A DNA stretch of 64,000 nt, taken from contig OZ287753.1 of assembly GCA_965649765.1 (NCBI GenBank), forward strand, positions 70,184,001 to 70,248,000. The letters run 5' to 3'. This document shows, piece by piece, positions 1-64,000 of this stretch. The stretch is from Bispira polyomma (Eukaryota). The notes beneath the pieces were generated by a model. That model ran no database searches. It was not told where the DNA came from and saw only the letters and a list, made by a program, of their open reading frames with translations. Within the stretch, counting starts at the first letter, position 1. Each line of letters starts with the position of its first letter. The translations under genes and the position numbers were made by a program.

Positions 1-1670
1 CAAACAAGCCAGGCTGTAAGTAGGTTAAATTAGTGCAACTTGTTTGGTAGCAATATTATTTTTAATGAAATGGCTTTCAACAACAATTGAAACCTATAAA
101 AACTGCTCAATACAAAATTGTGCTGTCAACTATGGAGTGTTTGCACCAGCTACACGTGTATATATACTACTTTTCTTAACTGTTTATTAACAATAATAGT
201 AAAACAGGATATAATTGTCTTTAATATTATTATAAAGACAGCACTGGGATAAGAGTAAACCTATCAAAAACAATGGTGGTACTTATCGGTGAAATTAAAA
301 GGAAAATAAATAAATTAACTTTCAGTGTGAAGCCTTTCAAAACACTGGATCTGGTTCTCTCATGATAAAACATGTTTAGATTAAATTTTCAAAACAAGTT
401 AAAATCAATAGAAATGGGTTTTTTTCTGTATATGGGGAAGTAGTCACCTTCATTAAAAGGAAAAGGAGTAAAAAGATTATTTTTTGGAAAAATTAGATAA
501 AATGCTATTCAACTGGAAAAAGAAAACCATCAAAAATCAAAAAATATTCTATCATAGCCAACTATTCAGATGGAGGTCTTAGAATGCCCAAAATCTTTAG
601 CGTACACATCTTGGCAAAAATAAATTCAGTAAAACGTTTACTTTCAAAAGAAAGGGAAAAAGAACATTGAAAAACATTGACATGGATCATGTTGAACATT
701 GAAAAAAATAAGATAAATAATAAATTACCTCCTTTCCATAAACATTTATTAGAGTGTTGATTTCTGATGAAAGGCAGACCTCTTATAACTGTAGATGAAA
801 TATATAGTGAACTGCTGTTTGACAACAAATATATATGTTCTAACAACAAGCCTTTAGATTATAAACTCTTCCACCTCCCTAAACACCTTGCAAACAACAT
901 AAGAGTACTTTAATTTCAGGCAGTTAGACAAAAGTTGAAAACAGAAACTTTAGCATACATAATTGTAATTATTTGCTCTGCAATTCCACCTGCATGGAAT
1001 CGAAAGATCAAAGGCAACCCATTAAGTACATATATAGAGGAAGAATCATGCATCAGAATAAAGAGTAAATTATAAGTATTAAACAGAAAGAACTGACGGC
1101 AATAAGTACATGGGTTCATTTATTCCTATTTCTAGAAGTCACTCCTTTGAAAATTATTATGGACAATATGTGAAAATTCTTTTTGGGGTACATCTGAATT
1201 AAAATTTAGATGAAAAAGATATGCCAGAATTTGGTAAAATTATTAATTTGCTTTTCATACTCGGCAAATTGTATATAAACCACAAACTGTAGAAGCACAG
1301 AAAAATACTTTGTATTTCCTGAATTTCTAAAAATATGTAAGAATAAATTACAAATATATAAATTGGCATGCATGACAGCAGGTCAAGGTATTGCAAGCAA
1401 ATTAAAAGAAGTAATTAAAAGTATGAAGTGGAATATACCTTGGATATTCAAAGCGTAAATATTTAAACAGTCATCTTCATAGAAATTATAGAAGAATAGT
1501 AAAGTATATAGTAATTTTATGATATATTTTTAAAGGATAAAGTGAAATTACTATAGTATAATATTAAAACGTATCATCTTTAGTGTAATGTATCTATTTA
1601 GTGTAATATTAAAATGTGCCTTTAATATTTTGGTATTATATCTTGTAATTGTTATATGTCAAAAAAAAAT
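1..1670 (+). mobile_element. Decayed L1/Tx1-type LINE, RT and C-terminal region, lying upstream of the first visible SLC5 exon (probably intronic)
   Basis: Broken frames give L1 ORF2-like motifs: SLKGK near 450 and FNWKKK...DGGLRMPK near 510-590. A-rich tail near 1660. Many stops and frameshifts; boundaries approximate. Confidence 0.6.
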
Positions 1671-1918
1671 TAAAAATATATAAATGATTAATTATTTACT
1701 TATTATTTGACTGATCAACTTAATTGTGTTCCACAATTAAATTAAATAGCATGAAATATAAAACTAATGAACAAAGTACAGACGTTATTGCTCACTGGTC
1801 CAATTAAGAAATTCCTAGTTATGATTATAATGTAGGATTGAGTGGTCTCTGTTTCTGCCTTATATTATGTCTGGATATGTGGGTTGGGTCTTATTATGAC
1901 TATATATGTATCAAACAG

Positions 1919-4900
1919 CTCTGTTGGATTGAGTGGTCTCTGTTTCTGCCTTATAATATCCCTGGCTATGTGTGTTGGGGCTGTAGTGTTTGCTCACTAC
2001 TCACAGCTGGGATGTGGGCCCTTGGAAGCTGGAGTCATATCTACTGCAAACCAGGTAATACTACAGATTTTTTTGTGACTTGTATTCCAATTTTATTATG
2101 GGATTGATATTCATTCTACTATCTGATTAGTTTTGAACCATATACCTTCGTACAGGTTAGGGGTCACTGGGTGCATGCGATGCATTGGATGGGTAAAGCG
2201 CGCCCCCTTATCTTGCATACAATAGTCAATTTGTATTGCAATTAATCTAAATGTTCCTTGTTTCAACATACAGTACTTGTATATCCAATAGTTAATACAA
2301 CCATACCTAGGTTGTGTACACCTTAATTGCATGTACAAAGAATGTTCAAGAAATATACACTGTAAAAAGGTCACATCAGAGAGTTAGAATAACTTTAACT
2401 TAAGCATATTATATATTGGAAATTTAATTACTTCTTTTGTGCTATTGCGCCTTAGACTCCCTTCCGTTAAGGGGAGATTAAGCGCCATATAAGTCTAATT
2501 ACAATTACAATATTTTAAATGCTCTATTACTTTACTACTGACACACTTGTTCCAGAAAGAAAACGACACTATGTGGTTCTTCACTACATATAAATATGAT
2601 ATTACTATAACATTGTGTAGATTAGAAAAAGAAACTGATGTTGGCGAAAGATGTTACTTGTAGACATGCACATCAAAGGCCCCTTTCCACATAGGCTGAT
2701 TGGCTTGGCAACAATTTGCGACATGAAAATTTGTGTTATCGCAAAAGGTTCTCCCCATTATCTCCTTAATGTCTCCAGAGTTTCATTTGGTGTCTCCTTA
2801 CTGTCTCTATAATCATCTCTGCTTGAAAATGTTCAAATGGCTTTTGTCTCATCTTTTTCTTTAAAGTCGCTTTGCTGTTGTGTCATTGTCTTTTATTTTT
2901 ACCAAACCAATTTAAGTAGGTGATAGTAAGGTGACCGTTAGCAACAAACGAAAGACATTTGTCATCATTTGTCATCTGTCTCCCTTGTCATCCTTGTCTC
3001 AATGCTGTCTCACTGTGGTCCTATCGCTGTCTCATCTGAGTATCTTAGGTATCGTCATGCTGTCTCATCAATGGCGTTGGGAGGCCACCTTCGGTTTTTG
3101 TCCAGGTGACTGCACACTAACACTATTGACAACAACTTTCATGCAGTTCTGTTGCCTATGTGGGAGGCCTGCTTAAGTTTATTTTATTATGTCTGTTTCA
3201 GATCATACCATATTATGTGATGACAGAGTTAAACTACCCTGGACTACCTGGCCTCTTTATTTCTGCAATATTAGCAAGTTCTCTCAGGTATGGGTATACT
3301 TTATTAACTATTAGTTAACATATAGAACAATTCAATCGGAAAGCCATATCATAATTGTATAAAATTTACTTTTCACTTACTATCTAATTCTTTGGTACAA
3401 CATGACAAGGCATCCAAGGTTTATGTCTGTAGTTATGTGTGTACTTGGAGTGTTTGGCAACACCCAGAAATGACTACATTTCCTTTTCACTCAGAAACTA
3501 TTGCTTTCTAGGGTTTTGGGTAGAATAAGTTGTTTTGCTATCTTTTGATTTCAACCACATGGTAAAGTTTCATTAGTAGCACTTGTTATTTTTCTCTGGC
3601 TAATAGCTACCTTTTGAAATATACATTTGAGCCTTAAAGCTCGGAAAAAGATAACAAATTGGTTGACCATATGTCAAACGTATCATGGTCCGTACCAAGA
3701 TGGTCCAGCTTCAGTTCCAGTGGATATGATGTCACATTGTTGAACTAGGTTTTTTTTATTATGTGTGGCTAAATTTTTTCAGATTCTTTACCCATTTTGT
3801 AATTAAATTTTAAATGTACATTTTTTCAATTGTCTTTTCTTCCAGTACAATCTCTTCAGTTCAGAATGCATTATCAGCAGTTGTTTGGAAGGATCTTCTT
3901 GCACCATGTATGCCCAACATGTCAGAGTTCAGGCAAACTTTATTGTTGAAGTTTGTAGGTAAGGTATACTTGATTCCATATTAATATTACAATGTTAATT
4001 TAATCTATCTATTTCTTTTTTTGCTAGCACTGTATTTACCTCACAATGAGGGGTTCAAAACCTTTCTAAAATATAGAACCATAGTCCTTAGGTAAAGCTT
4101 GAATGGTTCTAATATCTAAAGGAATATAACAGAACGATAACTGGCAGGATGTACCTGACATAACTTACCCAATTTGTAATATTTTATAGGAATGGATAAT
4201 CTAAATCTTATCAAGACTCAAATAGTATTCTTATTTAGGATTTAATGTGTAGAAAACTAATATTTTGATATACAATACTCTATACTGGTCTTAGGGGCCT
4301 GGGTTTGCACAGTGCTTATGCACTCGCCTCCCACCTCTCTACATCTGGTATGAATCTCGGCTGGGGTTTTAAGTGGCAAGATTTGGCATTTACTTACCGA
4401 TAGTCAAGGGTTTACAGTATAGAATTTTGACCAACTAGTATACACTAGTTTCCTCCAGCACTGAAACTGCCTTGTCGTGATATGACCTATACAATATGTT
4501 GAAAGTGACATTGCAACCCAAATGTATAATAGTCTTATGTGTTTACATCAGCTGCTGTGCTGGGAGTGCTAATCACTTTCATGGCTCTGGGTTTTATGAT
4601 GATGAGTGGTACTCTGTTAGAGTTGACTGCATCCACTGCTAGTGTCCTCACAGCGCCTATGTCTGGGATATTTGTACTGGCAGCCTTCTTTCCATGGGTG
4701 GGAATTCATGTGAGTTAAGTGTACGAAAGCATTAGCCTTATAAATTTGGACTTTAGTACCTATTAAACCTACTGAATGACTCACTACATCACCCTTGTTG
4801 TTTGTTTATATTATACCTCAGCAGAGAAGCTAACATTTAAATGGCCTGTGCTATCATGCCTTTCTTTCGAAAAAGTTTAAAAAATTAAATATTTGTAAAA

Positions 4901-7900
4901 AATTGTAAAAATCAAAAATTTAACTTTAAAAAATTGGAAAAATTTAAAACTTTTAGGAAATTTAAAGTGTCATCAATATTATTCTGAATTTAACATTTAA
5001 AAAATAAACAATTAACTAAAAACCATCAAGCCAATTTCCTGACCTTAGGTTATTCTAAATGCCTATAGTGTCCGCCAAAACATGTTCTAAACAGTAAATA
5101 TTAAAACTTGATGTCGAAAAGCAGTGTAATGAATTGACATGTACAAATTTTTACCTGTTTTCCTGAAGCATTTGTGTATCTTGGCAGCTAAGCTAATGTT
5201 CTTAATTATTTAAAAATGAAAATGTATGCAATTGTGTTGATGTTTACATGTTTTCTTATACGTCAATACTTTGTGCTTGAATGTGTTTAGTAGTCATGGT
5301 AATAACAAATATCCAATAAACTCACAGTAAAGTAAATTTATATACACTCAAAGATCGTGTTTTGACTAGTTGAAGTAGTACCAGCCATATTGTGCACCCC
5401 TTAATCCATATTGTTAAGGGTGTAAAATATGGCAGCTATAAAAAACACCCCATTACTAACCCTACCCCGGGATTGTATTTTACTGTTTATCTTCTTAGCA
5501 CATACCACATTTTATAATATTTCCAAAATTATGTATGTTACTTTCAGGCAGGGCTGATAGGTTGGATCTGTAGTACTGCTTTCTGTATGTGGCTATCACT
5601 GGGAAAACTCATCTATGGCCCAGAATGGGACAAACCAGACCTGGTGACAGCCAGATGTCCCAATACACTACAAAACATGAATCTGACTGACTATTATACA
5701 ACATCAAGTACAGAGTACTGGACAGCCACACAAACCACTGATACAACTGACAGGTAACAGGGTTATTAGTTTGGCTCATATCCAGAACTAAGGTCAAGTC
5801 CACATTACCAATTACAAGAAATTTTGAAAAACATGAAGTACAATTGCTTAGAATCAACTAGAAGGGGCTGTGGTGGCCTGGTAGTTAGAAGTGTTATAGT
5901 CAGGATTAATTATTTCTCACCAATGTGAGTTTGAATCCCAGTTTTTCATTCATGTGTACAAGATTTTCAAGTACTTGCCATAGACCATTGGTTGACATTG
6001 TGTCAGCTCTGGTTTACTCTACTGTAAAATCTAACTAGTGTGATATAAATGATTATATCTGTTTTCGTTAGCACCAACATCAAATTCAAAATTAATATAC
6101 AATCGAGAACAACTAAAAGTATTTTTATGTTACTGAATTATATGGTGGTACACTCATCTTCCTGCTGTTGTGGGATTGACCTTAGTGTATATGTGGAAGA
6201 GTAGCAGTAGACTTGCTGAAGGCTGGTGGTTTGCAGATCAGAAAACTTTGACCAACTACCCTGTTCGAATTTCCTCCACCAGTGAACTGGTGCCTGACTT
6301 GACATGACACAAGACGTGTTAAAAGCAACATATCTCAGATAATAAGGTTTTTTTTATTTCTGTATATATGTTGGGTGTTAACTAGTGCAGACAGGAAAAT
6401 CTTGAGACAAGACAGAAGGTTTATGACCTTTCATATAATATCTGTATTATAATATCATTAATATTCTCTAGCTGTAAATGTGGATTCAAATAATCTTGTT
6501 TGCTTTGCAAAACCATCTCAACACAGTTTTTTGCTACCATTTTGGCACATTTTAAAGTTTTGTGGTAGTTTATAATCTAATACTCCAATATTTGAATCCA
6601 TTTTTTTTAGCTACTTATGCACTTAACTAGTGATTTCTTAAATCCTTCTTTATAGTGCTTTTCAGACCGATCCTTGGTGTTATTATCCTAGTTTCATGTT
6701 GAGTTTTTTAATACAATAAACTACAATACAAGCCATTTTCTTATTATCACATGAAATAGATTGTTATTAAATTCTCATACCTATTTTAAGTATAGACAAA
6801 GCAGCAGAGTGAATATAATTAGCATATAATATGCATGTTGTACAAGTTGCAACTGGTATAGGTCCAAATTTTGTACCAGGTACAACTTATACATTTTTGT
6901 TTGTACAGGTTGCAACTTCTACAAGCAATTTTTACAAGTATTAACTTGTGCACAAGAACTTTCACAAATCATTTTCTTTTTCATTGCAGCCATTCTACCT
7001 TTGTGTTGTATTCCATCTCTCATTACTGCTACTATAGTTTTGGAATAATAATTACAATTATTGTGGCTGTCTCCTTAAGTGTCTTCCCAGGTAAGTGTGT
7101 GTGTATTATTACTGGCTTTCTTTATACTGATAAAATTATCCTCATGTCAAAGAACCTTAGTTTGATCAGAATTCTCTATATTGGTATTTAAGAAGACTCA
7201 GAATATACTCAATATATATGTCTACACCCAAGCTCTGGAATAAGCTTTGTACAAACATTAGAGCACGGTGTAATTTCTTAGTTTTTAGAAGTAAAAATAT
7301 CCTCAATATTAAATTTTAGTTCTCAAGCAATTTGATTGGCTGAAAATTTTTTTTTTAATCTGATTGGCTAAGACTAAGGAAAATTCTAAGAATTGCATTC
7401 TATGAATGTTTCTAAATATGGCAAGCAAACCACTTGAATGACAAGCTGGGTAAGAGTTAGGATTTTGTATTATGATCTGACTGTCAATGATGCTGTTGTA
7501 CTTTAAAGTTCCTTTGTTGTACATAGATAAATAATTCACAAGTAACTTGCACAATTTATAGATTTCTCACATGTATAAGTTTTATTTATTATACTTTTTA
7601 GGCAAACTATTATAATGAGTTGAAATTTTTTTTGTTTTCTTTTTTAAGCTTTAAAAAATGAATTTCATAAAGATATGTTTCCATCTACAAGACTTATATT
7701 TGATTTATTTTACACTACAACTAAACATGTCAAAGAAAACAAGTAATAATATATATTATTTATAATAATAATTATATAAAATATAATATTTTAATTATTG
7801 GATTTTGTGCTGTTTACTCAAGCTTTCAGACAGAAGAAGCCATTTGACCCCAAGCTTGTGGTACCTTTTATGAGACGTCATGTGAAGTGGTCACAATGGA

Positions 7901-8034
7901 GTATTGATACCAAAGATTTGAATGTGAAGCTGGGAGTTACTATTGTTCCACTGGTGGACAGCAAGTCAGCAACTAAAGGTTTCACACAGAGTGTAGATGA
8001 GTTTTACATTGGAGATAAAGACTTGTTTGTATAG
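1919..8034 (+). CDS. SLC5 sodium:solute symporter (SMCT/NIS/SMVT-like), last 7 exons: 1919-2054, 3202-3287, 3846-3958, 4552-4709, 5548-5753, 6990-7090, 7823-8034; 5' exons lie outside the window
   Basis: All introns are GT-AG with consistent phases. Spliced translation gives FAHYSQLGCGPLEAGVISTANQ / IIPYYVMTELNYPGLPGLFISAILASSLS / TISSVQNALSAVVWKDLL / PMSGIFVLAAFFPW / LYSISHYCYYSFG / DPKLVVPF, typical of the SLC5A5/6/8/12 subfamily. Confidence 0.9.
2678..3170. mobile_element. MITE, PIF/Harbinger-like
   Basis: Imperfect terminal inverted repeats aggcccctttccacataggc ... gcctatgtgggaggcct; non-coding interior. Confidence 0.55.
4294..4524 (+). mobile_element. tRNA-derived SINE
   Basis: ggggcc head with degenerate A/B boxes and tttcctccagcac core. 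Near-TSD tatactggtctta (4281-4293) / tataatagtctta (4525-4537). Related decayed pieces at ~5864-6090, ~6140-6340 and ~12470-12610. Confidence 0.65.
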
Positions 8035-8864
8035 AGTACTGCAACTTGTGGATGTTTTATACAGAAACTTATTGTAATGGTCCAGATAGTTTAGCTGTTT
8101 TGTTTGGACACATGCAGAAATATTACCCACATCAGTAAAAGCCAGGCTGCTAGATGCTAGACTATTATTATCGATTTTTTTTACTATGATGCACTCCCTG
8201 AGCTGCATATTGCACAATGTACTCATACTATTACATACCACACCTTCAAATAAGAACTGACTTCAGTTCTGTATACACTACAGCTACTGCACTTGCTTGA
8301 CTTTGCTGAGAAGTGTGTGTGGCACTCCAACCACTCATCTCTACCATCCAATGGTCTAGATAGTTTCGCTGCTTTGTTTAGACACAGCCATACAGTTTAC
8401 CCACATTAGTAAAAAGCCAGGCTTACTAGCAAGGTATTTGAACAAGTCCTGCTAGATGTTAGCCTACGCTTCCTTTCAAACAATGTCGACGTCGGCCGAT
8501 TTATTAACATCCCAGCCAATCCAACTTCAGCCGATGTATTTCTTTCTTACATATACTCAATCTTCTTTGGATGTTGACGTTAAAAATGGTAGGAGAAAGA
8601 TTTTGTTTTGGCTGATATATTTCCAGTTAAATCATATCATTTTTCAGCACAAATATGTATAAATTCTTACATATCAAATATTATTGTTCCTAAAGATTAG
8701 TTAATCCAATCTAGTTGGAATCTGTCAGATGGAAATAAACATAGAGAGTGACAAATCTATATATTATAAATATTATTGATCTTAAAGTTTGAAATATAAA
8801 AACAATATATAAAATGCTATAAATCTTTTCCGCCAATCAGATTTGACTTAAAACCTCTTGCTAG

Positions 8865-9065
8865 AGGTCATATGGCCATGATGATAAATATTGACCTTCA
8901 TATCTCATAAATTATTGTTCCAACAATTGTTTAAGGTCATATTGTCATGTTGATTATTTATTGACCTTCATATCTCAGATATTATTGCTCCAACAATTTT
9001 TTAAGGTCATATGGCTATGATGATATTTATTGACCTTCATATCTCACATTGTATTAGTCCAACAA
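8865..9065. repeat. Short tandem repeat, ~69-bp unit x3
   Basis: Repeated aggtcatat...tattgaccttcatatctca...attattgttccaacaa units. Confidence 0.7.
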
Positions 9066-11519
9066 CTGCAAAATATCAAATATACATCATGTGTATGATC
9101 AGAGATACCAAAACCTAACCAAAGGTGGAAATTGTTGTATTTGCATATTTTTTTTTTATTGGTTTTAGATCTTTGGAGTATATGGCCCCAGGTCTTGGTC
9201 ATGTGTGGGTATTTACTGTTACCATTCTCGGCTCCCACAGACTAGTGATTAGGGAGTTGGTCTAGTGAACAGAAGGTCACCAGTTTGACTCACATTTCGG
9301 GAGTTGGTCTGGTGATCAGACTCCAGCTAATGATGCTAGGTTAATTAGTGGGAGAACATCCTGGTAAACATGGCATTGCCCACTGATGACGACCCAGGCT
9401 ATGTTGTAGGACTTTCTCTTTTGGAGAAGGTGTGCACTTTAGACGATGATATATAAATATGGCAGGATATAAATGATAATTATAATAATATGCAGAGAGT
9501 GTCAATGGTGTTGTTTCATCATTAGTTTAACATGCACTGCATATTTTAAATAGCAAAATATTATTCCTCTGAATATTATCACATGATCAATTAGTATCCA
9601 TGCCCTCACCCGAGTAATCCACCCCTACTCAAAGAGAACTTAAAAACAAACTTGTGACCTTGATATTAATTGACTGTAATTACTTATCAATCATTTATCC
9701 ATCATTTCCTACATCCAACCATTAGTAGTGTGCTAAGTCTCTTTTGGTTTGGGTGTTGGTATAATAGTATAAGCTATCTACAAATTATACCTGTTTTGAA
9801 GAAAAAAAATTAAAGCACTGTTATGAGACATAGTATTCTCAACAGTTTGGGTTATTATGGTCTTATTATTGAAAATAACAAAAATTTCTTCTGCTGTTCT
9901 GCTGTAAACTTAAAAAGAGGCTTGCCACTGCTGGGATTCTATCTAGGGTTGTCATGGATCTTGAGTTTAATAATCCAGTACACTAACAGTTGAGCTGAAG
10001 GGAAAACTCCTGTTTCCTAAACCTGAGAGTGTTTAATGTGCTGATATACATGGATATTACATGCCACTCTCTCACGAAGACCTGACCTCAGGTCTTATAC
10101 TACCACTATATTAACTTTACGAACTCACTTGGCTTATGAGAGAAGGCTCTTACCACTGAACTCTACCATGTAAACCACAGAAATTACTTAGCTCTGCTGT
10201 AAACTTATAAAGAGGCTTGCAACTGCTGGGATTGGATCCTAGGTTGTCATAGATATTGATATTAATAGTCCAGTACACTAACAGTTGAGCTAAAGGGGAA
10301 ACCCCAGAAGCCAGAGTGTTTAATGCGCTGATATACACAGATACTATATTATTCCCACGACAGTGTTGCTTTTACAGAGATTCATTGTAGTTGTGATAAC
10401 TCATTCACCAAAAGTTGTATATAGCCAAGTATGGGTTATAGACATCAGTTTATGATCTTAAAAATAGATTTAAAACATCTAATATTGGCCATATTTATAA
10501 CTTCAGGTTGTTCACAAACAATACCTGGAGCTATTTAATGATTTATTCATAGATTACATATATGCACATCATTTGGAGCATATTTGAGCTTATATTACAG
10601 TTACTAATGTGTGTAAATCATTCTGATTGGCTCAAAGGTGTCAATTAGAGTCTTTGATAGTCAGGGACTTGACCTTGATAATTATCCACGGAATGAGTAT
10701 AATATTTTATCAGTGTCTGTATAGTTATACTGAACAAACAACTTATTTATAACTATTTTAGAAAAAAAATAATTAAAAACACTGTTATGAGACGACTAAT
10801 TTTTTAAACACCTTGTGTGACACAGTTGTGTACAAGACACAGTTTTCATTGTTTGATAAAGTAGCATCTTGCTTGTGTATGTAACATTCTTCCCTTTACT
10901 AAAAGCAAGCTCAATTGTGAGTTTCATTGGGTCCATATTGCCACTAAATGCAGATACATATATTGTGTATTGCAACGACAACACTTCAATACAGAGACTA
11001 GTACTTCCCACTTACAAGATCACCTAGTAGAGCACAAACCTCCACCATTAGGTACATACATCGAAAGTTGTGCTTTAGCTACACATCCAGGCGGCAACCA
11101 TGTGATGGTATATCAAAAAGTAGATGAATAACTGACTTTATCCAGATCTGTGCTGATTTTTATCATTGGACCATGCCGTAGCACTTCGCAAAGTTTAGTA
11201 TAAATTGGTTAAGTAGATTTTTTGTGTTAATCCTGTTAAACAAACAAATCAACAAACAAAAAAGAGCAAAATTTAGTGGCCAATTTTGTGTGTTCATTCA
11301 TGTCATGGAGACATTCAGACATTTCCGTTCTGTAGTTTTTGTGTTGGTTCTTATCATGGCGATATTCAGACATACCGGTTCAGTAGTTTTTTTGTGTTCA
11401 ATCCTGTTATCAAGCAACACACAAGTCGACAAACAGACAGGGCTGAATACATAATACCTCCTTTGCAGAGAGGTTAAACATGGTGGACAAAATTCTCCTA
11501 TTTACACCTTTGCATTCAT

Positions 11520-12290
11520 GGTTACAGTGGAAGTATTCAGATGGGTCACATTGGCTGTGGTCTCTTCACCGTTCCTGTTGTTGATCTCTTGATATGTTTT
11601 CTTCGATTTACTCGGCAGTTAGTTCAGCTGGTCTCTGAATATCCTCCCCCTCAGGGTGTCCAAAAAGAAATTGATAGCAAAGCCCATGATGTACAGGACA
11701 CTGGTGTAGTTCTTGGTAATTGTCAGCGTAGACTCGGAGATTATTTCATTCCCACAATGCATCACGGACCGTATGAAGAAATGGATGAGTGCCGGAAATT
11801 AAAATTTGACATAGCTGGAGGAAACTAGTAGGAGTAATATTGTCAGTTGGAAATGCCGTTCATCTTTACTCTTAATTACTCAGCACACTTTGTTGCTCCC
11901 GACCAGAGAGGAGGCCCTCAGACTTAACTTTACTATAATTTTCCAGTTTAACATTGCAAAAATCGGCAAAATTCTGAACAGCACTGATTCAGTGATGTAG
12001 TGTATAGAGAAAATCTTTGAGTAGCCAGGCGTAGGTGTTGCACATGTTACGGAAGCAGATGGCAAAGTAACAGGCTAGAAACTTCTCTATGGGGAAGGCC
12101 AGGATGAGGCAGGTGCAGTAGTCAGAGAAGTGATCCGAGAGGAACTGAAGGGTGTTGCAGTCCAAGGAGTGTTACTGACGTCTCCATGACATGTTAGTGT
12201 CAGAATGCAACTTTCAGCCGCTTCATTTATGCCACGTTCATTCTTCCGATTGCAAGAATACCCATGTAAGTATGTATAAATGGGCATGAT
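11520..12290 (-). pseudogene. Intronless class A (rhodopsin-like, peptide-receptor type) GPCR pseudogene
   Basis: Minus-strand fragments: TM3 DCNTLQFLSDHFSDYCTCLILAFPIEKFLACYF; TM5 ESVLFRILPIFAMLNWKIIVKL; TM6 QLTILLLLVSSSYV; TM7 LYIMGFAINFFLDTLRGRIFRDQL. In-frame stops, frameshifts, TM4 region apparently deleted. Confidence 0.75.
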
Positions 12291-12636
12291 ACTGAACTAA
12301 TGTAAGCTTAAACTAAGTTTAATTAAGTTTACCATAACTACTGGGGTAATATTTAAATGCGCCAAAACAAATTGTATCAAAGTCTAGTCAATAAAGGTTC
12401 ACAGTAAAAACTAGGAGTCATCAGCTCCTACCTCTATGATTTTGGTACGAATTATGATTGAGGCTTAAAATGGAAAAGTTGGCACTTCCTTGCCAATGGT
12501 CACTGGTTTAAAGTATATAATCTTGACCACTTAGTATACACTGCTTTTTTCCAGCACTAAAACTGTCTGATGAGTTATATAATGTGTTGAAAGTGATGTT
12601 AAATCTCAAATCAAACACCAAGTCACAGTCACTGTT

Positions 12637-12837
12637 AGTAGTAGTATGTGGGGGGATATACCCCGGGTATTTGAGCCCAATTTGAGCCCAATTCTATCTA
12701 CTTGTGCACAAATTTGAAAAGCTCGCTCAAAAACCTGACTCTTTAAAACTTTTTGCCCTCTTTTAGTGAATATTATGTTTTTTACTTTTTAAGAATACAT
12801 TATGATTTTGGGACTACCACCTTCTTCTAAAAACATC
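12637..12837 (+). repeat. Maverick left TIR
   Basis: Reverse complement of 27489-27687; shared blocks include ggtatttgagcccaatttgagcc, gctcaaaaacctga, tttttgccctctt and actaccaccttcttc. Confidence 0.88.
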
Positions 12838-13043
12838 GGGGTTGTTTTAGAACAGCATTGTAACAGAAGGTTTTTGACATTTCTAATCTATTCATATTTT
12901 AACTATTTGTCACCATTCACTGTGGGGGTTATACGCTAGTAATTTGTCAACTTATTTTTGTCCACACTGACTTATATACTGACTAATTGTTTGGTCTCTG
13001 AGTCATTATACTGAGACATTATTTGTATTTACCTCACCTCACA

Positions 13044-13260
13044 GCAATGACAAACAATTAGTCACTCTGCTCTCACTGCTGATGAAGTCTTTTACTAAAA
13101 CCCTAAACAATTAGCAATGACAAACAATTAGTCACTACAATGACAAACAATTAGTCACTATAATGACAAACAATTAGTCACTACAATGACAAACAATTAG
13201 TTACTACAATGTCACTGCTGATGCAGTCTCTTACTAATAGCCTAAACAATGACTCACTAT
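13044..13260. repeat. Subterminal 23-bp tandem array (caatgacaaacaattagtcacta) in the Maverick
   Basis: Four tandem copies at 13115-13207, another copy at 13045, and an inverted partial copy near 12980. Confidence 0.85.
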
Positions 13261-14135
13261 GTCACTGTTTCTCAGAATCAAATTAATTATTATGGTTCAC
13301 CAATAATAAGATAAGCTTTCTCACCGTATTTTTAATAAAATTTTTATCCTCAGTAATTCTCGCATTATTAATAAATAATCGGCATAATAATAATGACCTG
13401 AACCAGGAAGTAAAGTGGGGTAACCTTTTTAATCTTAAATATTTCAGTCGTTTCTCAAGAGATTTTGATACACGAAAAAGCACAGTAATCACAATAAGAT
13501 GAGTCTTCAAACCACAATTTAACTAGAAGCAAAAAGTTGAACCCAACGGCAGGCGAACTCACGCACTATGACATTCTATAAGAATAAAACCTCACACTCT
13601 TCAGATTCAAAGTTTTTCACTTTAACCAGTACACCATGGCACAGGTAGCAATTAGAGGAAGTTCCTTTAATTCCATAATAACTGTGTAGTACATCTATTT
13701 ACTGAGTCACAATATTATTTTATTTTCTTCTTTAAACTGAATAGTATATGTATGTATATGTAATCTGTTTCTCATACACTGTCCAAAAAGCTATTCTTAT
13801 CATTAACATAATTTTAGATAGAATAGCTCAAAAAGTCAATATTTAGTACATCCAGATTTCTTTCTGATGTTATTTCTACAACTAATGCATCAATAGATGT
13901 AGGAGAATTCAACCACAAACCACCACTACCACCACCACCATGTCGATTACTAAGAGTCCTTAAACAATTTCCAGTTTCATTAAAGAGACTGCCACCACTG
14001 CCATGTCGCTTACTAACAGTATATAAACAATTTTCAGTTTTGCTAAATACACCACCACCCGTCTCAGACCTCAATAAATAAGCTGTACACCACCACAGAC
14101 TACTTCATCTCAACATTTTTATTCAATGTATCAGT

Positions 14136-15152
14136 ATGGCAGATAAATGTGACATATGTCAAAAGCTTTTTTCTAGATCCGATGTACTAAAATGTCACCT
14201 GTCAACAGTACATAAACAATTTCCAGTTTCACTTAAGCCACCACTACCAAATGTGATAAATTGGCAAAACGTAATGAAATTAGTAAAGAATAACCACCTC
14301 ACTTTTGAACATCCCTTTACATCAACATGTTCAGGTCTAACTCCTAGAAAAATGCACTTTGTTTCTAAATTGTTGCAGTTAGGTAAAATAGAACCTCAGC
14401 CAGAGAGAATATTGTATGTTTACAAGCAGTGGCAGCCATTATATGATATTATGAGGGAAATAATCTCTCCATTTATTCAGTTTATAAAAGGAATTCCAAA
14501 TAGTCCAAAAATGACAGTTTTATTAATCCACAGAAGAGAAATTTAATAATTTTGGATGATATGATGATCAGTCACTACTCACAAATGCATAACAGATCTA
14601 TTTACTGAAGAATCCCATCATAGAAACTTGTCTGTCAAACATCCAACATAAAATGTGTTTCCACCTGGCATAAATAGTGTAACCCAGAGGAGAAATATGG
14701 TTATATTCAAATCTCCAATGTCTCAAGATCAGATTAAGTGTTTGGAGCATTATATGTTTCCAGGTATGTTTCTAGCTATATACAATGAGGCTACACAAAA
14801 ACCATATGGGTATCTGATTATAGATGCAAAGCCAAATACACTTCAGGAACAGAGATTGACAACCAACATTTATCAGGAAGATATGGGGTCAGTGGAGAAA
14901 ATACCAGAGACATCAGCAGAACAAATACAGCTTTCACAGGTTGATAATAGAATACCAGCTATAATTTCACCATCAGAATTACCAAAAACAATACTACGAT
15001 TACCACGACAGCCACTGGATCAGTCGTCATCATCATTACTATCACCACAACAAGAACAGCCAATTCATAAAATCAAGACACAGTCAAATATCTCACCAGA
15101 GGTACTGCGATTACCACCACTGAAAATACCTCGAAAACCAATGACCCCCTAA
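14136..15152 (+). pseudogene. Maverick FtsK/A32-like DNA packaging ATPase with N-terminal C2H2 zinc finger (frameshifted)
   Basis: CDICQKLFSRSDVLKCHLSTVH; EHPFT with a decayed Walker A; PERILYVYKQWQPLY; IILDDMM; LFTEESHHRNLSV; ATQKPYGYLIIDAK...RLTTNIY. Confidence 0.85.
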
Positions 15153-15535
15153 ACCAAAATGGGACAGGATTTATAAATGAAATAAACATTGAACCCAAAC
15201 ATTAGACACCTGGTTGTATTAAGATTTACAACAGCATGAATTCAAGTGATTTTGTTCCTTTTCATAATTGTGGAATAATATTCAAAAAAATGTTATCATA
15301 TTGTTTAAAGAACCAAAGAGAAGTACAAGGAAGTACCTTTGAGTTTGAAAATTTGAATTTTTTTTTATCTATGTTAAGTTATGTGAGTAAACAACTAACA
15401 CAAATATTAATGTAAATAAACATTTGAATTTTATCCAACTATTGATTTACTCTCATCTACAACAATAATTAGTATAGCCTGAATTTACAGATGAAAATCA
15501 ACCGAGCAAAGAGCTTGTTTCTATAAATAAGCAAA

Positions 15536-16645
15536 ATGACAGTTAAACTCCTACACCACACAATGGTTAAAGAAAAGGGAAACTACCTACACCATGTGTA
15601 TTATAACAGTAAAACTCCGGCATCCTACGGAGGATTCAATAAATTTTATAGATTCGTGAAAGGTGAAAATAGATATTCCTTTTCAAAACAAGAGGTTAGA
15701 GAATGGTTCGGCAAACAAGACATCTTCGTCTTGCATCGACTAGTAAAAAAAAATTTAAAAGACCAGCTGTAAAAAAGTTCCAACAATGGAATATTAAGAC
15801 CGCTAACATGATAAAATTTTAAAAATATAATAGGGGTTATGGTTACTTTTGTGTACTTATAGATACCTTAACCTGCTTTTTGTGGACATTCCCTCTGCAT
15901 AGTCTGACTGGTGAGGAAATGAAAAAGGAACAAGACAACATCTTCAAAAAACAGAAGCCTACATTTCTATTTACAGACAGAGGAAGCGAATACAATAAAA
16001 GATTGTGCAAAGGTATCTAAAGACTGAAGGAATTGTACATTTTATGAGCAACAATGAAACCAAGGTTGCTATGGCCGAGAGAGTGATAAAAAACTGTTAA
16101 ATTAAAACTGATCAGAATGATGACGGGCAAAAACAATTTCAAGTGGGTTGAAGATTTAAAAGATATTACAGAGTCATACAATAAGAGCTTCCACAGAATG
16201 TTGCAAAGCACTTCTACAGAGGCTGTGATAAGAAGGATTACGATTTGTGGAGTGAAGAGTATCTCCCAAAAGAATATATATAGCAAGAGGATAAAAGCGA
16301 TAAAAAGAAAAAAGCACCAAAATCTAAATTACCCTTTAAATTAAAGGTAGGGGATCTTGTGAAGGTTGCCTATCTATCTAAGACTTTTCAAAGAGAATAC
16401 CAAGAGAGGTATTCCAGGGTAAGGCACAGTATAAATTAAAGGGTTTGAACAGTGAGCTTACAGGAGGTTTCTTTTATAACCCAGAACTGCAAAAGGTTTA
16501 CTCTGACAACAATACCACATACCAAATTGAAAAAATTCTGAAGACTAGAACTAAGAGAGGAAATAAAGAATACTTAGTCAGATGGGAAAATTATTGATCC
16601 AAATTTGACAGTTGGGTACCCGAGGAGAATATTAAAGATTTATAA
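15536..16645 (+). pseudogene. Maverick retroviral-like (rve) integrase with C-terminal chromodomain (frameshifted)
   Basis: YYNSKTPASYGG N-terminus; IDTLT; FTDRGSEY; AMAERVIK; YNKSFHRML; chromodomain YQIEKILKTRTKRGNKEYLVRWENY*SKFDSWVPEENI. Confidence 0.88.
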
Positions 16646-16670
16646 ATTGAAAGCAAAAGCGATAAAAGAA

Positions 16671-17050
16671 ATGAATCAATTATACCTACATCTTCATTCT
16701 ACCATTCATTGAGTTATCACCCTAAAAATCAGGTATGGGAATTTATTGTAGAGATAGTAGACAATATAGAGCTTGAGGGAAATTGGAAATGTGGACTGGC
16801 AGAAATCAGTTATAGCGATGAGGTTAAGGAAGCCATATATATACATATTGTGACATTGTTGATATAAGTCTGATTGAGGTTTTCTGTAGACTTATTTTAA
16901 GAGTGGTAGATAAAGCTAAACATTACAATCAAATCTACTATAAAAGGGTGAACAGAACAAATCTAGAGAGAATTAAGGTACCTGGTAAAAACTTAAAAAA
17001 CTAAAAAATTTCAACTAAGCCTACTTACGTGGTTTTAAGCCTTCAAAAAA
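16671..17050 (+). pseudogene. Maverick minor capsid protein (penton), compact
   Basis: MNQLYLHLHS...SLSYHPKNQVWEFIVEIVDNIELEGNWKCGLAEISY...YCDIV matches the Polinton minor capsid N-terminal pattern. End approximate. Confidence 0.7.
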
Positions 17051-17060
17051 AAACAATAAC

Positions 17061-17304
17061 AATGGTTACTTGGAATAAGGTTTGTGAAAATATGAGAGAG
17101 GGGAAATTGAAAATGGATAGAAAACTATATATAATAGAGGAACAGACAGGTGGGGGAAATAATGAAAATGAACTAGTTAGCATAATATCTCCTACAGAAC
17201 AGCAGATTGATATGGCTAGATGGGAACTAAAAATGAAACCAAAAAAGGGAAAAGTAGTTAAAAGCAAAAAACAAGAAAATTACAAAGAAAAAGAAAATAA
17301 ATAA
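17061..17304 (+). CDS. Small Maverick ORF with QTGGG motif and Lys-rich tail (candidate core/DNA-binding virion protein)
   Basis: MVTWNKV...EEQTGGGNNENELVSIISPTEQQIDMAR...KPKKGKVVKSKK; lies between the minor and major capsid genes. Confidence 0.45.
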
Positions 17305-17358
17305 TAGAAAGAAAAAACAAGTTAAAAAACAAAGAAAATACTGAATATAGCTCAAAAA

Positions 17359-17363
<5 letters not shown>

Positions 17364-17413
<50 letters not shown>
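17364..17413. repeat. (TA)n microsatellite
   Basis: Direct reading. Confidence 0.95.
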
Positions 17414-17416
<3 letters not shown>

Positions 17417-17480
17417 TGTTACAGTCAAATAGATCTTCAGTTCACTTCTTGCTTTTGACAGTATAAAAATCCAAATTAAA

Positions 17481-18680
17481 ATGAATGTCTTACAGGAAAA
17501 AGTGGCTCTTTTTCAAAAACCTTTGATAGATCCATCAGTCCATCATATTGATTGGGTTGAATACAGACCAAGCGGTCAAATTAAAAGTGGAAATGTAATT
17601 GAATTTAATGGAACAGGGGATGGGACGGATTATATAGATTTGAAGAAAAGTAGATTGCATATTTCAATGAAAATTGCAGATAGTTATGGAAATAACTTAC
17701 CAGCAGCTGCTAAAGTTGGTCCCGTCAATTTAACATTACATTCTCTCTTTCGTCAGGCAGATCTAACTCAAATCAAAGCAAATCAATATTTCACCAGGAG
17801 TTGGAATTAACTATCCCCACAAAAGTTTATTGGATGTATGGTTACATAATAGTTTTGTGAGTCAACAGGGACAGTTGGAAAATGAACTGTTTGCAAATGA
17901 CACAGCTGATACTCATAATATCACAAGTGGGGATGATAATATAGGGTTTGCTATTACACATGAGAGATGTGCAGCAAGCACAGTAGTGTACTTATACAGT
18001 CCTTTAGATGTGGATATTGCCGATCAAGATAGACTCATTGTAAACGGAGTCCAGATCAATCTAAAATTATATCCCAGTACTGATAGGTTTAGTTTAATAA
18101 TGGAGATAAAGGATACAAGGTAGAAATAATTAATGCTGCTTTAATGAGCTGACAGGTAAAATTAAATCCCTAGCTTGTACTAGCTTATGCAAAAGCTTTG
18201 AAGGTGGGACCAGAATTATACCCTTTCTGGCAAAGCGAATTCAAGACTTTTACCATGCCAAAAGGGAATATGATGTGGAGTGATGATGGAACTTTTCATG
18301 GAGAGGTTTCCAGCAAATTAATTGTAGGTGGAAACTACATTGAAAATCCATTTAAATTTCATCACTACCATTTAAATTATTTAGAATTTGACTAGCAGAC
18401 CTACTTTCATGGGAGGACTATATGCAGAAGCATATAATAGCTTGTTTTATGGAAGATATGGTGAAAATGAGACAAATATACAGATTACCCAAATGGTTAT
18501 TGTCTTTATGTGTTTAATATAGACAGTAATGTGAGAGGTGACCTTAAATCACAACCTAAAAAGGGTCACAGAAGAATAACTGTAAATTTCGGAAAAGCTT
18601 TAAGAGAAAGTGTAACTGCAATATTATACGGTCGTTTACCATCTATGTTAACTATTTCTGAGGCTAGAATTGTAGAATAA
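17481..18680 (+). pseudogene. Maverick double-jelly-roll major capsid protein (frameshifted)
   Basis: LFQKP...WVEYRP...IEF...DYIDLKKSRLHI...VGPVNLTLHSLFRQ; DQDRLIVNGVQINLKL; NPFKFHHYHLN; PNGYCLYVFNI; ARIVE* end. Confidence 0.88.
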
Positions 18681-19092
18681 TGAATACTTCTGAACTAAAA
18701 GAAAATTGTTGAATGATAGATTCATCAGCAAATATTATGGTGGAGTATATGCAGCAAAAAATTCTGATTGTAAACAGAAAACCCTACTCTCACAAAGGGG
18801 AACATTGGATAGCAATGTATGTAAGTAAAAAAGAGGCAGAATATTTTGATTATTTAGGTGATTTAGCTACGAAAACTTTTAAAAATTTTCTGTTGAGACA
18901 TCAAGATAGTTATAGCAAAAATATCACAAGAGTACAAAGTTATAAGAGCATGTTATGTGGGGAATATTGTTATATTATGCTTACCATAAATGTAGGAGAA
19001 AGAGCTATACTGATATCTTAGAAAGTTTCGATGAAGATTATAAACAAAATGATGTGAATATAAAATCATTTTATATTTTGGAATTTCTTTAA
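18680..19092 (+). pseudogene. Adenain-like cysteine (maturation) protease
   Basis: IVN...KGEHWIAMY...EYFDYLG...RVQ...LCGEYC (H/D/Q/C catalytic pattern); TAATG coupling with the major capsid stop. Confidence 0.88.
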
Positions 19093-19119
19093 AATGCTAA
19101 TGGTTTAGCCTTTTAATCA

Positions 19120-19390
19120 ACAACCAACAAAGTAGATAAATCAATGCTGTCAAAGTAAACAGTGATGAAGTAATTGAACAAACAAATAAATGCTGTCAAA
19201 GTAAATAATGATGATGAAATTGAACAAATAGTTCCTTTGTGTCAAAGCATATAGTGATAAGGTAATTGGTTAAACAATGCTGTCAAAGTAAATAAAGTCA
19301 CAGTATTTGGTTAAATAGTCAAAGTAAATAATGGTAATTGGTTAAACAACGCTGTCAAGGTAAATAGTGATGATGTAATTGATGAATAAC
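19120..19390. repeat. Degenerate intergenic array in the Maverick (tgctgtcaaagtaaa...aattg units)
   Basis: About 6 copies of gtcaaagtaaa or close variants, spaced ~35-50 bp. Confidence 0.75.
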
Positions 19391-19659
19391 TTATGAATTG
19401 TGAGTAATGTTTTAGTAAAATCACAGAAAATTACTCAATTTTAAAAAAGGATATAAATTGCAACCACATTGCAGTCAGAAAAGAATCAAAATGGCAGAGA
19501 ATATATAATCAAAGGGGAGCAAGAGAAAATGAGGCTGACTGTGTTGTTGCAGCCTCTGCATCTAGTTATAGAAGAAGAATAGATAACCAAGACAGAATAA
19601 GTGAACTTACAAAAAAGTTCCGCAATTGCCAATGTAAAGAAGAATCACTGGCTATGAGT

Positions 19660-19922
19660 TGGGGGGGCCGCGGTGGCCTAGTGGTTAGCAAGCATTGCGT
19701 TTCACAATCACTGGTCTCTCACCTCTGGGATCGGCTGGCGTGGGTTCGACTCCCGTCGAGGCCTATGTGGGAAAGGTGGTAGTTCCTTACTGTGGGCCGC
19801 TGGTTTCTCTGCGGAACCTTGACCGACTGTTTGTAGTGTTTCCTCCAGCGTTTTCAACTACCCGTCCCAATATATCCCACTAAAAGGTAGTAGAATGGAC
19901 GTTAAATATCCAAATTCAAATT
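19660..19922 (+). mobile_element. tRNA-derived SINE
   Basis: ggggccgcggtggcctagtggt A box, ggttcgactcc B box, caaatt-repeat tail; 8-bp TSD ctatgagt (19652-19659 / 19923-19930). Confidence 0.9.
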
Positions 19923-21013
19923 CTATGAGTAGGGATTGGGTAGATTACAAAGTCTTCCACAACAGATTAGAAAGTTTCAGAAGTTGGCCAAAAAGTACTG
20001 GTGTGAGTCCAGAGGATGCAGCCAGGGGGATTTCGATACACTGGTTATGGTGACAGTTGTGTATCAGTTCCCTAATGTATAGTTATTGATAAAGTTGGTA
20101 TGGGTAATGCTAAGTGAGAAGTCAGTAAAAGATAAGGTTTTGAGGTTTATTTTCTGTACATATTATTTCTATGTACAGGGTATACACAATATATTTAAAA
20201 TTTTTAAAATACGTGTAAAATTTTAAATTAGCCCATATGGCCAGTACAAGCCCACTAAAGCGGACATAACATGTTAATATATGTAGGTAAAACCCTAGGA
20301 CCATACTAGTTTCGTGGAACCTTATGAACATCCATTTTATATGCCTTTGAACTTTATGTATCTCTAATTATGTTAGCCAAAAGTTTACCTTCTACTACGA
20401 AACCACTGCTTAAAGCTGGAACTCGCGTCCTGCGGCACCTAGTCGCCTAGCGAAGAGACGTTCCCAACTGCAGACATGTATTCCTCCCTGGTAGCCCACA
20501 CCAGAGGGTAGTTTACAAAAAGGGAACAGAATCTTCACACGGACACGAGTTCAACTTACCAGCAGAGGCACGTCAGTTATACTTAATGGAGGAGTAAAGT
20601 GGAAGGTGGTGGGAAACATAAAATTTTCTTTCAGTGTTTACTGTTCACTGTCTAAATCAAAATGGTGCTAGAATCTGGGTATACAGAAGCTAAATCAGCA
20701 GGGGGTTAATTAGTGATTGGTTCCCACCGTCACAGTTGAATGAACAAGTGCAGAACAAGAAAGGTTTTTAAAATGGTAATATGGGTATATGGTGAACTGA
20801 CACAGCAGTCCCCTAAAGTGCTCGTGCTAGTCACAGTTCCCTAATGTATAGTTATTGATAAAGTTGGTATGGGTAATGCTAAGTGAGAAGTCAGTAAAAG
20901 ATAAGGTTTTGAGGTTTATTTTCTGTACATATTATTTCTATGTACAGGGTATACACAATATATTTAAAATTTTTAAAATACATGTAAAATTTTAAATTAG
21001 CCCAAACCCAAGT

Positions 21014-21997
21014 TCAAGCAGAAGAGAGGAGTTTTGTAAAGGTAAGTGGGATTATAGAGGCGGCTTGAGAAGTAGATTGCAAATATGTCCAAACGGCAGA
21101 GCTTCGCCACAGCCCATGCGCCATAATATTTTGTAAAGAAACATTATTGTTAAATGCCAGAGTGGCTCCAGATCTTCTGAAGGTGTGAAATCCATGGATG
21201 GAAGGGTTGATACCTAAATGTTGAAGTACTGTTCTCAAAGCTGCCCGAATATGAGAATCCACGATGACGTGGTGAGGTGGAAGTTGTGAAAGAAAAATTG
21301 GTGAGAGTGGACAGATTTTTCTAGATGCACAGAGTTCTGTAAGAGCCTTAACTGGGCAAAGTGATGGGTTGTCTATTTTTGGTAATTGCACTACATGTGA
21401 TTTAGTTCTGTCTTGTAAATTCTTTGCCCATTTTATTATTATGTGAACCCCAGGGGGGCCAAAGATGAGATCTTGTTTTAGCAAGTGTCTTGAGGGATCA
21501 AATTTGCTCCTGGAGTGGGGGGCAATATTTGACATGCGCAGAAATCCAAAGAATGCTATGAGAAATATGGCTCTATACAGTGGTGGGTCCTTCAAAATTT
21601 GGCAGGTTTTTGAAATTTCTAACAATTAGTGTATATCAAAAACCCCTTTTGGAGAAGGCCTAAAAGAGGAAGTATGAACTAAACTGCGAGTAAACAGGGA
21701 TACAGAGTTGTGTTCTAGCACCGTGTAGTTTAGGTTATATTTCAAACACATAAACTTAATACCTGCCAAGTAGTTGTTGACAACTTTTGGAGATATATTG
21801 TTCTGAGTGAGATATTCCAGAAAAGCAAGTACAGAGTGTACTGTGATGTCTTTTATATTCACATATTGTAAGAAAGAAAGATAAGTCCTGAAATGACTGT
21901 AATATGCTGTTGTGGTAGCAGGCCTGAGTGCAGAATGTATCCTATTGATGGCTGCTAAACCCAACGTGTCTGAAGAAGATGTGGAACCTAAAATCAC
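21014..21997 (-). pseudogene. Tyrosine recombinase (SAM-like N-terminus plus catalytic domain), one internal TAA at 21626-21628
   Basis: AFFGFLRMSN (R), KWAKN (K), HTFRRSGAT (HxxR), HGLWRSSAVWTY (W...Y). ORFs 21626-21997 and 21014-21625 are in the same frame. Confidence 0.92.
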
Positions 21998-24755
21998 ACA
22001 TTAAGGTTGAGATTAAAATGTGACACTGGAACTTGTTTCCGTTCAAATGTGGCTAGTAGCCTCATCATTTCCCTATTGGGTGGGTTATCCGAATACACTC
22101 TGGACAACGCATCTGCCAAAATATTTTCCTTACCCTTAATGTGTACTATATTCAATGTAATGTCATAAGTAGAGGTAATCAACCAGATATTGCGAATGCA
22201 TGCTGCTAAGTACATGTCTCTCGTTTTTTCAGTCTGTACGACCAGGACCACGGCCATGTTGTCGCAGTGGACAGTCACCCTTTGGTGTGCCCAGTCTTTT
22301 CCCCAAATTTTTAATGCTAACACTATATTCACCATTTCTAGTTGTGTAATATGTAGGTCAGTGTCATAAATTTTGTGAACGGGTGTATAATATACCTGAT
22401 TATTCCAAATTCCCCCTAGGCCTGTCAAACATGCATCCAAATACATTTCTTTATCAGCCTTAATGTGGATAGGATTTATGTATGTAATGCCATTATATGA
22501 AAATAGAAATGTGATAAACCAATCCAAATCCTGTTTGATATGATTAGTAACCTTAAAATGTTTAGCCCCGGGAGATGCTCTAAACACTGATAAAAGACGA
22601 TTAATGAAGCATCTAGCGGGTTTAACACATTTATGTATGTAAAGGAGTTTTCCCAAAATTGATTGAAATTTAGTGCACGATAGCCATGATTTCTGACGTG
22701 CTTCCACACAGGCTTCAAAAATTTCAGTAATTTTTTCTTTAGTAATACTTATTGTACCTTTAGATATGTCTATGTCTATTCCCAGAAATGTAACCTTAGA
22801 GGAGGGAGCGCATACTTTATCCGGATTCATAGGATTCAAAAATTTCAGTAATTTTTTCTTTAGTAATACTTATTGTACCTTTAGATATGTCTATGTCTAT
22901 TCCCAGAAACGTAACCTTAGAGGAGGGAGTGCATACTTTATCCGGATTCATAGGAAGGCCTAGATTGTTCAAAAGATTGCAAAGTTGTAAGAAACCTTCA
23001 TCTGCTTTGTCTTTATGACAGACGCAGGCGTAATCATCAATGTAACAATGCAATTTGAATCCCAACTTCTGCATGTGATCTGCTATAAGGTCAGAGCATC
23101 GCTGAAACACGGCACTGCCGTGCGCCCAGCCGAACGCAACGGCAGCGTCCACGTAGTACTTGTCGTCATGCTTGATGCCTAGCTTTAGTGCGTCCACCGG
23201 ATCTACCCTTAAATTACGGAATGCGCGAGCAACGTCCACCTTAAAGATCAGAGGTTCTTTAGTTTCGCGAATACTGTCTGTGACGTTGTCAATGTTGGGA
23301 AATTTCAAAACAAATTCTATGCCGTCATAGGATTCCCTACTTACATTGTCATTAACTACATATCCAGAAGGATGTGAAAGGTTAAGAATGACCCTACATA
23401 TATCTACGTCCTTAGGTCTAGTGAGCAAAGGGGAACAATGAAATTGCAAATCTGGTACCTTGTCCACTGAGCCCAACATTGCACCCTTACTCCATTCCTT
23501 TTCAAGATATTGATCAATAGCTTCGGAAAATTGTAACGCAGAGTGATGGTTAACTACGTCTGAGCAATGTAATTGGTCAGGATTATCTAATGAAAGAGGA
23601 AATCCGAATTTTAAATACTGCACGATCAATTTGTCTCGGTGGTCTTTTGCAATATCCTCCCAACCTTCAATATTGAGTTGAGATTTCAAGGGTATTCTTG
23701 CCTGTCTATAATTTGGCAGTCCAGTATTCCTAATAATGTTAGCTACTTCTGTCATTGTCCTGAATATTATCTATATGGACCGAATGCCTGTCTGGTCCTA
23801 TAAATTGAAATTTTCTGTCTGATACTTTAATAAAACCAATACTCTTAGAAACATCAGAAATATCCTTAATATTGTTTGTAAGTTTAGCAGAAGAACTGTG
23901 TCCCATTTCTGGGCTGATCAGCCCGTCTATGGTTACATCAGTTGGATTATTCATGTAAGTCGAGCTCACCTTGATTTTTGTGTCGCTTCTCTTTGTATGA
24001 GTAGCAACTGTGTTTTCAACAACTGTTTGAGTGTTATTTGCCTCAATCAGCTTGTCGATAACACCACATAAATATCGAGTATAATCACATGAATGACTGT
24101 CATAACTGATCAGGTCCTGTTTGTAGTTCAAGTGAGCCAATTTTGCATTGGTTTGTTGTTCAACACTAAGTTGCTTAATATTCCACATTACTTGCACTGA
24201 AATACTAACACTCATAATATCCAAAGTGATTAATTGAAAACTCGGTAGATCACTAAGCGTGACATAAATGATTCTATTTCCTTGATGTACTACATAACAG
24301 AAACCCGACCAGTTACTGTACTCTTTGAAACGCAAGTACACCACCTGGTGCTGTAAACCACTTTGTGGCCTATAAAAAATGCAATTCATTACAAATATGT
24401 CACATTTGGTAGCCATAATGTCACCATATATGAGAACATTGTTTGGACTATAATGTCCTCGATTATGTACATATTCATGTGTAAGTTTGTTCTGGATTGT
24501 ACTTTTCCAGATATTACTGAAATCATCGCTTACTGCTGAAGGTATGAGTTCATTATATATTTCCTTATCATTACTAATACTATAATTAGTTGGAATGTTA
24601 GTTTGGTTGTTTCCACAGAATTTACAAATTATAAAATTACACTTATTAGATATACTGTCACTACCAAATTTACAAAGCTTTTTTGTTACTTTATCACTAT
24701 TATTACAATTTTCTACTTGGTCTATAGTCCCAACACCTGGTCGTTGACTGACTAC
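21994..24755 (-). pseudogene. pol: DIRS-type pol: N-terminal region, reverse transcriptase and RNase H (frameshift near 23750, 121-bp duplication)
   Basis: SPLLTRPK, RVILNLS, FKVDVARAFRNL, AFGWAHG, YIDDY; RNase H LDACLTGLGG, HITQLE, HCDN, HIKGKENILADALSR. Confidence 0.9.
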
Positions 24756-25907
24756 CTATTTATTTACTTGACTACTGTCTACTGTCTTTTTACTGCTTCC
24801 TGCCTTGTTACACTTGTGCTCTGGGTGAACACTTTCTTTATTTCCAATTTTAAAACAATAACTACATATGTGCCTATATTGTCCATGATCCCCTTCATTT
24901 GAGCACGAGCCGTTATTAAAAAATTTGCACACACTTTTCACCTTCTGGTTTAGCTGAATTGACTGTGAATTCATTAAAGCAAGTTGTGAGGTACTAAGCC
25001 TGTTTAAGGCCCACTGCGTTGCATTTGCCCAATCCAGTCTTCCCTCCTCGACTTCTTGCATATTAACTCCCCATGCTGCCCTTACTGCTGGCCAGGGCAG
25101 CGAAGCAGCATCACGAAACATATAGACCATCTGATGAAGCATCTGTCTCATCAGGTTCAGATCCGAAACCTGGGCGACATTAGCCAGTTGGCCCGCAGCC
25201 CACTGAGGCATTGATAACTCATCATAGTTGGGTCTTTTTCTGGCAGTTCCCTCTAACCAGCCCTCGTTTGCCCATCGTGCTTGCGGTTTAGTGACACAAA
25301 CATCAGTAGTATTGTAGCGCCCAGATTTGTGACGTAAATGGGGCTTACCTTGAGACAGTTCGTGTCTTAGCTGGGTGTCGTAAGCTGCCAATCTCTGGTT
25401 TACTGCGGCACTGACTTCCGGAATCGTCTTCATAACATCAATGCGTGGGATGATACCGTCACGTTGGTAATCTTGGTGGTATTGTGTAGGAAACGAGGCC
25501 AATTGGCTGTGTGTGTGGAGTGACTGAGCCGGCTGTACGTGTTGTGGAGGTGGCGCCTGGTACATCGGTAATGCAGGAACAGTCCTAGCCCGGAGGTCCA
25601 TCATGGTGTCATTACGTGCCGGATGCATCGGTGAATTCAAAGGGGTAGAATTGACTGCGCCCTTTAATTCCACCCTGTCGAGCCGTTTGTTGATATCGGC
25701 ATTGGCAGATTCCAGACGTTGTAGAATGGACATTACTTCGGCCATGCTATTACTGTCTGTAGGACGTACGGGCGGTTCTATTTCGGATAATGGTTCACGT
25801 AAGTTTCTTACCACTGGATCCTTTATTTTTGCAGACGCCGCCCGCCTTGTGGTCAAAGGTTTTCTTGCCTGAGGTGCACTGCCGGGTGTTTTCTTTGTCT
25901 TACCCAT
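24756..25907 (-). CDS. gag: gag-like ORF1 of the YR retrotransposon (383 aa)
   Basis: Intact ORF with YDELSMPQW motif and C-terminal CKFFNNGSC...H...HICSYC...H...C zinc-binding cluster typical of DIRS-group ORF1. Confidence 0.85.
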   Translation of the reverse strand: MGKTKKTPGSAPQARKPLTTRRAASAKIKDPVVRNLREPLSEIEPPVRPTDSNSMAEVMSILQRLESANADINKRLDRVELKGAVNSTPLNSPMHPARNDTMMDLRARTVPALPMYQAPPPQHVQPAQSLHTHSQLASFPTQYHQDYQRDGIIPRIDVMKTIPEVSAAVNQRLAAYDTQLRHELSQGKPHLRHKSGRYNTTDVCVTKPQARWANEGWLEGTARKRPNYDELSMPQWAAGQLANVAQVSDLNLMRQMLHQMVYMFRDAASLPWPAVRAAWGVNMQEVEEGRLDWANATQWALNRLSTSQLALMNSQSIQLNQKVKSVCKFFNNGSCSNEGDHGQYRHICSYCFKIGNKESVHPEHKCNKAGSSKKTVDSSQVNK

Positions 25908-26332
25908 TCTTTACAATTTGTGTACATGTAAGGCTGTATAACTCATTCAACATAAAAACTAAAAACCCTAAAATCTAACTATGTACAGGATACTTGTAAA
26001 GTTCTTGTAAAATCATAAAATTCCTTTTTGGAAACATAAAATTTTCTTTCAGTGTTTACTGTTCACTGTCTAAATCAAAATGGTGCTAGAATCTGGGTAT
26101 ACAGAAGCTAAATCAGCAGGGGGTTAATTAGTGATTGGTTCCCACCGTCATAGTTGAATGAACAAGTGCAGAACAAGAAAGGTTTTTAAAATGGTAATAT
26201 GGGTATATGGTGAACTGACACAGCAGTCCCCTAAAGTGGTCGTGCTAGTCAGTCTGTGGTGTTACATGCAGCTGAAGAACTGGAATTACTTTGAAGAACA
26301 GTTGAAAATGCACTCCAAACTCAACCCGAATT

Positions 26333-26617
26333 GTGAATATGTGCAAACCTAGTGAATTGTCAAAAATTAAAAGAGGTAATTATAAGTTGTATCTAAATCG
26401 TCTGGAAAGCTACAGAGGGTGGAGCGACGGCAAGATAGTAAAACCAGAAAAGTTAGCCAGAGCTGGATTAATGTACACTGGTTTAGGGGACAGATGTCAG
26501 TGCCTCTGGTGTTCTATAATTCTCCATTCCTGGGAGTACCTGGACGAGCCCTTAGTTGAACATCAAAGATATTCAAAAGACTGGGGTTACATAAAAATGA
26601 ATCTGTCAGATGACTAA
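26333..26617 (+). CDS. BIR (IAP-type) single-domain gene 2, open frame, last Zn-ligand Cys replaced by Trp
   Basis: RLESYRGW...PEKLARAGLMYTGLGDRCQCLWCSIILHSWEYLDEPLVEHQRYSKDWGY. Confidence 0.85.
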   Translation: MNMCKPSELSKIKRGNYKLYLNRLESYRGWSDGKIVKPEKLARAGLMYTGLGDRCQCLWCSIILHSWEYLDEPLVEHQRYSKDWGYIKMNLSDD

Positions 26618-26826
26618 ATAGTTTAGAAACATGTTCATAGTGTGTTGTAAATAATATTATATGTATGGTGATTTGTTTATTTTATTTTGTAAAAATGTGT
26701 GTATATGTAAGTTTTGTGTAAATAATATTGAAAATAAAGGTAGTTTAGAAAATATAGTTGTTCTTATTTCTCTTTTTAAAAAAGAAAACAATAACAACAA
26801 ACAAACCCCACACCTGTAATTTTAAA

Positions 26827-27464
26827 ATGTCATATATATTAACAATAGACAACCCAGATTGTGATTCAAAAGCCATTATGTGTTGGAAGAAAGAAGGTGA
26901 AGGGTTTCAAAATGCTTTAGAACTATGAGATTTAACAGAGTTCTATAAGAACCAAATCTTCTACAACAGTTTTTGTGAAAGACGTACACATTTGGTTTTG
27001 TTACATAAAATAAACACAAGTGAACAAATTCATGTTTTGAACTAAAAGAATTAACAATGAAAGAACTATACATTAAATTATATGACAAGAAGAATATTGA
27101 ATATTTAAACAAAATCTTTCAGTGAAAGAATGAAATATTTTGGTTTCAGAAATATAACAATAAGAGATGAAAGCTACATAAAATTATTCAGAAGTATACC
27201 CACTATCAACAAGGCAATAAGGAGAGAAAATATGAAGATGTCAATTTCTATTAGTGAATCTGAAAAGATTTAAATAACAAAATCACTATCCTATATAAGA
27301 TAATCGGCAAATTCAGAAAGTTTCCAAGGGATATAATATACCTTTCAATATTCAGTGAAGGGAGAGAATTCTCTTTCACTGTAAGTGACTGGCATCAAAT
27401 AGTTAAAATGTGGAAGGTCAGAAAGCTTCTGTTACAAGAATGCTGTACTAAAAGTACAAACTAA
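26827..27464 (+). pseudogene. Degenerate right-end Maverick ORF(s), function unknown (possibly PC4-like)
   Basis: ATG at 26827 and broken frames (YIKLFRSIPTINKAIRR...; FSFTVSDWHQIVKMW) ending just inside the TIR boundary. Confidence 0.35.
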
Positions 27465-27488
27465 ATTAGAACCCAAATTCCAATTTGG

Positions 27489-27687
27489 AGGTTTTTCGAA
27501 GAAGGTGGTAGTATGTGGAGGTCTCAAAATCATAATGTATTCATTCAAAGTAAAAACTCTATAAGAGGGCAAAAAGTTTCCAGATCAGGTTTTTGAGCGG
27601 GTTTTTTAAATCTGTGCAAAAATAGATAGGATTAGGCTCAAATTGGGCTCAAATACCAGATGTATATCCCCCCCACATACTACTACT
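27489..27687 (-). repeat. Maverick right TIR
   Basis: Inverted imperfect copy of 12637-12837 ending in actactact. Confidence 0.88.
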
Positions 27688-28825
27688 ACTGTCATTGTAA
27701 TTGAACTGACAGTCACAGTGCAAAAGATTTTTATCAATGCTAAAATCTATATTCAAAGGGTTTATATACACTGAGGAGATAAAAAAGACATTTAGAAAAG
27801 TAGAGCCTTTGTCACATTAATTATGCATAGTTCAAACTGAGCCTGTAGTTCTGAATATATTAAAGAGAGAAAGAACGGGAGACAGATCTAACATATATTA
27901 AACTAATTAAAATATATTAATTGAAATATATTGAGGGTCACCTGGTGATGTTCTAATTTATGTAAATATAAATGTGTGTGTAGGTTTATAGTATGAAATT
28001 ACCTCTATTGAGGTCTCAGCCGACTCCACAATTTACACCCCCAGCCTGTGTTCTTGCACATGCCAACCAATTGTTTAGTCTCAGCTCCCTCAGGAAAAAG
28101 AGAACAACGTTGTGTAAAGCACCTTGTCCAAGGGTACAATATTCAGACCTGCAGCGAGGATTGATTCTGGACCTTTAGATCCAAAAGACCGACACTCTAA
28201 CTGCTAGGCCACAGAGATCACTAAAGGGTGAAACTAGCATTATCCGTACTGTGAACCATGGACTTGCCGCAAGTATTTTATATACTTTCCCACAACATGA
28301 AACCAGTAGGAATTTAAAATGCACTTAGAATTAGTATTGCATACCAACCTAATTTGTTACCTTGGCAAAATCCTAAACTTCTTTGTGGTTCAGTCAATAA
28401 TGCAAATTGTTACTGTTAGTCAAAGTATTATATTGGTGTGAACTCAGAATGTTGGGAATTGACACTAACTACTTTTTACTTGTCTTTTTTTAGAGATCCT
28501 AATTCAATTAAAAATACATGTACTATTTTAATGACTTTTAAACGATTTTCTATTAGTATATTAAACATTCATTATTATTAAACATTCATTATTGTGTTTT
28601 CAATTAAAAATACATGTACTATTTTAATGACTTTTAAACGATTTTCTATTAGTATATTAAACATTCATTATTGTGTTTTTAGTGAGTATATTGAATTATG
28701 TGCAGTTCAATGAGTGCATAACAGAAAATCAATAAAAATGGTCTTAAATCTTGGTAGTCGTATTTAAATACCTTGCTGGTAGACCAAAGCAGCCAAACTA
28801 TCTGGACCATTACATGGTAGAGATA

Positions 28826-29660
28826 AGTAGTTGGAGTCAAGCACACACCTCTCAGCAAAGCCAAGTGAGTGTAGCAGTTGTACTGTATAAGTTGTTGGAG
28901 TCAAGCATACACCTTTCAACAAAGCCAAGTGAGGTTAGTAGTTGTACTGTATAAGTGATTGGAGTCAAGCACATGCCTTTCAGCAAAGTCAAGTGAGTGT
29001 AGTAGTTGTACTGTATAAGTGGTTAGAGTCAAGAACATGTCTCTCAGCAAAGCCAAGTGAGGTTAGTAGTTGTACTGTATAAGTGATTGGAGTCAAGCAC
29101 ACGCCTTTCAGCAAAGTCAGGTGAGGTTAGTAGTTGTACTGTATAAGTGGTTAGAGTCAAGTACACACCTCTCAGCAAAGCCAAGTGAGGTTAGTAGTTG
29201 TACTGTATAAGTGATTGGAGTCAAGCACACGCCTCTCACCAAAGCCAAGTGAGTGTAGTAGTTGTACTGTATAAGTGGTTGGAGTCAAGCACAAGCCTCT
29301 CAACAAAGCCAAGTGAGGTTAGTAGTTGTGCTGTATAAGTGGTTAGAGTCAAGCACACACCTCTCAGCAAAGCTAAGTGAGTGTAGTAGTTGTACTGTAT
29401 AAGTGGTTAGAGTCAAGCACACACCTTTCACCAAAGCCAAGTGAGTGTAGTAGTTGTACTGTATAAGTTGTTGGAGTAAAGCACACGCCTCTCACCAAAG
29501 TCAATTGAGTCTAGTAGTTATACTGTATAAGTTGTTGGAGTCAAGTATACGCCTCTCAGCAAGGTCAAGTGAGTGTAGTAGTTGTACTGTATAAGTGGTT
29601 GGAGTCAAACACACACCTCTCAGCAGAGACAATTCTGTGCAGTAGTTGTACTGTATACAG
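28826..29660. repeat. Minisatellite, 61-62-bp unit, ~13 copies
   Basis: Unit gtagttgtactgtataagtggttggagtcaagcacacacctctcagcaaagccaagtgagt. Confidence 0.95.
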
Positions 29661-30441
29661 AACTGAGGTCAGTTCCCAGTTGAAGGTGCTGTATTGCAAA
29701 GTACATTGTATTAATATTTAACTCCAGGAGTAATAAAAAATATATAACAGATCATGTTCAAACACCTTGCTAGTAAGCCTGGCTTTTTAGCCATGTGAGT
29801 AATGCGTCTGCCTGAGTGTAAACAAAGCAGCTAAACTATCTTGACCATACCAAATCTCAAGCAAACATCATTTTCAGTAAGGTTCAAGTCAGGTTTATGT
29901 GTATACTAGAACCTTTCATAGTGTAGACAGCTGGTGGCTTTTTGGCAATGATTTTAAAATTCACTGGACAAGGCGCTGCTATGTTAGATTTTGGTGTATG
30001 AAAGTCTAACGCTAAACCTAAAGGATTACCCTTGAAAGAACTATGTTTAAAATGGCCACACACTGTCCAGTAAGGTTTAGAATTTAGCCACTTTTACAAC
30101 AAGATGTCAGTTGATATTTCCTATTTCGACCAAATACATTAGTAAAAAGAGGAATAAGAAAATATTACTGGAAAGCTGTAAAAATACAATGATATTCTTC
30201 ATATATTTCAGAATTAACAAGTGTGTATTTTTAATGTACTTTGCTTATAACATATGCCACATGTGTTGTATAACTTACAAGTTTTTTTTTGGTACTTACA
30301 GAGTAAATTTTGGTAAACGTTCGAAGAACACTTATTCTGTATGTCTGCCACACTGTAACCTAGAATACTATATTATGAACTAGTACATTATGAAAAACAC
30401 AAGCTAGAATTATTATATTGTATGAGTTCTTTATGACTCTG

Positions 30442-30444
<3 letters not shown>

Positions 30445-30514
<70 letters not shown>
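30445..30514. repeat. (TA)n microsatellite
   Basis: Direct reading. Confidence 0.95.
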
Positions 30515-30519
<5 letters not shown>

Positions 30520-31553
30520 AGAAATATATCATACTGTTCATTCAAGTTAACTAGTTTTTATATAAAAACTTAACCTAATTTAAGCCCACAATTTAGTCAC
30601 CTTAATTTACAGGTAAAGGCGGTCCTAACTTACTGGCACCTTAAGGTAACCATAAACTCAATGTTTGTACATAGTGGTTAGGCAATTTTTATATAGATTA
30701 TGGCTTTAGTAACGTAAATACAAAAAAAATTCCACTAAACCACGTCATGACTGAAAACCTGTCTAGAAACATACACTGCTTTGTTATGAAGGCCTCAAAG
30801 TCAATTTTTAAACACAAATTTTTACTGTATCAGCAGTGCAAATGATAAAGGAGAGATTCGATAACAATTCCAGTTCAAGTTATAAATTTTAACATAAACT
30901 TTAAACATTTATTAGCAAAAAATATTACATGTAACCAGACATAAAAAATGGAACAAAAACGTAAAAATGTGTCCAAGTACACCCTCCCTAAACGTGACAC
31001 ATTAGACACATACAAAACTAATCAATATTACCATATTGCATACCACCAGATGCACAAGGAGATCAGCATTATTTTGTATGATATACTTTTTCAAAAAAAA
31101 ATCACTAAACTCTGTTAATTGACAAAGTTCATATTTCACAAATACAACCTTTAATAATATTCACGTTTTCCATAAAGTATGAGTACACGTTTTCTAAAGT
31201 AGTGTAGGGTATATCATGTGCTGATATATACTGGGTCAATACTTGTATTACGCCACAACAGAAAGGCTTTTCTTCGAGATAGGTTTACAAATATTACGTT
31301 CCTCTATAGATTTCAAATTGTGTGATATCACAATACAAAAATCGTTATAGGGCTTTTTAACCACTTTGTGATAAACTACTTAAGTTTTTAATTGTGTAGG
31401 CATAAGAAAATAATTTAAAACATCCCTAAAGAATCACTTTAAAGCTGCCATAGTGTGTATATAGGCGAAAATAAATTTGCGAAAATGACTAATCGGCGAC
31501 GTTGTTAAAGCTATAAACGTAAACACATAAAACGATCGCCGATAACCACGTTA

Positions 31554-32060
31554 TGGGGCGTTTGCATTGTCCAACTTCATGGCCCGGCATCGCTGGCATT
31601 ACCGTTTTCTTAAGACCTAAAGAACTTGGCTGAACTTGGCCGATTGGGAGAGAAAGGGCGGGAAAATGTTCATTTGCATATATTTGCGTCCTTGGTTTAT
31701 GACCGTTTTAGCCCCGTTTTAGCCTCGTTTAGCCCTGTTTATGTCCAGGTTATATTACCTTTATTCAAGTTCTCTCCAGTTCTGGCCATATCACACAATG
31801 TCTAAGCAATTTAAGCCCCGTTTACACAAGTTTTGAGCAGTTCAACTTCTGTTTATGCCCCGTTTATGCCTGTTCTGTTTTCTCAAGTTCTCTCAAAATG
31901 TATTTTCAGAGCCGTCCTTCCACAGAAGTTTTGGACATGTTCCCGTTCTAGCCATTCGCCCCAGTTCTACCCCCGTTTATGCCAAGTTCTCAGACTTTTG
32001 TTTAAGTTCTCACACGTTCTCAGAATGGGGACAGAGAACGTGGACAGTGTGAACGCCACT
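31554..32060. mobile_element. PIF/Harbinger-type MITE
   Basis: TIRs tggggcgtttgcattgtcca / tggacagtgtgaacgccact; TTA TSD (31551-31553 / 32061-32063). The empty site is seen in the inverted host-repeat copy near 41060-41090. Confidence 0.8.
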
Positions 32061-32887
32061 TTATGTGTGTTCGAGCTTCTCACAAACTGTACAACTTTTT
32101 TGTGGCCTTAAACTTGATTTATGGATAACATATTTACATTTTCATTAGTAGAAATAATACATTTATTAATACATATATTTTATGTGTCAAAATGACATAT
32201 ATTTTATTAATTAATATATTTTATGTGTTATTTTAATGCATATTTTGAGACATACAATACATACTGCAGCGTGTAAAATTGTAAGTAAAATGGTTATTAT
32301 TTTCAAAGTTCATGCTTCGCAAATGTGACACAATTTATATACCAAAAAGGGATCAATACTAAAGTATAGTGCATCATGACTGGACAAAGGAAAACATCAG
32401 CATTATTTTGAATGAATGTGTTTTTCAGTAAAAGCACAAAAACAGGAATAATTTTAGAAAAACATTAAAGTCACACTTTTCCGAACAGAAACATGTTTGT
32501 ATTCTTCATTTTTATAAAGTAAGGAAACATATTGAAAAATGTAAATCATTTAAAATAATATACACGTTTTTATAAGTTGTGTAGCGTATATGTATATGTC
32601 AATGTGAGCTGGATCAATAGTCGTATTACTCGTCACAATAGAAAGGCCTCTCTGAGAGAATTGTTTTCAAATATGACCTTCCACCATAAATTTTAAATTG
32701 CATGACGTCACAATACAAGATTCGCTATATTACTGTTTTAATCATTTTTTCAATGAAATATTGAAGTTTTAAGTTGTTTCTGCATATACAAAAAAATTAA
32801 AACTGCCCGTAAGCTATCATTTTAAGGCAGGCAAAGTGAGTATATAGGCTAAAATACAATTTCGTAAATGCAGCATAATATCTTTGC

Positions 32888-33870
32888 AGTGCATTTATGT
32901 ATTTACATTCATAGTCCCTTGAACTAATATACCAAAAGTCAAAGTCTTTTCATTTTCCAAGGTCAGAGACTCCAGTCAAGGTGACAAGTGAGACATTGAC
33001 TGTATTGACTGTGCTGTAGCATTTGGCTCTATCCATGGAGTGCTGTATTCGGCCAATTTCGTAGCTCACTTTGTGAAATCATACATCTCTATAGTCATAA
33101 GAGGGGGCAGAACAAATCAAATATACACCAACAACACAACGTCGTTTGAGAGATTTCTCCAAGTCAAATTGCAGTGTCATGTGGAGCGGTGGAGTGTGGT
33201 ATTGTGTCTGGGCCAGTGAGTATTGTTTGTACATTTGTCTTTATTTGATTTTTTGTAGTGTCAGGTTGTCTAGTCGGCTGTCTGTAAGGCCTTTAATAAC
33301 TATATTTTCCAAACTTGGTGGGAGAGTAAGAGTTTTGTTCGGAAAATAGAAAGTTCTTAAAACTAGAAAAGTTATTTTAAAGTGCATTTATGTATTTACA
33401 TTCATAGTCCCTTGAACTAATATACCAAAAGTCAAAGTCTTTTCATTTTCCAAGGTCAGAGACTCCAGTCAAGGTGACAAGTGAGACATTGACTGTATTG
33501 ACTGTGCTGTAGCATTTGGCTCTATTCATGGAGTGCTGTATTCGGCCAATTTCGTAGCTCACTTTGTGAAATCATACATCTCTATAGTCATAAGAGGGGG
33601 CAGAACAAATCAAATATACACCAACAACACAACGTCGTTTGAGAGATTTCTCCAAGTCAAATTGCAGTGTCATGTGGAGCGGTGGAGTGTGGTATTGTGT
33701 CTGGGCCAGTGAGTATTGTTTGTACATTTGTCTTTATTTGATTTTTTGTAGTGTCAGGTTGTCTAGTCGGCTGTCTGTAAGGCCTTTAATAACTATATTT
33801 TCCAAACTTGGTGGGAGAGTAAGAGTTTTGTTCGGAAAATAGAAAGTTCTTAAAACTAGAAAAGTTATTT
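32888..33870. repeat. 493-bp-period tandem duplication
   Basis: 32888-33377 matches 33381-33870 with one visible mismatch; identical ORFs at 33146 and 33639. Confidence 0.95.
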
Positions 33871-34189
33871 CCCTGAAAAACAAAAAAAATAAATTCGGGT
33901 GATTGAAGGTATGTTCGGATAAAACAAGTTTGGAAAATGGAAATTAAACTCTTAACCAAGTCCATAGCACAGACATGGTAGTGTAGAGTAGAACTTCGAT
34001 GGAACAAGTGACAATAAACGTTCAGTAACAACATACACTGATCTACCAGCCAATAAATAAGGTTTAAGAAGAAGACTTTAAAAAAACAAAAAAAAACAAG
34101 AAAGTTTTACTTGAAAACAAACTGCCAATTTACTAAATCTGATCTAAATTAATACATGTTGTGCCCATGAAGAACAAAGTGATCACTTG

Positions 34190-37000
34190 TCTAATGACAT
34201 TGACTTGTGTGTCATCAACTGTCAGTCTGTCAGCAATAAAGCCCTTCTACTTCATGATTATGTGATTGTCAATGACATTGATATCCTGGCAATAACTGAA
34301 ACGTGGCTTTCAAAGGAGAATGACTTACAATTGGTGCATTGACGTCTAATGGATACAGTTTTCTCCATATTCCAAGACTGCTTACAGGAAAAAAAGTCAG
34401 GAGGTGTTGTTGACTTACTATTTATAAAGAGCTTTTTCATTAAAAATGTCACATCTGCGGACATTGCAACATTTGAGCAAATGGAGTGTGTCATATTACT
34501 CGGATCAGTATCATATAAACTTTTGTTAATCTACAAACCTCCAACAGTAGATAACCAGTTTCTTGATGAATTTGCAACAGTTATCACAAATTTTAGTACT
34601 CTTCATCACAACATTATAGTGACCATTGATTTTAATATACATTTGGATGATCCAAACTTAACGTTAGCACAGAGGTTTCTGCAAATACTGGATAGCTGTG
34701 GACAAGATTGACCAACTCATTCCAGTGGCCATATTCTATCTCATCAACATAACGGAGGATTCCTCAGTATCTTGTACTGGAGTGAATAGTGCTGCCTTTT
34801 GATCATTCAATGATTGTCTGTAACATAAAACACAGCAAACCCTCACCAATAAAGAAAACAGTGTTATTTAGAAAAATAAAGTCTTTTGATATGGATTTTT
34901 TCAAAAAAGATGTGGCAGACTTGCCCTTGGTGGTTTCACACTGCATAAATGTTTCTCATGCCTCTGCCGTGCTGCATGAAGGACTGTCAGCAAAACTTGA
35001 TGAACCAGCCCTGATGCTAACCAAGTCTGTCATTATACGCCTAAATGCACAGTACAACTTAGACATTCGAAAGGCAAAAGTTGTAAGATGCAGATATGAT
35101 AGAGTGTGAAAAAAATCTGGCTTGCGTTCTGACTATGATCGCTTTAAAAAGCAAACTCAATTTTTAAACTATCTAATGAAATATGCAAAAAATAAGTTTT
35201 TTTCATCTTAAGTTTTGACCACAAGAGTTTTGTTGCCAATAGAATCCTTAGTTGGAGCTCCGACCAAGTTTTGCCCTCAATGTTATGGTCACAGGAGCAA
35301 GCGTGGTAGCAATTACCAGTTGCTTTCAAGTTGTAACAGGAAAAGACAAAAAGTTTTACAAAATTTATTTAACAATTAAAATAACAATTACAGTCAACGA
35401 AGATACTCTTAATAGTTCATATAATGGTACAGCAATACAACAATGAAACCAATCTAACCGGACCTCAATCCTGTCCACTTAAATAACAGTTAAACAAGTT
35501 TGTCCACTGTATCCAGCAATCTGTTTTGAGATCCGCTCGGTGTCCACTAACACACAATGCATATATCCTGTTATTGGTTCGAGGTCCACAAACCCAAATT
35601 GTAAATATCCAGAGAGTCTGCACAACTAAGCTATCCAGTTCAGGATGCAAACAATATCCAATATGTAGCAGTTCCACTCTCCAGTAAATCCTTAAATTTA
35701 TATCCAGTTTATATGAGTTCACCACAAAACGTATATAATAACCAGTTTATATCCACTTGACACAGAAATATAGTGTTTCACAATATAGCAGTCCACATAG
35801 CATATTAACTTAACAAACTCTAGTCTGTGGCCAGGCTTTCAACCCTTATATATACCAGAGATATAGAAAGCTCTAGAAATTATGTAAACAACAGTTACTA
35901 GAAGGCTCCGGAAAGAAATGTAAACAGGTCAGAACAACTCCAATAAAAACACTACACAGAACCAGCTTGTAGAAGCTTAAGGGTTTTCCTCAAATGAATA
36001 AATAGATCACTCTAGCAGAATGCTATTATATGTAACACTCAAGTATGGAGCCCACTAAATTACCTGGTGATTTTAACACCTTCTTTGTAGACAAAATAAT
36101 CAAAATAAGAAATACACTCAATTTAGATATAGACTCACTACAGCTGACTTGTGTGATTTGGGCTGTCAGAATAGTTCCGGACACTTGACTGATTTTGCCT
36201 CTGCTTTCACAGAGAAAATTCGCAAACTCATCATGGCATCTTCAAATGCAACTTGTATCTTAGACTCTATACCAACATCTCTATTGAAGTCCTGCTTGGA
36301 TGTTGTATTACAACCAATGTTTCGAACAGAGGAAGAAGGCATAGTACTGCAATCCCCAACTATAACGTTTATTAAGAGACAGTTATTATGAGAAAATCAA
36401 GAACCACATAAAATAAATTCAGTCTTGGAGTCATTTAATTTTCGAAAGTTTTGCTGCCTCTAGGCCCTAATACTAGCAGTGCTCTTTTCAGGTTGGAGAT
36501 TGGAATGTCACAGTCCTTGCAGTGGTCTAATGAGATGTAGAGCTGGCTGTCACCAGCATAAAACATGTTTTCTCTATCATGGCTCCTAGCTATTTCACCA
36601 ACTGGACTAACATATAGTGTGAAAAGAATAGGCCCTAATATAGAGCCTTGGGTTACCCTAAAAGGTAACTCAATTTCTTCAGAGAAATCTTTACCAATTT
36701 TGACTTTCTGTGAACTCTTCTGGAGATATGAAGCAAACCATTTCAGTGTAGTTCCAGTGACACCAAATTTAGATAATAGACGTGATAAGAGCACTTTGTG
36801 ATTCATGGTATCAAATGCTGTGCTAAGGTCAAGGAGTATAAATTCAACCATTCTTTTGTTATCTGTACCCTGAGCAATGTCGTTAAACTTTAAAAGAGCA
36901 GTTTCTGTCCAGTGACTTCTATTATGGGTAGGAAACTCAACAAGATTCAACACATTCCAGAAGGGAGCTAAATAACAAAGAGTCACATGCAGCATTATTG
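34190..37000. mobile_element. Decayed L2/CR1-type LINE: APE endonuclease and linker on +, RT segment on -, interrupted by a solo LTR
   Basis: Plus strand: IDILAITETWL, IYKPP, DFNIHLDD, FDH, CILDSIPTSLLK. Minus strand: TETALLK, LLDLSTAFDT, VTQGSILGPILF, YAGDSQLY. Confidence 0.8.
35281..36037 (-). mobile_element. Solo LTR related to the Gmr1-like element at 47364-54330
   Basis: TGTTA...TAACA ends; collinear similarity to 47364-48157; 5-bp TSD ctcaa (35276-35280 / 36038-36042). Confidence 0.92.
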
Positions 37001-37339
37001 TCTAAATGAACATTAAAATCACCAACTATGAGCAGTGATTCAGGATAAACTGTGACCTGTGATAGGAGATTACCAAATTCATCGTGAAAATCTGAGAATT
37101 TGTTACGTTTCTATCGTGACATAATACGTACAGTATTGATCCAATATGTATGAAGATATTATATATGGTTCAAAACTATAAAAACATGTAGAATCTCGCT
37201 GTACTGCTGTTTTAATCATATTTTCAATGAACTATTGAAGTTTTAAATTGTTTCTACATTTGAAAACGATCAAAATTGCAAGTAAACTATCATTTTAAGG
37301 CAGCCAGAGTGAGTATATAGGCTAAATATATATAGGCAT

Positions 37340-40300
37340 AATATTTGGTGAAATATTAAATAAATGCCATACCTATTAGTTAAGCCACTAACTGGTTGAG
37401 TTATAAAGGTTTAAAGTACAAATATATCCCTAAATTAGGATCATAATTCGATAAATGCTTCTATACTATTTTGCTTGATTTAAATCTTCAAATAGGTTTC
37501 CTTGTTTTAAATAAAGAATACAAAAGACTAGATACTTCTGTTCCTTGGAAAACCAAAAATTTTTGGAGAAAACTAAAAGACAAGTACAAGGACATAATAA
37601 TGTTACCTTACTTGAACAAAAGGGTATATTAGAAGAGGTCAAAAACTTTCATAGAAATTTGTTTTGCAATGGAGATTCAAACTTAGCTGATTTTGACCTT
37701 GATTCACTGCTTTAAGATGCCAAGCGAAATAAACTAGATGAGAAACAAAAATTAGCCCTGGAGGGGAAATCACTTTGATTGAACTCTCGAAAACTCTTAT
37801 AAAAATGAAGAACCATAAGACACCAGGCATTGATGGCTTACCTGCCAAGTTTTTAAAAGTCTTTTAGTTTTATTTTATTTTTTTATTTTATTTGGCAAAG
37901 TCTGAATTATAGTTTTAAGACAGGAGAATTGTCACATTCTCTTAGACATTGTATAATAACTTCAAAAGGCGATAAACTGCAGCAGTTTTTGAAAAATTGG
38001 AGGCCAATATCGCTTCTTTGTGTCATACAAGCTTGCATCTGCGGCAGTTTTTGAAAATTGGAGGCCAATATTGCTTCTTTGTGTCATACAAGCTTGCATC
38101 TGCCTGCATAGCAAATAGAATAAAAAATATTGTCCACAATAATTTCAAATACCCAAACAGGATTTGTTAAGGGATAATTTATTGGGGAAAGTATTAGAAT
38201 AGTTTTCGATCTAATGCCCCATTGTGAAGTAAAAAAGAAAACTGGACTGTTGATGCTCATAGACTTTGAAAAGGCTTTTGACTCAATATCTTGGAATTTT
38301 ATGAATAACGTCCTTAAACTGTTCAATTTTGGTGGAGATATAATAAAATGGATCAATCTATTTAATTATAATTTTAGTGCAGCTATTATACAGTGTAGGT
38401 TGCTTTCAGAATTCTTTGAAATCCAGAGAGGATGTCGCCAAGGAGATCCAATCTGACCTTACCTTTTTATTATTTGTGCCGAGGTTCTGTGAAAATTAAT
38501 ACAAAATGACAATAATATTAAGGGTATATTTATTGACAAATATGAATAGAAGTTGACACAGACGGATCTAGGGCTTCCCTGTTGGCTGCTTTAAACAAAT
38601 TATAAGTATTTGGTTCCTTGTCTGGTTTGAAGATTAATACTGATAAAACAAAACTGATTTGGATTGAAAAAAAACAGAAATGTAAGGAAAAACTTGATAT
38701 TGGTAAAACTTTGTGTTGGGATACAAATACTTTTCAACTATTAGGATTTGAATTTTCTGTAGATTTGACTGATATTATATCTACAAATTTCACTGAATGT
38801 CTACATGAAATAGAAAAAAAAACTGATAAACTGGAAAAAAACGGAGTTTGACTCCACTGGGCAGGATTTTAATTGTCAAAACTTTTGTTCTAAGCAAGCT
38901 AAACCATCTATTTATGTCACTTCCAACTCCAGATTTTAAATTAATAGATAGAATAAATACCTTAATGTTCAACTTTGTATGGGATGATAAGCCTGACAAG
39001 GTTGGCAGAATTCAATGTACCCAATACTATAAGGGGCCGCGGTGGCCTAGTGGCTAGCAAGCATTGCGCTTCACAATAACTGGTCTCTCACCTCTGGGCG
39101 GCGTGAGTTTGAATCCCGACAATGCCTATGTGGGAAAGGTGGTAGTTCCTTACCGTGGGTTGCTGGTTTCAGTGCAGAACCTTGATCAACTGTATGCAAT
39201 GTTTCCTCCAGCGTTTCCAAATACCTGTCCCAATATAACCTAAACAGGGACGTTAAATATCCAAATTCAAATTCAAACCCAATACTATAAGTTTGGTGGT
39301 TCAAACAAGGAAAACTTACAAAATTATATCAAGACAATAAAAGCCACTTGGGTGAACAGAATAATTTTTGATTCAGGAGCAGACTGGGCAAAATTATTTG
39401 AAAGTTGTGTAACACATACTGATAACATATTTCAAATGGGTCTGCAACAACTTAAAAAAATAGTTGCAGAAGTAAAAAATCCATTTTGGAAAAATGTTCT
39501 CCATTCTTGGATCTCATTGTGTTACCTTCTGAACCCTAAAACCATTGAAGAAGGACTATCTAGTCCTCTCTGGTTTAACCAAAGAAAAACAAGTACTCCT
39601 CTATTCTTCCCACCTTGGTTTGAAAAGAATATAATTTACATAGGGGACATAGTGAACCTAGAATCAAGGAAGGTACTCAATTTTGAAGACATAAAATTGA
39701 AATTTGGCTTGATCAAAGCGAACTACCTGAAGTATTACAGAATTAAATCTTTGGTAAATAAGTATCTACCGACATTTAAAAATGACGTGGAAAGTCCCTA
39801 TCAAAGGCCAGTCTATCTGTCTCATATGAGAATTTTTTCCAAAAATAATAAGGGTAGTAGAGTTCCATATAAAGTTTTAATTGTTCGAAAAAAGTGTTCT
39901 GTAATGACAAATGGAAAACAGATTTGAATCTTAATATTGATATAGATAGTTGGAACTTTGCATATAGAACTTGTTTTAGAACTGTAATAGATAATCGTAT
40001 AATTTGGCTTCAATACCGTATCCTAACACGTCGTCTTGGAGTTCGATGTTTTCTGAAACAAATCAATATCTCGGCGAGCGCAATGTGTAGACTATGTAAC
40101 TTAGAAGAAGAATCAATTATCCACTTGTTTGTGAGATGTAATGTGTCAAATGAAATATGGAAACAGATAACAAGCTGGATTTTAAATGTTTTGAACATAA
40201 AAATTACTTTTACCAACTACTTTATTATATTGGGCTATCCTTATTTCGATCAAAACTTTACACCAGTTAACACAATGATACTTGTGACAAAATATTACCT

Positions 40301-40645
40301 TTTCCAATTTGCTCAATTAAATAAAAAAAATGTATTTTCATGTTATACAAAATGTAACTAAACGAATATACAAAGAGCAGAAAATGCTTGCAAAGATACA
40401 ATCCAATTTTGATCATTTCAGTAAAGTATGGAACAGATGGAAAATAATAATGGAACAATAAAATTGTCAGTATAGAAGTATTTTTGTTTTGTGAGTATCA
40501 GTAATTAAATGTGTTGTGATAGTAAACTACAAGTTACGTTAATTAAGTTGATTGTAACAGGTCAGAGTAGCCTTTAATCCCTTTTCCTACACTGTGCCTG
40601 CAGAATTATTGATAAAAGGCCAATCCCCCCTCAAAAAAAAAAATT
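37340..40645 (+). mobile_element. 5'-truncated decayed L1/Tx1 LINE ORF2 with poly(A)
   Basis: KTPGIDGL, NWRPISLL, LIDFEKAFDSISW, RGCRQGDP, SGLKIN, C-terminal CRLC...ESIIHLFVRC; A-tail at 40634-40643. Confidence 0.88.
39034..39276 (+). mobile_element. tRNA-derived SINE, same family as 19660-19922, inserted in the L1
   Basis: Collinear with the 19660 copy; perfect 15-bp TSD acccaatactataag (39019-39033 / 39277-39291). Confidence 0.92.
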
Positions 40646-41112
40646 ATAAAGAAACGAACACAAAAGACTCTTTCTTTTAGGAAATAGTAACTGAAATATT
40701 TTTGCAAAATAAGCCCAGTTTTTTATTTTAATTGAAAAAATAATTCATTTAAAATAATGCTGAAGTTTTCCTTTTCTCGTCATGTACAGTACTCCAGTAT
40801 TAATTTCTTGTTTTGTGTTAATTGTGTCACGTTTGTGAAGCATGTACTTACGAATATTAACCATTTTTGTCCCAATTTATACACACTGTCATATGTATTA
40901 TATATCCCAAAACATATATTAAAATGAACCATAAAATATATAAATTATCATATAATTAAAGTATATGTTGTTGTTTTTTTTATTTCTACTCATAAAAATG
41001 TAAATATGTTATCCATAAATCGAGTTTAAGGTACAAAAATTAAAGTTGAGCAGTTTGTGAGTGGCTCCAACACACGTAGCGTGGTTATCAGCAATCAATT
41101 TTGTGTTTATAT

Positions 41113-42920
41113 TAAAGCCCCAGTCACACAGCCCTCACAACCGTTTAAAGAGCTGCTTCGACCTAAATATTAAGACGGTTGCTGGAAGTCTTTTGTAATA
41201 TTTAAACTCTCTTGTGTTCGATCTGTGAAGGTTGCTTGAGATTCTGCTAGATCCTTGTTGATCCTGAAAAGGTTCCGCACGTAGAGAGGTTACTTGACTT
41301 ACAAGTGATTTCTCTCTCCACCACATGGTTGCTGGAGGTCTTTGTTTGATCTCCCACTGATCTGCGATAGATTCCTTAGAAATTGCCACCTCTGTACCAC
41401 AACTCTTCACAGGTTTTTGTTTGTCTTTAACTGGTCTTTGATATTTTTAATCGGCAACCTATCTTAGATCTGTCTCTGACCAGTCTAAAGATTAGTTGTC
41501 GATCTAAAAATCAATATTTGGTGAGACGGCGACCAACCCCTCGGTTGAGCAAACAATGCCTGAGCAATCTCATCACCTGTCAGCATGTCTAGCATCAAAA
41601 GAAAATCCCCGACGGTTATTCACTGATCTCTATTTAGTCTCCAACCAGTCTGCAACCAATCTTGAGTGGTCTCACCACCTATCACCACCTATCGCCAACC
41701 AATTTAATTATCGGAGAACGCTCTTCTTTTTTTTTTAAAATACACTCCCACAGGATGCCAACCAATCAAAAACCTTTCGCAGATCTACTAAAAATTTAAA
41801 AAAGACTGGTCGGTGATAGATTTTACAGGGTATAAAAAGGTGGTCTTTGATATTTAGCGATCAGTTTCAATGAGGTCTTTGGTTTACGCGGACGTTTCTA
41901 AGACTGGATATTACTGGATTTTAGTGCTTCAAATGTTTTAAAACTTCAATTTATATATAATAATGGCTCCTAAACTTATTACAAAGATTGGCAAGAGGAA
42001 GGGGAAGAAGAAGGGGACACTGAGGATGTTCTTCTGTCTCAGACAGCCATGTTTCAGGAAAAAACTGCGTTGGCTGGGGCTGTGATAACCATTCGGTATC
42101 ACATCTGAGGGTACTGCTACCACTGTACTAGAAGGTGTACCAGGCACAGTCACACCTAAGGGAGTAGCCACCACTTTCATCACTCCAGACACAGAGGCAA
42201 TTGCCTCTCGAAGTGTGGACCCTGACTCTCACCAAGGCCTGGATGATGATGAGGAGGATGATTATGAGGAGGCCAGCAAGAAGGTAAAGGTGACCGACCA
42301 AGTGTCAGAGGAGCTGGAGGAGGAGTTGATGGACTTCTTTGAAGCGCAGCCCATGTTCTATGACCAGCCGTTCCGGGACTTCAAGAACAGGGCCAAGAAG
42401 TCCCGGGTGCTGGCCAAACTGGGAGACATTCTGGGGCTCACTGGTAAGTTACATTAATATCTAATAAAATTGTAACTGCATGCATTTCAGGTTTACATTG
42501 GGGTTAGATTGGCCAGTTATGTCATTTTTAGAAACTTGTCGAATGTTGTGTAATTATTTAATTCAGGTCAAGATTACAATATTAAATTACTGTCAGTAAA
42601 GTTTTTTCATATAATGTTCTTTTTGAGGTTGTTGCTAGTAATAAGTTACATTAATATCTAATTACAACTGTAACTGTATGTGTTTTAGGTTAACAGTAGG
42701 CTTGGGTTGACCAGTTATCTCATATTACCAGTTATTGTGTATCAAAACATTTTGTTTATAGGCCAGAGCTATTGCTGTGACTGGGTTTATTGTGTACTTA
42801 CCCAAATACTTTTTCAATAGGTGACCGAATCAACACATGGTTCAAGTCCATGCAGACTATATATGACAAGCTCAAGAAAAAGACCAAGTCCGGCCAGGCA
42901 ACCAAGGCTCAAACTGCATT
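41113..42920 (+). mobile_element. Truncated Harbinger element with an intron-containing MADF (Myb/SANT-like) ORF
   Basis: Left end taaagccccagtcacac. Exon ...LMDFFEAQPMFYDQPFRDFKNRAKKSRVLAKLGDILGLT|gtaagt and exon (from 42821) DRINTWFKSMQTIYDKLKKKTKSGQ. No transposase or right TIR seen. Confidence 0.7.
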
Positions 42921-44449
42921 TGGTGGCCCGTTCGGAGAGTCGTAGGCTTAATTAACAGATGTAAAAATCACATAACAACATAAAGTCACTGTCACCTAAA
43001 GCATGTCTCTCTGCCATGGTGCAGCACCAACTGATAAATTTCACGGTGGTTTTTAATTTTCGTTAGACAATTCAATGGTACCACCAAGTATAGGTCCATA
43101 AATAAACAACACAATGTATTGTTACAAGTCGACGCTTGTTTGTCCAGCATAGGTGGTATTTCAGATGACAGAGTATTAAAGACGGCCTTGCTTTTATTTA
43201 TGACTCACGCTTGGTCGATTGTTCATTTTGAAATGGTTAGTATTCTTATTGCCCTCAAACTATAGGGTCACGATTGGAAAAACTGAAAAATTTAAATTCA
43301 GTCATATAATATAGCCATGGTGGCTGTCGTGCAGTCTTTTAAAAAAAAGATGATTATTTAAATTTGTGCAAATCTTGCAAATTTGTGCAGCAGATAACAT
43401 TGACTTAATCATTAGTCACATACCGGGAAGAGAACAGCTTCACAATGCATGACATACCTGACTTCTTTACACTGGAGAGTTATATTTAATTTCAGACGCC
43501 TCACTTTCAGCTGATTCACTGATACAAGGGGCACTGCCACAACCAGTTCAGTCTGTTCTTAAGCTTCATAGTGTACTAAAATAGACTTTCAGTTTTAGCA
43601 GCTTTATAGATTTCCTTGAATTTTTGATACTGACAGGAGTTTTACACAAAGTCATTGCCAATTACCTCTCAGCTTTAAGGAATAACACCAAGGTGTCAAA
43701 ATCTCACAAATCCATGGCTCTGCCCTGTCAGAGCAGTTCAATCCTTATTTAAGAAGTATCGTCTATGATCAATGGATCCTCTTTTCACAAACTTTCTAGA
43801 CAGAGGCAATTGCCTGTCGGATTTAAAACTATAAGATACTCTTAAGAACATACTTATACAACTTACCATATCACTAGAAGGTCACTCCTTTCACTACTTT
43901 CTGGAGCCTCTTAAGCCTTCAATTCCAATATAAAACTCCAGCACATACAGGAACATGGTTGCTGGAAATCAGATGCTGTTTGGTCCTACATTTAAGCTAC
44001 ATCCCATGCAGCTTCAATCATCTCCTTTACTTTTTGCTCTATTGTCTCTTTTACTCTCTAATTTGGCTTTAGCATTTTTTTAAGTACCTATAAAATTGTA
44101 TTGTATAGCTGTAAACAGAGACATGCAATTAGTAATCAAATATTCCCAAACAGCATCTAATTTATCACCTCCAACTTACTATCACTTAACCTTTAAAGTC
44201 AGATTCATCTACCTGCAAGGTCAAACTGCAATGTCACACACACACTGATTAAGGCGACTGAGGGTATAGAGTATCGATTACATTTTCCTGTGAATTTAAA
44301 AATATTAATAAAAGCTTTCTGATGCGAGAAAAAAACAGGTGGAACAAATTAAACCTAAAAATTACCCCTGGGAGTAATTCGTAATCGATTTTTACTTATC
44401 AGAGTAGAGTCTAAGCCCTTCTAGAATGAAGTCAGTCCTCATAGAATCT

Positions 44450-44740
44450 ACTCCCTCCATTTTTTAAGTTACTTGTATATTCAAGTTAATAAGTCGTATA
44501 TTCAAGTTACCTAACTTGTATATTTACCTTACTTAACGTGTATATTCAATTTGCTGAACTGATAATTCAGGTTCATAACTTGAATATATGATTTAGTAAT
44601 TGCGACATACATTTTAGTTAACTTGAATATTGAAGTTACCAACTGGTATATTCAAGTTAGTAATTTAAGTATACAAGTTAATTATATTTAAAAAATTTAG
44701 AATAATAAAAAATATACATTGGCAGCTCTATGCTTCCGTA
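44450..44740. repeat. Low-complexity repeat-bearing element (tatattcaagtt units in both orientations)
   Basis: Multiple tatattcaagtt / aacttgaatat units. Confidence 0.5.
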
Positions 44741-45927
44741 ATAGAGCATTAAAAATTGTGTTTAATATTCTATTATGTTGTTTAATGCTCATATTTTATG
44801 TTAACCGCACTTTTGATCAACTTTCTATCTGACATATTGCATAAAATTAATAATAAAAACCTTTAAATTTTCTGTAACTACTACATTCCAACGGGCGCCC
44901 GTCTGTATTACCTTGTCTGTAATACATACCAAATAGCTGTATTTCACGGCCAAGTGGACAATAAATTACTTGACCAAAAGATTGGTACAGATCCTCATCA
45001 GGATAAGTAGACGCATTCTGACTCACTTTATTGTACATCTTTTTTAATTCATTGCAGACGGATGTCGTCTTCTGTCAATGTATTTTATATTACCTTATGA
45101 TGAATTTCCAATATCAGGCGGCTTTGTGAGACCTCACTGTGTTGTTGTGCCTAAGGGGCTTTACAGACCAACCATGACAGGACACTACGCTACACCACAC
45201 TGCACGACACTGCAATTTGACTTGGAGAAATTTAAAAAAAAAGTTGTGCTGAGTCGTTGGCGGTCTGTAAAGCCTTTAAGTCTGAAACACGTAGCTGATG
45301 TACAGATATGATAACTGGTTTCATTAAAGGGGTATCCAGTAGAGCACATTCCCCGCCAAGGTGCCAAAAAGTTAAATAATTCTTGCATTCACTTCTGATT
45401 CAAACTGATTCTCCCTAGTCCTACCTTTGTGTCCATTCAATTTACTAAATTTGGAATATGTCGATTCAGTTGAATTGTCTCTCTCTAGATCTGAAATGAT
45501 ACTCCCTGGTGACGAACAAACAAACAAACAGATATGGTAAAAACATAAGACAAAGGTACTAATGTAATAAACATATTCATGGAGTGTCTGTCTTTGGGTT
45601 AATTTTCCATTAGACCTTTCATAAACATATGTTCATCAATTGAGATATAATTTATTACTTATGACAGACTCCATTCTATAAAAAGTAACATATGTCCACA
45701 AAGAAACAATTCGCAATGTATGCCATAGACAGATAACGAATTAGTTCTACATTTGGTCAAAATCAAAACATATGCATTGCTTTTAGATCTACAGACAAAA
45801 AGGCATTAATTTGTATTGATGATTTATGACATTAATAGTTCAAGAAACAATCATTAAAGTACAGGCATAAGAACTTCGATACAGGCAAATGTTTCTTTTA
45901 CGTATTTATAAACACCAAAACACCACC

Positions 45928-46073
45928 GTCAAAGGTTTTAGGTCCCGTTCAACAGCCAGGTTCATATTAGGACGAGGCCCACAGCATTTGTTACTTGTGT
46001 GGGAGGCGAACCCACACAGGTGACAGCCTGTGATTAGATGCAAACTTGCTAACCACTCGGCCACTGAGGACCT
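45928..46073 (-). mobile_element. tRNA-derived SINE, second family
   Basis: Minus strand ggtcctcagtggccgagtggttagc A box and gggttcgcctccc B box. Confidence 0.7.
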
Positions 46074-48157
46074 TAACACCACCTTCTGTGATTGATTTAG
46101 AGGCTTGAAGTAAATAGTACCACAGCAAAAATGTGATTTTGATTAATGTTAATAGATTACAGGAAGCATTTCAGAAAACAAAGCTCATCAGCTTGTTTAT
46201 ACCTTGGAAAAAAATAAATTAACTTTAGACAAAGACACTTATTTCCAAAAAAACAATCATTAAAGAACAGACATTTACAAGAACATGTCTGTACAATACG
46301 ACTAAATGTTCGTTTTAATATGGCCTTTTTATAATATATGTTTCTTCCAAATTTGTGTGAAACACCAACACATCACCTTATGTGATGATTTTAGTCTAGG
46401 AATAAAAAGTACTGATGTATATATATCAATTTTTTTCAATAGATAAATAGAAACATTTCAGAAAAAAACCCTATTAACTTGATATATATCTTTGGAAAAA
46501 TAATATTTAGTTTCAAAGTGGGCATTATTTATTCTTAATCTCAACTTTTCACTTGAACACTTTTCATGTGTCTCTGTACTGTGAATTGCATATCAAAAGG
46601 TAAAATGTGTACAATGTTTGGAGTGAAATTCACCTTTCAGTGGTGATTTGTTTAATGGCTGAATAAAGATATCACCTCAAAATAGTATTATACTACTGTA
46701 GTTGTTGACTGGATGTAGAGGTGATCTGAGATACGAGGCTTTCTCTTTATCACATATTTCCCCTCACACGTATCCCTTGGTAGCCTTTTCAAAACTCCAG
46801 TTTTCTAACAAATTATATAGTATTAAGAAGTTTTTTTTTTCTTTTTAATTGCACACCTTAACACTCTTTCACTGGAGCTGAAAAGTACACTATTCTTGAC
46901 AAGAAAGGTGTTCTGTGTTATTTACATAGAGTGACCTTGAAATTTTAGTGTCAACGAATTTCTCATGTCAACGAATTTTATCAGATGTAGGTGTCAAACT
47001 CCTGACTAACATGTGAATTCTTTAGTATATATGTTAGCTGTAGTGATTTTGACCTTTCTAGTGTCATAAGGTCAAGTTTATTATACTGGGGGTTTTGGAA
47101 GCGGACAAGGTCTGATGCTAGTTTGGGATATATTTATTTACAACTTCACAAGAAAGTTTAATGACTAACTTATTCATGACCAGGAGGAGACCAGGCTAAC
47201 TGCCCTGTTCTACGCATACAAGTGATCAACACACACAAAACCTTCACTTTTACCATAAATGTCAATAAATTAGATGATTTTAAAGTTACCATAATTTGTG
47301 ATATATTTAGGTCAACTAAATATAGATTTTAGCTTTAGCTGGATAATTTCCATGACAGTTCATTGTTACGGTCACGGGAGCAAGCGCGGTAGCAATTACC
47401 GGTTGCTTTGAGGTTGTAACAGGAAAAGACAAAAAGTTTCACTTAACAAATTTATTTAACAAATAAAATAACAATTATAGAATTACAGAATTACAGTCAA
47501 CTGAGATACCCTTTATAGTTCACACAATAATACAATAATGAAATCAATCTGACCTGACCACAGTCCTGTCCTCTTAAATAACAATTAAACAAGTTTGTCC
47601 ACTGTATCCAGCAATCTGTCTTGAGATCCGCTCACTGTCCACACAATGCCTGTATCCTGTTATCTGTCCAGTGTCCACGAACACAAAATGTATATATCCA
47701 GAGAGTCTGCACAACTAAGCTATCTAGTCCAGGATGCAAACAATATCCAATTTACAGCAAATCCAATCTCTGGTAGATCCACAACTTTATATCCAGTTCA
47801 CTCCGATGAGTTCACCACAAAATGTATATAACAAACAGTTTATATCCACAGGAGAAGAAATAAAATGCCTCACAGCACAGCAGCTCACATAGCAGTTCAT
47901 ATAGCACCTCAGCCCAATCAACTCTGGTCTGTGGCCAGGCTGTCAACCCTTATATATACAACTGCTAGACAAGGCTCTAGAATATGTAAACAATCGATAG
48001 GACATTCCAGAGATGAGATATACATATGAATACAACTTTAATGACCTTCAGAAACAAAATAGAACCGGCTTCTAGAAGCTTAGGGGTTTCCCCAATTCTA
48101 TAAATAGATCACTCTAGCAGAGTGCTTTAACATGCCACAATGTCCTTATATGTAACA

Positions 48158-48170
48158 CCTCCCCCCTTAA
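48158..48170 (-). promoter_or_regulatory. Polypurine tract
   Basis: Purine run (aagg...ggagg on the minus strand) directly abutting the 3' LTR. Confidence 0.88.
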
Positions 48171-48355
48171 AGCAAAATTTTGGAAGCCGAGGGGTTACAA
48201 AATTTCATATTACACAAAACATAAGTGAATATACAGTGTACATATGTAATAACATTCTATGGAACATTATATTTTGAGTTACACAAGTAATATCCATAAG
48301 TAAACATCTAAGTTTTACAACTTTACTTTTCAGTTACTAGCATACAAAATAACCT

Positions 48356-51300
48356 TTAACTACAACTTCTTGATAGAGCATCAACACAAATGTTATCCTT
48401 TCCTTTAACATGCTCTATTTGTAAACTGTATTCTTGCAAAACCAAACTCCAATTCAATAAACGTCTGTTTTTGTTTTTCATTTTGTGCAAGAATACTAAA
48501 GGGTTGTGATCTGTGTACACAATAGTTGGTTTTGATGATGAAGAGATATATATATCAAAGTGTTTAATGGCTAAAATGAGGGCTAAACATTCCTTTTCTA
48601 TTGTAGAGTAATTCTTTTGATGTACGTTAAATTTTTTTGAAAAATAACAAATGGGATGTTCAATATCTTCATCATCAGTCTGCAGTAAAACTGCACCTGC
48701 CCCAACATCACTGGCATCCACAGCTAACCGAAATGGTCTACTGAAGTCTGGAGCAGCTAGTACAGGCTCCGGACAGAGAACATTTTTTACTTTGTCAAAT
48801 GCTTTTTGACAAGCTTCAGACCAGTGATATTTTACGTTTTTTTTTAAGAGCTCAGTCAGTGGAGCAGTGACATCTGAGAAATTTTTACAAAATTTTCTAT
48901 AATAACCTGACATTCCCAGGAACCTCATTAAACTTTTCTTATTTTTAGGAATAGGGTAGTCAATAATGTTTTCAACTTTTACTTTAATTGGTGTCACAAC
49001 TCCATGACCCACTACATGCCCTAAGTAAACAACCTTTGCTTTTACAAAGTCACTTTTCGATAAATTCACAGTAAGGTTGGCTTGCTTGAACTGAAATAGA
49101 ACTTGTTCAAGTCTTTTTAAATGTTCTTCCCAAGTATCACTAAAGATGACAATATCATCCACATACACTTCAACCCCTTCTAAGTTCTTTAGACAAATAT
49201 TCATAAGTCTCTGAAATGTAGCTTGGGAATTTTTCATGCCAAATGGCATTACTTTGTATTGATACAGACCATCGGGAGTTACAAATGCTGATATTTCTTT
49301 TGCCCGTTCAGTAAGAGGTACACACCAGTAACCTTTCAATAAGTCACACTTTGTGATATATTTGGCTTTACCAATCCGATCAATACAGTCTTCCATTCTT
49401 GGGATAGGAAATGAATCGGTTTTACTCAAAACATTAACCTTTCTATAGTCTGTGCAATATCTGATAGAACCATCAGGCTTCGGGACCAAAACACAAGGAG
49501 ATGCCCAACTACTTTGACTTGGTTCAATTATATCTTTGTCCAACATGTATTGCACTTCTTTTCTTAATTTTTCAAGTTTAATCGGGTTTACACGATATGG
49601 GTGATGTTTGACCGGAATGGCATTGCCAACATCAACATCATGCATGAGTACATTGGTCCTGTTAGGGGCATCAGGAAATACTGACTTATACTTCAAGAGT
49701 AACTCACTAAGTGGGATTCTCTTATCTGGAGTTACATGATTCAGTTTGGTTTCCAAATCAGCAAGAATCTCTGAATTACTCAACCTGATTTTACATTTAA
49801 CTTCAACATCAGGAGTGTCACCCCATGCTTCATGCTCCTGATTGTTATCATTTTCCACATTACAGTCAGTAGCCATGACAGGCTTTGTCACACCCCTTTC
49901 AAAGTATGGTTTTACCATATTTACATGACACAGTTGGGTTGACTTCCTTCTGTCCGGGGTTTCAATGACATAATCCAGATCACCTACTCTTTTTAACACT
50001 TTGTATGGCCCATGATATCTGGCCTGTAACGTGTTCCCCTGGACAGGTAATAGCACTAAAACCTTGTCTCCCGGTTTAAAAACACGGTTTTGCGACTTTC
50101 TATCATAAAGCCTTTTCATTTTTGACTGAGAATATTTCAGATTTTGTTGCGCTAGCTCACAAGCCTTTTTCAGCCTACTCCTAAACTTTGAAACATAATC
50201 TAACAGGTTTAGGCTCTCAGAGTTCTCGGATAACCAATTTTCTTTCAACAATTTGAGAGGACCACGGACTGAATGACCAAACACCAACTCAAAGGGACTA
50301 AAGCCTAAAGACTCTTGCACTGATTCCCTAACTGCAAACAATAATAAGTTGATGCCTTCATCCCAGTTTTTCTCATTGTCTAAGCAATATGTCCTAATCA
50401 TATTTTTTAAAGTGGAATGGAACCTTTCAAGGGCATCTTGTGATTCTGGGTGATAAGCACTAGATTTGATCTGTTTGGCACCTAACTGAAACACGACTTG
50501 CTGAAATAATCCTGACATAAAATTTGATCCTTGATCTGACTGGATCTCCTTCGGTAAGCCAACTAAAGTAAAGAAATTGATTAAAGCTTTCGAAATTTTC
50601 GGGGCTGTTATGTTGGTCAAAGGTATGGCTTCAGGGAATCTGGTTGAGGCACATATAATGGTTAGGAGATATTGGTTTCTGGATTTAGTCTTTGGTAAGG
50701 GGCCTACACAATCAATTATCACCTTGCTGAATGGTTCCTCAAATGCTGGAATGGGTTTTAGAGGAGCTACAGGAATCTTTTGGTTTGGTTTCCCCACAAC
50801 TTGACAAATGTGACAAGTTTTACAAAATTCTGCCACACAGCGCCGGATTTGAGGCCAGTAGAAATGCTTGGTTATTTTGCCATAGGTTTTATTGATGCCT
50901 AAATGGCCACCCATTGGAGACTCATGAGCTAACCTCAATACATCATTTTGGTACATTTTTGGTAATACAATCTGATGAAGTATTGACCAATTCTCAGAGG
51001 TAGGGACACTTGGCGGCCTCCACTTTCGCATAAGTACACCATTTCTGATATAATAGCCTACTGGGACCTTATCTAGCTCTACTGGTGGTAACACCAATTT
51101 GAATAGAGGGGCTAATTCAGGGTCATTTTCCTGCTCTACAATCAATTTTGATTTTGAGAGTGATACCTCTGGATCATCAAATTGGTCTTGTTTCTCAGAA
51201 TCTTTCCTACCTTTAGGGTCAATATCACTATGATTTTGCACATCATGGTCACAGTTGTTTAAGAATGTATCTGATAAATCAACTAAGACATCTGTAGATT

Positions 51301-53425
51301 GTTTACAATCTTTTGGTTCTTCTTGGGCTTTTTTAGCCATAGCTCGAGTCACAGCACAGGAGGGAAAAATACCAGGAATAACCTCTTCTAATTTCTCAGT
51401 GCTAACTAAAGTGATCGGCTTAGAAGTAACCTTAGGATCAGCAACCACCTTGCCACCTGCCAAATCATTTCCCAACAGCAAAGACACCCCTTTAATGGGT
51501 AAAGTGGGCCTGGTACCCACCACAACAGAACCAGTAACTAAGTCTGATACTAAGTTGACCTTATGTAAGGGAATGTTTACACAACCTCCTTCAATACCTT
51601 GAGCAATAATACTCTCACCAGTAGAAGTGCTTACACTCAATGGCAATACACCTTCTAAAAGTAGTGACTGAGTAGCCCCAGTGTCTCTTAGTATCCTAAT
51701 GGGAACTTGACTGGAACTACTATCTAAGGATACAAAACCCTCAGACACAAAAGGTTTGAACTCATCCCTAATCTCAGACTTGTCTAAACCAATACTAGAT
51801 TCTGTTCTATTGGGATTTGAACGCCAATTAGATTTGCTAGAAATAAAGGCATTAGGTGTTGCCTCCTTTTCTCTCCTTTTCTTAAGGAGCCAACAGTCAG
51901 ACATAACATGCCCAGGTTTTTTACAGTAATGGCACACAGGAGCAAAGGACCTAGGTTTCCTATCCTTACTCATTGTCTGATTTGTTATTTGAAACTTATC
52001 TGAACTCTTTTCTGGAGCTACATTTTCTAATTTCTTTCCTACTTCAGGATAAAACTTCTTTGTGGGACCAGAGGATTTACTCTTGTTAAAAGTGGACTTG
52101 TGAGTCAGCGCATAATCATCAGCATAAGCTGCTGCTTTTTGCAAATTTTCTACTTTCTGTTCATCCAGATAGGTTTTAATGTCATCACGAACACTCCTTT
52201 TGAACTCCTCAATTAAAATGACTTGCCTAAGCTTTTCAAAGTCTGTACCAACTTCTCTAGAATTACACCATCTGTCAAAGTACACCTCTTTTTCATGGGA
52301 AAATTCAACATAAGTTTGATTTTCTTGCTTACGGTAATTTCTGAATTTTTGACGATATGCTTCTGGTACCAACTCATATGCTTTCAAGATAGCATTTTTC
52401 ACACAGTCATAATCTCTACATTCAGAAATTGGCAAAGCTGTATATGCCTCTTGGGCTTTGCCTTTGAAAACACTTTGCAGCAATAAAGGCCACTGGTTTG
52501 TGGGCCCTTTCAAATTTTGAGCCACTCGCTCAAAGTGTTGAAAATATTTATCAACTTCAGACTCGTTGAAAGGTGGCACCAGTCGCATATTTTTACCCAA
52601 ATCAAATTTGGTTGCCATGGACTCTTCATGGGCAATTCGGCGAGCATTGAGTTCCAAAGCCTTCATTTCCCTTTTATGCTCAAGCTCTTTTTCAAATTTT
52701 TGAGCTTCGAGCTCTTCTTTTCGCCTTTGAGCCTCAAGCTCTTCTTTTCGCCTTTGAGCCTCAAGCTCTTCTTTTCGCCTTTGAGCCTCAAGCTCTTCTT
52801 TTCGCCTTTGAGCCTCAAGCTCTTCTTTTCTCTGTTGTTGCTGAGCTTCAAGCTCTTTAAGTTTTAGCTCTCTTTCAATTTCTAATCGCCTGATCTCAAA
52901 TTGCCCAGAAGGTTCCATTGGCAGAGGTTCATACACTTCTAAACAACTATCATGCAAAAGGTCTTCATCAACTAACTGTTCAACAATAAGCCTTTTTTGA
53001 GCTTCGAGCTCTTCTTTTCGCCTTTGAGCCTCAAGCTCTTCTTTTCGCCTTTGAGCCTCAAGCTCTTCTTTTCGCCTTTGAGCCTCAAGCTCTTCTTTTC
53101 GCCTTTGAGCCTCAAGCTCTTCTTTTCTCTGTTGTTGCTGAGCTTCAAGCTCTTTAAGTTTTAGCTCTCTTTCAATTTCTAATCGCCTGATCTCAAATTG
53201 CCCAGAAGGTTCCATTGGCAGAGGTTCATACACTTCTAAACAACTATCATGCAAAAGGTCTTCATCAACTAACTGTTCAACAATAAGCCTTTTAAGTTCA
53301 TGTTTACGTGTTGACCTTTTCACATCTAACTGTAATTCCTGTGCTATCTGCATTAACATATCTTTTTTAAAAGTTTCTAGAACCTCAATAGATGGTGACT
53401 GTACAAACTCTTTAGCACTAGCCAT
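48356..53425 (-). CDS. Gag(SCAN-like)-CCHC-PR-IN-RT-RNaseH polyprotein
   Basis: ELVPEAYRQKFRN...IEEFK (SCAN-like); CHYCKKPGHVMSDC; LRDTGA; integrase HHCC plus IDCVGP/SDQGSNF/ERFH and GPY; RT YVDD; RNase H VDAS...DALSR. First ATG (MASAKEF) at 53425. Confidence 0.96.
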   Translation of the reverse strand: MASAKEFVQSPSIEVLETFKKDMLMQIAQELQLDVKRSTRKHELKRLIVEQLVDEDLLHDSCLEVYEPLPMEPSGQFEIRRLEIERELKLKELEAQQQQRKEELEAQRRKEELEAQRRKEELEAQRRKEELEAQRRKEELEAQKRLIVEQLVDEDLLHDSCLEVYEPLPMEPSGQFEIRRLEIERELKLKELEAQQQQRKEELEAQRRKEELEAQRRKEELEAQRRKEELEAQRRKEELEAQKFEKELEHKREMKALELNARRIAHEESMATKFDLGKNMRLVPPFNESEVDKYFQHFERVAQNLKGPTNQWPLLLQSVFKGKAQEAYTALPISECRDYDCVKNAILKAYELVPEAYRQKFRNYRKQENQTYVEFSHEKEVYFDRWCNSREVGTDFEKLRQVILIEEFKRSVRDDIKTYLDEQKVENLQKAAAYADDYALTHKSTFNKSKSSGPTKKFYPEVGKKLENVAPEKSSDKFQITNQTMSKDRKPRSFAPVCHYCKKPGHVMSDCWLLKKRREKEATPNAFISSKSNWRSNPNRTESSIGLDKSEIRDEFKPFVSEGFVSLDSSSSQVPIRILRDTGATQSLLLEGVLPLSVSTSTGESIIAQGIEGGCVNIPLHKVNLVSDLVTGSVVVGTRPTLPIKGVSLLLGNDLAGGKVVADPKVTSKPITLVSTEKLEEVIPGIFPSCAVTRAMAKKAQEEPKDCKQSTDVLVDLSDTFLNNCDHDVQNHSDIDPKGRKDSEKQDQFDDPEVSLSKSKLIVEQENDPELAPLFKLVLPPVELDKVPVGYYIRNGVLMRKWRPPSVPTSENWSILHQIVLPKMYQNDVLRLAHESPMGGHLGINKTYGKITKHFYWPQIRRCVAEFCKTCHICQVVGKPNQKIPVAPLKPIPAFEEPFSKVIIDCVGPLPKTKSRNQYLLTIICASTRFPEAIPLTNITAPKISKALINFFTLVGLPKEIQSDQGSNFMSGLFQQVVFQLGAKQIKSSAYHPESQDALERFHSTLKNMIRTYCLDNEKNWDEGINLLLFAVRESVQESLGFSPFELVFGHSVRGPLKLLKENWLSENSESLNLLDYVSKFRSRLKKACELAQQNLKYSQSKMKRLYDRKSQNRVFKPGDKVLVLLPVQGNTLQARYHGPYKVLKRVGDLDYVIETPDRRKSTQLCHVNMVKPYFERGVTKPVMATDCNVENDNNQEHEAWGDTPDVEVKCKIRLSNSEILADLETKLNHVTPDKRIPLSELLLKYKSVFPDAPNRTNVLMHDVDVGNAIPVKHHPYRVNPIKLEKLRKEVQYMLDKDIIEPSQSSWASPCVLVPKPDGSIRYCTDYRKVNVLSKTDSFPIPRMEDCIDRIGKAKYITKCDLLKGYWCVPLTERAKEISAFVTPDGLYQYKVMPFGMKNSQATFQRLMNICLKNLEGVEVYVDDIVIFSDTWEEHLKRLEQVLFQFKQANLTVNLSKSDFVKAKVVYLGHVVGHGVVTPIKVKVENIIDYPIPKNKKSLMRFLGMSGYYRKFCKNFSDVTAPLTELLKKNVKYHWSEACQKAFDKVKNVLCPEPVLAAPDFSRPFRLAVDASDVGAGAVLLQTDDEDIEHPICYFSKKFNVHQKNYSTIEKECLALILAIKHFDIYISSSSKPTIVYTDHNPLVFLHKMKNKNRRLLNWSLVLQEYSLQIEHVKGKDNICVDALSRSCS

Positions 53426-53511
53426 TTTGAGCACTCTTGACTGTAATATATTTTCAAACAAAATAAATGATTTTTCAAAAAGCTATAAAAATAGTTAGAT
53501 CAAATGGTAAG

Positions 53512-53529
53512 ATCCCGGACGAGCACCCA
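53512..53529 (-). promoter_or_regulatory. Primer-binding site, tRNA-Pro
   Basis: tgggtgctcgtccgggat, complementary to the tRNA-Pro 3' end with one mismatch; 7 nt from the LTR. Confidence 0.88.
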
Positions 53530-54899
53530 ATTTTCCTGTTACGGTCACGGGAGCAAGCGCGGTAGCAATTACCGGTTGCTTTGAGGTTGTAACAGGAAAA
53601 GACAAAAAGTTTCACTTAACAAATTTATTTAACAAATAAAATAACAATTATAGAATTACAGAATTACAGTCAACTGAGATACCCTTTATAGTTCACACAA
53701 TAATACAATAATGAAATCAATCTGACCTGACCACAGTCCTGTCCTCTTAAATAACAATTAAACAAGTTTGTCCACTGTATCCAGCAATCTGTCTTGAAAT
53801 CCGCTCACTGTCCACACAATGCCTGTATCCTGTTATCTGTCCAGTGTCCACGAACACAAAATGTATATATCCAGAGAGTCTGCACAACTAAGCTATCTAG
53901 TCCAGGATGCAAACAATATCCAATTTACAGCAAATCCAATCTCTGGTAGATCCACAACTTTATATCCAGTTCACTCCAATGAGTTCACCACAAAATGTAT
54001 ATAACAAACAGTTTATATCCACAGGAGAAGAAATAAAATGCCTCACAGCACAGCAGCTCACATAGCAGTTCATATAGCACCTCAGCCCAATCAACTCTGG
54101 TCTGTGGCCAGGCTGTCAACCCTTATATATACAACTGCTAGACAAGGCTCTAGAATATGTAAACAATCGATAGGACATTCCAGAGATGAGATATACATAT
54201 GAATACAACTTTAATGACCTTCAGAAACAAAATAGAACCGGCTTCTAGAAGCTTAGGGGTTTCCCCAATTCTATAAATAGATCACTCTAGCAGAGTGCTT
54301 TAACATGCCACAATGTCCTTATATGTAACATCATACCATAAGTGTAGTACAATGTATGTTTATGTAACATCCAATTGCAGGAGGTACGTTAATAGGTGAT
54401 AAAATGTGAAAGACATTAAGTTTTCAAGATTGATTTTTTTAATTCTGTCATCGAAATTTAGAAGAAAGACACCATATACTTCTACAACATATGTCTGTTT
54501 TGGTAAACATGCAAAACACCAGGTTTGCCCACAACTTCTACGAACTATGAAACTTTCCTCATGGTTAAAATAAGGATTTTAATTACTGTATTCACACAGA
54601 CTAGATAAAAAGAGCCTGGGCTCGTATTCTTAAAGACGACTAAAGCCCAACTCAGACTCAAATTAGTTCAACTCTGCCATTTTAATGGAAATAAAATATA
54701 CTTGTAACCATTCAATTTAATAGAGCTTTTGACACTGAATTCAAATATGGAGTCAGATTTTACCTATCTATACTCCAGCCTGAAATATTTGTACCTCAGA
54801 TTTAAATTTTCTTTCTATATGACACACACCAAGAATTCAGCAAATAAGTTGTTATGTGGTCAGAATAAAACATGTACATGATCGTATATGAACATATAT

Positions 54900-56525
54900 T
54901 ATTGTATTGTTTTGTGCATTTTTAATGCACCTTATTGATGCTAGGCATCTTCTAAGGCGCAACATCAGAATCAATCAGCCAATAGTAAAATGAAAAACAT
55001 AGCCAGGTTGTAAGGATGGATGCGTCACCGCTCAGGAAAAGGACTACGGCGGATAGGCGAGTCTGAAGAGATAGGTTTTAAGCTTTTTCCTAAAACCCAA
55101 AAGTGTTTCAAGCAGTCTAAGTTCAGCTGGAAGACTGTTCCATAAACTAGGTGCAGCCACCGAGAAGGCTCTAGATCCAACCCTCTTGGTGTTTTTTTTG
55201 TTAGGAAACATAATGTCTTTTTTCCCTCTTAAGGCTGCTGAGGGAGAGTTTAGTAGCAAGGTAGTAAGGCTGTTGAGAGACAATAGCTTAAAAAAAATAG
55301 TTACGTACATTTTAAACAGGATTCGATAGTGAATAGGAAGCCACTGAAGTTTCTTGAGGTATGGAGTGACATCAGTACGGATTCCCAGATGAAAGATGAC
55401 TCTACATAGATAGTTTTGTATGGACTGCAACTTGTTAATTTGGTACTTATTAGCTCCATACAGAAAATAATTACAGTAGTCAAGGCGGCTACTTACAAGA
55501 GTGTTGGCCACAGTGATAGCAGTATCCAGTGACAAATAATTTCTGATTCTTTTAAGGTCCTGAATGTGATAGTAACAGGAGCGGCGGATGCTGTTAATGT
55601 GAGGAAGAAATGAAAAAGCAGGGTCGATAGTGACACCTTTTGACCTGGTCTGTATGTTGAATCTAATTACCCAGCAGTGTGATTGGGAAAAGTGATCTGA
55701 CGTGTTCACTGTGTTTCTTATTTCCAATTAGGATGCATTCAGTTTTGTCAGGGTTTAGTTTTAGTTTGGAGTAGTTCATCCACGCCTGAACTGAGGAGAG
55801 ACAGTCGGCAAGTAAATCCAGGTTGTGTCTGGCATTCTGAGTGTCATCAGCATACATGTGATGTTTAACATTGTGATTCTTGATGACTGCACTGAGAGGA
55901 TGGGTGTAGAGGGTAAACAGTAAAGGGCCGAGAACCGACCCCTGGGGTACTTCAAATGGTAGGTTAAAAGAGAATGAAAAGTGGTCGCCCAATTTGATTT
56001 TTTGGGTTCTAAGAGCAAGGTATGATTTGATCCAATCAAGGACAGTACCATTAAGACCAAAACACTGTTTAGGGTGTCAAAGAGTAAGCCATGGTCGATG
56101 GTATCAAAACCTGTGGAGAGATCGAGAAGGGTGAGGGCTACAGTTTCATCACGATCCAAGGCAAGGTTAATGTCATCACTGATTGAAAGGAGGGCACTCT
56201 CCATGGAGTGAAATTTTCTGTAGGCAGATTGGTGGCAGTTAGCTAGATTTTATTAAGGTGATCATGAATTTCTTTAGCAACAGCTTTCTCAATAAGTTTA
56301 GATACAAAGCTGGTGTTAGAGACTGGTCTATAATTTTTTAGCCCATTTTTGTCAAGGCCTGGTTTTTTTCAGCAAGGGGGCGACATATGCAGTTTGTAAC
56401 AAGAGGGGAAAATACCATCCCTAAGCGAAAAATTTGTGAAAAAAGTGATAAGAGTTATGAGAATGTCTAGACATTCTTTGAGAACAGTGACAGGGATAGG
56501 ATCCAGTTCACAGGATTTGGTGGGT
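54900..56525 (-). mobile_element. Decayed 5'-truncated L2/CR1-type LINE (RT and 3' end)
   Basis: SCELDPIP, YRPVSN, LLDLSTGFDTIDH, VPQGSVLGPLLF, YADDTQ, SRLDYCN, AAPSLWNSLP. Confidence 0.88.
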
Positions 56526-58618
56526 TTCTATTAGGTTTCACATAGATTATAGCTTCGAAATAAATCACGCAATTTGATGAATCATGAGGTTTTACTAGAA
56601 AACATGATATTAATCGTCTTCCATATGGTGTCTGTCAAAGACAGACTCATTGCAGACTCATTGCTTGTTCTAAGAAGAAGTCATCAGAGTACAATATGTT
56701 AGCTGTCTAGAAGGAGGAAGGCATTGTCTATATATACATGCTATTTTTTTACCTGGTACTTCAGGTGGAACTGATGAAACCTTTTAGTTGGTGACCATAG
56801 TACACAGTTGTTGGGAGTATTTCGAAAAGGAGGTAAGATTGTATTAGGGGTAAAAAAACTATTTGTAAGATTGATGATTATAGTTGTGTTGAAACTAGTA
56901 TAAGCTCCCCAAGTTAGGATGTATCATACTTGGGCATTTAGCAGTTTTCGGAATGTTATAGTATCTTGCAGCCTGCTGGTTAGGAAGTTGGTCACCTGAT
57001 CAGAAGATCCCCCTGTTTAACTCTCTATTGGAGAAGTTTGTGATCGGCATGATGATAACGTCATTGGGGGATAACATCGTTTGGCAGGGTGTGAACATGT
57101 CGGAGCCCAATGATAACAATCATGTCTATGTTAGAGGATTATATATAAATGCTCAATAATAATAATAATAATACATAACTCTCCTTGTCTGTGTTAAGCG
57201 TTAGGTTGAGTTGAGCTTAAGTTTTTGCAAGTGTGCAGTCAGGAATCAAAAGGATATGCTTGGTGATGTTAAGGCAATCTCTTGTTGTTATTCAATTGTT
57301 GAAAGTGGGCATTGTTTCCGGGTAATGGCTATTTTGGTTCAGGCAATGAACAATTATTGATATATCGCTGAAAACTAATCTTATATATCCAATTTTTCAT
57401 AAAATTATGCAAATATGCAATGTTTTTTTTCTAAAGCTACCACGTTATTACATTTACATTACTTACTTTACTAAATACATTATTTATCATGTTATTTTTC
57501 ATAAAAATACATGAATTTTCTGCAGTATAATCTCTAGGTATCAAAATAAAATATTGACATAGGTTGGACATAGGTTTTATTAATTGACGGTATTAGTGTA
57601 CTAATGCAAATTACTTTTTGCATCTTAATGCAAAACATATATTTTAAGAACATTTTCGCTTTACTAATCAAATGTATCTTTCTCCTTATTAAACAGAGAT
57701 CACCACTATCAAAAGCTGAAAAAAATATTGACTATGTAGTTAAAGTGCAGAAAAATATTCGAAAGTGTTCATTACTGGAAAAAGTTATGCCCACTTTACA
57801 CAATCCCTTTAGAGTTTTTCTGATGTAAGTATTGTTTATTTGTATTTATATTTATAACTTAATTTTCCTTAACACAATTGAAGCACCCATAATTCTAAGT
57901 AGTGAATTTTCTGGTTATGTCAACAGTACTTGTTTTATAACTAGCATTATAATAAGTATATAAGCTGTGTTCAAGTAAACTTCACTATGTTGTTATTACA
58001 AAGACTATTGTATAATTTCCTGGAACGTTGTATAACGTCATTGAGACCCCATCCACTATATATTACATATTCAGGGTTGCTAAAATGAATACATAAAATA
58101 ACATACAGCACCCACATTTGGTAAAAAAGAATATATTGTGATGCATATCCAAGTAGCATGCTGGAACATTAACAGAATGTATTTGTAAGGTTGAGTCATG
58201 ATTTTAAGAGGCATTTGTGAATTTTCTTTACATCGTAGTTGTCAGAGTAAGAGTTAAAGTGTATGCAGCATAAAAATAAAATGTGCAGCTGTTTAAGTTA
58301 CAAAAGCAATCAATATCATATTTTAATGAAACTCATTTTGATTTAATTATCGTCCAGACATTTAACAAAAGGTATTTTGCTCATTATATCATTGTATGAA
58401 AGCCTTTTGCCTAAACAAAAGCCATCAGCCTAGAATCCATTAAAAACAAATTCCATTTTAAACATCACTATTCATGTAAAGCTTGTTCCAGTTCAATTTA
58501 ATTTGAAATTTTCGCATAACTTGATAATAGAGCATTCACTAATGCAAGTAAGCAATTTTAGCATCCATCTAGGATTGAACCTAGGTTACCGGTGATTCAA
58601 CTCCTATGTTGGTAGTTT

Positions 58619-59231
58619 ATATTAGAACCAAATGTTATAAGATGATACAAGATATCAGCTGAAGTCAGTTTATTGCATGATTGTTTACAAACAAGAGGTG
58701 AAAGCAAGATTGTACAACTAGAACACTTGTCTTATTAGCCTTTAGCAAAATCACAATATATGGCAGGGAATCTGGTACTTAGGATCAAGTATAATATATA
58801 TTAGACAGATGCAGTAGACTCACTGTGGCTAGAACTAGTATACATCAAATTTCGATGAAACTGGACCCAGAAATTAGAAGCTAGTGTGAAATGAGGTATA
58901 AGTAGAACTTCTCCACAACTAGCTATTATATTAGAACCAAATGTTATAAGATGATACAAGATATGAGTTAAAGTCAGTTTCATGCATTATTGTTTACAAA
59001 CAAGAGGTGAAAGCAAGATTGTAGAACTAGAACACTTGTCTTATTAGCCTTTAGCAGAATCACAATATATGGCAGGGAATCTGATACCTAGGATCAAGTA
59101 TAATATATATTAGACAGAGGCATTAGACTCACTGTAGCTAGAACTAATATACATCAAATTTCGATGAAACTGGAAGCACAAATTAGAAGCTAGTGTGAAA
59201 TGAGGTATAAGTAAAACTTCTCCACAACTAG
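58619..59231. repeat. ~310-bp tandem duplication
   Basis: 58619-58921 matches 58929-59231 with several mismatches. Confidence 0.9.
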
Positions 59232-59423
59232 ACTCCAATATTGGATATTGGACATTGGACTTTTACAGACACTACAATGTGGGTGGCTATATAAAAGTAC
59301 TTAAAGTACTCCTCAGCAATACAATGGTACACCAACAGTTAAGGTAGCAAAATGAAGATTATAAATATTATCCATTGTTTACATTAAAGGATCCCTATCG
59401 AAGAAGTAGTGGAGAAAAGAAAG

Positions 59424-61970
59424 ATGTATTTCAACTTCTGGATGATATTGGTGTTACCCTTGGCCTACACAGAGACTACGCCTTTCAGTTAGTGTAATAT
59501 GTTCTTATGGCCTGGTCACACCTTCACGTGCTAACGTTCCCAAACGTAGCAAAGCATACAAACTAAAAACCTGGTAGCTTCATGTCAAAGTAATGTCATT
59601 TTCATAAAAGGGGATTGTGACATTTTTGTTATGTTTCATGATGTTCCGTGACAATGTTGGTACTTGTACACACAAAGAGGGGGCAAAAAAATGGACCCTT
59701 TACTGGTAGGATATCACTACCTACTACTAGGTAGAGCTAACGTACTGCTACTTACGGCTGCGTTCTGCTGCCTTTTGCTACTCAGTGAAACTTTCTCGAC
59801 TAATGGGGACGATCTCACTACTTACTGGGACTCCCTCGCTACCTACTAATATATATAACTACTTACTGATACATCTATACTACTTTCAGAAATGTTCTGG
59901 GATGAACAGAGAAACGGGGAGAAACGGGAGCTGTGACTTTAGTGTTTCAAACAGTTTGAAAAACTACACGCAGAAGACAAAATGGAGACGTTTCCGGAAT
60001 GATACCATCCGTTAATCAACGTCCCGAAACGAACACACCAGGGATCATCACTGCCTACTACGTTTCAAAACGTTTCTCAAATTAACACAATGTGACACAA
60101 ACATATTTCTAGAACGTGTAGGTGTGACCAGGACATAAGTGTTACAAATTAGACGTTCATCAGTATAATCTGAACTTAATTGGGTTTAAACATTAGGTTA
60201 CTCATTACTCAATGTAGGAATAAACTATGGCTAAGATAACTTTAAATAATTGACTTACGGCAAGTGCCTGTCAAACTTTTTCACAAACAGGTACCTAGGC
60301 CACTGTGGACCCCTCTATAAGAAGATATTATTAGAATGCATACCTCTTCCATGGGGCCACATAATTTTTTCACGACCCATGCAAGGACCATGCAAGGGCC
60401 ACGTTACAGTCACAGGTGACAATATTAATTTGAATACAGTATGTAAAAAAGTGTCACGCTCTTCCTGTGTACAGATGGTAACCATTTTGTGTCAAAACTG
60501 ACAGTCACAATGTTTTTCCATGTTTGATGTTGATACCTGGTAGATTCTAAAGTACCCCCAATTAGTGAAACACTTTGTTATAGTGCATTTGTTTGGCTGG
60601 GTCCAATGATATTTCATTATATGGAGGTTTTACTATATTTAGCTATCATTCAAGAATGCAGTGAGTTTGGGGATGAGAAGTTGCTAAGTTGTTTATCTCA
60701 GAACTGTCCATCTGATATGATACAGTGCCCTAATCAAAGTAAGTATCCAAAGGTCCAAGTACAAGGGCTTGGTTTATTTGACTTTGCAATACATTTTAAT
60801 AGTGACCATGTAAAATCTAGTTGATAGTTATTTGATATATCAATAGTACCTAGACATTCTACAAGTTCAATTGTATTGAAAACAATTTTGATTGCAAGGT
60901 GACTTTCCATTATCCAGGAGTTTGTTTACTCATTGTACTGTGCAAGGGACCTGCATTATGAATGAGTCTGTATGACTCATTCTACTGTGCAAGAGACCTG
61001 CATTATCCATTAGTTTACCTGCTATATATTGTCCATATTTCCTTGTACTGTGACTAAGACCTGCATTATTCCTTAGTTCATCTGCTACATATTGTCTATA
61101 TTTCCTTGTAATGCGTTAGAAACCTGCATTATCCCTTAGTTTGCCTGCTATATATTGTCTATATTTCCTTCTGCTGCTTTAGGCACGTGCATTTTTAAAG
61201 AGAGTGTCTGTGATGGTTATACTGACTGTAAGAATGGAGAAGAGGAAGACTTGGAATTCTGCAATGCAGCCGGAATTAAGCCTCATTGTTATATACCTGA
61301 CTACAACCCATGTCCTTATCAAGGTTAGATTTGTGAGTGATAAAAATGTTCCCTCTTCAAAATATATTTCACTTATTTTTTTCTCACAAGAAACATGTTT
61401 AGCCCTTAAGTTTTGAACAATATAAAATTTATCTTTTTGTGACTAGAGTTATGAAGTTCTATGGCCAAACATTTAAAATATTTTCATGGTAATCTAGTAC
61501 TTTAACTAGAGTGTCAACGTCTATATATACAACACACTTGATGGTGATACGATGCTGACATTATCCCATAATCATTAAACTGTCATTAGTGCAATTTTTC
61601 TTACAGTTAACAATTCGATTGGATGACTCTATAATTCGCCGCAGAGCCACAGCCATATTGGATTAGAAGTATGAATGCATAACACTAATTCCTTGGGATA
61701 AAACTAGATCCTAATGCTGTGCTAGTAGGAATAACTACCTCCTATATGTCCATGCCATGTCCAGTGAAGTCTCAAATTTTATCTGTTTCCACGTTTAGTC
61801 TATTTTATTTGTTGTTTTTATCACAGTACAGGGATACTTAACCTGTTTACCGTCAAGTTCATTTTGTGATAAGACGGTGGACTGCAGTAATGGTGAAGAT
61901 GAGAACAGTACATTATGTAACAAATGGTCAATTTGTAAAGATCTAGGGAAGACAGACTGCCCTAACTCAG
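59424..61970 (+). CDS. Secreted or membrane LDL-receptor class A repeat protein, exons 59424-59487, 60643-60738, 61183-61323, 61827-61970; continues beyond the last exon found
   Basis: GT-AG, phase-1 introns. MYFNFWMILVLPLAYTE signal-like start, then CPSDMIQCPNQSTCIFKESVCDGYTDCKNGEEE and CLPSSSFCDKTVDCSNGEDE LDLa motifs. Confidence 0.78.
59508..60135. mobile_element. PIF/Harbinger-type MITE in an LDLa-gene intron
   Basis: TIRs tggcctggtcacacc / ggtgtgaccaggaca flanked by tta and taa. Confidence 0.78.
60925..61170. repeat. Degenerate ~50-62-bp tandem repeat (acctgcattat core) ending at a splice acceptor
   Basis: About 4 copies. Confidence 0.7.
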
Positions 61971-63089
61971 GTAACTTATGCAAGGCTCGCAAATCTTAAA
62001 AGAAAGTCTCAAAGTCCATGTGTAACTATAGTATATGCTGTACTGTGCAGGCAATATGTGTATATTATCAATGTCCTGCATTATCTGTGTGTATTTGTCT
62101 TATTGCCAGACTTCTGCATCACCTACGAGTATGCCTGTCATGGACAGTGCCTAACACACCCCATCTGAATAATAAAGTTAACTTGGGGGTATATTGAATT
62201 TATTATAAATATGTATATAGATAATTCAAATTGTATAAGTATGACTCTAACTACTTGTATATTTACATCTCTTTATAGTTTACACAATTAACTTTAAGTA
62301 TATAGCCACATTTTAAAACCTTAAGTTGAGGTTTACATAATTAACTTTAAGAAAATCAAATAGCAAAATCAAATTATAATAGCAATGGATGTGTACATAA
62401 TTGTACTTGTGTCTTATAAGAAGGTGAATATACAGACTTAATGAGTAGAAGGCATGGTTGTATGGTAATAATTGTATAGTAATAAGAAATACTAGTAAAA
62501 GTAATTCCAATGTGTGTGTGCCAGACAGAAATCACACTTAATCAGGACATCTGTAGTTTTTAGTATTAGTATCTGATCTGGTTTTAGTAGTTTTATTAGA
62601 GGGTCTGCACATGATGCCTATGTAAATAGCACAGGTGAATATTACAGCCTGATGCACAATCTAAGGTCATCTTAAATTTATAATTGACCCTCAAGTCACT
62701 GGGTTTCCTAGTATTACCTACCATTTTGTCAGGTGGGTAATACCTGGCCCGGTTTTTCATCTCAACCCTGCAGTTCAACATAAACCACAGATGAATACTA
62801 TTTAAATCTATGACATTTATATATTTTTTATACAAAAACACCTCTTCCATTAGATCACTAACAAGAGAACTTACAATCGATTCCCTTTATGCAGAACTGA
62901 ATTTATTTATTTTGTGAAAATGTGAGAAGGGAAAAAATTACCTAGTCCTGCTGGGGCATTTTATTTTTAAAACTACCTGGTTAAGTGACATTAATGGTAT
63001 TTACTCTGGTTATTTCATACTATCTCCTCTACAGAACATCCACATGACTGTACAATCATATACCTTAAGTTATATATATATTAATATTT

Positions 63090-63441
63090 AATCCACAGGG
63101 GATGCATATAACGGTGTGCATTCCTTTATATAAATATATCTCCCACAGGGAATGTATATAACTGTGTACATTTATTTACACATATGTTCCACAGAGAATA
63201 CACATAACATTCCTTTACATTAATATATATTACACAGAGAATGCATATAACTGTGTACATTTATTTGTATTAATATAAAAATATTCCACAGAGAATGCAT
63301 ATAACTGTGTACATTTATTTATGCTAGTACTTACACCACACAGAATGCATATAACTGTGTACATTTATTTATGCTAGTATTTACACCACAGAGAATGCAT
63401 ATAACTGTGTACATTTATTTATGTCGATATTATACCACAGA
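63090..63441. repeat. Minisatellite (ccacagagaatgcatataactgtgtacatttattt core)
   Basis: About 7 copies of 45-57 bp. Confidence 0.85.
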
Positions 63442-64000
63442 GGCTAACACCTTTGGTAATTTCTTTTTTGAGATTAGGTCCACCTTACAGTCTTCATTAT
63501 CAACGGCAATCACTAGACCTCAGCTCATAAAACACACTTTCTTTATTTTTACAACAGTATCTGAGCAGGACTTGCTCAAAATTTTACAATCCTCCCCCTC
63601 TAAATCGTGTGACCTCGATCCCCTTTTCGTCCTCACTGGTCACTCCCATTACGAAAATTGTCAATTGCTCACTCAAAAAACCCAGCCTGGACAGAAACAT
63701 CCTAAAGAACTACAGACCGGTGTGGAATCTCAGTTTTATTTCAAAACTCACTGAGAAGGTTGTGACGAAACAGCTTAATGGATTTATCTACCAAGAAGGT
63801 ATTACAAATGTTAACCAATCTGCATACCGGAGCTTTCACTCCACAGAGACCGCTCTACTCAAGATTCAAAATGATATAGCTACTTCAGTGGACTCGGGAA
63901 AGGCAGTGGCCCTTACATTACTGGACCTCTCTGCAGCTTTTGACACCATTGATCACTCCATTTTATATGACTGTTTATCGGACTGGTTTGAAATTAATGG
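63442..64000 (+). mobile_element. L2/CR1-type LINE RT fragment running off the window
   Basis: PSKSCDLDP, KNYRPV, QSAYRSFHSTETALLKI, LLDLSAAFDTIDH. Confidence 0.85.

What the first reader, a model, noticed from the sequence alone, without database searches (positions are those of the whole stretch)
12637..27687. Compact Polinton-like virus with a full virion module but no visible DNA polymerase
Seen: intact AGT termini, TIRs and a 6-bp TSD, plus ATPase, integrase, penton, MCP and adenain genes. Removing the nested YR element (6187 bp) and SINE (~271 bp) leaves only ~8.6 kb, almost all occupied by other genes or arrays. I see no pPolB motifs and no gap large enough for one. Established: canonical Mavericks encode a large protein-primed PolB. 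Inference: this may be a pPolB-less, helper-dependent lineage that packages and integrates itself but borrows replication. The alternative is a post-insertion internal deletion.
Basis: partly seen in the sequence, partly recalled or inferred. Interest (0 to 1): 0.8.

Follow-up and report, generated by a model that had tools for sequence, protein, structure and literature searches.

The report
Helper-swapping Polinton satellite without polymerase
This 15-kb insertion is a decayed copy of a small family of virus-like Polinton transposons that lack their own DNA polymerase and carry a foreign DNA-packaging gene; that gene also sits inside the ends of three other Polinton families here, so it likely marks a parasite that lives off full-size Polintons and switches between them.

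Summary
The ends, the 5-of-6 target duplication, the nested Ngaro-like element and SINE, the gene remnants and the absence of pPolB are confirmed. Every Polinton gene in this copy is broken.

It is not a private deletion. Six loci share the layout (subfamily X3), a three-way recombinant:
- Ends, capsid, protease and IAP come from pPolB-carrying family A.
- Integrase and most of the penton come from family E.
- Where pPolB would lie sits a foreign zinc-finger–ATPase–helical fusion gene ("X").

X occurs at 27 examined loci, never beside a polymerase core, inside the ends of families A, B, C and E. Five of six two-ended copies have their own target duplications. X lesions are mostly private and its ATPase shows purifying selection between subfamilies. 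X3 arms were exchanged repeatedly with family-A sublineages. Two further fusion-ATPase families (Y, Z) also lack a polymerase.

Best reading: helper-dependent Polinton satellites that swap helper ends and keep a packaging ATPase. Self-integration is doubtful, since 4 of 4 X3 integrases share a frameshift. pPolB-less mobile Polintons are already reported; I found no paper on helper-swapping ATPase satellites.

The parts
12631..12636 (.). Left copy of the target-site duplication (ACTGTT)
   Evidence: 5 of 6 bases match the right copy
12637..12921 (+). Left terminal inverted repeat. It is an inverted copy of the family-A RIGHT end (copy-back-like) and is longer than the ~150-170 bp repeat of full-size family A
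   Evidence: 12637-12920 matches family-A right ends; only 12637-12810 matches their left ends
12922..14135 (.). Non-coding region shared by X3 copies and, from ~13300, by X4 copies; holds 23-bp and 63-bp tandem repeats; no pPolB remnant
14136..15282 (+). Gene X, broken: C2H2 finger, proline repeats, A32-like packaging ATPase, proline linker, start of the CxxC-helical domain. About 580 bp of the 3' part are deleted in this copy only
   Evidence: relatives; tree
15560..16645 (+). rve integrase with C-terminal chromodomain, from family E; broken, with a -1 frameshift shared by X3 copies
16668..17060 (+). Penton (label from gene order and recall), broken; chimeric, family E up to about 16900 and family A after it
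17481..18680 (+). Major capsid protein, family-A type, broken
18680..19089 (+). Adenain-like protease (label from motifs and gene order, recalled), family-A type, broken
19408..26614 (+). BIR-domain (IAP) gene of family A, split by the SINE and the Ngaro-like element
   Evidence: (BIR 1.6e-15)
19663..19923 (+). Nested SINE, a very high-copy repeat; about 271 bp with its target duplication
20065..26251 (-). Nested tyrosine-recombinase retrotransposon with split direct repeats 99% alike (Ngaro-like; name recalled); younger than the Polinton
27090..27495 (+). Remnant of the terminal 161-aa ORF of family A, with a deletion at its 5' end
27384..27687 (-). Right terminal inverted repeat, family-A type
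27688..27693 (.). Right copy of the target-site duplication (ACTGTC)

Best explanation
The element is a decayed copy of a multi-copy Polinton subfamily (X3) that has no DNA polymerase and is a recombinant of two polymerase-carrying families plus a foreign ATPase-fusion gene; it was likely copied and inserted by the enzymes of full-size family A, whose ends it carries. Shown: the mosaic anatomy; six loci; the same gene X inside the ends of families A, B, C and E; X lesions mostly private to single copies; an excess of synonymous change between X subfamilies; repeated exchange of the right arm with family-A sublineages. Inferred: protein-primed replication starts at the captured helper ends, so a helper's pPolB can copy the satellite in trans. 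Template switching during co-replication would explain the arm swaps and the copy-back left end. The satellite likely keeps the fusion ATPase because it helps get satellite DNA into capsids, much as phage satellites keep their own packaging factors. The capsid and protease genes in X3 are captured helper genes that were unbroken while X3 spread.
For: No pPolB in the window. No polymerase core at 0 of 27 X loci; 5 of 27 keep only an N-terminal stub of at most 160 aa (clade-matched queries on 24 of the 27). pPolB lies in 18 of 21 other family-A loci.

X3 integrase is sister to family-E copies, 98/96. The E-to-A crossover falls at the same place in the penton in 5 of 5 copies. X3 monophyly is rejected for MCP (p-AU 0.005), IAP (9e-56) and the terminal ORF (3e-5).

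X1, X2, X3 and X4 are each one clade (17 rows). Five of 6 two-ended X elements have distinct 6-bp duplications. ATPase N/S is 0.30-1.42 between subfamilies against 3.36 for private changes (Fisher p 0.04 to 4e-5). X, Y and Z ATPases fall in a fusion clade apart from the helpers' stand-alone ATPases, 99/94. Z elements carry family-F ends and target duplications.
Against: Replication or packaging in trans was not observed. Selection between subfamilies could date from an autonomous donor that is now lost or unsampled. The same fusion lies beside pPolB in 3 of 32 mostly short metagenome contigs, and beside integrase in several more.

The linker shows no selection signal, and the C-terminal domain only a weak one (p 0.02-0.26). 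The six N/S comparisons are not independent. Only 2 of 6 X3 copies keep both ends, and one of those two (C2:103.32M) has unmatched flanks. Some Z-type elements carry part of the gene or none, so the gene is not required for spread. Genome searches score only the best candidates (150 of 615), and seven loci with distant C-domain hits were not fetched.
Confidence: 0.65

Rival explanations
1. Passive defective derivatives. An autonomous Polinton carrying the fusion ATPase once lived in this lineage and recombined several times with other families. The pPolB-less products were moved in trans like large MITEs, and gene X rode along with no benefit to them. The selection signal is inherited from the donor.
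For: The fusion is a normal gene beside pPolB or integrase in other organisms. Satellite sizes vary widely, and 2 of 14 Z-type loci had no trace of the gene. No copy of X examined is unbroken over its whole length.
Against: No donor was found among 27 X loci, 8 Y loci or 14 Z-type loci. It needs the same gene kept in four captures for X, and again in Y and Z. ATPase N/S is below C-domain N/S in 11 of 11 pairwise Y and Z comparisons (not independent of each other). X lesions are not shared within any subfamily, apart from one linker frameshift in two X2 copies and one stop in two X3 copies at each of two codons.
Confidence: 0.25
2. X3 was a compact virus that made its own capsid, protease, ATPase and integrase and borrowed only the polymerase. 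The integrase would be made through slippage at the shared frameshift.
For: MCP and protease lesions are private, and one X3 copy has both genes unbroken. Integrase changes shared inside X3 downstream of the shift are 11 synonymous to 5 non-synonymous, against 40 to 71 private (p 0.026). The same -1 occurs in 3 of 6 pPolB-carrying family-E copies. The catalytic D, D and E are each kept in 2 or 3 of the 3 X3 copies scored.
Against: 4 of 4 X3 integrases are out of frame early, upstream of the first catalytic aspartate. No stimulatory RNA structure follows the site: z from -0.9 to +0.3 in 7 of 8 E and X3 copies, -2.5 only in the window copy, which has a private deletion there. The site is an A/T run where slips recur. 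The capsid arm was swapped repeatedly with the helper.
Confidence: 0.2
3. A full-size family-A Polinton inserted here and later lost pPolB by a private internal deletion.
For: This copy does have private deletions: about 580 bp in gene X and about 200 bp near 27088.
Against: The region 12922-16900 is not family-A sequence: its ATPase is 29% identical in protein and its integrase 64% in DNA. The same junctions occur at other loci with different flanks.
Confidence: 0.02

Closest known systems
Animal Polintons/Mavericks (PMC8097293 and PMC4028283; passages read)
   Same: AGT-repeat ends, terminal inverted repeats, 6-bp target duplication, rve integrase, packaging ATPase, double-jelly-roll capsid, penton, protease.
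   Different: No pPolB and about half the size (8.6 kb against about 17 kb). The genes come from three sources. The ATPase is a zinc-finger-ATPase-helical fusion of roughly 550-600 aa.
polB-lacking mobile polintons of Pieris mannii and a second insect group (bioRxiv 10.1101/2025.02.07.637071; section 13 and passages read; Extended Data not seen)
   Same: polB is missing while close relatives keep it; the elements have terminal repeats, stayed mobile and carry retroelement cargo.
   Different: There the elements are otherwise highly similar to complete copies and polB loss goes with a LINE or gypsy insertion. Here a foreign ATPase gene under selection stands in that place and is shared by satellites of four helper families. 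The nested retroelement is private to this copy.
Tlr1 elements and polinton-like viruses that replace pPolB by a helicase (PMC4028283 passages; PMC11296320 passages; bioRxiv 10.64898/2026.10.13.758929 passages)
   Same: Capsid module and integrase without pPolB; modular exchange between elements.
   Different: Those carry another replication enzyme. No replacement replicase was seen here (ORF list and Pfam scan), and the inferred helper is another Polinton, not a giant virus.
Phage satellites (PICI/SaPI, P4) and copy-back defective viral genomes (recalled, not from a call)
   Same: A small element that would depend on a helper for replication or capsids, keeps a packaging-related gene, and shows copy-back ends (left end here; Z palindromes).
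   Different: No homology was tested or is claimed. The likeness is in logic only, and packaging hijack is not shown.

Membership tests
Polinton/Maverick (autonomous) | Terminal inverted repeats with AGT-type ends | tested here: met
Polinton/Maverick (autonomous) | 6-bp target-site duplication | tested here: met
   5 of 6 bases match
Polinton/Maverick (autonomous) | Protein-primed family B polymerase | tested here: not met
   best E 0.078 over 17 queries, positive control to 2e-291; tblastn
Polinton/Maverick (autonomous) | rve integrase | tested here: inconclusive
   Homologue present but out of frame in 4 of 4 X3 copies
Polinton/Maverick (autonomous) | A32-like ATPase, double-jelly-roll MCP, penton, protease | tested here: met
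   All four present as broken remnants. MCP by Atlas. ATPase by tree and a weak Pox_A32 hit. Penton and protease labels by gene order and recall.
Non-autonomous Polinton derivative | Ends shared with a pPolB-carrying family in the same genome | tested here: met
   family A: 18 of 21 other loci carry pPolB
Non-autonomous Polinton derivative | Independent insertions of the same pPolB-less layout | tested here: met
   six X3 loci with different flanks; target duplication testable in only 2 (one matches, one does not); four perfect duplications in X1 and X2
Viral satellite (helper-dependent, with its own selected gene) | Own gene kept under purifying selection while lacking a replicase | tested here: inconclusive
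   N/S 0.30-1.42 against 3.36; an autonomous donor phase is not excluded
Viral satellite (helper-dependent, with its own selected gene) | Replication or packaging by a helper | not testable with these tools
   Only indirect: shared ends and repeated arm exchange
Tlr1 / helicase-type polinton-like virus | SF1 or SF3 helicase, or other replicase, in place of pPolB | tested here: not met
   No such Pfam hit in 22 ORFs of the region; largest free gap 1,215 bases

The most novel reading that the evidence does not exclude
Animal Polintons have their own class of satellites. Elements of 3-14 kb keep a zinc-finger-ATPase-helical fusion gene that steers their DNA into a helper Polinton's capsids, and they change helper by capturing its terminal repeats. 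This arose at least three times (X, Y, Z) in one genome, and X alone used four helper families. The window's element is the stage at which the satellite also picked up the helper's capsid arm. If so, Polinton virions were functional in this animal lineage and were parasitised in the way phages are by PICIs.
Probability: 0.35. Interest if true: 0.85.

Novelty: new variant of a known kind. Interest (0 to 1): 0.66.

Why it matters
Whether animal Polintons make virions, and how polymerase-less copies move, are open questions; the Pannagram preprint raises the second one explicitly. A small element with no capsid gene has little reason to keep a packaging ATPase under selection unless capsids exist and are worth hijacking. 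These families therefore give an indirect, testable argument for a Polinton virion cycle in an invertebrate. They also give a natural experiment on what pPolB and the integrase recognise, since the same cargo moved with four different end sequences. Polinton surveys that require pPolB plus integrase would miss these elements.

Tried and rejected
The Pfam DNA_pol_B_2 search of the genome (91 of 218 candidates scored) missed family A altogether, so it was not used as evidence of absence. Family-specific and clade-matched queries were used instead.

The C-terminal domain of X gave no homologue at near length and only Atlas leads under 0.9. The model of a fusion homologue was poor (pLDDT 64, pTM 0.40) and Foldseek found nothing at E<=0.001. 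The MCP folding job had not finished at the last poll. PDB sequence search and Pfam gave nothing meaningful for MCP. Viral contigs held no relative.

A programmed frameshift with a downstream hairpin was looked for and not found. No RNA holder was listed. No empty-site join appeared among the 15 joints shown of 145.

The unmatched flanks of C2:103.32M are the reverse complement of the left flank of C2:66.68M. No single inversion explains this, and it is compatible with chance.

Five paper searches found no description of an ATPase-fusion satellite that swaps helper ends. Most subscription papers and Repbase are not covered; non-autonomous Polintons in Repbase are recalled, not checked. No supplements were read, and the Pannagram Extended Data may bear on the comparison.
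Full report
OBSERVATION. The window is G000:C6:70184001-70248000 of a 1.04-Gb genome. The host appears to be an invertebrate animal: the closest named relatives of its ATPase are from bivalves. The element runs 12637-27687, with AGTAGTAGT and ACTACTACT ends and flanks ACTGTT and ACTGTC. Its inverted repeats agree at 234 of 263 aligned bases. A contig bridges the left junction without differences in 3 of 3 public runs of one study. Nested inside the IAP gene are a SINE and a 6,187-bp tyrosine-recombinase retroelement whose split repeats are 99% alike. About 8.6 kb remain. tblastn with unbroken ORFs of family-A copies places ATPase, integrase, penton, MCP, protease, IAP and a terminal ORF in that order. 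ATPase, integrase, penton, MCP and protease are all broken in this copy. Seventeen pPolB queries, from four families of this genome and from metagenome contigs, give best E 0.078 in the six frames, against 2e-291 for a decayed control.

SIBLINGS. The terminal repeat matched 40 places (40 of 52 candidates scored). Of 21 other loci with the same right arm, 18 carry pPolB in front of a short stand-alone ATPase (family A); three are truncated. Six two-ended family-A copies measure 16.8-21.2 kb with perfect target duplications. Six loci (the window, C2:66.68M, C2:103.32M, C9:60.81M, C9:41.57M, C11:38.32M) instead share a left part absent from family A. I call these X3. Only two keep both ends; the window has a 5-of-6 duplication and C2:103.32M has unmatched flanks. 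Three copies start with an inverted copy of the family-A right end; two start with the family-A left end.

A THREE-WAY RECOMBINANT. The X3 integrase is 62-69% identical in DNA to family A and forms its own clade, 100/100. A search with it found family E, which carries pPolB in the 7 loci where the integrase was recovered; X3 is sister to two E copies, 98/96. Identity to family A jumps from about 80% to 93-96% at the same point in the penton, near window 16900, in 5 of 5 copies (one is read in the next 100-base step). Beyond that point X3 copies interleave with older family-A sublineages. A single X3 clade is rejected for MCP (p-AU 0.005), IAP (9e-56) and the terminal ORF (3e-5). The arms were therefore exchanged more than once, in one direction or the other. 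X3 end branches (about 0.02-0.09) match those of the old A copies, not the young ones (0.002-0.024). I infer co-replication with family A.

GENE X. Window 14136-15282 is the remnant of one long ORF: C2H2 finger, proline repeats, A32-like ATPase, proline linker, CxxC, helical domain, acidic tail. The frame runs through in several copies. Database proteins of 430-860 aa match its ATPase (185 hits), and the five I read show a similar build. The DNA search listed 29 loci (30 of 30 candidates scored). I examined 27 X loci; one proved to be family Y and one 58-bp match was not fetched. None has a polymerase core; five keep a stub of at most 160 N-terminal residues (clade-matched queries on 24 of 27). 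X lies inside four sets of ends: family C (X1), family B (X2), family A (X3) and family E (X4). Families B and C carry pPolB at their full-size loci. Each subfamily is one clade in the X tree (17 rows; copies with under 900 bases left out). X1 and X2 have no integrase or capsid gene, yet four have perfect and different duplications: TGTATG, TGCATG, GATATG, TGTGTG. They must have been integrated in trans.

SELECTION. Among 20 copies aligned, X lesions are private. The exceptions are stops and one frameshift that recur across unrelated clades, plus three pairs inside a subfamily. In the ATPase part, differences between subfamilies have N/S 0.30-1.42 against 3.36 for private changes (Fisher p 0.04 to 4e-5; six non-independent tests). 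The linker shows no signal, and the C-terminal domain a weak one (p 0.02-0.26). MCP and protease lesions are not shared among X3 copies, and one copy has both genes unbroken. The integrase differs: 4 of 4 X3 copies covering the site have a -1 shift in an A/T run upstream of the first catalytic aspartate, as do 3 of 6 family-E copies. Changes shared within X3 downstream are 11 synonymous to 5 non-synonymous, against 40 to 71 private (p 0.026), and no stimulatory fold was found. The integrase may have been dead or made by slippage; I cannot tell.

TWO MORE LINEAGES. A protein search showed a gap between X copies (56-100%, intact stretches 70% or more) and the next ATPases (150 of 615 candidates scored). 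Of ten next-nearest loci fetched, none had integrase, MCP or protease within 10 kb, and one had an unrelated pPolB piece outside its repeats. They form family Y (8 loci, about 75-91% alike) and family Z. Z-type elements are 2.7-8.3 kb, largely palindromic, and end in the termini of pPolB-carrying family F (16.6-19.6 kb). Of 14 Z-type loci, 5 had perfect and 2 had 5-of-6 duplications in the automatic test; two of the five share flanks and are one insertion. Twelve of the 14 carry all or part of the fusion gene. In a 44-row tree X, Y and Z are three separate lineages within a clade of fusion ATPases, apart from the ATPases of helpers A, B, D, E and F (99/94). Against a satellite-only reading: in metagenome contigs the fusion lies beside pPolB in 3 of 32 mostly short loci, and beside integrase in several more.

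MECHANISM. Shown: anatomy, multi-locus spread without pPolB, trans-integration of X1 and X2, arm exchange, and constraint on the ATPase between subfamilies. From established knowledge: Polinton ends are expected to act in protein-primed replication (PMC8097293, passages), and the ATPase belongs to the packaging family of double-jelly-roll viruses (PMC4028283, passages). Inferred: a satellite that captures a family's ends becomes a substrate for that family's pPolB and integrase. Template switching yields the swaps and copy-back ends; two family-A copies also have arms of about 4 kb duplicated in inverse. The fusion ATPase is likely kept because it favours packaging of satellite DNA. I put this whole account at 0.65. 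The main rival is passive carriage of a gene selected in a lost autonomous donor (0.25).

WHAT IS KNOWN. polB-lacking mobile polintons are described in Pieris and a second insect group (bioRxiv 10.1101/2025.02.07.637071; section 13 and passages read, Extended Data not seen). Module exchange is described for the wider group (bioRxiv 10.64898/2026.10.13.758929 and PMC11296320, passages). Passages of PMC3014272, PMC6431247 and bioRxiv 10.1101/2024.01.15.575659 added nothing specific. Five searches found no account of an ATPase-fusion cassette moving between helper ends. Earlier notes of this scan mention an ATPase-keeping mini-Polinton in a coral and palindromic satellites in other genomes; these are unchecked leads, not support.

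VERDICT. A real, decayed member of a helper-dependent Polinton subfamily. It fails membership of autonomous Polintons on pPolB and works like a satellite. New variant of a known kind; interest 0.66.

Noticed in passing
G000:C3:17.78M (L252-L253), C13:29.51M, C10:11.69M, C12:15.92M, C2:8.75M, C7:35.52M and others (L264-L275): Family Z: young, largely palindromic 2.7-8.3 kb elements with ACTACTAT ends of pPolB-carrying family F and 6-bp duplications. Most carry all or part of a zinc-finger-ATPase fusion gene and no other Polinton gene.
   Followed up: partly
G000:C10:23.23M, C3:78.46M, C1:78.66M, C5:21.27M, C7:12.88M, C11:3.54M, C5:5.35M, C2:76.22M (L238-L257): Family Y: a third fusion-ATPase lineage, several copies inside nested inverted repeats, with no integrase, capsid or pPolB within 10 kb. 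Its helper family was not identified.
   Followed up: partly
window 15730-15770 and family-E integrases (L120-L137): A -1 frameshift in an A/T run early in the integrase is shared by 4 of 4 X3 and 3 of 6 family-E copies, while downstream shared changes look constrained. Possible slippage recoding; no hairpin found.
   Followed up: partly
G000:C8:43.03-43.05M and C1:89.03-89.05M (L024-L026, L032-L033): Family-A copies with about 4 kb of the right arm (part of MCP, protease, IAP) duplicated in inverse at the left end, perfect target duplications, and only the last part of pPolB: copy-back-like defective genomes.
   Followed up: partly
L028:3337-4353 (family A, C10:2.24M): The last pPolB reading-frame piece of family A ends in a NADAR domain (Pfam 1.9e-12).
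   Followed up: no
window 19408-26614; L027:6913-7866: Family A carries a two-BIR inhibitor-of-apoptosis gene and a predicted membrane protein with a Ser/Thr-rich stretch; families B and E have relatives of the membrane protein.
   Followed up: no
G000:C9:31.77M and C2:7.20M (L268, L269): Two Z elements share reverse-complement flanks, so they are one insertion duplicated with its surroundings.
   Followed up: no
G000:C2:10.84-11.25M: Four near-identical family-C-ended elements of about 13 kb lie clustered; the one fetched holds pPolB fragments and a nested YR retroelement.
   Followed up: no
window 28823-29657, 32888-33870, 52697-53293, 58617-59231: Tandem arrays outside the element: 13 x 64 bp, 2 x 493 bp, 2 x 297 bp and 2 x 309 bp.
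   Followed up: no

What the first reader, a model, noticed from the sequence alone, without database searches (positions are those of the whole stretch)
19491..26617. Maverick carries two tandem single-BIR (IAP-like) genes as cargo
Seen: BIR2 (26333-26617) is an open frame. BIR1 is reconstructable with the full C-x2-C-x16-H-x6-C signature and its 3' end overlaps the BIR2 start. Both are intronless, share the CLWC variant, and lie inside the TIRs. Established: BIR proteins are apoptosis inhibitors used by baculoviruses and mollusc herpesviruses. Inference: this is a Polinton-type virus with its own anti-apoptosis module, consistent with an infectious life cycle. It may also be a vehicle contributing to intronless BIR gene expansions in invertebrate genomes.
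Basis: partly seen in the sequence, partly recalled or inferred. Interest (0 to 1): 0.78.

Follow-up and report, generated by a model that had tools for sequence, protein, structure and literature searches.

The report
Maverick elements carry their own IAP
The two 'BIR genes' are the broken halves of one cell-death-blocking-type gene that a virus-like Maverick transposon carries as standard equipment, and such elements supply most of the best-scoring BIR domains in this animal genome, which offers a testable alternative explanation for the intronless IAP expansions reported in shellfish.

Summary
Both BIR domains are real and lie inside a Maverick, but they are not two genes. Sibling elements carry one 225-229 aa frame with two tandem BIRs and no RING (16 of 30 best loci). 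The window copy is dead: split by a SINE-like insert, a 6.2 kb tyrosine-recombinase retrotransposon and frameshifts, and it lacks a polymerase. The gene is no one-off capture: 52 of 59 close capsid genes have it downstream, dN/dS between subfamilies is 0.05-0.47, and Maverick BIRs group apart from host BIRs. Other Maverick lineages carry single-BIR versions; 117 of the 150 best Pfam BIR hits lie beside Maverick core genes (biased against intron-split host genes). Most leaders hold a caspase-like DxxD site (11 of 16; controls 7 of 158). IAP cargo in Polintons is already in print in passing (PMC8502044), and this scan saw it in another genome (e1-7803284). The link to 'retroposed' intronless mollusc IAPs was not found in print and is testable. 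Anti-apoptotic activity and infectivity are inferred, not shown.

The parts
12628..12633 (+). left copy of a probable 6-bp target-site duplication (5 of 6 match to 27691-27696)
   Evidence: read from the ends printed
12634..12837 (+). left terminal inverted repeat of the Maverick, AGT-repeat terminus
   Evidence: I3; 79% over 213 nt
14082..15152 (+). C2H2-like repeats and a broken packaging-ATPase-like gene; left arm of another lineage; no polymerase in this copy
   Evidence: weak zf hits; 28% to a sibling ATPase, no hit to either polymerase part; same arm at other loci
15563..16642 (+). broken rve integrase with chromodomain
   Evidence: (rve, Chromo)
16671..17022 (+). broken small conserved gene, probably the minor capsid protein (label from position; no database hit)
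   Evidence: no Pfam or PHROG hit for the sibling protein
17481..18677 (+). broken major capsid protein gene
   Evidence: sibling protein resembles DJR-like PF21738 clusters at 0.98 (family on 22-30% of members)
18680..19089 (+). broken cysteine-protease gene
   Evidence: sibling has a weak match to ASFV S273R protease (E 0.047) over the catalytic motifs
19491..19663 (+). 5' part of the IAP gene (leader), out of frame near its start
   Evidence: blastn to siblings; residues 6-56 of 225
19664..19922 (+). high-copy SINE-like insert with a short direct repeat at its ends
   Evidence: (4078 candidates, best 92-93%); ARAGORN found no tRNA
19923..20064 (+). 5' half of the first BIR, with a frame change near 20025
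20065..26251 (-). tyrosine-recombinase retrotransposon (Ngaro-like split direct repeats; gag-like, RT, RNase H, YR), inserted into the first BIR
   Evidence: RVT_1, RNase H, phage integrase; repeats D1 and D3, 99%; absent from siblings
26252..26352 (+). 3' half of the first BIR, ending at a frame change near 26345
26306..26617 (+). open frame holding the second BIR; last zinc ligand lost in this copy
27091..27495 (+). remnant of a 154-aa terminal gene of unknown family found in close siblings
   Evidence: no Pfam hit
27488..27690 (+). right terminal inverted repeat
27691..27696 (+). right copy of the probable target-site duplication

Best explanation
The window holds a dead, polymerase-less Maverick whose last large gene was a single two-BIR, RING-less IAP. 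That gene is a long-held accessory gene of this genome's Mavericks: its two BIRs arose by duplication inside the element lineage, and related lineages carry one-BIR forms at other positions. Shown: anatomy, one gene, family-wide presence, purifying selection, grouping apart from the sampled host BIRs. Inferred: while an element copied itself, the protein kept the cell alive by using a peptide-binding (type II) BIR to soak up IAP antagonists or active caspases, without ubiquitin ligase activity of its own; a caspase-like site in the leader probably lets caspase activity switch, trap or time the protein, as in fly DIAP1 and DIAP2. Each new insertion left one more intronless BIR gene in the genome.
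For: One 225-229 aa frame with two BIRs and no other Pfam domain; 16 of 30 best loci keep both signatures in one frame. Two siblings traced to both ends have 99-100% inverted repeats and perfect 6-bp flanking repeats around polymerase, ATPase, integrase, capsid, protease and the IAP. 52 of 59 capsid matches of 56% identity or more have a same-strand BIR within 12 kb; 176 of 218 capsid places have one within 13 kb. dN/dS 0.05-0.47 in 19 of 28 between-subfamily pairs, the other 9 saturated at silent sites; capsid 0.09-0.21; single-BIR forms 0.07-0.38 in 21 of 21 pairs. Tree: 18 of 23 Maverick BIRs in one starred clade (98/88), the two BIRs of this family sisters (98/92), none of 20 host BIRs among them. 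Type II marks E76-H77-H80 in the second BIR by the criteria of PMC8917759; E-H invariant in 13 of 13 single-BIR forms. DxxD plus small residue in 11 of 16 leaders, 0.8 expected, 7 of 158 in control N-termini.
Against: No functional or expression data. A RING is needed by DIAP2 to block death (PMC2373516, passages), and these proteins have none. The tree rests on 73 columns, its bootstrap had not settled, and a single origin of all Maverick BIRs is only not rejected (AU p 0.34); five of them group with three unnamed outside proteins. Only open copies went into dN/dS; within subfamilies the ratio is 0.26-1.36 on very few changes. The leader motif was noticed before it was tested, the 16 leaders are related, 5 of 16 fail the strict form, and both genes of lineage H as printed for L126 fail it. 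In two subfamilies the typing residue 80 departs from type I or II.
Confidence: 0.75

Rival explanations
1. Two separate single-BIR genes in tandem.
For: In the window the two BIRs lie in different frames and the second has its own ATG. Another Maverick lineage (L120, L126) does have two separate single-BIR frames about 0.9 kb apart.
Against: Siblings about 90% identical have one frame; the window changes frame at the junction and is decayed throughout.
Confidence: 0.03
2. The BIR gene is a maintained element gene but not an apoptosis blocker: a zinc-binding adaptor for innate-immune or NF-kB signalling, cell cycle (survivin-like) or a decoy that stabilises host IAPs.
For: No RING or UBA; the first BIR is type I-like; BIRs have several uses (recalled). 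Op-IAP3 acting by stabilising a host IAP is known to me only from a reference title.
Against: Best single-domain matches in the PDB are XIAP BIR domains, well above survivin (E 4e-14 against 2e-8); type II residues and caspase-like leader sites are kept across lineages.
Confidence: 0.17
3. Passive cargo: host IAP retrocopies captured once or several times and copied without benefit to the element.
For: Intronless BIR-RING host genes with no Maverick gene in the fetched flank exist here (L094, L097), so retrocopies are available; the gene's position differs among lineages.
Against: Purifying selection close to that of the capsid over saturated silent divergence; presence at 176 of 218 capsid places; no host BIR inside the Maverick groups.
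Confidence: 0.05

Closest known systems
Accessory IAP homologues of adintoviruses / Polintons (Starrett et al. 2021, PMC8502044)
   Same: The paper states that adintovirus homologues of Bcl2 and IAP were observed (passage); in the text layer of its Fig. S2 the label IAP stands next to the Mytilus and Pinctada maps (placement read from page layout).
   Different: One sentence and map labels only in what I saw; no architecture, copy number, selection or leader analysis. Fig. S1 could not be read. Here: a two-BIR form from internal duplication, several one-BIR lineages, about 200 loci.
Intronless single-BIR Clade 1 IAPs of the hard clam (Song et al. 2021, PMC7831173)
   Same: 42 of 49 are single-exon, 39 of these 348-456 nt, 15 exactly 408 nt on 10 chromosomes with FPKM at most 1.3 in 48 samples (counted); DNA transposons are enriched near IAPs; Maverick is the largest DNA-transposon class in that species (PMC8905726). 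Single-BIR Maverick genes here are 127-168 aa and dispersed.
   Different: The authors ascribe them to a retroposition burst; their flanks were not available to me, so a Maverick origin is a prediction. Some single-exon Clade 1 genes on chromosome 6 are clustered and expressed.
Cellular IAPs with caspase-cut N-terminal regions: Drosophila DIAP1 and DIAP2
   Same: BIR domains behind a caspase site; DIAP1 is cut at Asp20 and then handled by the N-end rule (PMC5739542, passages); DIAP2 needs its cut to trap drICE (PMC2373516). A Cys left at a new N-terminus can be a degron (PMC6274719), and Cys follows the site in the two-BIR family.
   Different: No RING here, about half the length, 35-45% identity in the BIRs to solved IAPs; cleavage not tested.
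Baculovirus and malacoherpesvirus BIR proteins (recalled)
   Same: Viral, intronless BIR genes thought to block apoptosis.
   Different: Baculovirus IAPs have a RING (recalled). No named viral BIR was in my tree; the IMG/VR scan found no relative, so kinship was not tested.

Membership tests
Maverick/Polinton (family in this genome) | terminal inverted repeats with 6-bp target-site duplication (6 bp recalled) | tested here: met
   two siblings with 99-100% repeats and 6 of 6 flanks; window 79% and 5 of 6
Maverick/Polinton (family in this genome) | retroviral-like integrase, packaging ATPase, cysteine protease, jelly-roll capsid (list from PMC6431247) | tested here: met
   rve and Chromo over cut-off, Pox_A32 weak; Walker motifs; DJR-like clusters 0.98; weak S273R match
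Maverick/Polinton (family in this genome) | protein-primed family B polymerase | tested here: met
   siblings: PHROG DNA polymerase E 5e-5, KxxxNxxYG and DTDS motifs; no Pfam hit; the gene lies in more than one frame piece in both siblings read
Autonomous Maverick (the window copy) | polymerase present and core genes open | tested here: not met
   no polymerase match in the window, all core genes in pieces
IAP / BIR-containing protein | BIR domain with C-x2-C-x16-H-x6-C zinc ligands | tested here: met
   siblings: two BIRs, E 9e-36, full signatures; in the window copy both are damaged
IAP / BIR-containing protein | type II groove residues (E/Q76, H77, W/H80) | tested here: met
   second BIR of the closest subfamily; type II-like in the others
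Baculovirus-type or cIAP/XIAP-type IAP | C-terminal RING | tested here: not met
   no RING in 7 of 7 Maverick proteins scanned, present in 2 of 3 host frames scanned
Apoptosis inhibitor (function) | blocks caspases or cell death | not testable with these tools
   needs expression and assay
Infectious polintovirus / adintovirus | virions or episomal genomes | not testable with these tools
   capsid under purifying selection is compatible but not proof
Ngaro-type YR retrotransposon (the insert) | RT, RNase H, tyrosine recombinase, split direct repeats A-B-A-B (structure recalled) | tested here: met

The most novel reading that the evidence does not exclude
A large share of the dispersed, intronless, single-BIR 'IAP expansion' reported in molluscs and other invertebrates is not host retroposition but the accessory gene of endogenous Mavericks, and these viral IAPs form their own lineage of RING-less, caspase-gated inhibitors whose leader is cut to switch or time them.
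Probability: 0.35. Interest if true: 0.8.

Novelty: new variant of a known kind. Interest (0 to 1): 0.55.

Why it matters
Counts of IAP genes in bivalves and other invertebrates are read as host adaptation to stress and infection. In this genome at least 208 of 263 pooled BIR loci sit beside Maverick core genes, so annotation of such a genome would report an IAP expansion that is mostly viral cargo. The claim for other species can be tested in a day by reading the flanks of the annotated genes. It also shows that Mavericks keep a cell-death gene under selection like a core gene, which bears on whether they go through a cell-damaging, virus-like phase.

Tried and rejected
Two-gene reading: rejected by sibling frames. 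One-off capture: rejected. AlphaFold model of a sibling protein: mean pLDDT 35, unusable, so no fold search was run. The search for homologous proteins: timed out for the two-BIR protein; none at E 1e-10 for one single-BIR protein (16 candidates); 4 unnamed proteins among 485 candidates for the 13-row profile. Representative search: 150 listed hits are generic multi-BIR proteins at 28-43% identity. No match among phage records or IMG/VR contigs. ARAGORN found no tRNA in the SINE-like insert. Far ends of three further elements were not found in the 5 kb stretches fetched (3 of 5). The looser leader pattern (16 of 16) was fitted after seeing the data and is not counted as evidence. One spurious domain (L129) entered the quick tree and was dropped from the careful tree with 10 other own-genome rows and 49 of 67 outside rows. 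The host organism was not identified; 'mollusc-like' is an impression only.
Full report
Observation. The window lies in a 1.04 Gb animal assembly. Inverted repeats at 12636-12837 and 27488-27688 (79% over 213 nt) bound a 15 kb element with AGT-repeat ends and a 5-of-6 flanking repeat. The frame 26306-26617 matches Pfam BIR at E 1.6e-15 and the frame before it matches the 3' half of a BIR. The 5' half of that first BIR lies 6 kb upstream. Between the halves sits a tyrosine-recombinase retrotransposon (20065-26251; RT, RNase H and recombinase hits; split repeats 99% alike), and a high-copy SINE-like insert sits in the leader (19664-19922). Both inserts are absent from siblings.

One gene, not two. 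A search of the genome with the second BIR scored 150 of 521 candidates. Of the 30 best loci, 16 hold two full signatures in one stop-free frame, typically 225-229 aa, with BIR as the only Pfam family. Laid against such a protein, the window changes frame near 20025 and near 26345, which creates the apparent overlap of two genes. The window's second BIR has lost its last zinc ligand. All core genes of this copy are in pieces, no part matches the sibling polymerase, and its ATPase is only 28% identical to a sibling's. The same left arm occurs at other loci, some next to this family's capsid or BIR gene, so the window belongs to a polymerase-less hybrid subfamily. It is 76-93% identical to sibling segments, while open siblings differ by dS 0.02-0.04: an older, dead copy.

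The element is a Maverick. In siblings the order is polymerase, ATPase, integrase, small gene, capsid, protease, IAP, terminal gene. Integrase and chromodomain pass Pfam cut-offs; the capsid resembles DJR-like clusters at 0.98, a family carried by 22-30% of their members; the protease has a weak match to ASFV S273R; the polymerase has a PHROG match and family B motifs. Two of five elements whose far end I sought showed 99-100% inverted repeats and perfect 6-bp flanking repeats; their polymerase genes are themselves in more than one frame piece.

The IAP is a standing part of these elements. Of 59 capsid matches at 56% identity or more, 52 have a same-strand BIR match within 12 kb (I entered 119 of the 150 rows, leaving out 31 that were the first BIR of a locus already listed). 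More distant Mavericks carry one-BIR genes of 127-168 aa at other positions: first gene after the left end, opposite strand after the capsid block, or before the polymerase. Of 218 capsid places, 176 have a BIR locus within 13 kb. Nei-Gojobori dN/dS on open natural copies is 0.05-0.47 in 19 of 28 between-subfamily pairs (9 saturated), 0.09-0.21 for the capsid, and 0.07-0.38 in 21 of 21 single-BIR pairs; within subfamilies it is 0.26-1.36 on 1-6 silent changes. This is selection during element copying and little after insertion.

Origin. A careful tree of 61 BIR domains (73 columns) puts 18 of 23 Maverick BIRs in one clade (98/88) and makes the two BIRs of the window's family sisters (98/92), which points to duplication inside the element. 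The other five group with three unnamed outside proteins (94/87). None of 20 host-labelled BIRs falls among them; one clade for all 23 is not rejected (AU p 0.34) but not shown. 'Host' is my label for long-frame genes with no Maverick gene in the 5-10 kb fetched. The quick tree of all 121 rows agreed. No named viral BIR was included.

Share of the genome's BIRs. A Pfam BIR search scored 150 of 537 candidates. 84 lie within 13 kb of a listed capsid gene, 0.8 expected; 33 more have a Maverick core gene in fetched flanks, giving 117 of 150. Eleven others are short, ten of them Maverick-type by sequence or neighbours; 22 are host-like, of which 17 rows were fetched and 5 assigned by frame length and position only. 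Pooling three searches gives 263 loci, 208 with core-gene evidence. Both shares are biased upward: exon-split host BIRs score low, and two of the three queries were Maverick proteins. The count of about 200 is a lower bound. Against a Maverick-only story, intronless BIR-RING genes without Maverick neighbours also exist (L094, L097).

How it likely works. By the residue rules of PMC8917759 (section 7 read whole) the closest subfamily has a type I first BIR and a type II second BIR; other subfamilies keep E76 but vary at position 80, and E-H is invariant in 13 single-BIR forms. XIAP BIRs are the best single-domain PDB matches. There is no RING. I infer a sink for IAP antagonists or caspases. The leaders are otherwise hard to align, yet 11 of 16 have D-x-x-D followed by a small residue within 35 residues, against 0.8 expected from shuffles and 7 of 158 other N-termini; one per major group gives 5 of 8 against 0.24. 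The preference of effector caspases for this pattern is recalled. In the two-BIR family D-E-x-D-C is invariant in 8 of 8 rows. Precedents are DIAP1, cut at Asp20 (PMC5739542, passages), DIAP2, whose cut is needed to trap a caspase but which also needs its RING (PMC2373516, passages), and Cys as a caspase-made degron (PMC6274719, passages). The motif was seen first and tested second, the leaders are related, and both lineage H genes of L126 lack it; I give caspase gating about even odds. An infectious cycle is compatible with a capsid under selection but is not shown.

What is known. Starrett et al. (PMC8502044) note IAP homologues in adintoviruses in one sentence, with IAP labels beside bivalve maps in Fig. 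S2 (text layer; Fig. S1 unreadable and may hold more). So the cargo itself is known. Three IAP-expansion papers contain neither 'Maverick' nor 'Polinton' in their main text and favour retroposition for intronless copies: PMC8917759 (passages), PMC13159474 (12 of 20 passages) and PMC7831173 (passages). In the last one's Table S11, 42 of 49 Clade 1 genes are single-exon, 15 of them exactly 408 nt on 10 chromosomes and nearly silent, and Maverick is that species' largest DNA-transposon class (PMC8905726, passages). Searches for the link found nothing (PMC6431247 and PMC12314368 passages, do not make it); the library lacks most subscription papers and Repbase reports. This scan reported an IAP on palindromic Maverick-type elements in another genome (e1-7803284, unchecked note).

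Verdict. Observation partly right, interpretation partly right. A known kind of cargo in a new form and at unexpected scale. Interest 0.55, because it makes the origin of intronless invertebrate IAPs directly testable, while function and infectivity remain inferred.

Noticed in passing
L003/L007 (G000:C8 43.03-43.06 Mb) and L009/L010 (G000:C1 89.03-89.05 Mb): Mirror-image Mavericks of about 20 kb: the right end occurs at both termini (arms 97-99% alike), each arm with the IAP gene, between direct 6-bp flanking repeats. The middles were not read.
   Followed up: partly
L039/L040 (G000:C9 50.40-50.41 Mb): An inverted pair in which the flanking DNA is mirrored too, so an inverted duplication or assembly effect rather than a palindromic element.
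   Followed up: partly
L120 and L126: A Maverick lineage with two separate single-BIR genes in tandem, of different subtypes.
   Followed up: partly
window 13900-15200: Left arm with C2H2-like repeats and a divergent ATPase, found at many loci (56 matches from 30 candidates), some joined to this family's right half: a polymerase-less hybrid subfamily.
   Followed up: partly
L094, L097 and neighbours at G000:C1 71.4-71.7 Mb: BIR-(UBA)-RING host IAPs in single long frames, several clustered, with no Maverick gene in the fetched flanks: probable true retrocopies.
   Followed up: partly
window 20065-26251: The YR retrotransposon has a 121-nt tandem duplication in its RT-RNase H region and a 376-nt stretch between its last two terminal repeats.
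   Followed up: no
L044 15-530: The gene after the single BIR in several lineages has a weak PC4 (single-strand binding) match, E 0.008.
   Followed up: no
window 48356-53482, minus strand: An open 1708-aa Gypsy-like polyprotein with SCAN domain and integrase ahead of RT.
   Followed up: no
G000:C3 67-72 kb, C15 65-70 kb, C8 138-143 kb, C11 4.6 kb, C13 53-59 kb: Near-identical single-BIR Maverick copies close to the starts of several contigs, possibly a subtelomeric duplication.
   Followed up: no
window 32100-32460 and 40700-41030: A second pair of inverted arms about 8.5 kb apart.
   Followed up: no
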